A stretch of 48,441 nucleotides of DNA from Nemertoderma westbladi (Eukaryota; Animalia; Xenacoelomorpha): assembly GCA_032718475.1 (NCBI GenBank), contig JAUCBJ010007341.1, forward strand, positions 1-48,441. Direction: 5' to 3'. How positions within the stretch are numbered: position 1 is the stretch's first letter; each line of letters opens with the position of its first letter. The notes beneath the pieces were generated by a model, which was not told the DNA's origin, did no database searches, and saw nothing but the letters and a program-made list of their open reading frames with translations. This document shows positions 1 through 48,441 of this stretch, one piece after another. The position numbers and the translations under genes were made by a program.

Positions 1-3000
1 AAATGGCCCGAATGTGTGTAATTTGTGACAAGTTGTGTGTGTGGTATTTGTGAGTTTATAGGTGAATGTTACTGCTAAGGTGTGTTTACAGTAGCCAGTC
101 GCAATCGTAAAAGTAACCTAACTCTCCAAGGAAAACCTGAAGTACATCTAAGACTTTGGGACGGACAGTCGAGTGACTTGTGCCGGTTGTCGTTGTCGTT
201 GTGCGGCTACGTCGTTGGCGAAAGTACAGCGGCGACGACACATCGGCGCTGAGGATCTCGTACTGTCCGGGGTTGATTGGGGTAGGCAGCGACGCCCGCT
301 CGCCTAAATATAAACTCATTATAATATGGATAAACTCATATATAGCAGATATGACGGAGTTGATAGAAGATGGTCTTGGTATCGGGGAACGATATATCCT
401 ACTTTCAAACGTTTGTTGATAGCTTAATACGCGGTGATACTAGTCCAACTACTACGAAGGATGATGGTCGTTATATCGAACCGCCAATGTCCCAAGAGCA
501 GCTCACGCGTGAGTTGGACTATAAGAAATTCACCGCTCGATATACGCAGCGTAATGGTACGTATATGGGCTTCTTAACTACTGGTTATTCTATCAATTTA
601 CACAATACGGACTATGTCGACTATATATCCTGCCCAGCGGAGTCGGAACCATAAGCTGATATTCGAATGCGAAAATTCTATTCGAAGTCGGCTCGAAAGA
701 AAAGACATTAAAGAAACAAATAAACGCGGTAACTCCAACATATATTTGGAATTCTTGATAGAAGCATTGTAACAACAAATAAATATCACCCGCGTTTACC
801 CTACCAGACGTGCGTCTTTGGTATTATTACGATAAACGCCCTAGACCCAAATAATAAACGGAAAGACATAAACATCCATGTAAACCGAAACTTGTTGACG
901 TATCACCTATGCTCACTCGGCTCGAACGATCCTGGAGTAAACCTACGATCAGAGTCCCGGAATACTCGGTCAAACCTCCTCATTCCTTAGTTGGACCTCA
1001 GACCTGCGATCTTGGTGGTGTCGCGGATCCTCGCGGACTGTATTCACTGTTCAAAGATCTAGTGCTACCCTAACAATTAATCGGTAACACTCCGACAGTG
1101 ATTTCTAGCTAGCCGCCCATCTTACCTAGCCGGATTGTGACGCGGACACCTAATATCACTATCCAACCGTATGGTCGTCCACGTTTAACGCGATACAACC
1201 CCTCATCAAGGTGAAGGAGAGCGTTGTACGAAACGAGTTAAACGCTATTTTATAAAGATCAAAAAGGAAACCTGCGTTTGTTCAGATAAACGTAAGTTAT
1301 AACAGTGAGTCCAATCGATAAACGAATTGGCCTTATCTCAATTCGATTGGGAAATCCAGAATCTCTAAGAAGTTATCGAACTTGGACGATCCTATTCTCT
1401 GCGAGAGTTTTTGGATGAACGTATCCAGCTACGAGCGGAGGAAAATCAGCTCGAGGAGAAGCAGATCGAAACGGCAGATACCTCGACCACAATCCTACAC
1501 CTTCTGATGCAATCATATTGCACCCTTCACCCAGGAGTTATGGCCCTCCTAGTAAAGTGGCTCCCCCCAAAGAGAAAAAGACTCTTGCTAGCCTCAAAAA
1601 CAGCGTAAACGCCGTCCGCGCAAGAAAGACTAACTGTTTAGAGTATCTTTGTGTTTTAGAAACTGTGATTTTTATATTTTATAGACTGAAAATCCCATTT
1701 TCTGGGAGCGGTGTAAAAGCCTTTGCTGAATTGCCCCGTTATTTTTATTATCTTTTACATTAAAATACTCTGTAGTTGATTTAATAAGTGTAAGAGACCG
1801 TATTATTGCTGTATCGGTGTTTTTAGAGGATCTAAGACCTATTTCCTCCGTATGTGTACTGTGAAAGGCATATTTTATGATTCTATGGCAATTCGTGACG
1901 CAAAAGGGTGATAGCTACTCTTGAACAGTAGTTACTATGACTACGGTTAACAGCTGACATTCATACGTGTTGATTTCCTTTGTTCTACGGCGTCTCTCAG
2001 TTCAGTCAGCCAATGAGAGCGTTTTTGTGGCTCCTTGTACAGAAAATTTCCGAGAAATGACGCAATGCCTATGTGCAGTGTTTACATTCAGTCTTGAGCC
2101 AAAGAAAGAACGGCTTGGAAGTATTTTGTGCTTTACTGTTTTAGTCGTACACTAGTAGGTTTAATTATAAAGGGCATATATCCTTTAACTGCAATTTAAC
2201 ATACCTAAAGACTACTGCTAACTGATCATACATCCTGACTGCTGAAACATTGCAAACTCGTAACAATCAGTGTTCAGTTGTTGTTTTATACTGCTATTTA
2301 CGGTCAGTTCTTCATAATATGGTTGATGAATTATTATATTTGGAATAACGATAAACAACCCCGAAACCCAATGTTCTTGATATACCGAAGGTAAGAGAGA
2401 AGGGTTACAGATAAACGATTGTGACTTATGTTAAAGTGGTTTGAAGTGAATCCAATGTTATTTGATAGACCCTACATGAGTCAGCCTGTGTTCCTTTTAT
2501 ATGTGACTAAAATCAGTGAAGATTGGCAGATTAGTGTGCAGTATTGTGCAGCATTGTGTATGAGTGAGTCTGTTAAAGAAGCAATTCCTAAAGAATGCGC
2601 CATATATGTGAATTATAATTAAGCCATATCGTTGTGAGTAGTTTAAGTCATAACTCTGTTTATATAGATAAAGCGCCACGTCCTAAAGGAACTGTTAATA
2701 TTACCGAAGGTGAATAATATTGTCAGAGATTATATAGTACTGTCAGTCGAATAATACATTAGGCTTACATAGCAATAAAATTAAACCGTCGAACCCAATC
2801 TCCCGGGAATCTCCAGCGGGTGAATGGTCGCGCACGGATTGGTTTCGACTAGTGTAGTGAATCAAATACTTGTCATAGACTAAAAACAGATTTAATATCT
2901 AGAAGACATCTTAATTTGGTGGGTTAAACTGCCAAAGGTCTGAAAGCGCGAACAATATTAGTGAACAAATGTATTGTTAGAATGCCTGAAGTTTTTAGAA

Positions 3001-3017
3001 ATGTATCTGTGGTAGAT

Positions 3018-4702
3018 TGTAGTCCTACACTGTAACACTGTTAGAGTGTAACGGAGTGTAGTCCTACACTGTAACACTGTAAGAGTGTAACGGAGTGTAG
3101 TCCTACACTGTAACACTGTTAGAGTGTAACGGAGTGTAGTCCTACACTGTAACACTGTAAGAGTGTAACGGAGTGTAGTCCTACACTGTAACACTGTAAG
3201 AGTGTAACGGAGTGTAGTCCTACACTGTAACACTGTAAGAGTGTAACAGAGTGTAGTCCTACACTGTAACACTGTAAGAGTGTAACGGAGTGTAGTCCTA
3301 CACTGTAACACTGTAAGAGTGTAACGGAGTGTAGTCCTACACTGTAACACTGTAAGAGTGTAACGGAGTGTAGTCCTACACTGTAAGAGTGTAACGGAGT
3401 GTAGTCCTACACTGTAACACTGTAAGAGTGTAACGGAGTGTAGTCCTACACTGTAACACTGTAAGGGTGTAACGGAGTGTAGTCCTACACTGTAACACTG
3501 TAAGAGTGTAACGGAGTGTAGTCCTACACTGTAACACTGTAAGAGTGTAACGGAGTGTAGTCCTACACTGTAACACTGTAAGAGTGTAACGGAGTGTAGT
3601 CCTACACTGTAACACTGTAAGAGTGTAACGGAGTGTAGTCCTACACTGTAACACTGTAAGAGTGTAACGGAGTGTAGTCCTACACTGTAACACTGTAAGG
3701 GTGTAACGGAGTGTAGTCCTACACTGTAACACTGTAAGAGTGTAACGGAGTGTAGTCCTACACTGTAACACTGTAAGAGTGTAACGGAGTGTAGTCCTAC
3801 ACTGTAACACTGTTAGAGTGTAACGGAGTGTAGTCCTACACTGTAACACTGTTAGAGTGTAACGGAGTGTAGTCCTACACTGTAACACTGTAACAGTGTA
3901 ACGAAGTGTAGTCCTACACTGTAAGAGTGTAACGGAGTGTAGTCCTACACTGTAACACTGTTAGAGTGTAACGGAGTGTAGTCCTACACTGTAACACTGT
4001 AAGAGTGCAACGGAGTGTAGTCCTACACTGTAACACTGTTAGAGTGTAAGGAGTGTAGTCCTACACTGTAACACTGTAAGAGTGTAACGGAGTGTAGTCC
4101 TACACTGTAACACTGTTAGAGTGTAACGGAGTGTAGTCCTACACTGTAACACTGTAAGAGTGTAACGGAGTGTAGTCCTACACTGTAACACTGTAAGAGT
4201 GTAACGGAGTGTAGTCCTACACTGTAACACTGTAAGAGTGTAACGGAGTGTAGTCCTACACTGTAACACTGTAAGAGTGTAACGGAGTGTAGTCCTACAC
4301 TGTAACACTGTAAGGGTGTAACGGAGTGTAGTCCTACACTGTAACACTGTAAGAGTGTAACGGAGTGTAGTCCTACACTGTAACACTGTTAGAGTGTAAC
4401 GGAGTGTAGTCCTACACTGTAACACTGTAAGAGTGTAACGGAGTGTAGTCCTACACTGTAACACTGTAAGAGTGTAACGGAGTGTAGTCCTACACTGTAA
4501 CACTGTAAGAGTGTAACGGAGTGTAGTCCTACACTGTAACACTGTAAGAGTGTAACGGAGTGTAGTCCTACACTGTAACACTGTAAGGGTGTAACGGAGT
4601 GTACGTAGTCCTACACTGTAACACTGTAAGAGTGTAACAGAGTGTAGTCCTACACTGTAACACTGTAAGGGTGTAACGGAGTGTAGTCCTACACTGTAAC
4701 AC
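3018..4702. repeat. 39-bp minisatellite, about 43 copies
   Basis: Unit GTAGTCCTACACTGTAACACTGTAAGAGTGTAACGGAGT, head-to-tail without spacers. Confidence 0.97.
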
Positions 4703-4749
4703 AATGTTTTGGTAAATCAATCATCCCATTGTGCTTATTTTACTTGTAG

Positions 4750-4885
4750 ATTCTGTGGTCTATAATTTCTATGTATATAAGGGTATGGAAGCTTGGGGTG
4801 CAATTGCTTATCGATCGCAAGCTGTTCTTCTTACTGAATCAGATGATGAGAAAGAGTTACTTAATCGGATATCAGAGATAACAAG
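4750..4885 (+). CDS. M1 family aminopeptidase (aminopeptidase N-like), first visible exon with GAMEN-equivalent motif; 5' exons not found in window
   Basis: tgtag|at..aag|gtaat boundaries; translates DSVVYNFYVYKGMEAWGAIAYRSQAVLL..EITR; phase 2 end matches next exon. Confidence 0.85.
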
Positions 4886-4958
4886 GTAATGAATACATAT
4901 AGGCCTACTAATAATACTGTAGATAGGCTTGTGCTGGAATTATCAACTAATAATACTG

Positions 4959-5038
4959 TATTGGTATTGGTATTGGTATTGGTATTGGTATTGGTATTGG
5001 TATTATGGTATTATGGTATTGGGATTGGTATTGGTATT
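4959..5038. repeat. (TTGGTA)n microsatellite
   Basis: Direct reading. Confidence 0.95.
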
Positions 5039-5856
5039 GATTTAATGGTGCTCAAAGTATAATATTGATATGAACAAAAAAACTTTCCCGAGGTCGTTGA
5101 CTCAGTGGATCCTTCAACTACTAACGATTCCAGGCCCATTATCTGTAAGTTTAAGTACCGAGGTCGGGCACCCGGGGTGTTTGTGCGAAGGTTGCGTGGT
5201 CTCATACCAACGTCGTGCACACGGCCAGTTCGGTCGGGCAACCGATCTGTTTGTGCAAAGGTTGCGTGGTCTCACACCAACGTCGTGCAACCAGTCCGGT
5301 TTATTTTCACAACATCCACAGATCCTGTCCCAGATATTATTGCTTCTTTCGTCGTTTATCCTATTATTGTCCCACTTGCAAGGGGGGGGGGGGGGATATG
5401 TTGGACTCACCGCCAAACACCCGTTTGAACGCGTTAGACTCACCAGGATGGGACTGCTAAGAATGGTAGTGAACAACACTGTACACAGCCACATTATGAC
5501 GCACCGTGGAGAGCCCAATACACGTTGGCTGACTGACCGGCGTCAGCTATTTAAATATTCTTGAAGTAATTGCTCGGCACCTATTGTTTCCTGCAAAAGC
5601 TTGAATGTATTATATTCGCACGTGCCGGCGTATTACAGTATCAACAACCAGAAACGTGATTGGCGCAAGTTTGTGGTGCTGCTTCCCAGTGGGTAGTTAC
5701 TGGTCACACATCATTTTGTTTCATTGTCCGATCCTTCCTTCCCCCTTTGGGGGCTTCACACTCTATATGTCATCTTTTATATGCCTCTGTTAAGTTAACA
5801 GAAGACATTAACCGAGAACCAATTGCTCATCTCACCCGGTGGGTAGTCCGCTCCGC

Positions 5857-5887
<31 letters not shown>

Positions 5888-6028
5888 TTTATTTAAACCA
5901 GAGCCATTGCTCCATAGTAAATAGCTTCTAAAGGCTGTTTGGCCTCAGTGACGACATTGCATCAAAGTGCGGCAAATTAAATATTAAGGGTACAGTATGA
6001 GCATATCCTGCGGTAATTTGCATGAGGA

Positions 6029-6749
6029 CAGTGCCGTCTTAAGGGGGTGGCTGGTGGGGCTGCAGCCAGGGGCCCGTGGTCCATGGGGGCCCGTCGAGGT
6101 CGAGTGTGGTCACATGTACATGGGGCTGCAGCCAGGGGCCCGTGGTCCATAGGGGCCCGTCGAGGTCGAGTGTGGTCACATGTACATGGGGCTGCAGCCA
6201 GGGGCCCGTGGTCCATGGTCCGTGGCCCGTCGAGGTCGAGTGTGGTCACATGTACATATATACATATATGACCTTTGATGATAATTCCTCAAGAAATACA
6301 ACAGTACTGTAGCCTTATTTGATAAACAGGGCCCAAGACCTCAGTAAACACCACTCTACATGAGCCCAAGTACTGTATACAGTAATAGGGTTCGACCGGC
6401 GTACAAGGCTGAGATAACTCCCTCTTTAAATGACTCCCCAATCATCTCAGCCTAGGCTGAGAACACTCCCCTTAGGCTGAGATGACTCCCCTATTTGAGT
6501 TATAATTCATATCCGTACCTGTGTTATTTTCGTATATTGCAAAAATAAAACTGTAACCTATGTTATTAAGATATCGTTTATTGTTTGGGTTAGAAAAGCC
6601 CGCAACTGTAACCTGCTCCTTTCCGTTAATTAAGAAATCTAGGTAGAAAACTGGGTAGTCATATTTGGTGGGGAGTTATCTCAGCCTGTTCGGGGGGCTT
6701 TGTTATTCCACAGCCCCAGGCCCCAGATATAGCTTAAGACAAGGCCCTG
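6029..6749. mobile_element. Non-autonomous hAT-like element with three 66-bp internal repeats
   Basis: Termini CAGTGCCGTCTTAA / TTAAGACAAGGCCCTG; 8-bp TSD CATGAGGA / CATGTGGA (7 of 8 match). Confidence 0.8.
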
Positions 6750-6787
6750 CATGTGGAATATACTGTATGTTAATGTTTGTTCTATAG

Positions 6788-6983
6788 GTTGATTGGACAC
6801 GAGTTGGCTCATCAGTGGTTTGGGAACCTGGTGTCCCCACGGTTTTTTAATGACATCTGGTTGAGCGAAGGTTTCGCCACCTTCCTCGCTAGTCATTGCG
6901 TTGAATATATCGAAGAAACAATGAGAAATCGTTCCAACATTAACAATAATGAGAATAATATTAATACGGAAATGCTGAAAGCT
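6788..6983 (+). CDS. M1 aminopeptidase exon with Zn-binding HEXXH(18x)E
   Basis: [30 protein letters not shown]; tatag|g and gct|gtaagt splice sites. Confidence 0.95.
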
Positions 6984-7187
6984 GTAAGTCAGTTACACGG
7001 AATATCCCCCACTATTCATGGCTATGAGATGCACAGTAAATACTACAAGCTCATAACATATTAACAACATCGTTTTAAGCGGTTTTCACCAAGCGGTTTT
7101 CACATTTGTAATTCTCATTAAATTCTGCTCTAAAATCAAATATGCGAAATTTTGACCAAATTTTTACAGACATTTTACATTTTATAG

Positions 7188-7379
7188 CTTGAAAAAACTG
7201 GATCCAAAAATGTACAATGTATGTACGAAGATTCCTCTATATACACGAATGCTGTTGTCCCGATCGTCAACAATGTCTCTACAGATCTATTGAACTGCGT
7301 CACATACGTAAAAGGTGCCTCATTTCTATTCATGCTCAGCGACGCTTTTGGCAATAAAACTCTGTTAAAAACGATGCAG
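7188..7379 (+). CDS. M1 aminopeptidase exon with catalytic Tyr (TYVKGA)
   Basis: tatag|ctt..cag|gtaaga, 192 nt, phase 0-0; YxKGA motif. Confidence 0.9.
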
Positions 7380-7592
7380 GTAAGAATTTTGTTTGCCACA
7401 TTTATATTTTTACTGTTTACCGATATGGGACATTTTATCCCAGGTGCAAATACTCCGGGCCAAAAAATATCTGGACCAAACGAAAGTCCGCAGCCTCGGC
7501 CTTTACGGCGGTTCGCGGTTGTAGACTATTGGTTGGAGGGCATTGTGAGTCTGAACTGATGCTGTTATAATTCAATTTTTATTATTTTACAG

Positions 7593-7804
7593 AATTATCT
7601 GAACTTATTCATGAATGAAGCAGTTACAACAGATATTTGGTTCCACGTTCTGTATCACACCACCGAGTGGTCAACTACGGGGGATAACAAGCTGAATCTA
7701 GAACGTTGGGTATACCAAGAGGGCTACCCAATTGTAACAATAAGGAAAGTAGATCATAACACCGCTCAACTAAGTCAGCACGCTTTCTTCACTAACTACA
7801 CCGG
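7593..7804 (+). CDS. M1 aminopeptidase exon (WVYQEGYPIV)
   Basis: tacag|aat..gg|gtgagt; WxxQxGYP motif of M1 domain II/III junction. Confidence 0.9.
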
Positions 7805-8607
7805 GTGAGTTCAACGGACGTTAACTGTTACGATTGGTACTTTTATTACTAGCCAATATAATCTCGATGCAAAAATCTTAACATCGTCTAAGAACTCCCG
7901 GGCTTCCTACTAAGGAAAAATTACAATAGCTAAGGTCCGTTAATGAACAGGGTATAGCAACCAGCCATTCCTCGAACTGCGTATACTAGATGTTCATACA
8001 TTGGAATGGAACGCTTGTCCAAGGCTCTTGTTCACGATTTGTAGATCTCGGATTGAACCAAACAGTTGTCACGGACTGCACAAATAACAGCATTTTGTCG
8101 ATGCAGAAACTACTAAATAAACTATGTAAGTCAAATCTGTGTAAATCCACCACAGAAAAGATTCCTAAACTGACGAGGATCTCGCTAGCACTACATTAGC
8201 TACTGAATCCAAACAGCCGTCTAACTGATTTAGGTAAGGCAACTTTAAGACTGTTAAATATGCGTTGACTGCAATAGACATCGGCCCAAAGTGCATTACA
8301 ATTAATTTTACAACAGTAGCTATTGAAGTACTGTATGTTGTTTTTATTGTAATGTTCTCAAACAAAAATATGGCACAAAATGGTGGTTAATTAATTATTA
8401 GTATAATTAAGTATTAGTGTTAATTAATAGTAAGTAATAGTAGTCATTCAGTAATCAAAACTGAAAAAATTGGACTGTATTTGAACGAGAACTACTTGGT
8501 GTTCAGGTGGCCATAAATAAGTGTAAAGTCTATCTGCAGCCTGCAGGCGGAATGTCTTCACTTCTACTGTATATAAAAACGGACCACAAACCGCTTCTGT
8601 GTAGTAT

Positions 8608-9068
8608 TGTATCGAGTTTGATAAAACTCATTTTATTAATGAAAGTAAAATCCAAGAAAAGTCATACTTGTCAACCATTCAGTCTATAATCAGTTATATT
8701 TAATTGTTACATCTGTACATTCAGACATTTGACCATGAATCTACCGTTTAATGATGCGATGCTGATGCTAATGTTCACAAGTATTGACACATTTACATAT
8801 TAACTATAAACCGGTAACTATTGCAGTTTGCAAAAATATATAGGCCTGTAGGAATTATTTCCCGCTAGCGGTAACATTATATTGCTGCACAGTACAGCAG
8901 TTTGTAGGCTACGGTAGTGCAGTAAGTAGGCCTAAAACCAATAACAGTTAATAACCCTACAACATCAGATACAAGATCATTATACTGCATAGCTAATAAT
9001 AATAATCGGGTTTTTTAATAGTCCGCCCAGATGAAGTTTTAATCGGTCCACTATCAGACTCTGCTACA
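8608..9068 (-). repeat. BEL/Pao 3' LTR
   Basis: Direct repeat of 15834-16294; AATAAA on the minus strand near 8632-8637. Confidence 0.95.
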
Positions 9069-12000
9069 TCCTCCCGGCTCGAAACTATATCAGGAGTTTC
9101 ATCAATCTTTTTCTTCCTATAATTAATCCGATCACCCAAATCATCCGAATCCTTGGGAGAATCTTGTAAGCGCGTTTCATAATATCTCTCAAATAGATGG
9201 AGACGCTGAACTGGGCGCGAAAATTTGCCCTTTTTAGTTTCAACAGTCACTGTGCGAATTATACCATCTTTACTGGGATGAGTTTCTGTCACACGACCCA
9301 TAGGCCAGGAATTACGTCGAGTTCTATCTTCTGAAATAAGTACAATGTCATTGATCTTTATTGGTTCCTTCTCAAGTTGCCACTTTTGTCTTGGTTGCAA
9401 CTGGTGGAGATACTCTGTCTGCCAACGTCGCCAAAAGTTATCTAATAATCCCTGTAAATACACATATCTCTTTGTCAATGAAACTTCTTTACCACCAAGA
9501 TCATGCAAAGGACGCAATGGTCTTCCAAGTGCTAAATGAGCAGGTGTAATAGGTAGTATGTCCTTCGTATCTGGACTATGATAGGTCAATGGCCGTGAGT
9601 TTATCATCGCTTCTACATCAGTGAGAACAGTGTACATCTCAGTATAAGTCAATAATGACTTTGACAATATCTTCCGTAGGGGTTCCTTGAGACTACGATT
9701 AATTCTTTCCCAGTAACCTCCTCGGAAAGGACTTCGTTCCACAATAAAATTCCATGATATCTTACGCTCATTCATAAATGATGCAATAGCTTCTTTGTCT
9801 AAATGTTTCCAGATATTGTCTGAAAAATTTAGTTTGAAAACTTTGGAGGCTTTCTTAAACGTTTTCTGGTTATCAGAAGTCACTGTTTTACAAAGACCTC
9901 TACGATTTACCATTCTACGAAAGCATTGTAGAAATTCAGAAGTCTCCATATTTAAAGCTAATTCAAAGTGACACATACGGCTAGCTGCACAAGTGAAAAC
10001 ACAAATGTAAGCTTTATGTGTAGAAGATCCTTCTTTGATAAGTAGTGCACCAGTAAAATCAATTCCAATATTCCAAAATGCTGGTGATATCTGTAAGCGT
10101 TCAGGTGGCAAGTTGCCCATAATTTGTTCCATTGGGACAGTCTTATGATGGTTACAAACATTGCAGAGATGAACTGCTTTTCTTATCTCATGACGTGAAT
10201 TAATAATCCAATACTTTTGTTTGAGGAGTGATAATAAAACCTCCTGTGGTGCATGTTGATTTGAAATATGCACCTGTAGTATAAGTTTTTGAACCAAACC
10301 TTCACCTTTAGGAAGAAGAATTTGATGTTTAGCAGACAAGGGTAGATCGGAAAATTCAAGTCGCCCACCAACTACCAACAATTGTCGATCAATATCATAT
10401 TGAGGATTCAAAGGCAACAAATGATGTTTATTAGGCAATGGTTTATTCTGCGATAATAAATTATAAGCCTCCATGAAATAGTGCTTCTGCAGAATTTTCC
10501 ACCAATGCATTTCTGTAGCTTCCATCTCCTCCAGAGTAACCAAATAAGGATGTAATGATGTCAGTGTTGTCGGCTGTTTATCCAGAGCCACTTCATCACT
10601 GTTCTCAACCCCCTGGGACAATTTCTTCCTAGCTCTAGCTAGCCAACGAAAGCATCTCACAGTAAATCGAATAAGATTACTAAACCTCCCATAATATTCA
10701 GTAATATAGTTACTAAATTGAGTAACATTTGCTGATTTTAGGTTAGATACAAGGCATATAGATTCTGATGCCTCATCATCCTGAACCAAATGTTCAGAGC
10801 TATTTATGGTAGGTGTTGACAAACCTTGAATAATTCTTTTCACATATTTATGTTGTTTAATAGGTCTCTTCTCTGGTAGTTCAATTTCAACATTCAATGA
10901 AGATTTCGGCCAATCATCATTATTCTTAATAAGCCAGTCTGGACCTTGCCAATAAAATGCACTGTCTTTCATCTCCATTAGACTGGTACCTCTAGAGAGG
11001 AGATCTGCTGGGTTTTGATCTCCGGGCACAAATCGCCATACTTCGATAGGACTTAGGTCATGTATCTCTTGTACACGATTTTGAACGAATGTGTTCCATG
11101 TGTAGCTCTCTTTCGCTATCCAACCCAATGCAATTTCAGAATCTGACCATAAATAATAGGAGTTTATATCGACACGTTGATGAAGAGCATCTAAAATATA
11201 CTTAACAAGACGCGCTGCCAGGACAGCACCAAGAAGTTCCAATCGTGCTAACCTGAGTCGTTTAAGTGGAGCTACTCTTGATCTCGCCATGACGAAATGA
11301 GAAGAGGTATTGCTATCACAGAATTCAGTTCGCATATATACTACTGCTCCATACGCAACTTCTGAAGCATCAGAAAAAGCGTGTAATTGTACTATAGTTG
11401 GGTTTCCTTTATAGAAGAGTCTAGGAACCTTAATCGTTTGAAGTAGATAAAGTTCACGTTCCCATTCTCGAAATGAGTTAATTATGCCATCTGTTAATTC
11501 GTCATCCCAACCACATTTGTTAAGCCACATATTTTGCAAAATAATCTTGCCTCGAATTACAAAAGGGCTAACAAATCCAAAAACATCATAGATCTGAGAT
11601 ATCTTACTAAGCATCAATCTTTTTGTTCGAGAATAGGTGCTCAAATCAGTTAATCTGTCAGTGACAACCAAACTGAAAGTATCATCAGTCTCATAATTCC
11701 AACCAAGACCCAGCGCCTTAGTATTTCCTAAATCAGATTGATCAGTAAAGCTCACAAAGTTTCCTACTAAACGATCTTTCTCTGGTATAAGTGATAATAG
11801 TTTAGCCGAATTCGAACCAAATTTTGTTAGCTCATAACCAGCCATTTTACACATATCTACTAACTCTATATATAATTGCTCAGCTTGAATCTCATTGTCG
11901 GCTCCACCTAACAGATCATCAACATAGAAACTGTCAGATGCTTCTTTTGCAGCCAATGGAAACTTAGCTATCATGTCTGGTCTTTCACAATGATGAATTC

Positions 12001-13480
12001 GTATTCTTTGTGCTAAATAAGGACAAGGACTAACTCCAAACATCAACACAGTCATACAATATTTTTCAATGGGTTCATCTTTATTATTTCGCCACAAATA
12101 CTGCTGATAACAATGCTGATCTGATACCAGTTTAGTTTGTAAAAACATCTTGCGTATATCTGCTACAAGAGCTATAGGTTTTGTCCTGAAACGAAGTAAA
12201 ATTTGAGCAATATCAGGTTGCAGAATAGGCCCAGGTAGTAGACAATCATTCAGTGAGTTCCCATTCTTGTCTTTGGTGCTTGCATTATAAACTATTCTAA
12301 CTTTGGTAGAAGAGCTGCCTGGTTTATAAACTGGATGATGTGGAAGAAAGAACTGTTCACCATTCATGAATTGTTCTTCTTCTTCAGCTGAAACTTTATG
12401 GGCAAATCCCTTTTCAACATAATCATTAATAGTCTCCCTATAAATCTGTTTCTCAACTTGAGATTTCTCCAGTCTTTTCTCAAGTGATTCTAATAGTTTC
12501 TTAGCTCGATGGTAATTAGATACAAGAGTTGGTGCTTGAGGCTTGAAAGGTAGAGCAACAGAATAATGGCAGTTCTGGTCATCATAATTAAGTGAGATTT
12601 TGAACTGCTCCTCTGCCTCTCTTTCATCTTTGGTAAGCACCTTGGAAGAATTAACAATGCCAATTGTTTCTATATCCCAAAACCGTTCCATTGAATTCAA
12701 CAGTTTTTCATTAATCCTGGTTTGGGTAATATAACATGACTTTGGTCTTGGTTTAATTCGCTTATTGCTAGTATCTGGGCCACAAACAACATATCCAAAG
12801 ACTGTGGCCATAGCGCAAGGAAGTTTATTGTTAGAAGGGTGACGAATAATATCGCCAGTAATAAATTGAAAGAAATAATCCATTCCAATTAAAATGTCCA
12901 GTTGTTCATAGCCATGTGGAAATTCGTCAGCAAAAAGTAGACCTTGCAGATGTGTACACTTTTCTAAATTAATAGCCAAGGGTTGAATTTCCTTACAGAA
13001 ATCGGGAAATGACGCTGCTGTCATTTTAAAGTATAAACTTGAATCGGTTTTGGAACATAATCCAAACTCAACTATATCTGCATATTCAACAATAGTTGAT
13101 TTACCAAAACCTGTTACTTCCATTTCTTCAGTTGACACAATGTTCAGATCTAAAGATTGGGCAATACATTTTCGAATAAAAGAAACTTGGGAAAAACTAT
13201 CAAATCCCACACGCACTTCACAGGGAGTTCCATTATCTAATGGCATAAGCATTACCTTAGCTGTTGGAGAGATAAATTGAGTTTTAAGGTCAGCCTTAAC
13301 TCCAAGTGATATAGCTTGTGTTGTTACTTTATGACTACCAGAATTCATTATAGCCTTCTTATCAACATGCAGTAAGGGATGGTGCTTGTCTATGCAGCCT
13401 TCAACACCACATTCATCTGGTCTACGACAGTCCTTCTTGATATGGTTCAGTACATAAGAAACATGCTCCCTTATCAGCAA
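8993..13480 (-). CDS. BEL/Pao Pol (protease, RT, RNase H/peptidase A17, integrase)
   Basis: LPHHPV..K.R.V, SLND.L..GP.L, FYVDD, LHAFSDAS..AYG, RLEL, NPAD..SRG, SDN, GG.WER, RPVQRL. Confidence 0.95.
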   Translation of the reverse strand: MLIREHVSYVLNHIKKDCRRPDECGVEGCIDKHHPLLHVDKKAIMNSGSHKVTTQAISLGVKADLKTQFISPTAKVMLMPLDNGTPCEVRVGFDSFSQVSFIRKCIAQSLDLNIVSTEEMEVTGFGKSTIVEYADIVEFGLCSKTDSSLYFKMTAASFPDFCKEIQPLAINLEKCTHLQGLLFADEFPHGYEQLDILIGMDYFFQFITGDIIRHPSNNKLPCAMATVFGYVVCGPDTSNKRIKPRPKSCYITQTRINEKLLNSMERFWDIETIGIVNSSKVLTKDEREAEEQFKISLNYDDQNCHYSVALPFKPQAPTLVSNYHRAKKLLESLEKRLEKSQVEKQIYRETINDYVEKGFAHKVSAEEEEQFMNGEQFFLPHHPVYKPGSSSTKVRIVYNASTKDKNGNSLNDCLLPGPILQPDIAQILLRFRTKPIALVADIRKMFLQTKLVSDQHCYQQYLWRNNKDEPIEKYCMTVLMFGVSPCPYLAQRIRIHHCERPDMIAKFPLAAKEASDSFYVDDLLGGADNEIQAEQLYIELVDMCKMAGYELTKFGSNSAKLLSLIPEKDRLVGNFVSFTDQSDLGNTKALGLGWNYETDDTFSLVVTDRLTDLSTYSRTKRLMLSKISQIYDVFGFVSPFVIRGKIILQNMWLNKCGWDDELTDGIINSFREWERELYLLQTIKVPRLFYKGNPTIVQLHAFSDASEVAYGAVVYMRTEFCDSNTSSHFVMARSRVAPLKRLRLARLELLGAVLAARLVKYILDALHQRVDINSYYLWSDSEIALGWIAKESYTWNTFVQNRVQEIHDLSPIEVWRFVPGDQNPADLLSRGTSLMEMKDSAFYWQGPDWLIKNNDDWPKSSLNVEIELPEKRPIKQHKYVKRIIQGLSTPTINSSEHLVQDDEASESICLVSNLKSANVTQFSNYITEYYGRFSNLIRFTVRCFRWLARARKKLSQGVENSDEVALDKQPTTLTSLHPYLVTLEEMEATEMHWWKILQKHYFMEAYNLLSQNKPLPNKHHLLPLNPQYDIDRQLLVVGGRLEFSDLPLSAKHQILLPKGEGLVQKLILQVHISNQHAPQEVLLSLLKQKYWIINSRHEIRKAVHLCNVCNHHKTVPMEQIMGNLPPERLQISPAFWNIGIDFTGALLIKEGSSTHKAYICVFTCAASRMCHFELALNMETSEFLQCFRRMVNRRGLCKTVTSDNQKTFKKASKVFKLNFSDNIWKHLDKEAIASFMNERKISWNFIVERSPFRGGYWERINRSLKEPLRKILSKSLLTYTEMYTVLTDVEAMINSRPLTYHSPDTKDILPITPAHLALGRPLRPLHDLGGKEVSLTKRYVYLQGLLDNFWRRWQTEYLHQLQPRQKWQLEKEPIKINDIVLISEDRTRRNSWPMGRVTETHPSKDGIIRTVTVETKKGKFSRPVQRLHLFERYYETRLQDSPKDSDDLGDRINYRKKKIDETPDIVSSREDVAESDSGPIKTSSGRTIKKPDYYY

Positions 13481-15629
13481 CTATTTGCCTTTTTTCAGCT
13501 GTGGTAGCTTGAATAAATTTATAACAAGATGATAAAAACCGACATTTTTTCTCACAAAGTGGACACTTGTATTCAACTTTAGCAGTACCTCTATCAGTAT
13601 CCACTTTTGACTTGTCCCAGTTCTTAGAGTATGAACCAGATCCCTTAAATCCTTTTGGCTTAGTCCCACTATCAGACCCTACTGCTAATGTTTGAGAAGA
13701 AAACTTTCTATCCTTTTCTTTCAAAGGTTTTTTATCATCTTTATTATTATTATGAGTGTCTTTCTTATTGCATTCATCTCTCGTAACATCTTTCCGTGCT
13801 ACCAGAGTTTGCAACCAAGAAATAAATTCCTCATATGTGGGCATTGCACCATCTATATGCTTGTCATCAACTTCCTTTTCCCATTCTTCCCGAATTTTTT
13901 CAGGGAATAATGTTTCCATGGAAGATAGCAGAAAGTTGTCAACAGTTAAATGGTATTTAGATAGATCCAACATGACATTTTGTATTGAATCACATAACTT
14001 TCGCAATGCAGAAATATTATCTTCATCAGTAACTTTTGAAAAGTTCTGAAGTTTTTTGATTAAATGTTTTACAACAATTCTTTCCTTGCCATAAAACCTT
14101 TTAACACTTTCAAGAGCCAGTTTATAATTGTTCGCAGATATTTCCATATCAATAATACAGGTAGCAGCTTTTCCTACTAATGCCTTCTTTAAGTATGTCA
14201 TTTTGTAGAAATTACTTACCTTGTCATTATTGCCTACTATAGCCTCGAATTTTGAAAACCAGCATGGAAATTCTGAATAGGAACCATCGAATTTTGGTAT
14301 GTCTACACCACTAGGTAGACCACCTCGCATTCGTTCCTCTTTATCGGCATCACGCTTCACTTGGGTAAATGTTTTATAGCGACCTATTGCTTGACGAAGA
14401 CTATTTATGTCCTCCAGCAGTTCTGAATGACGTTGATCAATTTTTGTTATTGCAGATTTACACATTTTATGTGTAATAAATCCTTCACACTGTTCGAGAC
14501 GTTTTTCTATAGAACGTAGATCGAAATCTAGTGCATTTGGATCCTTTTCATCTTCAGAGAGTTCATTTACTCTCCTAACAGCTAACCAACAGGGTTTAGC
14601 TAGACGAATATATTCATCAATTTGATTTGATTCCTCAATATCTTGTTTCCTCTGAAACATCACTGAGTTTATTCTGTGCTTCAATTGTCTAAACCGGTGT
14701 TTAAACTGCTGAAAATCTTCAAATAAATCATTTTTAAGTTCCTCATTTTCCAATGAAAACAGACGCTTGTTTACAAATTTATCAGCATCCTGTAGTTCCT
14801 CAGTAGCATCATCAATACGACGCTGCCAAACATGCACATCCATTTCATAAGGATCAATATCAAAATCCATTTCTGCATATAATTCTTGAAGATGGGACAT
14901 TATTGACCTAAATTTATTCTCAATTGATTCAGCTGAATTGGATACAGAGGATAAACCACCAGAATCATTTAAAGGAGATCCCCCTTGCCCATTAATTGGA
15001 GAGGATGTACGTTGGGGTTGGGGTTTTCTGTTAATTGTTTGAAACAACAACAGTAAATCTCTGCGATCCTGTTCCCTCCAATCTCGTTCTCGACGTTCTC
15101 TTTGTTCATCCAGCTGCATTTGCATATTGAAGAATTGGGTCATCATAGCTGATTCCAGCGGCCCGGTACCGGTAGCAGGTCCGGTACCGGTAGCAGGTCC
15201 GGTACCGGTAGCAGGTCCGGTACCGGTAGCAGGTCCGGTACCGGTGGCAGGTCCGGTACCGGTGGCAATCGCACTGAATTCAGTTGTAGGCCTACTTGTT
15301 GCAATAGATGGTGGATGCGCTAAGGGATTAATAATATTATATGGACTACGTTGGATTGGTGAGAAAACCTGGCTCAAATTGTAACCAGGTCGCTCAGTGG
15401 ATTGCGAATCTGCAAATCCAAAATTAATGTTGTCAATATCGTCATTACTTTGGTCTGAGGCGAGGAAGACTCTCAAGCGATTCCGTTTTTCTCCAGTAGT
15501 TCCGGAACACAAGAGACCTCTCTCTTCCAAACAACGATCCAACTCCAATGGCGTCAGATTGCCAATGTCTTCCAGAGCGGGTAAATCAGCCCGTCTGTCT
15601 GACTTCAGATAATATGGTGACTGCGCCAT
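13422..15629 (-). CDS. BEL/Pao Gag (SAP-like N-terminus, GPATGT repeats, DUF1759-like region, Zn knuckles)
   Basis: IPKFDG..F..W...F, K..YLK..L.GKA, NY..AL..L; CxxC knuckles at the end; frameshifted relative to pol. Confidence 0.9.
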   Translation of the reverse strand: MAQSPYYLKSDRRADLPALEDIGNLTPLELDRCLEERGLLCSGTTGEKRNRLRVFLASDQSNDDIDNINFGFADSQSTERPGYNLSQVFSPIQRSPYNIINPLAHPPSIATSRPTTEFSAIATGTGPATGTGPATGTGPATGTGPATGTGPATGTGPLESAMMTQFFNMQMQLDEQRERRERDWREQDRRDLLLLFQTINRKPQPQRTSSPINGQGGSPLNDSGGLSSVSNSAESIENKFRSIMSHLQELYAEMDFDIDPYEMDVHVWQRRIDDATEELQDADKFVNKRLFSLENEELKNDLFEDFQQFKHRFRQLKHRINSVMFQRKQDIEESNQIDEYIRLAKPCWLAVRRVNELSEDEKDPNALDFDLRSIEKRLEQCEGFITHKMCKSAITKIDQRHSELLEDINSLRQAIGRYKTFTQVKRDADKEERMRGGLPSGVDIPKFDGSYSEFPCWFSKFEAIVGNNDKVSNFYKMTYLKKALVGKAATCIIDMEISANNYKLALESVKRFYGKERIVVKHLIKKLQNFSKVTDEDNISALRKLCDSIQNVMLDLSKYHLTVDNFLLSSMETLFPEKIREEWEKEVDDKHIDGAMPTYEEFISWLQTLVARKDVTRDECNKKDTHNNNKDDKKPLKEKDRKFSSQTLAVGSDSGTKPKGFKGSGSYSKNWDKSKVDTDRGTAKVEYKCPLCEKKCRFLSSCYKFIQATTAEKRQIVADKGACFLCTEPYQEGLS

Positions 15630-15833
15630 ATTATTACCAGTTTAGTACCGGTACCGTACCGTTAAGAAGTAGGCCTAACGGAAACGGCCCACAATAAAAA
15701 AATAAACTGCAGGTCCAGATACTTCAATTAAAAAGAAACCGGTATCCGTATCATTAGGAAGTAGGCTTGACGGAAGCGGATTGCAGCAAAATAAACTGAC
15801 TAGTTAATATCAATAACATTAGTTACTTGTGAA

Positions 15834-16294
15834 TGTATCGAGTTTGATAAAACTCATTTTATTAATGAAAGTAAAATCCAAGAAAAGTCATACTTGTCAA
15901 CCATTCAGTCTATAATCAGTTATATTTAATTGTTACATCTGTACATTCAGACATTTGACCATGAATCTACCGTTTAATGATGCGATGCTGATGCTAATGT
16001 TCACAAGTATTGACACATTTACATATTAACTATAAACCGGTAACTATTGCAGTTTGCAAAAATATATAGGCCTGTAGGAATTATTTCCCGCTAGCGGTAA
16101 CATTATATTGCTGCACAGTACAGCAGTTTGTAGGCTACGGTAGTGCAGTAAGTAGGCCTAAAACCAATAACAGTTAATAACCCTACAACATCAGATACAA
16201 GATCATTATACTGCATAGCTAATAATAATAATCGGGTTTTTTAATAGTCCGCCCAGATGAAGTTTTAATCGGTCCACTATCAGACTCTGCTACA
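15834..16294 (-). repeat. BEL/Pao 5' LTR
   Basis: Direct repeat of 8608-9068. Confidence 0.95.
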
Positions 16295-16360
16295 AGTATA
16301 GTGCATGGCTCTCCCCCGTGAAGTCTGCATGTCTCTTTCATATATTATATATATCAGTCA

Positions 16361-16387
16361 TGGCGCAGTTATGATTTTCGAACCTAC
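16361..16387 (+). promoter_or_regulatory. Gypsy primer-binding site, tRNA-Ser-like
   Basis: TGGCGCAGT..TTCGAACCTAC directly after the LTR; resembles the complement of an invertebrate tRNA-Ser 3' end as I recall it. Confidence 0.7.
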
Positions 16388-16551
16388 AACTGTATTGCTG
16401 TATTGCTGTACCAGCTTACTGCTACCACCTACCACGCTACCAGTATACTCTGCTAGACCGCCAGGCCCTCGGGCCCAGGCCAGCCATACCCGCACATTAG
16501 GTTCTGTCTGCCCGTCTGCTGTTAATAAAGTAATAGGCCTACATTAATACT

Positions 16552-19500
16552 ATGGCGCACAACTCAACCGACCCCCGCTCCTTCGTACTCCGCAGCGCAG
16601 CCCCTCCGTTCGACATCGACTGCGAACGTTCGACGTGGGACCTGTGGATCGAGGAGTGGGAAGCGTTCCTGGTGACGTCGGGCCTCGAGAACCTGCGGAC
16701 CATCGACCCCACGGACCCTCCGGACCCGGCCGTCTCGGCCGACCTCCTCCGGGCCACCAACAGACAGCGTCGAGCCGCCCTCACATCCGCGTTCTCCCGC
16801 AGTACGAACGCCGTGGTAAGGGGACTTGGGCTCTCCACTGTCGACAACTCGGATGCGTCCCTCGTCATCGCGACACTCGGTACCCACGTCCACGGAGGGA
16901 CTAACAAACGGGTCCACCGACAGGAACTCGCCCGGCGTTCCCGCCTCCCAGAGGAAACACCGGAGACCTTCCTGGTCCACCTCCGGGACATCGCCACCAA
17001 GTGTGAGTTCGAGGCGCTCCCCACCGCGGCGGCCCACGCCAACGATCGGCTCCTCGATCAATTCATCGCGGGCTTCGGCGACAAAGAGGTGACCGAGCAG
17101 CTCCTCCGCCTGCCTCCAGACAGCTACATCACGGATGCCCTCCGCCTCGCGCAGACTGTCTGGACTGCCCGCAAGGACGCCGCCTCCATGTCGTGGAGCG
17201 GGGCCCCCGCAACCGCTCCCACGGCGCCCTCGGCTGCCAGAGCGACGGCGCAACGCAGCCGCCGGCCCAGGCCCCGCCGCGATCAACCACCCACCCGCTG
17301 CCCGCAGTGCGGGTTCCCCCCACACAACGCGGGAGCCCGTTGCCCCAGCGCCGATGCCCGCTGTCGCCACTGCAACACAGTCGGGCACTACAATCGGATG
17401 TGCCCCCGCCGCCCCCAGACCAACGCAGCCGACGGGCCCGCCACCGATTACGACGACGATCGGTCGACCAACGCCGCCGAGATCTGGTCGATCCTCGCCG
17501 GTCCCGAACTTTACGACGCCCCCACCGTCTCCTCCATTGAACAGTTGGAGTCCCTCGAGACGGTGACACTGGGATTCCAGGTCACTAAGAACCCCAGTTT
17601 CGGAATCACCGAACTCCAGTTCCTCCCAGATTCCGGTGCTAACATTACGGCGATTCCCTTCCGGATCTACTCAGCCTTCGGGGGGAAAGTCGAGATCCTC
17701 CGGAACTCCAACCCGCCGCCCCAACCACCTAAACTCGCCAACGGTAGTCGAGCGGGTTGGGTTTTTAAGGGAGTATTCGGCGCCACCATCCAGTGCCATG
17801 CATTGCACACTGCCTGCACCACGGATGTCTGGGTCCTGGACGGCCTCCACCAACCACTGCTGTCCAGGATGCAGGAAGACCTGCTTCACCCTCGGGATCC
17901 TGTGGAGCCCCATCCTCCGGGGTGGGCGGGGGCCACCCGACGCCCTCACTAGGCAATGTGCGAACCAGCTACTGGCCGCGCCACTGCCCACGCCACCGAC
18001 CACGCCACCAGCACAACCACCGCCAACCCCACCAACACCGACACCATCGCCGACACTGCCACCCAACGCGACCCAGACCTGGGAAACCCTGGTTACCCGG
18101 TACCCCCGCCCCCTCTCTGGGAACTGTAGGGTTATGGCCGGGGGGGATATAACCATAAAACTGCTCCCGGACGCCAAACCATCGTTCCGGTACTCCAACC
18201 GCCCCATACCGGCCAACCTGGAGGAGGCATTCGACAGGGAGCTCAGCGGCCAGGTTGCCATGGGGATCCTCGAGCCCGCGGACGATGCCAACAGTCCCAG
18301 CGCGTGGCTCAGCCCCATGGTCGTTACTAGGAAGAAGAGCGACCCCAACTCCGTCCGGATTACTGTCGACCTCCGGGAGTTGAACCGCCACACCGTCCGA
18401 CCCGCCTACTTTTCCCCGGACCCGTTCCAGGTCGTCTCCCGCGTCCCCACATCGGCCCGCTACTTCTCCGTCCTCGATGGACTCAAGGGGTTCCACCAGG
18501 TCGGCCTCGATCGGGACAGCCGGGAGCTCACCACGTTCGCCACTCCGCGGGGACGGTTCCGGTACCGCCGAATGCCCATGGGGTGGCACGGCAGTTCGGA
18601 CGTCTTCAACGCCCGGATGGCCAAGGCCCTCCAGGGCGTCCCCAACATCGGCCGGATCGTCGAGGATATCCTCATCTATACCGACACCATAGAGGAGCAT
18701 CCGGAGGCAGTGGCGAGAGTTCTCGCCGCCTGCGACACCGCCGACATCTCCATCAACCCGAGGAAGGTTCAGTTCTGCCTTCCGGAGGTCAAGTTCGGCG
18801 GCTACATCGTCTCCCACGGCCGATTCCGGATCGACCCGGAACTCACGGACGGCCTACGGAACTTCCCGACCCCAACCTGCCGGAAGGAACTCCGATCGTT
18901 CCTCGGCCTCGCCCAGCAGCTGGGAAACTCCACAGCCGAGATAACCCAACTAATCGAACCCCTCCGGAGCCTGAACTCTAACTATAACAGCTGGTTGTGG
19001 CTGCCCCAACACAACCAGGCGTTCGAGGCGACTCGGTCCGCCCTGTCCAGCCCCCACTACCTGTCTGGGTTCCACCCCGACCGACGGACGGAACTCCTCA
19101 CCGACGCCTCCCGGCTCCACGGACTCGGTTTCCTTCTCCGACAGCGCGACCCCGACTCCAACCGTTGGCTCACCGTCCAGTGCGGCTCCCGTACCCTCGC
19201 CAAACACGAGGCCAACTGGTCCGGTATGGCCGAACTGGAGGCCCTCGGCGCTGCGTGGGCGGCCCACAAGTGCCGCTATTTCCTCGACGGACTGCGGCAC
19301 TTCGAACTGGTGACCGACAGCAGTCCGTTGATTCCTGTACTGAACGATCGCAGCCTCGACCAGGTCACCAACGACCGCCTGCTGAAACTGAAGACCGCCT
19401 TGGCGCGGTTTAATTTCACCGCTCGGCACCAACGCGGCACCAAGCACCTCGTGGCTGACGCGTTCTCCCGCGCCCCCCGCCACGCACCGGAGCCCTCCGA

Positions 19501-20985
19501 CCTACTACTCACCCCGGAGGACGACGCCGACCGGGAGTTCATCGTCAACGCGGCTGCGGGAGAAATACAACCCGTCGAATCCCGGGACGCCCGTCTCGAA
19601 CAGGTCCGCCAGGTCGGCCAGCTAGACCCCGTCTACCGCGCCCTGCTCACCACCATCGACGAGGGCTGGCCAACCTCCAAACACCAGATTACCGACGACC
19701 AACTCAGACCTTACTTCGCTCACCGCGCTGACCTGATGGCCCACAATGGCCTCATCCTCCGCGGGCCCCAACTATACATCCCCGTGGAACTGCGACACGA
19801 GACCCTGCTGCAACTCCACGCAGTCCACCAGGGCCTTAACAAGACGCGAGAACGCGCTAACAGGTCTGTCTGGTGGCCCTCCATCGCCCACGACATTACA
19901 CAGGAGGTGGGGCGGTGCCAACCGTGTCAGGCAGTCCTCCCCTCCCACGCACCCGAGCCCCTCCAGCGCAACCCGGAAGCGACCCGTCCGTTCCAACGGA
20001 CCCACATCGACCTCTTCCAGGTCGACGCCAAAAACTACATGGCCGCCACCGACGAGTTCACTGGGTGGCCGACATTATATCGGCTAAACTCCGACACCAC
20101 CTCGGTCGCCATTATCGACTGCCTCCGTAAGCTGTTCCTCGCCACCGCGGTGCCTACGGTGCTCCACCCAGATGGAGGCCCCAACTTGTGTCAGACGCCA
20201 TCAAGAACTTCCTCCATCGATGGGGCGTCACCCTCGAGCCTTCCAGCCCCCACCTCCCACGCACAAACGGACTGGCGGAGGCCGCGGTGAAAGCCCTTAA
20301 GAAGATCGTCCGGGGAGCCAACCACGACTCAGACGACATCGCCCAGGGGATACTCGCGTTCCGGAATACCCCCCGCTATGGAGGCCGGTCCCCCGCGGAA
20401 CTCCTCTACGGCAGGAACGTCCGTGAGGCCCTCCCCGTGCATTTCACTGCACTCGACCCCAAATGGCGCCAAACCTTCGCCGAGCTCGACGCCCTTGCCG
20501 ACTCCAACCGCGCGCTACTCCGGGCGAACTATGACGGCCACACCCGACCACTCCGGGCCCTCCCAGTAGGCCACCCTGTCCTTATCCAGGACCCCCGCGA
20601 TAAACGCTGGACGGGCCAGGGGACAGTAGTCGAGACCCTCCAGAACCACGACTACCTGGTACGTCAAGCCAGCGGCCGCGTTGTGCGACGCAACCGGGTT
20701 TTTCTGCGGACCCGGTCGCCCACGCTACCACCCTCGGGCCCACCACTACCGCCCACCCCACCACAACCACTCCAAGAAGTCACACCCAACCCACCACCAC
20801 TGGCGCCACCCATACCCACCTGGGCCGACGTCGCCGCGCCGCCTCAGCCACCGACCACCACCAGCCCCCCACGGGCACCCCAAATACTGACCCAAGCCCC
20901 ACCACCCCCCGCCCCCACCCATACCCGATCCGGTCGAACCATTCGCCCCCCACCACGATACGCCAACAGTGACTACAGTAAATAA
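16552..20985 (+). pseudogene. Gypsy gag-pol (two CCHC knuckles, PR, RT, RNase H, integrase) with two frameshifts
   Basis: CPQCGFPPH..CRHCNTVGHYNRMC; FLPDSGA; LDGLKGFHQ, RMPMG, IVEDILI; TDAS; HQG..C..C and D-D-E; frameshifts at about 17869 and 20187. Confidence 0.92.
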
Positions 20986-21239
20986 CCCTCATAGCCTGTT
21001 CATTTTAACTTTTAGCGGTATATCGTTATTTACCAGTATGTTTATTGCTAATCACCCACCCCCTCCTAAGAAGGGGATATGTGTAGTATAGTGCATGGCT
21101 CTCCCCCGTGAAGTCTGCATGTCTCTTTCATATATTATATATATCAGTCAATTATATATATCAGTCAGCTTCTGTCTATATTAAATACCAAAACACCTCG
21201 ATATGATAGAAAATCGTCGTTTTCATCGACTCAGCAAAA

Positions 21240-21424
21240 GTCATTGATTACACGTCTGTACACGTCATTGATTACACGTCTGTACACGTAATTGATTACA
21301 CGTCTGTACACGGTATTGATTACACGTCTGTACACGGTATTGATTACACGTCTGTACACGTCATTGATTACACGTCTGTACACGTCATTGATTACACGTC
21401 TGTACACGGTATTGATTACACGTG
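21240..21424. repeat. 24-bp minisatellite, about 8 copies
   Basis: Unit GTCATTGATTACACGTCTGTACAC. Confidence 0.95.
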
Positions 21425-21729
21425 TAATCAATACCTTTACAGTAGAATGTACACCTTTACAGTTGAATGGATTTCAGGAAAAGACAATGGATTCGCCGAT
21501 CGATGGTCTTTCGAGAATCCCAGTGTATTCCCCATCCGGTGAAGATACTACTACTGTCTGATGAAATTGAATTACATGTTTGATCTATGTTCTGGTTTAA
21601 CGTAGTAGCCAGATTGACGCCGCCAATGAGCTGTTTTACGTAATGTGCCTGTGTAATTTTATTCCTGTACATATTTTTATACCTTTATATATTTTAATTC
21701 CTTGATTGACTTTTTATTCTTACTAACAG

Positions 21730-21881
21730 TGACCTGTGGTATATTCCTCTTACCTACACATGGGAAGACAATCAGCGAATAAACCAACAAACAGTTATTC
21801 TCAGTGATGAAACATTAACAATGTCTTTTAATCAAAGTATCCACGTGTCTAAATATTATCTGTTCAACGTGGGACGGCTCG
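21730..21881 (+). CDS. M1 aminopeptidase exon (LWYIPLTY), following a 13.9-kb TE-filled intron
   Basis: aacag|t..ctcg|gtaagt; phase continuity with 7804; WxIPL motif. Confidence 0.9.
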
Positions 21882-22528
21882 GTAAGTTGATTCTTACTTT
21901 TTACTAACTTGTATTTCTGGGTTTTTAGAGTGCAATTTACCGAAGCTGGAACAATCTTACTTGGTTGCTTTGACAACAGCCACAGTGGCTGTTAGGCCTC
22001 AAACTCCTCAAAACACCTATATTTATAGCTCATCTACGCTACTATCACGTCAATATATATTAATTCCGCAATGCCAATATTAATTATTCAGTATATTTAT
22101 TCATATACTATTTATAATTATAAATTAATTGATTACAACTGCGACAGTCTTATGTAATTTTACTTGATACGTTGCTCAAACTGTAACAATAATTTTATCA
22201 TTAATTTTTACTAGTAATCAACTACTGTATAATACATATTATATTGTTCTAATTGCCGCATTTCGAATTTTTTTATTACATTACTATATTAGTTATCAGA
22301 GTGGAAGGGTTTAATGTGGAAGATCACCCATATGGTAGTGAACGGGCATTCCTTGGCCTAACGCGCAGGTCGAAATTAAAATCCCAATTGAATTATTATA
22401 AAAGGTACTGAAAGTATTAACTATTAATTAAATTTAGTTCCATTAAATTTAAACAATGTTCGAAATTGTATACAAATGTTAAACTAATAAATTATGTTTC
22501 AGTAACCAGTTTCGTAATGCTTATTTAG

Positions 22529-22661
22529 GGTTCTATAGAATCAACTATGACATTTACAACTGGAACCTTATTGGATCTTATTTGCTTACCAACGGTGCCA
22601 GTGGGGACATCAATGAAGCTGAGAGGCTCGGATTAATCGACGATGCCTTTTGGCTATCAAG
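22529..22661 (+). CDS. M1 aminopeptidase exon, start of ERAP1-like C-terminal domain
   Basis: GFYRINYDIYNW..ERLGLIDDAF; tttag|gg..ag|gtatgt. Confidence 0.92.
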
Positions 22662-22771
22662 GTATGTCATCTCATTTGTATAATAATACTGTATAAATAA
22701 AGCCTTTATAACTTACCAATCCCATTTTGAAATCATATGAAATTTAACCGAAATTTTAAATTTTATTACAG

Positions 22772-22962
22772 AATTGGTGAGCTCCCTGCTAAGGTGGCCT
22801 TCAGCCAAATAAAATATTTAGGGAAAGAAAATTCCACTGATGTTTTAAAATTGTTTGACAAACATTTGGAGGTGATTGTAAGATGGTTTCGCGACTCTCC
22901 GCTATCAGATAAACTGCATAGCTATCTATCCCAAGAAATGCACAATTTTTACAACGGACTAG
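22772..22962 (+). CDS. M1 aminopeptidase exon
   Basis: tacag|a..ctag|gtaagt; IGELPAKVAFSQIKYLGKE; phases consistent with neighbours. Confidence 0.85.
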
Positions 22963-23185
22963 GTAAGTATTCTTAAAAGCTCATGGTGGCTAATGGTTCC
23001 ATGCTACCGGTTTCTCTACTGCTGTTCTCTCAGGCTATCAGTACCGGTAATAGTATAATAGAGCACTATTTTGCAGTATTATTGCTGTATTGTATGTACA
23101 GATGTAGGTATAAAGCAGGTATTTTAGTACCGGTTCCGGCACCGGTACTGCTGTAGGCCTACTGTGTAGCCTACGGGCTGACCGG

Positions 23186-23860
23186 TTGTTGTTTTGGTTA
23201 GAAAATCCCGCCTCTGTAACCTGCTCCTTTCCCTGATTTGGTAAAGTGACCGTTTATTGTTTTGTTAGAAAGGCCCGCCTCTGTAACCTGCTCCTTTCCT
23301 TCATTTTGTAAAATTGACTGTTTATTGTTTCGGTTAGAAAATCCCGCCTCTGTAACGCCCCTTTCCCTCAATTTGTTAAATGATCGTTTATTGTTTTTGG
23401 TTCGAAAATCCCGCCTCTGTAACCTGCTCCTTTCCCTCAATTAGTTAAGTGATCGTTTATTGTTTTGGTTAGAAAATCCCGCCTCTGTAACCTGCTCCTT
23501 TCCCTCAATTAGTTAGGTGATCGTTTATTGTTTTGGTTAGGAAATCCCGCCTCTGTAACCTGCTCCTTTCTCTCAATTGGTAATGTTATCGTTTATTGTT
23601 TTGGTTAGAAAAGACCATCTATGTAACGCTCCTTTCCTTCATTTGTTAAAGTGATTGTTTATTGTTTTGGTTAGAAAATCCCGCCTCTGTAACCTGCTCC
23701 TTTCCCTGATTTGGTAAAGTGACCGTTTATTGTTTTGGTTAGAAAGGCTAGCCTCTGTAACCTGCTCCTTTCCTTCATTTGGTAAAGTGACTTTATTGTT
23801 TTGGTTAGAAAATCCGGCCTTAACCTGCTCCTTTCCATCAATTGGTAATTGTTTTTGGCT
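23186..23860. repeat. Approximately 61-62-bp minisatellite, about 11 diverged copies
   Basis: Unit TTATTGTTTTGGTTAGAAAATCCCGCCTCTGTAACCTGCTCCTTTCCC.. Confidence 0.92.
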
Positions 23861-24721
23861 ATAAAATGAGTGTTTTGCTACGTCATGTGGTAATCGATTA
23901 TCGACAACAACCACAAACTATAATATTTACAGTCTTTTACCACAGGCGCATATGGAAATCTAGCTCATAGTCTATAAATCATGGAATTTTGAATGTTTTG
24001 GCACAGGCATAGTGAAACCAACTGTCCGATAGACCAGAAATCAACAAATTTTGAATGTTTTGGCATAGGCATGTTGAAATCAACTGTCTGACAGTCCAGA
24101 AATCAGCAGTCTGACAGTTTGAAGAAATACATACATAATACATACATGTTGCGAACTACGCGTAGCTACGCGTAGCTACGCGTAGGTCGAAAAGATTTAC
24201 CCTAAAAAGTCATTAAAAGGACAACAAAAGTCATTAAAGGGACAACAAAAGTCATTATGCACAATTCGTAAAAAAAGGAGGACAAAAAAGTCGAATAAAA
24301 GGACATAAAAAAATCACTGCCTTTTATATCCCGCTTTATATCCCGCTTTGGTGATATGGTCATAAGGGATTTAAAGCCATTTTATTTTAATGCAATAATA
24401 GGTAATTTTATTCATAAAAATGATATATTGCCTGTGCCTCTGTTAACAAATGTTTTTAGAATGCAAATAATAAATATTATATTGTGTAAAATTAACAGAT
24501 TAGCCCAGAGAACTTTAGTTCAAAAGAATCGCGGGTAGTACATACATGACACTAAGTACCGATCCACTTTCCTCTAAAACCCCAGTATGTATGTTTGTTC
24601 GCCTCCCTATAATTGGTTACAACTGATACTCCCACCATTCAGATTTTGTATATATCACCATAAATATGTTTGTATGCACCAGCTACTAATATTAATAGTC
24701 ATAACTAATATTGTTATTTAG

Positions 24722-25602
24722 GTGCCGAAGTTCCATCCGACCCAAAGCTTTTGTTTCAAAGTTCCTGGTGGGGATCAGCCTCTACACGTCAACAGGTGCT
24801 GGCCCGGCTAATCCTGGATTTTGGGAAGAAATACAAGTTGTGGTTTCTTTTGGAAGCTGCAAAGAATCTATTTACGGATGACCATGGTGAGTCTCCTGAT
24901 GCCAATGTGGAGGAGTTTGTATGTTGTGCTATCTCTGATGGGATTATAGCTTGGGATGTGTGGGACCAGTACTACCCAAAGATGAAGGAGTCATTTCCAC
25001 GACAACGTAATGAACTGATCCGCGGTCTCGCGTGCAGCCCGAACTCGGACCATCTACTCATGTTGGCCACCTACACTAACGACGAACTACTCAAGGCCAA
25101 TATCACCAAAAACGATACCAAAAAGGCGATAGCTGTCGAACACTTGGATGCCCTCACTGTTATGGTGAACAGCAAAACTGGGCAAGATTTTATATTTCCT
25201 TTTCTAAGTTTGGAGTGGAATACTATAATTGATTGGGTGGGACCCCGTTACTATAAGAGGGTAAACGATATATTGATTAAGGCGGCGTCTAGTATGGCTT
25301 CCAATGCATCCCTCGACTATCTGCAGAGTTTTAGAATAGTAGTCACTAATCGTACCATCAACTACACGTTGGCTCTGCGCGAAGAGCACCTGCGTTGGTA
25401 TGACGAGGACCTGAGGAAGCCCTTTTACGAAATGTTAGCCGATTTGGATCGCGTGGAGACGGAATTCATTCGGCCGGGAATCGATTGGATGAGATGGAAT
25501 CGAGACGATCTCGAGAGCTGGTTGGAAACAGAGGTGACGTCACAACGTTCTTCCAGGGATGGAGAGCGGAAAACTCGAGGAGTTAATAAAGGGAATGGGT
25601 AA
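24722..25602 (+). CDS. M1 aminopeptidase terminal exon (ERAP1-like C-terminal domain)
   Basis: tttag|gt phase 1; open to TAA at 25602; LIRGLACS and IDWMRWNRDDLESWL resemble M1 C-termini. Confidence 0.88.
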
Positions 25603-27022
25603 ACTCAATTAAGTTTTATAGGACTGATTGATCGCTTATTATTTTTTACTCCATTTTCCACTTCCTTTTCATGTCCTTTAAAGTCCCGGGTTGCTTTGTA
25701 ATCAGCTTCATTAATTGTCTTTAATTGTAAATTCCCATCCTCATCGTGTCTTACTACTGCTATTGCATTTATTATTGTTTACCAACCACCATCAACTGAT
25801 GAAGTAGCAGTATAGTCAACTATTTCCTTGTGATGGAGTAATATAAACTAAAAAATATTATATGTTCATCAAACTCATTTTCCGCTCATAAATTTTACGC
25901 ACTCGATCCACCAGACACGTCTATCATTATTACCCCTGATAGGCTGTCAGATATATGTCGTTTTTCACTGAAACTTGCATAGTATTATTATATAGTAAAT
26001 GTTTTGGGTGATTTTGGTAGAAAATTTTATTGCAATCAAAATAATCCGACCCTTGTCCAGTTTGCATCATTGATGATTTTGTGTAATTTGTACCGAGGTT
26101 GTCCCCATTGGAATAATTGTGAATAAACACGTTCTACACCCACCCGAATGACGATCTAACATCATATTTGTTTTGCTTATAAAGTAAATGACCCGGTCTA
26201 GAATAATGCCAGAGTATTGATGACAACAATATTACCTACACAAATCAGTTAAGGCCTAGTCCTACTATAATCTTCCATTTAAGGGCGAGTAAAAAAGATT
26301 AAGAAATGGCAGAGGAGTAGTGTTTAGTTTGTTTGAAAAATTGTCATTCCGAGATAATTGCCTTGAAAGTTCAAACCTTCCCGCGTAAAACGCGCTCGGC
26401 TTTCTGGTTGTAGGAAGGAAGCATATTCACCTTTATTATGGGGGTTTTCGAGATCGGGGAATTCAATTCCGATGTTAGTAATAATATTTCGTTGAATCTA
26501 GTCTATCTGTCTGCAGAAATGGAGACAGAAATATCTCGAGAACTAAGAGATCTCGCCAAGCCGTTTTCACACGAAATCATCATTTAACTTTTATAATTGC
26601 TTTAGATGAAATAAAGAAACATAACATGTACAATTTTGACCCGAGGGGGTTACCCCACCCCAATATAAGCGAACTTATATAAAACATAATTTATGTCATT
26701 TTTACATTTATTTATACAGCAACTAATATAATTTGTGCGGTTTCTATCACTTATAATATATATACAATCATTTTGTAATGTTACAATTTTGGAATAAAAC
26801 TACATACAAACTTGTTGCAAAGTACTTTACAGTTTGCTGATCCACGTGGCTTTATTTTCACTCACTCACTAACGTTCGTTCGTGTAACAAAGCCACTTGG
26901 ATCAGCAAACTTCAAAGAGCAACAGTACTTTACACACAAGTATGTAAATAGTTGTCGTTGAAACCATTAATTACCAAAGAAAGTCGTTTAAGTATAACGT
27001 TATAGTCTAGAAACTAGAAACT

Positions 27023-27298
27023 TCATTGAGAATCCACAGGTATCGCCATATTCCAACTACCGAAAAGAGGATGATCTCGTCTTTTTATTCCCATCATATC
27101 CTCGGCTTTGCTTTTTCTCTTGTTTTCTAACATCTGCTCTAAGAACCTTTTTGACAGATTAGCGGTCCTTCGCTTCATAGCCGCATCCATGAAACCTTTG
27201 AACAGTGATCTGCTTTCTGTCTCTGGTACCAACGCAACAATAAGCAACATAAGAGCGAGACTATGAACTGCCGTTGTTTTTAGATCCATTACAACCAT
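27023..27298 (-). CDS. Putative secreted prepropeptide (neuropeptide/peptide-hormone-like precursor), 91 aa
   Basis: Hydrophobic signal-like N-terminus (LALMLLIVALV..TES-R), then KRR, KR, KRK, KRR sites; candidate 5'UTR acceptor near 27369 and AATAAA (- strand) near 26710. Confidence 0.7.
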   Translation of the reverse strand: MVVMDLKTTAVHSLALMLLIVALVPETESRSLFKGFMDAAMKRRTANLSKRFLEQMLENKRKSKAEDMMGIKRRDHPLFGSWNMAIPVDSQ

Positions 27299-28564
27299 AA
27301 ACGATACTTTATGTTCCTTCTTAATGTGTATTACTGTAGGTTCTCGTAATGATTATATATAATTTAGCCTAAAGTATTGAATTAGTTATGTGATTAGAAA
27401 TTCTAATATTTTTATTCTTAAATAGTTACGTTTTCGCTTTGCGTTACTTTTTTTTATATTACCGCAATATCGGGCGAAAAATTTTCATTTCTTTCCCCAG
27501 GGAAAAAACACTGCATTGATTTTACTCTTTTTCCCGGCGAAAAAGTAAAAAAATATTTTATTGTGGAATTTCTTAAATTGTACCCGTATTACTTGTGTTG
27601 AAAGAGAATCGACGTAGAAAAGGTTTGCAAGTAGTCCAAATTTGAGTTAAATCCATGCATAAAAAGCATGCATCCATAAAGTTATTTGCATATTTTTTTA
27701 AAACCACAGTCAGATGACAAATAACAGTGATGAAATACAAATAAAAGAGACAAACAGATGATGAAATGAATCATGTAAATGTTGTATAAGTTATAGCACA
27801 GTATGCTGATAGATTAGATACACAGCAATGTGTAGAACTAAACCAAGTTAATCAATAAATTATTCCTACATAAGTATATCATCACCAACAACTATGATGC
27901 TTATTAGATTGTTAAGTATAGAGTTGTATTCAGTGTAGAACTGCATTGCGGTATAGCTACACATTGCTGGGCTGGTGCTACAGTGCGTTCATATACATAT
28001 GAATAATATATTGAAGGGTAGAATTGTTGCATAAATTCTAGAATTAATGAAATGTTGGGTCGATACTATTGAATTAGGGGTAACAAGGTCGCGAGAATCT
28101 TGTGCGACTTTTATTGGCTCAACTGTAAGCCCCTGCGATTAATTAAATTCACGAAGGGGAAAAATGATAGAAAATGTTTATTTTAATAATTTAATGGCTC
28201 GGAAATCACGATCCATAGAATGGAAGGTTAAATTATTAACGGGGACCGACTTGTCATACCTGCAATAGTCGATATCACAGCCGATTTTTGAAATAGGCTT
28301 CGCGCGCTTTTAATCCTACAATTTCGGCCGCTCCTGCGGTGTTTTAACAAAAAACAAACCCCGCCACTCGAATAAGAGGAACCTTTACTGCAAGGTGTTT
28401 ATTGTGTACCAGCATAATAATTTTCGATCATCGATTTAATGTACAATTGCACGCAAAATGAATTACAACAGTGTGTTATTTAAATATTATAGACATAATG
28501 TCCTGGAATAATAACGGCTAGTGGAGTAGAGAGGTGCGGCTATCTCCAGAAAATCCTTCCCTTT

Positions 28565-29050
28565 CTACTTATTACTGAATATATGAGAGTCAAGACCCGG
28601 TCGTGGTTTAGATGGCGGGGGTAACCGACGGACCATGTGTCTAGCGTAGTCACTGTTTACCACTCCGGCCTCACGCAGCGCCATCTCTAGTCGCAATCGT
28701 GGGTCTTCCATTAACTTATCATTACTGTAACCTGGTACGTGTCCATATTGTGTTTGTTCAAGGGCCTCTTCGACAATATGCCCTTTGCTTGCTTTAGTGT
28801 GACCAATAGCCCGAAGTGGGTCCTTTTCTACCTCAATCTCATTGGCTACTTGCATTCTCAATTTATCTAATCGTTTCTCTCTGTGCAATTCTGCAGTTTC
28901 CAATAGCCGTTGTTTCTGATTGGCCGCTTCCATCCTGGCTCTCAGTTCAGCCCTCCGATAGGCCACCCGTTCCCGATTCCTTTCTGCTGAATGTTTCAAT
29001 TCGATCTCTAAGTTCAGCAACTCGTCTTTTCGTATCTTTTCTTCATGAAA
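28565..29050 (-). CDS. CCDC148: CCDC148-like coiled-coil protein, terminal exon
   Basis: cag|ttt acceptor at 29051; DPRLRLEMALREAG..YAR..PP..PR..S.IF matches my recollection of the CCDC148 C-terminus. Confidence 0.85.
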   Translation of the reverse strand, partial: FHEEKIRKDELLNLEIELKHSAERNRERVAYRRAELRARMEAANQKQRLLETAELHREKRLDKLRMQVANEIEVEKDPLRAIGHTKASKGHIVEEALEQTQYGHVPGYSNDKLMEDPRLRLEMALREAGVVNSDYARHMVRRLPPPSKPRPGLDSHIFSNK

Positions 29051-29390
29051 CTGTCAATAAAATAAAATTGTTTAAGGATCCAAACGGATGCTACAAGTAA
29101 GTGATCGTATAACCCAGATTGACGAGAAATCTAATACAACTAATCGTATGAACTATGTTTAATAATCCACGGGAAATACAACCCAGTTAATTTAAGAAAC
29201 AGAGACTATGAAATGAAAGGATAACGCGGACAACCTTAAAGACCTTTAAGTATATTTAGAAAACGGTAAAATGTGGTACTTTTCACACAATCGATATAAA
29301 ATAGTTAAAATATTGTTCACATGGAAATGGGAGTTGCGAAACTATAAATTTGAACTTCCAGATGACGTTTGTTAAACACTTTTGTGCGAC

Positions 29391-29513
29391 AAAAATATTA
29401 TACTAATTATTATAATTAGAGTGATATTAAATATGATATCATTGATATATAATATATATCAATGATATCATATTTAATATCACTCTAATTATAATAATTA
29501 GTATAATATTTTT
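29391..29513. repeat. AT-rich palindrome, 61-bp arms, 1-nt spacer
   Basis: AAAAATATTATACTAATT..GATATATA-A-TATATATC..AATTAGTATAATATTTTT. Confidence 0.92.
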
Positions 29514-29679
29514 ATATTAGTATAATATTACTTACATTATATTAATTAGTTATTAGTTATGATATAATTAATAGAGGGATGTTCTCATATTGTACATTAC
29601 ACAACAGTAACCTCGACAATGCTATCCAATGATTGTCGTTTCGTGAGTGGTTTTTGTGTCGACTGTAACTCATACAAAC

Positions 29680-30405
29680 CTCTTTGAGCTGTTTACTGAT
29701 TTGGAATTCGGATATCTTGACTTTATTTTTGGCCCGTCTGTTTCTTTCTCTCTCGGTTGCTTCCTCGGCCTCTTTAGCCAACAGCGCCCGTTCCAGACCC
29801 AGTAACTCCTCCTCCAGTACCCATTGTCTCGTCTTTATCTCCCGCCATCGCTCCAACCTTCGATGTAACTCATCCGCATCCTCTAACTGCGCTTCCCGAA
29901 GACAGCTTTGTTTTTCCCGCAGCTTAGCAACCGCCACTGACTCCCCGAACAGACACCTCGCCTGCTCCAGCAGTTCCAACCGATCCCGATCCCATTGATT
30001 CTCAAGACTTTTTATTTTTAACCTAAGAAATCTATCCCCCTCGCAGTGGGCGAGTTGTTCCTCGAGGAGTCCTCGGGACCAGTCCGGGAACTGTCGGTGC
30101 AATCTGTCCACCAGCAGACGGTGTCGGTTCACCGTCTCCCCAACCGGGTACTGCTCCAACACCATCCCCACTAACATTCTCGTCTCTGACTCCATTATGG
30201 ATGACAGCTCGCCACGTTCTCTCTCCAGGTCTCTCAATCTCGTCTCGTAACTTTCGTCCACCGCCAGGAGTTCGAGTATCATGTAAATACGCAGCGATGT
30301 GTCCGGACATTCCCACTCAAATAGTTTGCGCGGAAACTTACGCCCCCTGGTGGAACTTGATGGCACTGCGGATGTTTCATCGGTATTCATATCGGAACTA
30401 CTCAT
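29680..30405 (-). CDS. CCDC148: CCDC148-like exon (242 codons)
   Basis: tacag|atg..gag|gtttgt, phase 0-0; ECPD..L, coiled-coil sequence. Confidence 0.85.
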
Positions 30406-30431
30406 CTGTAATTAACCAGAATAGATTCAAA

Positions 30432-33400
30432 CTATTTATTAACGCTGTTACTATTAATTAACGCTGTTACTATTTATTAACGCTGTTACTATTTATTAAC
30501 GCTGTTACTATTTATTAACGCTGTTACTATTTATTAACGCTGTTACTATTTATTAACGCTGTTACTATTTATTAACGCTGTTACTATTTATTAACGCTGT
30601 TACTATTTATTAACGCTGTTACTATTTATTAACGCTGTTACTATTTATTAACGCTGTTACTATTTATTAACGCTATTACTATTTATTAACGCTGTTACTA
30701 TTTATTAACGCTGTTACTATTTATTAACGCTGTTACTATTTATTAACGCTGTTACTATTTATTAACACTGTTACTATTTATTAACGCTGTACTATTTATT
30801 AACACTGTTACTATTTATTAACGCTGTTACTATTTATTAACGCTGTTACTATTTATTAACGCTGTTACTATTTATTAACGCTGTTACTATTTATTAACGC
30901 TGTTACTATTTAATAACGCTGTTACTATTTATTAACACTGTTACTATTTATTAACACTGTTACTATTTATTAACGCTGTTACTATTTATTAACGCTGTTA
31001 CTATTTATTAACGCTGTTACTATTTATTAACGCTGTTACTATTTATTAACACTGTTACTATTTATTAACACTGTTACTATTTATTAACGCTGTTACTATT
31101 TATTAACGCTGTTACTATTTATTAACGCTGTTACTATTTATTAACGCTGTTACTATTTATTAACGCTGTTACTATTTATTAACGCTGTTACTATTTATTA
31201 ACACTGTTACTATTTATTAACGCTGTTACTATTTATTAACGCTGTTACTATTTATTAACGCTGTTACTATTTATTAACGCTGTTACTATTTATTAACGCT
31301 GTTACTATTTATTAACGCTGTTACTATTTATTAACGCTGTTACTATTTATTAACGCTGTTACTATTTATTAACACTGTTACTATTTATTATCGCTGTTAC
31401 TATTTATTAACGCTGTTACTATTTATTAACGCTGTTACTATTTATTAACGCTGTTACTATTTATTAACGCTGTTACTATTTATTAACACTGTTACTATTT
31501 ATTAACGCTGTTACTATTTATTAACGCTGTTACTATTTATTAACGCTGTTACTATTTATTAACGCTGTTACTATTTATTAACGCTGTTACTATTTATTAA
31601 CACTGTTACTATTTATTAACGCTGTTACTATTTATTAACGCTGTTACTATTTATTAACACTGTTACTATTTATTAACGCTGTTACTATTTATTAACGCTG
31701 TTACTATTTATTAACGCTGTTACTATTTATTAACGCTGTTACTATTTATTAACGCTGTTACTATTTATTAACGCTGTTACTATTTATTAACGCTGTTACT
31801 ATTTATTAACGCTGTTACTATTTATTAACACTGTTACTATTTATTAACGCTGTTACTATTTATTAACGCTGTTACTATTTATTAACGCTGTTACTATTTA
31901 TTAACGCTGTTACTATTTATTAACGCTGTTACTATTTATTAACGCTGTTACTATTTATTAACGCTGTTACTATTTATTAACGCTGTTACTATTTATTAAC
32001 ACTGTTACTATTTATTATCGCTGTTACTATTTATTAACGCTGTTACTATTTATTAACGCTGTTACTATTTATTAACGCTGTTACTATTTATTAACGCTGT
32101 TACTATTTATTAACACTGTTACTATTTATTATCGCTGTTACTATTTATTAACGCTGTTACTATTTATTAACGCTGTTACTATTTATTAACGCTGTTACTA
32201 TTTATTAACGCTGTTACTATTTATTAACACTGTTACTATTTATTAACGCTGTTACTATTTATTAACGCTGTTACTATTTATTAACACTGTTACTATTTAT
32301 TAACGCTGTTACTATTTATTAACGCTGTTACTATTTATTAACACTGTTACTATTTATTAACGCTGTTACTATTTATTAACGCTGTTACTATTTATTAACG
32401 CTGTTACTATTTATTAACGCTGTTACTATTTATTAACGCTGTTACTATTTATTAACGCTGTTACTATTTATTAACACTGTTACTATTTATTAACGCTGTT
32501 ACTATTTATTAACGCTGTTACTATTTATTAACACTGTTACTATTTATTAACGCTGTTACTATTTATTAACGCTGTTACTATTTATTAACGTTGTTACTAT
32601 TTATTAACGCTGTTACTATTTATTAACGATGTTACTATTTATTAACACTGTTACTATTTATTAACGCTGTTACTATTTATTAACGCTGTTACTATTTATT
32701 AACGCTGTTACTATTTATTAACGCTGTTACTATTTATTAACGCTGTTACTATTTATTAACACTGTTACTATTTATTAACGCTGTACTATTTATTAACGCT
32801 GTTACTATTTATTAACGCTGTTACTATTTATTAACGCTGTTACTATTTATTAACGCTGTTACTATTTATTAACGCTGTTACTATTTATTAACGCTGTTAC
32901 TATTTATTAACGCTGTTACTATTTATTAACGCTGTTACTATTTATTAACGCTGTTACTATTTATTAACGCTGTTACTATTTATTAACACTGTTACTATTT
33001 ATTAACGCTGTTACTATTTATTAACGCTGTTACTATTTATTAACACTGTTACTATTTATTATCGCTGTTACTATTTATTAACGCTGTTACTATTTATTAA
33101 CGCTGTTACTATTTATTAAGGCTGTTACTATTTATTAACGCTGTTACTATTTATTAACACTGTTACTATTTATTAACGCTGTTACTATTTATTAACGCTG
33201 TTACTATTTATTAACGCTGTTACTATTTATTAACGCTGTTACTATTTATTAACGCTGTTACTATTTATTAACGCTGTTACTATTTATTATCGCTGTTACT
33301 ATTTATTAACGCTGTTACTATTTATTAACGCTGTTACTATTTATTAAGGCTGTTACTATTTATTAACGCTGTTACTATTTATTAACGCTGTTACTATTTA

Positions 33401-34082
33401 TTAACGCTGTTACTATTTATTAACGCTGTTACTATTTATTAACGCTGTTACTATTTATTAACGCTGTTACTATTTATTAACGCTGTTACTATTTATTAAC
33501 GCTGTTACTATTTATTAACGCTGTTACTATTTATTAACACTGTTACTATTTATTAACGCTGTTACTATTTATTAACGCTGTTACTATTTATTAACGCTGT
33601 TACTATTTATTAACGCTGTTACTATTTATTAACGCTGTTACTATTTATTAACGCTGTTACTATTTATTAACGCTGTTACTATTTATTAACGCTGTTACTA
33701 TTTATTAACACTGTTACTATTTATTAACGCTGTTACTATTTATTAACGCTGTTACTATTTATTATCGCTGTTACTATTTATTAACGCTGTTACTATTTAT
33801 TAACGCTGTTACTATTTATTAAGGCTGTTACTATTTATTAACGCTGTTACTATTTATTAACACTGTTACTATTTATTAACACTGTTACTATTTATTATCG
33901 CTGTTACTATTTATTAACGCTGTTACTATTTATTAACGCTGTTACTATTTATTAAGGCTGTTACTATTTATTAACGCTGTTACTATTTATTAACACTGTT
34001 ACTATTTATTAACGCTGTTACTATTTATTAACGCTGTTACTATTTATTAACGCTGTTACTATTTATTAACGCTGTTACTATT
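30432..34082. repeat. 19-bp minisatellite, about 190 copies
   Basis: Unit CTATTTATTAACGCTGTTA with few variants. Confidence 0.98.
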
Positions 34083-34297
34083 AATTACCCTGGATTTAAT
34101 TATGTAACAATAAAGGAGAAATAAAATAACTTTACATATTCGATATGGGAGTCAATAAAACGTGTTATTGTTTATTCCTCCGTCCGTGAGAGGATATTTA
34201 CTTAAAATATATTCTAGAACTCTATAATTTGTTTTATAGTTGAATAGCAGTGGTGAAAATTGGCACAAATCAGCATTATAATAAGAAATGAAAAAAA

Positions 34298-35013
34298 CTA
34301 GGACTTCAAGAATGCTGGTATATTATTCAATTGATAAAAAATATAATAATAATAGGGTTGGTGTGCGAAAAAATTGTTGTGCTAGAAACAATCGAATAAG
34401 GGGTAACAAGGTGCCCTGAATCGAGTGACGGGGTGTGTTTTTTGTAAAAACACGTGGAAACGGTCGAAATGGCGGGTTTAATTAAGCCCGGGAAACTAAT
34501 TTTGAAAATCGGCTGTGATTGGCTGCTACATATTTGACGTCACTAAGCAGTGCTCGGAAAATTTCTGACCAAGTTTTCAAAATTGCAAACAGTGTTTTAT
34601 AAATGTTCATGATCATGAATTTAAGTGACTGTAGTGTTAAAAGACGCGCAAGACTCTCCGCTTTCGATTGATATAAGAAAGGCACGTGTGATTTATTGAG
34701 ATTCAATGTGTATTTGAATGGATCTAAAATCGCCCTCCATAGAAAACAATATAAGAAATTATCAGAGAGAGCACTTCGTAGTGACGTCAAATATGCAGCA
34801 GCCAATCACAGCCGATTTTCTAAATTGGCTTCCCGCGCTTACTTAAACCCGCCATTTCGACCGTTTCCTCGTGTTTTTACAAAAAAAACACCCCGCCACT
34901 CGATTGAGGGCACGTTGTTAGCCCTTATTCGATTGTTTCTAGCCCAACAATTTTATCACGCACCAGCCCCATCGATACTGTATATAAAAATAATATGTTT
35001 TCTAGAAGTCCAT
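34298..35013. mobile_element. Fold-back MITE with about 200-bp inverted arms
   Basis: 34357-34556 is the inverted counterpart of 34768-34968; outer GGACTTC(T)AGAA termini; related fragment near 28075-28380. Confidence 0.8.
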
Positions 35014-35151
35014 GCAAAGAAAACCGTGATATATGAAACACTATATTTTATCAAAGATTACCATAGAGACTGTTGGTAGAACAATTAATACTGGGGTGAC
35101 AATTCTGGGTTGGACACAATGGCACTGTCTGCAAAAGGTTCAGGCCTTTAC

Positions 35152-35205
35152 ATGGACTTCTAGAATATTAATTCATACCTATAAATAATATTCTAGAAGT
35201 CCATG
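35152..35205. mobile_element. Miniature TIR-only derivative of the adjacent MITE
   Basis: CATGGACTTCTAGAATATT..AATATTCTAGAAGTCCATG. Confidence 0.6.
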
Positions 35206-35300
35206 GCCTATACTACCTTGTCATTATGCTTTAACGGAAGTATGACTACAGATGTTGAATGTTAGAATCCCCCCTCCCTCCTAGGCCTCAAATTACTTAC

Positions 35301-35450
35301 AGAGTTTTTACATTCATCGAACGTTTCATTTCCATCATCATAATTAGCTTCTTCTTCTACAAGATCTTCTAAATTATTCCCCACGACGACGACACTAAGT
35401 TCAGCTTCTATCTTCCTGATATCTCCATCAATATGTTCCTGGGCATTAGC
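35301..35450 (-). CDS. CCDC148: CCDC148-like exon (50 codons)
   Basis: ttcag|gct..tct|gtaagt, open frame ANAQEHIDGDIRKIEAELS.., phase 0-0. Confidence 0.75.
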
Positions 35451-35974
35451 CTGAATAATAACAACCTCGATTAATAGTTACTTTATTTATACGGATAAAA
35501 AAGTTACTTAATTGAAGTAAGTCAAATGGGCAAAATTACAATCGTCAGGTCGTGTAATAAAGTATATTGAAATAAAGTAGTACTTTATGTCCCGCTGACC
35601 CTGGTATATTTTGCAGAACCAGTACAGGGCTCGGTTACAGGCTGCAATACTGTAGGCCTATGTGATGAGGGCAGTATTATACAATTCATCCTGTATTAAC
35701 TATATTGAAGGTTAGAAGGCCTATAGTATGTAAATGTATGTATTTATTGACTTAGTAGGCCTCATTATACACCATCACCTGGAAAATTGTGTCAAAATCT
35801 GCCCCCCCCCCCCCCCCCCCCAACTATTTCTACAAATCTTAATGAGATTGCATGAAATTTGAAACAGAGATAGTTTCACCTTCCTTTCACTCACCACTTT
35901 TTCCTTAGTGGGTGAGCCAGAATTTTTATTTATTTCTATTTTCGCTTTCATTCTTTAGCTACAAGCGTATCAAA

Positions 35975-38900
35975 AATGCGCAAATTGGCCCAGAAGACAT
36001 CAAGGGTTACACCTATAACACCAGTTCTAACAGAAATGGGTACTTACTTTTAGACCTAATGGAAGAATGTGTATTGATACCAACAAACAACACATTCGAA
36101 AAGAGTAAGGGGAAGCTATGGACCTTTCAATACCCTAATGGAACCAAAGCACAACTGGATTACATCCTTATAAACAAAAAGTGGAGAAACAGCATGATCA
36201 ACTGCGAGGTATACAGCTCGTTCAACCTAATTGGTTCGGACCACAGAATTGTGACTGCAGAGATAAGACTCAGTTTGAGAGCCAGCAAACCCAGGACAAG
36301 CAAGCAAATCAACTATGACTGGGAGAAACTCAGAACTGACAATGCTGTAAAGTAAAGGATGCTTACACAGTAGAAGGTCAAAACCGCTTTGAAGCACTTC
36401 AGTCAATGGATGAAGACCAATCCACCGATTCAATATACCAGAATATAATAACAGCCCACAAGGAATCAGCTAAGAGGCATATCCCCCAGAAACCCAAACG
36501 AAAACAGTATGTGCCATGGCAAAACTCTGAGGTTACTTGTAAGAGAGAAGATCTTAAGATAGCCTACAAAGTTAAAACCGAACAACCAACAACTGAAAAC
36601 ATTAACAAGGTTGAGAAAGCTAAGGACGATCTTAAATTGGCCTACAACATCAGCCAGGAAAAGTACATACAGGATAAAACTGAAGCAATTACAACTGCTC
36701 ACATACAGCAACAATCAAGACTTACCTGGCAAACTGTAAATGAGGTATCTGGTCGGAAAAGTTGTGCAAAGGGGCGCCTCAAAGCCGATAGTCCTGAAGA
36801 ACGTGTTGGGAAGTGGAAAAATCACTTCAGCAACTTGCTTGGGCAACCAAACATCGAGGTCAGCCCTACAAGGAAAATATATGACAAGACACTACCTATA
36901 GAAACAGGGGACTTCACACCTGCCGAACTCCAAAGAAGCATTAAAAGCATGTCTAATAATAAAGCGAGTGGATTAGATGAAATCCCAGCGGAGGTATGGA
37001 AAACCGGAGTGCTAAACAGACCATTATTGAATGTTTGCAACCGGATGTTAAAAGGGGAAAAGCCACCACCAATTTGGACTAAAGGTCAACTAAAGCCTCT
37101 CCCCAAGAAAGGAGACCTCGGCATACCAACAAACTATCGTGGGATCTGTCTGCTTGTGGTAGCTGCCAAAATATACAATAAAATGATTCTATATATGATT
37201 AGGCCTCACATAGAGAAACTACTGCGTAAGAGCCAAAACGGATTTCGACCAAGTAGATCAACAATAGCTCAGATACTTGCACTACGGAGACTGATTGAAG
37301 GAATTAAGTCAAAGAATCTCCCCGCAGTCATGACTTTTGTGGACTTCAAGAAGGCATTCGACTCCATCCATAGAGGTAAAATGCTTGAAATCCTAAGAGC
37401 TTATGGAATACCAGAAGTAATTGTTGCTGGCATTGGATTGCTATATTGTGACACAGAAGCGCAGGTACTCTCACCAGATGGTGAAACTGAGTTTTTCTCA
37501 ATCCTGGCTGGCGTACTGCAAGGTGACACATTAGCACCATTACTATTTGTAATTGTACTGGATTACGCAATGAGGACGGCCACAAAGGGTGAAGATCTGG
37601 GATTCACACTTCAAGAACGCAGAAGTAGTAGATATCCGGCAACTACAGTCACAGACACCGACTTTGCGGATGACATCGCCCTGCTCTCTAATACGCTAGC
37701 AGATGCACAGCTTCTACTAAATAAAGTGGAGAGGGCTGCTAAGGAGGTTGGATTGCATATAAATGCTACCAAGACCGAATTCATGACCTTTAATGTTGAT
37801 GGAAACTTGACAACCATTGATAATAATCAACTAAGGAAGGTCGATGACTTCCAGTACCTTGGATCATGGATAGAGAGTAGCAAAAAGGAAATAGAAGTTA
37901 GGAAAGCAACTACTACTAGGATCGGCATGCTGCATTGCAGCTGCATTTTTAAGAATGCTGTGCCGGCTTGTCAACAAAATTGCACCGCCACAACTCCCTA
38001 TCACCCATGACATTTGCTAGATCATCCGCATCTTTAAGGCCAGTGTCCTTTAAGATGCGTCTCAAGAAAGTCATGGGCTGTCCACCATGCTTATTCACTC
38101 CATGAGGCTGCCAAGGTACAAGATTATGCACTGGCTGGTCCTCACGGCGAAAGCAATGTCCTGCAAAGCAGAGGCGATTTTGTTCTAGTGTCAAGCTTGG
38201 GGGAACCAATGAGACACCTCCAATGTTATATAGTGTCTGGTTGGAGATGTGTGCATTGTACTTGACACAATGAACCCGGCGTAGCATTCTTGTGAATGTG
38301 CCATCCAGAGATTTGGTGTCCTCAGCAGTTAGAGCCCAGCATGGACTCCCATAGAGGAGTACTGGAACTACTGCTGCTCTAAATAATCGGACCTTAAGTT
38401 TCCGATTAATTCTCGGTGACTTCCAAATCCTGGAAAGCCTATTCAAGGCTGCCCGTGCCTTTCCCTTACGTATTCGAAGGTCCTCACCTGACTTCCGGAT
38501 CCATGATCCCAGGTAACAGAAGTCGTCCACATGCTCAAGCATACCATCCTTTGAGCTTATGCTCATCCGATCAGAGACTTGCTGAGGACTTTCAAAGTTA
38601 ACTGTCAGAATTTTGGTCTTTCTGGAGTTAATAAAAAGACCAACACTAGAAGCAGCATGTTCTAATGAGCTGAGGAGCCGTTGGGCTCCCTCTAATGATT
38701 CTGAGAGTACTCCTAAGTCATCAGCAAAGTCTAGATCAGTTAGGTACTTGGCAGGATTTCCTCGATTTCTGGAGCCAGTAGGTGGAGTTATCATCACCCC
38801 ATCATCATTATAATGATCTAAGGACATGCGTAGAACATAGTCAACCACAATAATGAACAAGAATGGTGCAAGTGTGTCTCCTTGGAGGACGCCCCATAAT

Positions 38901-40143
38901 ACTTCAAATGGTTCTGTGTCACCGTCAACATTAGACACAAATGTTGTCGAACCATCATATACTGATCTGATTGCTGCAATAATTTCATCAGGAATCCCAT
39001 ATAATGAACGTATGCTGAACATACGTGAGCGAGAGACTGAATCAAAGGCCTTGAAGAAGTCAACAAAGATAACAGCCAGATGCCTGTCTTTCTTTTTTGA
39101 TAACTCTTCAATTATCCTTCTAAGTGCCAAAACGGGCTCCATGGTCCCACGACCTTTACGGAACCCATTCTGATTTCCACGGAGCAGTCTCTCAATGGGA
39201 TCCCTGATGCGATTTAATAGAATCCTATTGTATAGCTTTGCAGCAATCGAGATCAATGAGATTCCCCGAAAAGAACCATAGAGTGTTAGGTTGCCCTTCT
39301 TGGGAACTGGCACCAACTTATTTGTTTTCATTTCTTGTGGGACTCTTGTTGTTCGGTACATGTCTACTATGATGGGATAGATGAGCTTTAAACACTCAGG
39401 TATTTTAAAGACCTCAGGGGGAACACCATCTACTCCACTGGCACGATTGGTCTTAATGCTCTTTGCAGCAGCCTTCACTTCTGCAAAGGAGATATCGCCA
39501 ATGGGAATATCTGGGAGTACAGACTCAGAAACTTTTACTTCTATAAAGTTATCAGGCAATACCCTGTCATTATTGAGGAGCTTTTCAAAGTGGGCTTTCC
39601 AACCATTGAGGCGATCGGCTGGTGGAAAGCAAAGGGTTGGGTAGCTCTATCAAAAATGGATACCATCTGGAAATCAGATCTCTCCAGGCACCTGAAGACT
39701 AAGTTCTTTCGAGCCACAGTGGAAAGTGTATTTTTATACGGGGGTGAGACCTGGACACTGACCAAATCACTTGAACAACGAATTGATGGTTGCTACACAA
39801 GACTACTAAGGCCAGCCCTAAACATCAGCTGGAGACAACACATGACAAACGCCGAGCTTTATGGTACAATACCACATGTATCAACCACCCTCCGTGAACG
39901 CAGATTAAGATGCAGTGGGCACTGCTGGCGAAGTAAAGACGAGGTCATACCAGATCTACTTCTCTGGCAACCAACTCATGGAAAGCGTAGTCGTGGACGA
40001 CCGGCCATAACATATATAGATCAACTTGAAAGGGATACTGAACTTGGGAGAAACGAAATTGCGACAACTATGGAGAATCGGGAAGCCTGGAAGGATCTCA
40101 TTTCCACTGTCCGAGTTCGCTCGACCTAGTAGTAGTAGTAGTA
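35975..40143 (+). mobile_element. 5'-truncated RTE-like LINE (family A), interrupted by a second LINE
   Basis: APE end (QLDYIL, SDH), RT (QNGFR, DFKKAFDS, GVLQGD, FADD, YLGS), C-terminal part resumes at 39633; (TAG)n tail; 5-bp duplication frameshift near 36350. Confidence 0.92.
37910..39623 (-). mobile_element. 5'-truncated RTE-like LINE (family B) nested antisense in LINE A
   Basis: Open RT ORF 37949-39559; (TAG)n tail at 37910; 9-bp TSD GGAAAGCAA (37901-37909 / 39624-39632); removing it restores VRKAKGW in LINE A. Confidence 0.95.
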
Positions 40144-40450
40144 TAAAAAAGGTGTCTCCGACGATAGTGAACCAGCTACACCGCAGTTATTCGTCAAACT
40201 TATAGCGTTCAAAAGTTGCATGGTTTTGGACCTGGTGGGGGCTATTTTATTTATTCTATTTAATAAATACAACATATTCTGGAACATATTGTTTATCCCA
40301 TAGATTTTGTCCTGAGAATTTCGACCAAACCAATATTTATCTCCACTAACGGGTATTATTAGTAGTCTTTCACGTAGTATAATTACAATCATAGTCTACC
40401 CGTTACGGAAGCTCAAGCCTATTTATTAGAGTTGAGGTACAGTATACAAT

Positions 40451-40675
40451 CCAAATCGGGGTAGCTCAGTTGGTTGAGCGCCGGGCCTGCAATCTATGGT
40501 TGTAGGTTGAGCCCCGCCAGGGTCCACTCAGCCTTTCATCCACTGGGGTCTATTAAATGAGTACCAGTTAAATTACTGGGAGCGAATCTTGGGATAGCGC
40601 CCACTCCTACCCTCGGGTAGCAGCTATCGAAAGAGGAGCCTTCGGGTCGCCTCCGGCTTCTGCCGACTGTTTGCT
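40451..40675 (+). mobile_element. tRNA-derived SINE with Deu/Nin-type central domain
   Basis: A-box TAGCTCAGTTGG, degenerate B-box, then CCACTCAGCCTTTCATCC..AAATGAGTACCAG; 13-bp TSD TACAGTATACAAT (40438-40450 / 40676-40688). Confidence 0.82.
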
Positions 40676-40697
40676 TACAGTATACAATTGGACTTAC

Positions 40698-40889
40698 CAG
40701 ACTGTTGCTTAACACATATAAATGATGAGTCAGTTGCCCTGGGTCTCCGGCTGACTTCCTAAACATCGCGTCCTTCCGGTAAAGTTTAACTTGCTCACAC
40801 AGCTCCAGACTAGGTAACACGATTTTACTGTTAGCATTGCGACGGTCGGCCTCGAGAAGATTGCGATAAGCTAAGAGTTCTCCAAACAC
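40698..40889 (-). CDS. CCDC148: CCDC148-like exon (64 codons)
   Basis: ctacag|gtg..ctg|gtaagt; VFGELLAYRNLLEADRR..; phase 0-0. Confidence 0.75.
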
Positions 40890-41008
40890 CTGTAGAAACA
40901 AGCGACTTGCGGTAAAATCACGCGAAAAAATTAATATATACAAAAAAAAGCAAAAACAGTCGGGTGACTACAAAACAAAGACCCAAAGACTCAAGACCTT
41001 TACAAAAC

Positions 41009-41316
41009 ACATGTCTTAACTTTCGTTTATTGTTTTGGTTCCCCCAACACGCCTCTGTAACATGCTCCTTTACTAACCTGCTCCTTTAAATGACAATGGG
41101 ACCTAACGCTCTATGGGACCTAACGCACTTTGGGATCTAAGGCGACCCTACCTCTTTGTTTTGTACAGGTCACATCACAAAGAGCGTTAGGTCCCATTGC
41201 CATTTAAAGGAGCAGGTTAGTAAAGGAGCAGGTTAGTAAAGGAGCAGGTTAGTAAAGGAGCAGGTTACAAAGGCGTGTTGGGGGAACCAAAACAATAAAT
41301 GAAAGTTAAGACATGT
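41009..41316. mobile_element. Fold-back MITE-like inverted repeat with 17-bp subrepeats
   Basis: ACATGTCTTAACTTTC.. / ..GAAAGTTAAGACATGT, arms of about 100 bp; TAAAGGAGCAGGTTAG repeats. Confidence 0.8.
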
Positions 41317-42728
41317 TACAAGATTATGCAGGTCTTTATAATTGGGTCTTTGTATTTTTACTATATTGTTATTGTTATTTGGTACAAAAATTATCTACCA
41401 TCTATTTAGCCGATAGGTGAAAAGTACCTCCCAACTAGTTGGTAGCTATTTTTTTGTTATTGGTCGGAATTGGAATTGGAATTTTTTATTAGACGTCAAA
41501 TCAGCTAAAATTTACGCAATTAAACCGATAACATAATAAAATAGTTAACAGAACAACAAAAGTACGAACAAGCCAATGCAAAGACCTTCAATCAGATATA
41601 TTAATGGTTCAATAGGCATCTGTACTGTACTGTATGTTTATAAATAAATATTTTAATATGTTACTGAACTGAAAATACGATGGGCATAGAATATACGTAG
41701 TTGCGCGGGGTCTCTAAAACATTGAGTAATAATGATTTGTCGTCGAGGATAGCCCCATGAGACTGCGTCTCGTTTCCTTGGGGGTCCTCGCTATGCGATG
41801 AAAATCTTATTGTTGTAATAAGTCTACTGTATGAGTAAAATAAAAATATAATTAATATAAGTACGTAGTTAGTAAGTCTGTTTTTGTCTGATAATTAAAT
41901 TTTTCAAAAATATATTAGTAAGAAAAAGCGGATATTTCAGATAAAAATAAATAATAAATACAGTAGATCTCATATTGGGGAGATGATAAATTAAAGAGGA
42001 TAACAATTCACACAAATACAGTACAAAATATAATACAGTACACCATGACCCGTAATATAGTGGCATGCTGATGACACGGACGCCCCCCCCCCCCCCCCCC
42101 AAATTTTTCTACAAATCTTTATCATATTGCTTGAAATTTGAAACACAACTAGTTCAACTCACCCTCGATGACCCCATGAAGCCTGAATTTTCGATGTCGC
42201 CTTTAAATTTTATTTATAAACGTTTTAAAAAACGTGTCTTTTGCGAAATCGCACCCTCTGTATCATTGCCATTCTTCACTTTAGTCGTAATTTTTTCACA
42301 TCAATAGAAAGCTTGCGTTGAAAGGATTCCAAATATGTAACAATGTCTGAATTTATTTCATTGAGAAACAACTGAGATACAGGCGTTCAAGGATTGCAAG
42401 AACGATTATTCGCTGCAGGCCATTTATTCTATTTAATAAATACACAAAATTCTAGAACGTGTTATTTAGTTTATGAGTTGGTTGGCAACAGCGGTATTCC
42501 TATCCAATATATCAATTGCGTAGCTAATCATATATAAACAAATTGTTCCAGAATTTTGTGTATTTATTAAATAGAATAAATGGCCTGCAGTGAACAATAA
42601 TTCTTGCAATCTTTGAACGCCTATTTCTCAGCTGTTTCTCAATGAAATTCAGATATTGTTACATATTTGGAATCCTTTAAACGCAAGCTTTCTATTGATG
42701 TGAAAAAATTACGACTAAAGTGAAGAAT

Positions 42729-43239
42729 AAAATAGGACATGGGGTCTTATTCCCTCAGATACTACCTAGCATTTAGGGCCACTTGGGCCACTGTTAGTAC
42801 TCAGGCACTAAGGCCCATCAAAAAACAAACTACCAAATCGATTTTAGTGCTACATAACCCAACAACCCAACTACCACAAGAAAAATTACACCAAACCATA
42901 CAGTAACTACAGGTTCCGGTAAGTATTGCACGAAATAGACTATCCCATAAATTACGAAAAATATAGGACATTTTGTCCGCGAAAAGGTAAGTCTAAAGTA
43001 ATAAATTTTATAAAAATAAAAGGGTTTCGGAGATTTAAACACTGAACCCTGGGATTCGTGGTTCTCCTCATCAGCAGTGTGCCACGAACCCCACCCCTAC
43101 CCTAACAAAACTGCACCACTAAATTAAGACAATGACCAATAAAATAGAAATCCTACCGTACCACCAAACTGTCCTATTTTATTGTTTTCATACTGTATTA
43201 ATATCACAATCCCTCTAAAGTTGTGGTTGTCTAACATCA
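42729..43239 (-). mobile_element. 511-bp non-coding, ribozyme-carrying insertion (retrozyme or non-autonomous Penelope-like retroelement candidate)
   Basis: 13-bp TSD TAAAGTGAAGAAT (42716-42728 / 43240-43252) interrupting one arm of a fold-back MITE; contains the hammerhead. Confidence 0.75.
43021..43092 (-). ncRNA. Hammerhead ribozyme with non-circularly permuted (rearranged, pseudoknotted) strand order
   Basis: Minus strand: GGGGUUCGUGG C ACACUG CUGAUGA GGAGA A CCACGAAUCCC AGGGU U CAGUGU UUAAA UCUCC GAAA CCCU; all core nucleotides, stems I (6 bp), II (5 bp), III (5 bp) and an extra 11-bp helix. Confidence 0.85.
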
Positions 43240-43928
43240 TAAAGTGAAGAATGGCAATGATACAGAGGGTTGCGATTTCGCAAAAGACACTTTTTTTAAA
43301 ACGCTTATAAATAAAATTAAAGGCGAAATCGAAAATCCCGGCTTCATGGTAACAACCACGGTGCGTGGAACTAGTTGTGTTTCAAATTTCATGCAATATG
43401 ATCAAGATTCGTAGAAAAATCTGGGCGGGGGGGGGGGGGGGGGGGGGTCCGTGTCATCAGAAAATGACACTATATTACGGGTCATTGTGTACATACATAC
43501 AATAATAATACATACATAATATAATACATACAATACAAAAATAATAATTATTTACACTAGTATCAAACTGTAGGAACCATTAAGCATTTAGAGGGAAATA
43601 AAAATATTGAAATGGCAGTGGATTGTGGATTATTTAAAAAATAAAAATATTTACCGAATAATGTCATATTGTAAAAAACCAATAAAAAATTTAAATTAAA
43701 AAAAAAATACTTAAAAAAAAATATTAGTTTAAAAATTATAAGTTAAAAATATTGAAATGCAGTTTAAATTCCAAGCAATTTAGCTACTAAGTTATATATT
43801 GATATATCGGATGACATGATTTTTTCGAGAAGATACGATTTATTTTATGTTTGAAGGACTCAATATATTCAAAATGGGGCAGTTGGTCAGTTGATATTAG
43901 CCAATAAAAAAACACATAATTTCCTGAC

Positions 43929-44103
43929 CTCTGACTTGTCTTTCCGTGACGTCAGATATTCCGAGGAAAAAGAATCGGTTTTTCCAATTAAGTACTTGAG
44001 ATGTAAGGCGTAACATTGCCATGCCAACAAATGCTGTCTGCTTAGGTTCTGCTGCTTCCCCCACTTGGCTGCCTTAGATATCTGCTGACCCCGATGTAAA
44101 CTC
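43929..44103 (-). CDS. CCDC148: CCDC148-like exon near the N-terminus; upstream exon(s) not identified
   Basis: ttacag|g..gag|gtcagg; KQQNLSRQHLLAWQ resembles the CCDC148 KEQTLIKQHKQVWW segment. Confidence 0.7.
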
Positions 44104-44437
44104 CTGTAATTTGAATAATAATATAAAATATTGTGTAAATATTACATGTGTTATGTAAATTTTAATAGCTAATCAGATACCGGTAGGTATAATAATTTAA
44201 AAAACGAATAGGCCTAACACATTTAATTTCGTTCATTTAATTACAGAATTGGGGGTAGAGCAGGTAGAGGGTGTGTACATACAGTATATACAGATATGGC
44301 CTACTACAAGGGTAGCCCGTTTATTATTATTAGGGTGGTCGCTCTTCGGTGGGTTTTGCACTGGAAATGTCAGAAAGTAATAACGATATTACGTATTTTA
44401 TTCTACATAGACATGTACTGGCTATACATCCCCATGA

Positions 44438-45040
44438 TGGGATCATGGATCCGGAAGTCAGGTGAGGACATTCGAATACGTAAGGGAAAGGCATGGGCAG
44501 CCTTGAATAGGCTTTCCAGGATTTGGAAGTCACCGAGAATTAATCGGAAACTTAAGGTGCAATTATTTAGAGCAGCAGTAGTTCCAGTACTCCTCTATGG
44601 GAGTCCATGCTGGGCTCTAACTGCTGAGGACACCAAATCTCTGGATGGTACATTCACAAGAATGCTACGCCGGGTTCATTGTGTCAAGTACAATGCACAC
44701 ATCTCCAACCAGACACTATATAACATTGGAGGTGTCTCATTGGTTCCCCCAAGCTTGACACTAGAACAAAATCGCCTCCGCTTTGCAGGACATTGCTTTC
44801 GCCGTGAGGACCAGCCAGTGCATAATCTTGTACTTTGGCAGCTTCATGGAGTGAATAAGCATGGTGGACAGCCCATGACTTTCTTGAGACGCATCTTAAA
44901 GGACACTGGCCTTGAAGATGCGGATGATCTAGCAAATGTCATGGGTGATAGGGAGTTGTGGCGGTGCAATTTTGTCGATAAGCCGGCACAGCATTCTTAA
45001 AAATGCAGCTGCAATGCAGCATGCCGATCCTAGTAGTAGT
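44438..45040 (+). mobile_element. 3' fragment of RTE-like LINE family B
   Basis: Near-identical to the reverse complement of 37910-38511; (TAG)n tail. Confidence 0.93.
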
Positions 45041-45160
45041 AACCGGGTAGTGTACAACTTTAGGAATCGCGTAATTTACATTGAAATTAATATCTCATAT
45101 CTCTCCAAACCACCTAAGCGTTTCGACCTTACCGGGTCTCTTTAGCGTGGTCACTGGAGA

Positions 45161-45250
45161 AGGGAGTTGTGGCGGTGCAATTTTGTTGACAAGCCGGCAC
45201 AGCATTCTTAAAAATGCAGCTGCAATGCAGCATGCCGATCCTAGTAGTAG
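45161..45250 (+). mobile_element. Second, 90-bp 3' fragment of LINE family B
   Basis: Repeats 44950-45039 including the tail. Confidence 0.9.
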
Positions 45251-46300
45251 CCAGTCGTCCAGAACAAGAACATGACAGAACGGATGATGCGGTTAGAGAT
45301 TTGGTCGATTTTGTCCAATGCTGCATGTGCAGTTGGATTCATCAATAGACCAATTCCACCATTGCCACTATCATCTGCTGATGCGAGGCCAACCGCCCCC
45401 CCCCCCCCCCCCCTCCCCTTAATCAGAACCTCATCAGTCTGTCCAGTCTGCATTCTGTGCTCTTGAATTCTCACTGCGCTAAGAGAAAGCTTATCTGCCA
45501 AGGCAGTCAGCTCACCTTGTCGCATTGGGGACCCGAGTGTTAACTGAGGCTAGTCTAGTGACTTGCCTCAGATTCACCAATGGCTTAGTTGGTCGGGGTG
45601 GAACATGAGAGTAGCCTCCAACTCCAGAATCCCTCTCCCCCTCACAATCTGGCCTCCCTAGTGACCCAGGGTTTGGGCCAGAAAGGTCATCAGGAAAGGG
45701 ATTCACATAATTGTTGGACGCTCTCTCTCCAGTACGGGGTGAGACAGGCAGCCGGTCAGGAGATAACTGACGCCGGTGAGGCCAATTGTGTCTAATTCCA
45801 CTGGCCTCAAGTGGGCGGACCTCCGCATTACTAATGTAATCCATAGTAGGGGTTGGGGGGTGCTTTTTCGCCGATTCAGCTCTCGGGCTCGGGGCATATA
45901 CCACACCCTGGTTTGCCATTCCACAGGGTGGGTGTCGCAGTGGAGTCAGATATGAGGCCCATCACCCATACCTACTCTGACGCACATGACCCACCATTGG
46001 CTGTGCAGCTCATCTGCTGGGCCATGCCCTGTACCCCTGCTACCAGGTGCAGGTCGCAGTGAAGTGCACTCAGAGTGGACATGAGAACACTCTACTTCTG
46101 ACCAGCCATTGGTAGATCACCATCTGCCTGGCCAGGCCATTTACCCCTGCAGCCAAGTATAGGGGTCCTTAATCCAGGACCAAGGGCGTCCTTATCCCAG
46201 AACGAAGGGGTTCCTAGTTACAGGACCAGATTTGCCCTAGTAAGAGGGTCTATGCAGCTACAGGTGGCACCTCCTTTATGCTGCATGGAGGTGGCAAGTT
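45251..46300 (-). mobile_element. 5' portion of an RTE-like LINE (GC-rich 5'UTR plus start of the APE endonuclease, degenerate)
   Basis: RLASVNTR..AVRIQEHR..GGIGLLM..ISNRII are APE N-terminal motifs; upstream boundary approximate. Confidence 0.7.
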
Positions 46301-46690
46301 TTCTTGATCAATGACCTAGAATACCTGACCTGATCCAACTACTGGCTATACGTTTACTTTCAAATTTAATATTTACGAGTATTATGGCAACGCAACCGCA
46401 ATTGTCACTGGCGATACGGAAAAACATTAATGTACAACCGCATGTGGCGCGCCCGCTATCCCCAGCATATTCGGTTGCGTCATTAACTGTTATACAGGAC
46501 CGTTGGTGCCTTAATAGGCAACCACGATCACGGTTGCATTCGCAGATCCTACACATTACGAAACTGTCAACAAAGACACTCCATGTGACCTACAGTATAT
46601 TATGCCAAAGGGTCTAAGACAGTAAGAAGGCAAAGAGGGACTTGTCTTACAGCCGAGTGGACTTCTGAATGTCAGCAGGTTGGTAAAGCT

Positions 46691-46770
46691 TAGATCAGTT
46701 AGGTACTTGGTAGTATTTCCTCGACTTCTGGGGCCAGTAGGTGGAGTTTACCACCACCCCATCATCATTA
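46691..46770 (-). mobile_element. Short diverged internal fragment of LINE family B
   Basis: Similar to 38732-38810. Confidence 0.75.
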
Positions 46771-48441
46771 GATATTAGGCAAAAATACAAATAATTAATT
46801 ACAAATATTAAAACATTGAAATATTTTCTTTATAGAAGTGTCGAAACCGGAAAACTGTTTGCCTTGGTACTACAAGCGGTGGCGGAGGTCGGCTCCGATG
46901 GAGGTCAGCTCCATCGGCTCCATCCTCGCGTTCCTGCAGGATTTGAGTGTTGGCGGGTTTATCGCGATAATAAACCCGCGTTTCGAGGGTGAGAGTTCGT
47001 TTCCCGTTGTTTCCAAGAACGATGTAATCATCCTTACCGTATACAGGAGGTACTCGTTGAGAAAAGGGAATTCCCTCTGCCACCGTACTTTGTTGACGTT
47101 ACTGCCACCGTTACTTCGCGGTGACGTCATCAATTACGGTGTCTAACATCGGCTACGATGACCCCCCTATGTGCCCCGGTCCCCTAAGCGACCACCGGAC
47201 CGGAGTTTCGTGCTGCTGTATGTCCTAGGCAGCCACATCTCCTGGCCTCCATATTCAGGACTGTCAATAACGCCGTCAGCGATCTTAAGGAGTATTTTGT
47301 TACTTCGTCCAGATCGGATTTGAGTCAATATAACCCCCCCCCCCTCCACTCCTTCATTCAGCACTATGTATCGTATGTCAGTCCTAAACTGGGGGAATAT
47401 GTTAAATTGTTAATATTGCGGTTTAATTAAGCGAAATAATTCAACTGAAATACATCAATTACTAATAGATATTGAATTAAACAGTTTAAGTCTGATTCGT
47501 TTATTGTTTTGGTTAGATTATGACTCAGCTACCAGTATAACATTTAGATCCCCTCATTTGCATTACAATACATAGCACAAAGCCAGTCAGCATTTTATAT
47601 AACAATATTTTTCGTAAATTTTAAGTGTACGTTTAAGTGTATGCGTAGTAACAATACATACATAATATACTACTTCTTGAATTTAACTGGGTAATTTATC
47701 GCATAATTTTAAGCTACGATTTTCCAATGATGCCATTTGTTTTTCGAGTGTACGAATATTTGCGATGAAGTAACGCCACGTTCAAATTTAACTAAATCAT
47801 ATTTACTTGGCTTTACTATACTTCACTACACTAAGAAGTACGATTATTGCTACAATTATGGGACAGCTCGCAAAATAATTCTAGAACTACGTGTAGCTAT
47901 CAATGCTACAAAACAAATTTAATAAAATATAACCTAATCAAAACACTAATACAATAATAATAAGAATAATAATGTCTATCAATTATTTGGCATCATTATT
48001 GGCTATTAATTAGCATTTTGGTCATCATAAGATTAAAATAGGGATAAAATATAGAACATACACAAATGCATAACAAAATATAAGTAGTAATAATAATAGT
48101 AGTTATAATACAATATTAAGTAAAATTTGTTAAAACCATGTTATATGCTATGCATAGTTAAACATTGGCATCGAGATGGTGTCATTAGTTTTAAGTGTGG
48201 ATGTATATCGAACACCAATTTATAGTTACTTTTTCCAATTAGCATAATCATATCAATGAATTGCATTAAAATGAGTGATTAATTAATAATAAAAAAATTT
48301 AAACATTTACTATTTAATTGCTTAATAAATGTCTATATTAGGAATTAATATTAGTAATTACAATGTTAAACCCAAACAAAAAGAGTGTGTGACATATGGC
48401 AAAACACTGTACATTCAGGTTACTGGAAAGAGAGAAGATCT

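Follow-up and report, generated by a model that had tools for sequence, protein, structure and literature searches.

The window analysed here, a 48,441-nt stretch covering positions 1 to 48,441 of contig JAUCBJ010007341.1 of Nemertoderma westbladi (GCA_032718475.1), contains on its minus strand a BEL/Pao LTR retrotransposon that was inserted recently. The limits of its LTRs were set by two identical 461-bp copies, by a 5-bp target-site duplication and by an empty-site contig from another run (X3), which joins position 8602 to 16295. The LTRs begin with TGTA and end with TACA. The features of the element are as follows.

8608-16294, minus strand: BEL/Pao element, 7,687 bp
15834..16294, minus strand: 5' LTR, 461 bp, TG...CA, 100% identical to 8608-9068
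8608..9068, minus strand: 3' LTR, overlapped by the end of pol over its first 76 bp
16295..16299, minus strand: 5-bp target-site duplication on the 5' side, second copy at 8603-8607
13422..15641, minus strand: gag frame (DUF1759; first Met at 15629)
8993..13480, minus strand: pol frame with protease, RT (YVDD), RNase H (Peptidase_A17 model), integrase and DUF5641
9069..9080, minus strand: polypurine tract
15858..15863, minus strand: AATAAA, the likely poly(A) signal

The insertion site is the LTR of a GC-rich Gypsy element on the plus strand (16295-21150), which carries an ordinary TGG primer-binding site (PBS) at 16361. The two LTRs of this Gypsy element match over 66 bp only, and the DNA to the left of the BEL insertion shows no match to the Gypsy 3' LTR.

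Assignment to BEL/Pao is based on domain matches within the element (PF03564, PF05380, PF18701, PF17921 and PF00665) and on the PR-RT-RH-IN order of its Gag/Pol, as for BEL/Pao (Belpaoviridae). A profile search matched no chromodomain in its proteins. The LTRs lie inside the 0.2-1.2 kb size range of BEL/Pao, and a polypurine tract and target duplication are present. In the window copy gag and pol occupy different frames with a short overlap, vs a single frame of ~1,975 codons in related loci L002-L004 (a single ORF in L003 and L004), and contigs from other runs are unlike the window at this frame change. The family is young and mobile, given its identical LTRs and the different flanks and empty site seen in other runs. 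A short tandem repeat in gag (~15180-15270) encodes (ATGTGP)n, and contigs of other runs break and differ here. Run X4, a small-share run, covers part of gag only and has a loose end that resembles a cDNA template-switch adapter.

BEL/Pao elements are described by the ICTV as tRNA-primed, with an 18-nt PBS for host tRNA-Arg or tRNA-Gly (PMC8742986). The original prediction for this locus was that the element has no such site and that the sequence directly after its 5' LTR (..GATACA) is instead exactly complementary to a segment inside the LTR. Both sequence features are indeed present, and the complement is the single match in the LTR.

15824..15833, minus strand: 10-nt PBS position at offset 0 from the end of the LTR, without TGG; TTCACAAGTA
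16000..16009, minus strand: candidate self-primer TACTTGTGAA, the exact PBS complement, at LTR position 286-295

The PBS sequence TTCACAAGTA (15833-15824) abuts the LTR end, and its match stops exactly at the LTR boundary, the point from which DNA synthesis has to begin. Apart from the 3' LTR copy of TACTTGTGAA at 8783-8774, neither 10-mer recurs in the window. Shuffling the window LTR with dinucleotide content preserved produced the exact 10-mer in 37 of 20,000 cases, and a complement of at least 10 nt at offsets 0-4 in 123 of 20,000; among internal positions of the element, 9 of 6,735 have a complement of at least 10 nt in the LTR. Both 10-mers are unchanged in contigs of three DNA runs from two samples, and these same contigs show 4-5 other differences from the window in 1.1 kb. 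No tRNA was found in the window. An Rfam search of 15600-16400 with E values allowed up to 5, which has little power for a 10-nt site, gave no match.

Protein searches found unnamed proteins at 41-47% identity to the window element, vs 35-40% for named arthropod proteins; the top named homologues come from arthropods and molluscs and share its domains. An alignment of the unnamed protein set retrieved 59 metagenome loci, eight of which (L001-L008) fall into one clade with the window element. Clade support was SH-aLRT 100 in a quick tree of RT-RNase H (20 of 44 rows) and 95 in a quick tree of integrase (19 of 54 rows), the latter built without 10 near-duplicate loci and most arthropod proteins. 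L005 and L008 are present only in the integrase tree and L007 only in the RT tree, L015 was too short for either, and the trees hold no named BEL/Pao references (Pao, BEL, Tas, Suzu, Sinbad, Dan, Flow, Sparrow, Surcouf). Scans of viral contigs returned no relatives; of two genome contig scans, the first returned none and the second five distant loci, none with an LTR pair. Five BEL/Pao loci (L060-L064) lie in contigs of one bacterial MAG and likely reflect eukaryotic contamination of that assembly.

The junction between LTR and leader is readable in four of the eight clade loci (L003, L004, L005 and L008) and missing from L001, L002, L006 and L007; L051, L058 and several other loci have ambiguous LTR ends and were excluded from counts. 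The four readable relatives are collapsed contigs with one LTR copy each, whose LTR ends were set at the terminal inverted repeat, a choice made after inverted repeats had been seen. When all CA sites were scanned and ranked by terminal repeat, the chosen end came first in L004, L005 (tied) and L008, and stood in a four-way tie in L003.

The five readable families (the window family and these four) share 47-62% integrase identity and have five different PBS sequences, each of which is matched in its own LTR. The window's TTCACAAGTA has a 10-nt match at offset 0, equalled in 29 of 5,000 shuffles. The bases after the LTR in L003 (TTTGTATCCTT) match over 11 nt at offset 2 (5/5,000) and those in L004 (TTCAAAATTTA) over 11 nt at offset 3 (12/5,000), while L005 (ATTATTAAC; 114/5,000) and L008 (ATTTTATAC; 74/5,000) each have an unspliced match of 9 nt at offset 0. 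When PBS and LTR sequences were mismatched between loci, one of 90 pairs reached 9 nt and none of 90 reached 10. The covariation between the two 10-mers that had been proposed as a check is thus seen in all five readable families, and a TGG tRNA site, proposed as contrary evidence, was found in none of the four readable relatives. In an alignment of the L001-L003 LTRs, which otherwise align poorly, the primer word is the longest conserved run. The PBS word of L008 occurs twice in tandem (L008:2051-2074), with a third partial copy behind.

All five BEL relatives with a TGG PBS (L011, L017, L022, L025 and L036) have an own-LTR match of just 4-5 nt. One of these, L017, represents the sister lineage of the window clade and is of the tRNA-primed type; its PBS is the word assigned to tRNA-Met in the available text of PMC5445492. 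A link between the SAP domain of Gag and self-priming was considered and rejected: the tRNA-primed L017 has a SAP domain, and the window Gag has no SAP match at the cut-off.

In L005 and L008, removal of a predicted GTAAGT...YAG intron from the LTR (72 and 68 nt, respectively) extends the match from 9 to 11 nt. These introns are the best of 284 and 392 GT-AG pairs, respectively, and in each case the best pair has the consensus donor. A more distant element, L037 (29% identity), also lacks TGG and has an unspliced match of 6 nt, which becomes 13 nt once its single strict-consensus intron (404 nt) is removed; this one strict pair is the best of 1,819 GT-AG pairs, and the contig begins exactly at the predicted acceptor. 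The LTR of L037 lies near the contig end, with the leader at 1-150. A weak case is the distant L040 (1-600), likewise without TGG, which reaches 10-11 nt with a non-consensus donor after 474 pairs were tried. GT-AG removal gave no gain in the window (225 pairs), in L003 (205), in the 5' part of L004 (17) or in five controls. An intron-built primer in the window LTR was accordingly rejected, as none of the 225 GT-AG pairs improves the match and no GTRAG donor is present. Because intron removal lengthens the match in L005, L008 and L037, the match in these loci is to the predicted spliced RNA rather than to the DNA. It is likely, judging from these predicted introns, that host splicing of an LTR intron completes the primer in several relatives.

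An AU test rejected a single clade uniting the window group with L037, L040 and L044 (p 1.3e-6), in a 16-row quick tree with midpoint root in which L040 carried the self-priming label. At least two changes in priming mode are needed, either two gains or one gain and a return to tRNA. We regard as evenly balanced the broader proposal that BEL/Pao elements have gone from tRNA priming to self-priming or back on two or more occasions, that the spliceosome assembles the primer in many self-priming families, and that the window family is the intron-free form.

Since four related families keep an own-LTR match with different letters, the group is likely self-primed. Our preferred reading of these sequence comparisons is that the window clade has no tRNA primer site and probably starts its minus-strand DNA from a 10-11-nt primer taken from RNA of its own LTR. 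If Tf1 is a guide, the LTR-derived segment (16009-16000) would anneal to the PBS, cleavage by the element's RNase H at the segment's 3' end would leave a 3'-OH, as in Tf1, and RT would go on to copy U5-R. The RNase H region, the candidate for primer release, is present in the window pol frame. The RNA need not begin with the primer itself, which could be preceded by a 5' tail. The primer would be ready-made in the window family and completed by splicing of the LTR intron in several relatives. With the poly(A) signal at 15863, the R region available for strand transfer would be long.

Where the transcript begins is a separate matter. The original prediction placed the start at ~16009-16011, with the LTR 10-mer just after an initiator-like TCAA and about 25 nt downstream of TTTATA (16036-16031). 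Both motifs are present, and the window, L001, L002 and L003 each have TCA, CCA or GCA at the primer or immediately ahead of it, which fits a pyrimidine-purine start and favours that position. However, reading 16036 as a TATA box is weakened, for TTTATAG is not within one mismatch of TATAWAW and none of seven upstream contexts (the window and relatives) has TATAWAW at -20 to -35. The part of the prediction that is supported is the lack of a tRNA PBS together with a self-complementary primer site in a BEL/Pao element, given covariation in 5/5 families vs 0/5 TGG controls. A rival promoter position lies further upstream.

16062..16068, minus strand: TATAWAW, the only perfect match in the 70 nt upstream of the primer

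This perfect match, at 16068, is 59 nt upstream of the window 10-mer. In L005 and L008, moreover, a primer at the exact RNA 5' end as in Tf1 would need a first exon of 2-3 nt, because the intron splits the primer. Taken together, a start at ~16009-16011 under that TATA appears somewhat doubtful. The LTRs of the window, L001, L002 and L003 carry, ~20-60 nt upstream of the primer, a pyrimidine-rich AG|TT word resembling a 3' splice site, which in L005 lies at the primer itself; in the window this word (16036-16030) is the proposed TATA. No consensus donor for it was found in the window or L003.

Further complementarity between LTR and leader surrounds the primer pair in the window.

16023..16032, minus strand: second exact 10-nt complement, 5' arm, lying 13 nt upstream of the primer
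15801..15810, minus strand: 3' arm of this complement, 13 nt downstream of the PBS
15880..15910 (approximate), minus strand: LTR segment predicted to pair with the leader (~15817-15793), duplex -19.1 kcal/mol

The second 10-nt pair, taken in register, was equalled in 61 of 20,000 mononucleotide shuffles, and if formed in cis (16032-16023 with 15810-15801) it needs a longer 5' end. The duplex downstream of the PBS was equalled in 6 of 500 shuffles in the window and, by exact length, in 0 of 500 in L003; in L004, L005 and L008 it was no better than shuffles, and the tRNA control L022 also beat shuffles (3/500). Significance was thus reached in two of five clade families and one of five controls. 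The corresponding duplex upstream of the PBS was significant in 0/5 clade families, and lengthening the duplex past the primer's 5' side gave no significant energy in any of seven tests (window, 179 of 1,000 shuffles). An 8-nt complement of the primer, a potential decoy, lies in the LTR at 15897-15890. All four runs contain another record, of ~580-650 nt and perhaps from a sibling family, that shares a 42-bp LTR segment (15884-15925) with 3 differences; this segment overlaps the LTR stretch predicted to pair with the leader.

In the window, nested folding left the primer helix unformed (pair probability at most 0.02; 2.4-5.3 kcal/mol above the minimum), and in relatives it did so for some 5' ends only. 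The LTR-leader helix downstream of the PBS competes with the primer helix in the window. Together the two would be pseudoknotted, as read from the available description of the Tf1 'pretzel' (PMC10085805), and a pseudoknot, which is beyond a nested-structure program, may explain the absent primer helix.

Three other explanations of the match were weighed. The pairing could be real and selected yet structural, acting as a switch in packaging, dimer formation or translation, or in 5'-3' circularisation with the segment's 3' LTR copy, with priming from another source. Competing pairings at the window segment (the second 10-nt pair, the 8-nt decoy and a global fold without the primer helix) are consistent with such a role, as is the presence of the primer segment in both LTR copies of the RNA. 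However, a pure helix gives no reason for the register observed, in which the match lies 0-3 nt from the LTR end in all five families, reaches 10-11 nt after predicted splicing and is confined to elements lacking TGG; nor is another primer site to be seen. We consider a purely structural role unlikely.

The match might also be a neutral by-product, in which template switching copied a stretch of the LTR inverted beside the LTR in defective or otherwise mobilised elements. In its favour are the AT-rich LTR and leader with their several short inverted repeats, the tandem PBS word of L008 and the differing gag and pol frames of the window copy. Against it, the window family is young and mobile, L003 and L004 have single ORFs, and DNA copied in inverted form should correspond to the LTR before splicing and not to a predicted exon junction; we regard it as very unlikely. 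Priming by an internal tRNA fragment bound to the PBS, with the LTR match secondary, has a described counterpart in the half-molecule priming of some Copia lineages (PMC6317226, in the text available). Those lineages use one or two primers each, according to the same partial text, vs five unrelated PBS sequences here, each matched to its own LTR, and the Rfam search of 15600-16400, weak as it is for 10 nt, was likewise negative; we judge this explanation very improbable.

Self-priming by the element's own RNA, the reading we favour, is a known mechanism, shown for Tf1; the sequence feature in the window is real. In Tf1, according to the text available, the RNA's initial 11 bases anneal to the PBS and RNase H cleaves between base 11 and base 12 (PMC7175516, PMC4600332), within a three-duplex 'pretzel' (PMC10085805). 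As far as the accessible sources go, Tf1, Tf2 and Tj1 of fission yeasts and the Tf1/sushi group of Ty3/gypsy chromoviruses, including the plant Tcn1, share with the window element the lack of a tRNA PBS and a 10-11-nt LTR-derived complement; the ~11-nt Tf1-type complement with an abutting PBS corresponds to 10 nt at offset 0 in the window. Unlike Tf1/sushi, the window element has BEL/Pao proteins with no chromodomain match and so falls outside chromovirus ancestry. Its candidate primer need not be the RNA 5' end, as that of Tf1 is, and an intron splits the primer in some of its relatives. The 'pretzel', as described in the partial text, was not consistently found in the window clade.

In the available text of PMC6317226, self-priming is a described trait of Tf1/sushi elements and a predicted one of Tcn1 and of the TAR lineage of Copia. 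The TAR lineage of Ty1/copia (Houba, Osr-1) is, in that text, likewise a sequence-predicted case within a tRNA-using superfamily; these are plant Copia elements with another domain order, and their descriptions in the text available contain no intron-split primer. Fungal GalEa Copia elements form a clade that similarly lost the tRNA PBS while relatives keep it (PMC5445492, text available in part). In GalEa the place of the PBS is taken by a conserved palindromic hairpin, and that text reports no LTR complement, whereas the PBS of the window clade varies freely, always with an LTR complement. With canonical BEL/Pao (Belpaoviridae, Semotivirus) the window element shares DUF1759, Peptidase_A17, DUF5641, the protease-RT-RNase H-integrase order, LTR size, polypurine tract and 5-bp target duplication; it differs from them in that its clade (the window and 4/4 readable relatives) lacks a TGG and with it the PBS for a tRNA 3' end (PMC8742986).

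The suggestion that self-priming is undescribed for BEL/Pao agrees with the literature searched, which contained no such case; subscription journals, supplements, Repbase and GyDB lay outside its scope, and the ICTV text describes tRNA priming (PMC8742986). The main texts of four surveys on BEL/Pao or related elements (PMC3118150, PMC6238403, PMC8556966 and PMC554778) and of the Troyka paper mention neither PBS nor tRNA. If the preferred reading is true, self-priming occurs in all three LTR superfamilies and evolves repeatedly. Such elements would not rely on the host's tRNA supply and would presumably escape tRNA-fragment silencing, and annotation tools that depend on a PBS would miss them. 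Where an intron splits the primer, DNA synthesis would depend on splicing to begin, and reverse transcription would be gated in this way.

Elsewhere in the window, we observed a 603-bp inverted repeat (98%; 37909-45040) with arms 5.9 kb apart, beside which lie two convergent RT frames (36340-39646). Tandem arrays are found at 30278-34000, where a long array has a 19-bp unit, and at 3015-4702, with a period of ~78 bp (or 39).

Follow-up and report, generated by a model that had tools for sequence, protein, structure and literature searches.

A predicted type-CSG hammerhead ribozyme in a dispersed, non-coding mobile family probably related to Naiad Penelope-like elements

This study identifies a 511-bp insertion that is one copy of a multi-copy, dispersed and non-coding mobile family, and the minus strand of this insert folds as a predicted self-cleaving hammerhead ribozyme of type CSG. 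The insert lies in a stretch of 48,441 nt, which was analysed as a whole and is called the window below. We consider it probable (about 0.65) that the insert is a non-autonomous derivative of a Naiad-type Penelope-like element (PLE), corresponding to its pLTR region, and that it was copied in trans by target-primed reverse transcription (TPRT) from uncut RNA. Both the CSG permutation and the passengers of Naiads or other PLEs were already known; a union of the two did not turn up in our literature searches.

Results

Insertion into one arm of a MITE

An earlier note on this DNA described 511 bp inserted into one arm of a MITE and flanked by an exact 13-bp target-site duplication (TSD), and our analysis verifies this arrangement (Table 1). 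Both copies of the TSD read TAAAGTGAAGAAT. The only other occurrence of this 13-mer in the window is reverse-complemented, at 42271 in the opposite arm of the MITE, where it is uninterrupted and provides an empty-site proxy for the 511-bp insertion. After removal of the insert and one TSD copy, the two MITE arms are 86% alike over 945 columns. Microhomology is found at both junctions, AAT at the left and TA at the right, so that the duplication measures 8-13 bp depending on how these bases are assigned, as judged from the single copy in the window. The host MITE is itself a very high-copy repeat; it is the target of the insertion and separate from the ribozyme element. The window holds no second copy of the insert.

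Table 1. Positions of the insert, its predicted ribozyme and its end structures, with the Naiad families that carry the same fold
Feature	Position	Strand	Remarks
Host fold-back element, MITE-like	42038..43492	.	About 930 bp minus insert; arms 86% alike
Left TSD	42716..42728	+	13 bp exact; last 3 bases (AAT) are also the left end of the element family
Inverted repeat, left arm	42726..42739	+	14 bp exact with 43170-43183; begins with the 3 bases that end the left TSD
Inserted element, 511 bp, non-coding	42729..43239	-	One copy of a dispersed family
Predicted type-CSG non-circularly permuted hammerhead	43021..43092 (5'->3' 43092-43021)	-	All core elements; order C block, cleavage block, G block
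Linking helix	43092-43082 / 43061-43051	-	11 bp, one G-U
Stem I	43080-43075 / 43044-43039	-	6 bp, Watson-Crick
CUGAUGA core	43074-43068	-	Matches conserved CUGAnGA
Stem II	43067-43063 / 43033-43029	-	5 bp, Watson-Crick
Stem III	43050-43046 / 43025-43021	-	5 bp, Watson-Crick
Predicted cleavage site	between 43045 and 43044	-	After GUU triplet; by analogy with CSG-1 and CSG-2
UUAAA linker	43038-43034	-	
GAA	43028-43026	-	GAAA is 43028-43025
Partial third copy of inverted-repeat motif	43137..43147	+	Local hairpin with 43174-43184
Right terminal block	43170..43241	+	Inverted copy of family left end (about 30 bp) plus extension of about 40 bp
Right TSD	43240..43252	+	First 2 bases (TA) are also the right end of the element family
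Nematode Naiads with CSG fold			Naiad-1_Nbra, Naiad-2_Nbra, Naiad-3_Nbra, Naiad_Hcon, Naiad_Hpol, Naiad_Parc, Naiad_Ppac (Ppac by file order)

A dispersed family in public DNA runs

The family was traced not in an assembly but in contigs from four public DNA runs, X1 to X4, which come from one organism and three studies. These runs contain 20-41% of the sampled words of the sequence, and three of them yield 261, 192 and 22 contigs on 42708-43260, of which only 1, 2 and 0, respectively, extend into the MITE flanks. Recurrent loose ends, which continue into unlike flanks, lie at 42726 on the left, in at least 18 contigs of X2 and at least 14 of X3, and after 43241 on the right, in at least nine contigs of X2 and at least six of X3. 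One family contig reaches a depth of 4354. Contigs with long unique stretches have about 5-70, and the difference points to hundreds of copies, with the reservation that depth is not copy number. Relative to the family majority, the window copy has about four substitutions and two to three small indels, so few that the family looks young. The mobile family that the note had postulated is thus borne out, and neither of the situations that it had set against its own reading, a single-copy sequence or a sequence native to the MITE, holds, since the family is multi-copy and its flanks are unrelated. No RNA run was among the matches listed in the sequencing-run search.

A predicted hammerhead of type CSG

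The insert does carry a predicted rearranged hammerhead, as had been supposed, and we place it on the minus strand at 43092-43021. A CUGAnGA segment, a GAAA segment and an NUH cleavage site, here GUU, are all found, and the linking helix is formed by the strands that lie upstream of stem I and downstream of stem II. A loose CSG descriptor had no match in 20,000 dinucleotide shuffles of the insert or in 60 shuffles of the window, and a pattern search of the window found no other hammerhead of any block order. Rfam returned no match at the gathering score in the window, with four chance-level matches around the insert. Folding of the whole insert gave a z of -1.0 against shuffles, which is within chance, as expected of a pseudoknot. 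No substitution is listed among family copies within the ribozyme region, 42998-43095, and because 43097-43190 is likewise invariant, the family provides no covariation for the ribozyme. When the stems of the insert, of the published CSG-1 and CSG-2 and of seven nematode Naiads are compared by eye, their sequences differ and the pairing is kept.

The CSG permutation was described by Eckert et al. (2023) from two unique sequences (five records), CSG-1 and CSG-2, found in metagenome DNA for which neither the organism nor the genetic context is known (PMC10085705). That paper reports no CSG hammerhead in the genome of a known organism, and its authors graded the evidence that this type is biologically relevant as weaker (PMC10085705). 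Both sequences cleave in vitro, at 0.004-0.03 per min (PMC10085705). The insert has in common with them the strand order, the linking helix and its place, the 6-bp stem I, the 5-bp stem II and the spacing of the UUAA linker; it differs in a linking helix of 11 bp instead of 8 bp, in a GUU instead of a GUC cleavage triplet, and in its location in an animal repeat family instead of metagenome DNA. A U at the cleavage site is also found in 4 of 15 rows of a table of PLE hammerheads. By analogy, the ribozyme would cut the RNA of the element slowly or conditionally.

The search pattern published in PMC10085705 would miss the motif in the window, because a linker is 12 here and the limit was 10. Our own CSG pattern, which demanded the UUAA linker that most nematode Naiads do not have, gave no match in viral contigs, 21 matches in metagenome contigs (all on contigs >1 kb, 0/21 folding as CSG) and five matches in prokaryote genomes (0/5 folding). 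These are weak blanks, since the published CSG contigs themselves were missed.

The ends of the element

The 14-bp inverted repeat reported before is exact in the window copy, shares three bases with the TSD, and belongs to a longer repeat of the family. In the majority letters of the loose ends (18 contigs of X2 and 14 of X3, agreement about 0.6), the left arm extends about 16 nt farther left, so that the family arm is about 30 bp and the window copy is shortened. Nearly all other copies also show a 5-nt indel at 43191, and when this is counted in, the inverted repeat comes to about 30 bp. At the right, the majority letters of the loose ends carry the family about 5 nt beyond the window copy. 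The inverted repeat of the family is terminal at the left and lies about 40 bp inside at the right, and the ends are recurrent but slightly ragged, by several bases. An inverted repeat of about 30 bp would be compatible with a derivative of a TIR DNA transposon, but a right arm that is subterminal by about 40 bp argues against it; the related reading that the insert is a native part of the MITE is refuted, since almost no contig joins it to the MITE flanks and the other arm of the MITE is empty. We therefore regard an origin of either kind as extremely improbable.

The right terminal block is read, by analogy, as an 'inverted copy plus tail' of the Penelope type, with a presumed parental origin for its extension of about 40 bp. 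The segment 43100-43195, which holds the local hairpin of the partial third copy, folds on the plus strand with a z of -3.0, and the stem-loop 43203-43227 within the block is weak and within chance (z -0.39). In each of runs X1, X2 and X3, three to four contigs leave the element exactly at 43169, the inner edge of the right arm, and continue in different sequence. Run X4 contains a multi-copy contig of 1210 nt (depth 463) that shares 42728-42855 with the insert, with 11 other letters and 8 gaps, and runs about 1076 nt farther downstream on the ribozyme strand. The first available letters of this contig continue the repeat motif, suggesting that the left arm is native to a longer relative and that the right block was appended. 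A conserved minus-strand structure at 42726-42860 was also considered and found no support: among the 14 variants in this segment, pairing is kept in one and broken in eight, and five fall in unpaired positions.

Shortened copies give further information on the ends. In all seven 'skip' joints listed, the right breakpoint falls within 43178-43215 and the left ones are scattered between 42772 and 43041, a pattern with a nominal p of 2e-5 under uniform breakpoints, subject to a possible detection bias near unique flanks. The layout on the plus strand, with a terminal left inverted repeat, a right inverted repeat about 40-60 bp from the end, a hairpin and a nearby partial inverted repeat, agrees with that of HINEs (PMC4067079), and derivatives that retain both ends would also fit. 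The insert might accordingly be read as a non-autonomous Helentron, that is a HINE/DINE-1-like DNA element with an acquired ribozyme fragment. However, while the asymmetric inverted repeats and the terminal hairpin on the plus strand are common to both, HINEs do not modify their target and are flanked by TT (PMC4067079), whereas the insert has an exact duplication and an empty-site proxy, both from one copy. The hairpin is within chance, as given above, the family ends are ragged, and all seven shortened copies have their breakpoint within the right block, in most cases with much of the right inverted repeat lost. The consulted sections of the HINE/DINE-1 description mention no ribozyme (PMC4067079), unlike the insert with its predicted hammerhead. 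Taken together, we judge a Helentron origin very unlikely.

The joints also bear on the proposal in the earlier note that the insert may be a retrozyme, of the kind giving rise to small circular RNAs. According to this reading, the insert would be a lone monomer of a classical retrozyme of animals; elsewhere, arrays of tandem units would be transcribed, cut from unit to unit, circularised and reverse-transcribed. Elements of this kind are likewise non-coding and low in GC, with about 500 bp and a single hammerhead per unit, and their TSD is >4 bp (PMC7229834), monomers are common in some families (bioRxiv 10.64898/2026.07.22.740005), and animal non-LTR retrozymes resemble the insert in being short, hammerhead-bearing and PLE-related as well (PMC7229834; bioRxiv 10.64898/2026.07.22.740005). 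Retrozymes, however, are tandem repeats with type I hammerheads and circular RNA, whereas the insert occurs as a dispersed monomer whose ribozyme is CSG and which carries an inverted end block. Among the nine joints listed in three DNA runs, none is head-to-tail and two are strand switches, although short-read contigs break at repeats, which limits the detection of tandem joints; the window, as noted, has only the one copy. The ends recur away from the predicted cut, by about 195 and about 315 nt in the window copy, and only one of the seven left breakpoints falls within 4 nt of it (3 nt away; p about 0.14, not significant). A monomer with one ribozyme would moreover be unable to release RNA of unit length. 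The retrozyme proposal does not hold up well against these observations, and we consider it unlikely. Partial-tandem copies forming the direct pLTRs of Penelope-like elements are likewise absent in the window copy and from the nine joints listed in these short-read contigs, and, as a point against the Naiad-type reading, none of the joints listed shows the tail on the left end.

Coding content and neighbourhood

We agree with the note that the insert has no credible ORF. The longest frame free of stops spans 88 aa and lacks a Met, and Pfam gave no match for insert frames of at least 45 aa. The strong strand bias claimed for it is real, with a G+U content of 60% on the ribozyme (minus) strand, but it is moderate only, since an equal bias is found in 20 of 480 window tiles, the insert itself being among the tiles. 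A linkage to an RT or GIY-YIG ORF, which the note had thought worth seeking, was not found either in the insert or in 39.5-48.4 kb, where Pfam matched 0 of 73 frames. The reverse transcriptases of the window are LINE-, Gypsy- and BEL-type. Protein searches with a gene of the window gave no hit, and Atlas suggests only a CCDC148-like eukaryotic protein. In its elements and genes, the window is that of an animal.

Among these elements, RTE-like LINEs have their RT ORFs 3-6 kb from the insert, and the insert could conceivably be a SINE-like passenger of such a LINE with a captured Naiad ribozyme segment. Short TSDs with microhomologies at the junctions are a general feature of target-primed insertion, and the 8-13-bp duplication with its microhomologies is compatible with a LINE partner. 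Against this, the insert shows no similarity to the LINEs of the window, a shared 3' end included, a search for a tRNA-derived SINE found no tRNA-like head, and a poly(A) or microsatellite tail is lacking. An inverted block followed by an extension is, furthermore, a feature of PLEs (PMC8557442). A LINE passenger thus appears quite unlikely.

The same fold in nematode Naiads

The link to Penelope-like elements suggested in the note is now backed more specifically, by the same CSG fold in Naiads of nematodes. Naiads were published as elements without canonical hammerheads, and eight families were flagged 'HHR_half_core', with core halves 35-50 nt apart (Craig et al. 2021, PMC8557442); the core halves of the insert, 39 nt apart, fall within this range. 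By eye, seven of the eight nematode Naiad consensus sequences in the file of PMC8557442 show a CSG fold with a linking helix 3' of the ORF (Table 1). Their linking helices are 9-16 bp, their stems I 5-6 bp, stems II 4-5 bp and stems III 6-12 bp, the paired sequences differ, and Naiad_Hpol has a GUU site like the insert. The eighth, Naiad_Asuum, has no core motif that could be recognised by eye in its last ~600 nt. The comparison with Naiads outside the nematodes, given below, covers places 11-62 of the 62 with 'ctgatga' in the supplement of PMC8557442, and matches across line breaks are missed.

Other features point in the same direction. At one end, Naiad insertions bear a 5'-truncated copy in inverted orientation together with a tail of 30-40 bp (PMC8557442), and the insert resembles Naiads in being U-rich on the sense strand, in its inverted end copy and in its one-sided extension of about 40 bp. 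The Pristionchus Naiads continue at least 500 nt past the ribozyme, and the insert about 300 nt. Unlike Naiads, the insert has no ORF, and the non-nematode Naiads compared use another strand order (PMC8557442): the G block precedes the C block in the coral/cnidarian, mollusc (cephalopod-position), acanthocephalan-position and ostracod-position Naiads seen, so that CSG is not a clade-wide marker of Naiads. A comparison of primary sequence found no match between the insert and a published Naiad, and the link is one of RNA fold read by eye. The fold shared with nematode Naiads makes it likely that the insert travels as a non-coding passenger with Naiad-type Penelope elements. Whether type CSG is the native ribozyme of one branch of Naiads, and this family a new kind of non-autonomous PLE, is a proposal to which we give about even odds.

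Discussion

The results described here favour a non-autonomous Naiad-type derivative mobilised in trans. This explanation takes as its starting points the family, its ends, the duplication with microhomology and the predicted CSG fold, and it adds to them a putative course of transcription, ribozyme cleavage, priming and help from a partner protein. The ribozyme strand would be transcribed, and a partner GIY-YIG/RT protein would nick both strands of AT-rich DNA, 8-13 bp apart. The nicked plus-strand end, AAT, may then prime within the U/A-rich 3' segment of the RNA, about 30 nt long and about 300 nt downstream of the ribozyme; the AAT microhomology lies at the left end, which we infer to be the priming junction. 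Reverse transcription of uncut RNA would proceed through the ribozyme. The right block, with its inverted end and tail of about 40 bp, would arise when the other target strand primes at a second start site, and repair would then duplicate the target. The right block would thereby represent a PLE signature that is now fixed in the family. Slow cutting by the ribozyme may separate tandem or read-through transcripts and would not be required for each insertion. In present-day copying the template may be either strand, as the right block could also supply a 3' end for plus-strand RNA.

Such a course has a model in PAc, a Poseidon PLE of Anolis, which cuts and extends both strands of AT-rich DNA in vitro (Frangieh et al. 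2024, PMC11167929). PAc is the one PLE studied in vitro. Its reverse transcription has two internal start sites, which bound a 30-40-nt tail, and the template is mainly uncut RNA (PMC11167929). The proposal for the insert is PAc-like in its internal start of reverse transcription downstream of the hammerhead, its two start sites, its double-strand cutting and its uncut template. It differs in that PAc is autonomous, has a canonical hammerhead overlapping the start of its ORF and has a mechanism demonstrated in vitro, whereas the mechanism of the insert is deduced from its structure.

Literature searches, which were thin on subscription journals, found no paper uniting CSG hammerheads with Naiads and none reporting a CSG ribozyme in an animal genome. 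Naiads are among the most abundant retroelements of invertebrates. If the CSG fold indeed occurs both in seven Naiads of nematodes and in a young repeat family of an animal, this permutation would have a host and a role, and Naiads would have a hammerhead. The motifs from nematodes and from the animal repeat would supply many natural variants for work on covariation and structure, and would show why standard search patterns miss such ribozymes. Because the family is short, multi-copy and two-ended, a count of its copies in one assembly could test the poorly understood last steps of Penelope integration, namely the inverted ends, the tails and what the ribozyme does. If type CSG is indeed native to one branch of Naiads, the two orphan CSG examples from metagenomes would find their biological place among animal retroelements, and Naiads would have rewired the hammerhead in at least two different non-circular ways. 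The family itself would then be a mini-element that froze the twin-primed 'inverted end plus tail' and now spreads as one unit, with hundreds of copies that are nearly identical.

A candidate longer partner of the 511-bp element

Among the contigs of the public DNA runs compared with the 511-bp non-coding element, one from run X4 is present in multiple copies, is 1210 nt long and matches window positions 42728-42855, from where it runs on for about 1076 nt downstream past the left end of the element. This contig is a candidate for a longer or autonomous partner of the 511-bp element. A frame starting at the ATG at 42740-42738 (minus) seems to be open across the 30 letters seen, a weak hint. 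When these letters are compared by eye with the right-hand extension of the element, about 11 of 22 positions beyond the repeat are alike, a weak resemblance.

All eight substitution rows at the depth of the X4 contig are A-to-G on the plus strand (see table). None of these sites (window 42768-42825) has a 5' G neighbour, and three of the eight lie in a CpG-forming context. CpG decay could account for the set, or else editing of the ADAR type that became fixed through reverse transcription.

Surrounding repeats and gene-like frames

The host fold-back element into which the insert landed (42038-43492) forms a palindrome over nearly all of its approximately 930 bp, with G/C runs close to its ends, and it has a very high copy number, since 646-8720 contigs per public DNA run match the stretch. 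For the second, smaller fold-back element, a search for flanking direct repeats of at least 7 bp found none. The BEL/Pao and Gypsy-type elements both look recent. In the LINE-type reverse transcriptase (RT) region, 37909-38511 is repeated in inverted orientation at 44438-45040, the two copies being 98% alike. A hammerhead search of both tandem arrays found none. Two long CCDC148-like frames at 28565-30411 (minus) have an Atlas score of 0.95 and a recognition value just under threshold; sequence searches with them gave no match.

Features of the window and of the 511-bp element
Feature	Position	Description
Tandem arrays	3014-4702; 23179-23853	units of ~39 bp and ~68 bp
BEL/Pao element	8608-16294	two identical 461-bp terminal repeats; long ORFs
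Gypsy-type element	16295-21150	identical 66-bp end repeats; directly adjoins BEL/Pao element
Pieces related to host fold-back element	35802-35879; 40249-40296	
LINE-type RT fragments	35909-40129; 44438-45250	nested; both strands
Second fold-back element	41009-41316	308 bp; arms 96% complementary; short tandem units inside
A-to-G positions (+)	42768, 42771, 42775, 42799, 42803, 42810, 42817, 42825	substitution rows at X4 contig's depth
Near-copy of left-end motif	42949-42978	inside 511-bp element; followed by small GGACA/TGTCC hairpin

Hammerhead orders in Naiads

In supplementary file S5 of Craig et al. 2021 (PMC8557442), Naiads of nematodes, members of this Penelope-like clade, appear to carry the order CSG (block C, cleavage, block G), while the C block is preceded by the G block in the coral, ostracod-position and cephalopod-position records examined. 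At least two rewired hammerhead orders appear to exist among Naiads.

Follow-up and report, generated by a model that had tools for sequence, protein, structure and literature searches.

The window, the whole 48,441-nt stretch of DNA that was analysed, has the look of animal DNA: its open reading frames (ORFs) encode BEL/Pao, gypsy-type and non-LTR reverse transcriptase and a CCDC148-like product. BEL/Pao elements are typical of animals, and a near-intact one occupies 8993-15641 on the minus strand; a gypsy-type element lies on the plus strand at 16537-20985 and is GC-rich (65%) compared with a genome of approximately 38% GC. The CCDC148-like coding stretch (28565-30411, minus strand) has unusually long open frames and no homologue by word search, and homology searches with two host ORFs returned no match. 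It adjoins a 3.6-kb satellite with a 19-bp unit (30431-34087). Nested and inverted RTE-like retrotransposon fragments form a cluster at 36340-40129 and 44227-45250, within which 37909-38511 and 44438-45040 are 98% complementary over 603 nt. Smaller repeats include a 39-bp tandem array of approximately 43 copies whose minus strand has long open frames (3018-4702) and a small nested inverted-repeat element with 16-bp tandem units (41009-41316).

A long palindromic host repeat spans 42038-43492, with arms approximately 88-90% alike (42038-42476 against 42535-42728 plus 43240-43492) and a further piece at 35802-35879; its summed contig depth reaches up to approximately 320,000 in sequencing run X1. 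The right arm is interrupted by a 511-bp insertion (42729-43239), and the uninterrupted left arm (42038-42476, plus strand) shows the empty site at 42271-42283. Sequence comparison identified a 13-bp target-site duplication either side of the insertion, at 42716-42728 and 43240-43252; the last three bases of the former match the element's 3' end (microhomology). The duplication beside the sense 3' end starts with ATT, three bases that it has in common with the element. The insert comprises a sense arm of a mobile element on the minus strand (42729-43169), 5'-truncated at 43169, and an inverted arm on the plus strand (43170-43239) made up of the element's own 3' end and a tail of approximately 56-59 nt (43181/84-43239), which is present at one end only. 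Sequencing contigs contain opposite-strand joints from 42726 to 43196 and 43210, which identify 43170-43239 as the element's own 3' end in inverted copy and hence the minus strand, which bears the ribozyme described below, as the sense strand. A MITE (DNA transposon) was rejected on the grounds that the inverted repeat is only 11-14 bp, the tail is at one end and other copies have many breakpoints, and L1-type twin priming on the grounds that the inverted arm is the element's outermost 3' end rather than an upstream part. No Penelope-like element (PLE) ORF was found among the 11 ORFs scanned in the window, and the 441-nt sense arm contains no ORF.

The family to which the insertion belongs was followed in contigs from four DNA runs of one organism, drawn from three studies, where X1 and X3 represent one sample and one DNA run may be the source of the window itself. 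The whole insert is covered by contigs of all four runs; X6 and X7, from other organisms, yielded no contigs matching the insert, which is no proof of absence. Summed depth over the ribozyme motif was approximately 14,600-22,400 in X2 and 35,000-50,600 in X3, single-junction contigs had depths of 6-50 and a single 102-nt contig reached 4,354 in X2. Summed contig depth is not a copy number, but the contigs show the family to be high-copy, and its members are inferred to number in the hundreds. Depth rises toward 42750-42800 and is highest near the element's 3' end, and loose contig ends at 43169 indicate that other copies extend upstream, where the contigs reach less than 30 nt. The window copy differs from the family majority at approximately 5 of 511 places. 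Thirteen joints were listed: two show tail continuity, and the remaining 11 rows correspond to nine further junctions of the head-to-head kind. Six have a short tail arm (near 42772, 42794, 42826, 42863, 42972 and 43039-41), and three have two longer arms (42801/43051, 42822/42863 and 42936/42969, the last of which may reflect a local hairpin). The other junctions, the tail continuity and the depth gradient are all present in contigs of two studies. In other copies the tail ends and TA-rich letters follow; the window site is no microsatellite.

Inside the insertion, on the minus strand at 43021-43092, lies a hammerhead ribozyme motif whose nested part folds as two adjacent hairpins with loops of 20 nt each, one closed by an extra helix, P, and the other by stem III, while pairing between the loops forms stems I and II. 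The first hairpin opens with the 5' strand of P (43092-43082), above which C43081 stands opposite A43062, and its loop holds the 5' strand of stem I (43080-43075), core block C, CUGAUGA (43074-43068), and the 5' strand of stem II (43067-43063). The 3' strand of P (43061-43051) directly adjoins stem III with a linker of 0 nt; the 5' strand of stem III together with U17 (43050-43045) includes the GUU triplet (43047-45), and the cut is predicted between 43045 and 43044. There follow the 3' strand of stem I (43044-43039), a 5-nt crossover linker, UUAAA (43038-43034), the 3' strand of stem II (43033-43029), and core block G, GAAA (43028-25), with the 3' strand of stem III (the two together 43028-43021). 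A script check of the pairing gave six Watson-Crick pairs in stem I (43080-75/43044-39), five in stem II (43067-63/43033-29), five in stem III (43050-46/43025-21, U16.1-A15.1 among them) and 11 bp in P (43092-82/43061-51), one of them G-U. The positions of stems, core and triplet, and the 11-bp helix, are thus as given in the original prediction, with a possible twelfth pair in P. The conserved elements CUGAnGA, GAAA, U16.1-A15.1, H17 and G10.1-C11.1 are all present, with the two halves of the core 39 nt apart. The order of the blocks is C, S, G (predicted as A-C-B and recovered by a scan of all six orders), which is not a circular permutation of hammerhead types I-III; this order, along with the three stems (I, II, III) plus a helix that connects I to II, places the motif in type CSG.

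With stems of at least 4/3/4 bp, the six-order scan found this motif as the sole hammerhead in the window. The same loose thresholds gave 77 matches, 13 of them CSG, when 3,952 dinucleotide-shuffled versions of the window were scanned on both strands for all six block orders, so that a chance arrangement of short motifs had to be considered. At 5/4/5 a single match was left and at 6/5/5 there was none in 3,952, even though helix P, an 11-bp fourth helix, was not required. Furthermore, the first hairpin has a z-score of -5.5 and the layout equals that of validated RNAs. The shuffles and the matching layouts refute a chance origin, which we regard as vanishingly improbable, and the hammerhead fold is almost certainly real and conserved. 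Rfam gave no match at the gathering score over the whole window, and none of the eight weak matches at E up to 10 was a hammerhead; standard models therefore miss the motif, as had been anticipated for type I-III patterns.

The order C-S-G was named type CSG by Eckert, Friedrich, Weinberg and Weinberg (2023, PMC10085705), who described two unique, near-identical sequences (five in all) in soil-metagenome DNA from no known organism. Both, CSG-1 and CSG-2, cleaved in vitro at the predicted site, at rates of 0.004 and 0.026 per min, and the GUU cut site originally predicted here is supported by analogy with them. Evidence for biological relevance was graded weaker in that paper, there being two similar sequences, modest covariation and no host. 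As given there, the RNAs derive from soil metagenomes, a single Caballeronia genome and metatranscriptomes, many of the last being spruce-associated, so the marine invertebrate named as a source in the original prediction was a mistaken attribution (PMC10085705). The question of novelty that it raised has a divided answer: the permuted form itself is already known, and what is new is its setting in an animal mobile element, a PLE-type carrier that had been overlooked. In the literature surveyed, which took in few subscription papers, no CSG or other non-circular hammerhead was placed in an animal genome or retroelement; PMC13725137 and PMC10761166, as far as their available text goes, merely cite Eckert et al.

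The window motif shares with the published CSG sequences the block order, the core, the helix joining I and II and a short link from P to stem III, and with CSG-1 in particular a 6-bp stem I, a 5-bp stem II, a 5-nt linker led by UUAA (also common to CSG-2) and two 20-nt loops. A pyrimidine-purine pair tops P in each case, C-A in the window and U-G in CSG-1 and CSG-2. Aligned by eye, 13 of 23 pairs differ between the window and CSG-1 (four in P, four in I, two in II and three in III); all are double changes and none is broken, a pattern of covariation. The window differs in its longer P (11-12 bp against 7-8 bp), its GUU rather than GUC triplet, its P-to-III link of 0 nt and its location in a high-copy mobile element, where the published examples are described without host, carrier or role. 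GUU fits the NUH rule, although it is outranked by the best triplets, GUC and AUC (PMC9217987). The distance between stems II and III is 12 nt, whereas the RNAMotif pattern of PMC10085705 allowed 0-10 nt. Type-SGC (HRIMA-1 and variants) has, by that paper's description, the same two hairpins and four helices, but in the opposite hairpin order and from metatranscriptomes, beside hairpin ribozymes.

A pattern scan of metagenomes produced 96 matches, and two loci, L019 and L087, passed the pairing test, adding three CSG copies: one in L019 and two, 114 nt apart, in L087. Their P helices are 10-11 bp long although the pattern did not demand P; L019 has one mismatch in stem I and one in stem II. 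The pattern required TTAA, so its presence in L019 and L087a is not independent evidence (the linker of L087b is TTCAT), and the published CSG contigs were not returned, so the scan is incomplete. Pairs were tabulated by position because MAFFT misaligned L019 and the outer part of P, and the sequences are too few for a statistical test of covariation. L087 contains approximately 2.3 tandem units of 114 nt at 217-473, each with a CSG hammerhead; the first, partial unit starts near the cut site, and compensatory changes distinguish stem III of one unit from that of another. It looks like a retrozyme carrying a permuted ribozyme. The L019 contig is AT-rich, and at 409-743 (minus strand) its CSG hammerhead lies approximately 60 nt after a 70-codon RGG-rich frame, the 70-aa product of which gave only a weak Atlas lead. 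None of 65 pattern matches in prokaryote genomes was convincing, and the candidate L153 (same stretch as L039) was rejected with a stem II of only 2 bp. In five scans of viral contigs, none of the at least 410 loci listed had a P helix above 5.5.

The structure of the insertion matches that described for PLEs, in which a 5'-truncated copy is inverted, the tail is at one side and the duplication is short (PMC8557442; PMC3846280). Endonuclease-bearing PLEs have, like the window, an inverted terminal repeat, an optional tail and a hammerhead near the terminus (PMC3846280, PMC11167929), although those described have duplications of 8-10 bp (Arkhipova et al. 2013, PMC3846280) compared with 13 bp here, and hammerheads of canonical order (PMC3846280, PMC11167929) rather than CSG. 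Purified PLE protein cuts both strands at AT-rich sites (often ATT) and extends them; copying begins from two points bracketing the tail, and the RNA that is inserted is uncut (Frangieh et al. 2024, PMC11167929). In the same report the PLE hammerhead cut only with the protein present and was dispensable for insertion in vitro (PMC11167929). Very probably, then, the carrier is a PLE.

Naiads are PLEs reported to lack canonical hammerheads, and eight of them were marked 'half core', the second half lying at a distance of 35-50 nt (Craig et al. 2021, PMC8557442). The window likewise has no canonical hammerhead (no Rfam match) and core halves at comparable spacing, and also a 5'-truncated copy with an inverted partner, a one-sided tail and an AT-rich target. 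Its tail of 56-59 nt exceeds the 30-40 bp described for Naiad, and its duplication is clean where those of Naiads are often not discernible (PMC8557442). The available text of that paper describes no permuted ribozyme in Naiads. In its File S5, examined by eye, the CSG motif is complete in 8/8 nematode Naiad consensus sequences (Ppac, Parc, Nbra 1-3, Hcon, Hpol and Asuum); it has the sense orientation and is located towards the 3' end (3' UTR), following the ORF in those where one is visible. Names were taken from the headers, except that Ppac and Asuum were identified by position and by the order in File S1; these sequences and the published CSG sequences were compared by eye only, and matches split by line breaks may be missed. 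Dimensions are similar throughout: P of 9-16 bp, stem I of 5-6, stem II of 4-5, linker of 2-5 nt and stem III of 6-12 bp, with an extra U ahead of stem II in Naiad_Asuum. Naiad_Parc and Naiad_Ppac have exactly the spacing of the window, C-A pair included, and Naiad_Hpol shares both its GUU and its zero-length P-to-III link, the latter also found in Naiad_Hcon. The presence of CSG in nematode Naiads makes Naiad the best guess for the parent of the window copy, by analogy only and at slightly better than even odds.

Taken together, the motif is probably a type-CSG hammerhead near the 3' end of a high-copy, PLE-structured retroelement, likely a Naiad, with slow cleavage predicted after GUU; that the window motif would cleave in vitro is predicted with considerable confidence. 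A point against is that in one study of Xenopus retrozymes, eight of nine predicted elements did not cleave (bioRxiv 10.64898/2026.07.22.740005). Helix P, which at 11-12 bp is strong, would form first as a hairpin with its 20-nt loop, and the short stem-III hairpin would form next, its own 20-nt loop pairing with the first to create stems I and II and rebuild the catalytic core. P and the UUAAA crossover would hold stems I and II together, a task that falls to the loop-loop contact in ordinary hammerheads. Slow cleavage would follow at 43045|43044 (GUU|C), by ordinary hammerhead chemistry. The role of cleavage may be to trim tandem or read-through transcripts toward unit length, and if cutting is slow, or occurs only with the element's protein, uncut RNA would still be copied. 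Indeed, the window copy runs 125 nt upstream of the cut site and summed depth shows no step there, which indicates that cut RNA is not the main template and that uncut or re-ligated RNA is copied. For the insertion itself, both strands of an AT-rich target would be nicked 13 bp apart, each nicked end would prime copying from one of two start points near the RNA 3' end, and the two truncated copies would be joined head to head. Of 12 truncation points, two are no more than 6 nt from the cut site (43039-41 and 43051; p ~0.05); a fossil of the cut was considered and rejected, as stalling at hairpins explains them equally well.

The ribozyme could instead be genuine yet belong to a short, non-autonomous retrozyme- or SINE-like family dependent on enzymes borrowed from PLEs, with RNA that is cut and re-ligated into a circle as an intermediate. 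The ORF-less 441-nt sense arm and the 114-nt tandem units of L087 are compatible with this, copies spanning the cut site could have come equally from a circular or an uncut template, and PLE terminal repeats are the proposed origin of animal retrozymes. Li, Clavereau and Pollet (2026, bioRxiv 10.64898/2026.07.22.740005) describe such animal non-LTR retrozymes as short hammerhead-bearing repeats tied to PLE terminal repeats, a description that L087 resembles; they are, however, defined by tandem type-I hammerheads, whereas the window copy has a single motif of type CSG and no tandem array. No joint that goes back was seen among the 13 listed, longer copies continue upstream in unique sequence, and a long linear template would account for the many truncation points and for the rise in depth toward the 3' end; a retrozyme-like family is accordingly considered quite unlikely. 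Still less probable is that the motif is a relic, young and inherited, with no useful cleavage in vivo and uniform only through recent spread of the family. The overall homogeneity of the family, the dispensability of the PLE hammerhead for insertion in vitro (PMC11167929) and the lack of a fossil step in depth at the cut site would agree with a relic. None of the 13 substitution and 11 indel places at which variants reach at least 2% in the insert (complete tables) falls in the 72-nt motif, but the significance of this gap is doubtful (p = 0.03 with independent sites, 0.16 with clustered ones), and elsewhere the insert has another, of 95 nt. The variant gap is weak evidence of selection on the fold; the strong evidence is covariation across families, in that the core and four helices are kept through compensatory changes in the soil contigs, the two metagenome contigs and eight Naiad families, which points to long selection on the fold and against a relic.

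Within a functional ribozyme, the first hairpin of one repeat or molecule might pair with the second hairpin of another. Cutting would then be confined to tandem transcripts or high RNA concentration and would serve to sense tandem copies. The motif divides cleanly into two hairpins, and the link between P and stem III is very short, at 0 nt in the window, Naiad_Hpol and Naiad_Hcon and 1 nt in Naiad_Parc. On a rise of approximately 2.8 Å per pair for A-form helices, a rough estimate suggests that a Naiad_Parc monomer, with a stem III of 12 bp against a P of 10 bp, must open several pairs, whereas in the window P (11-12 bp) is about the length of stem III, core and stem II combined (~13 layers) and could reach by folding back. 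The short link was flagged by Eckert et al. as a poor fit to the crystal structure (PMC10085705), the L087 motif lies in tandem repeats and PLEs form partial tandems (PMC8557442). Conversely, single-motif transcripts of CSG-1 and CSG-2 cleaved (PMC10085705) and the window copy is single. For this copy a monomer is modestly favoured and a dimer appears unlikely.

The data give type CSG a biological home, comprising a high-copy element of an animal, three copies in metagenomes and eight in Naiads, and compensatory changes in all four helices strengthen the type beyond the two similar sequences of PMC10085705. They also bear on the puzzle of Naiads thriving without hammerheads, as at least the nematode Naiads seem to carry a form hidden from standard searches. 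The role of PLE hammerheads becomes testable in a new clade, and the motifs offer compact natural constructs for the structure of a doubly pseudoknotted hammerhead. A bolder and rather doubtful extension is that non-circular hammerheads, far from being rare oddities of soil and fungal RNA, are the standard ribozyme of a large animal retroelement clade, as kissing hairpins that pair inside a single repeat or between tandem repeats and cut only when transcribed in tandem; if true, the two published soil CSG sequences would be pieces of nematode retroelements.

In the 46 non-nematode Naiads, a word search of File S5 found no CSG form, a point against the Naiad assignment. Seven matches there appear to have another order, with the chain opened beside the core (parts 8-12 and 24); in parts 8, 10-12 and 24 a split core is seen, ordered S, G, C, and the 5' strand of stem II lies upstream. 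Three of the split-core matches have a UUAAU linker like that of the window. Near the Naiad_Skow headers (parts 25-26), two late Naiad consensus sequences carry a 3'-end motif of HDV-like appearance.
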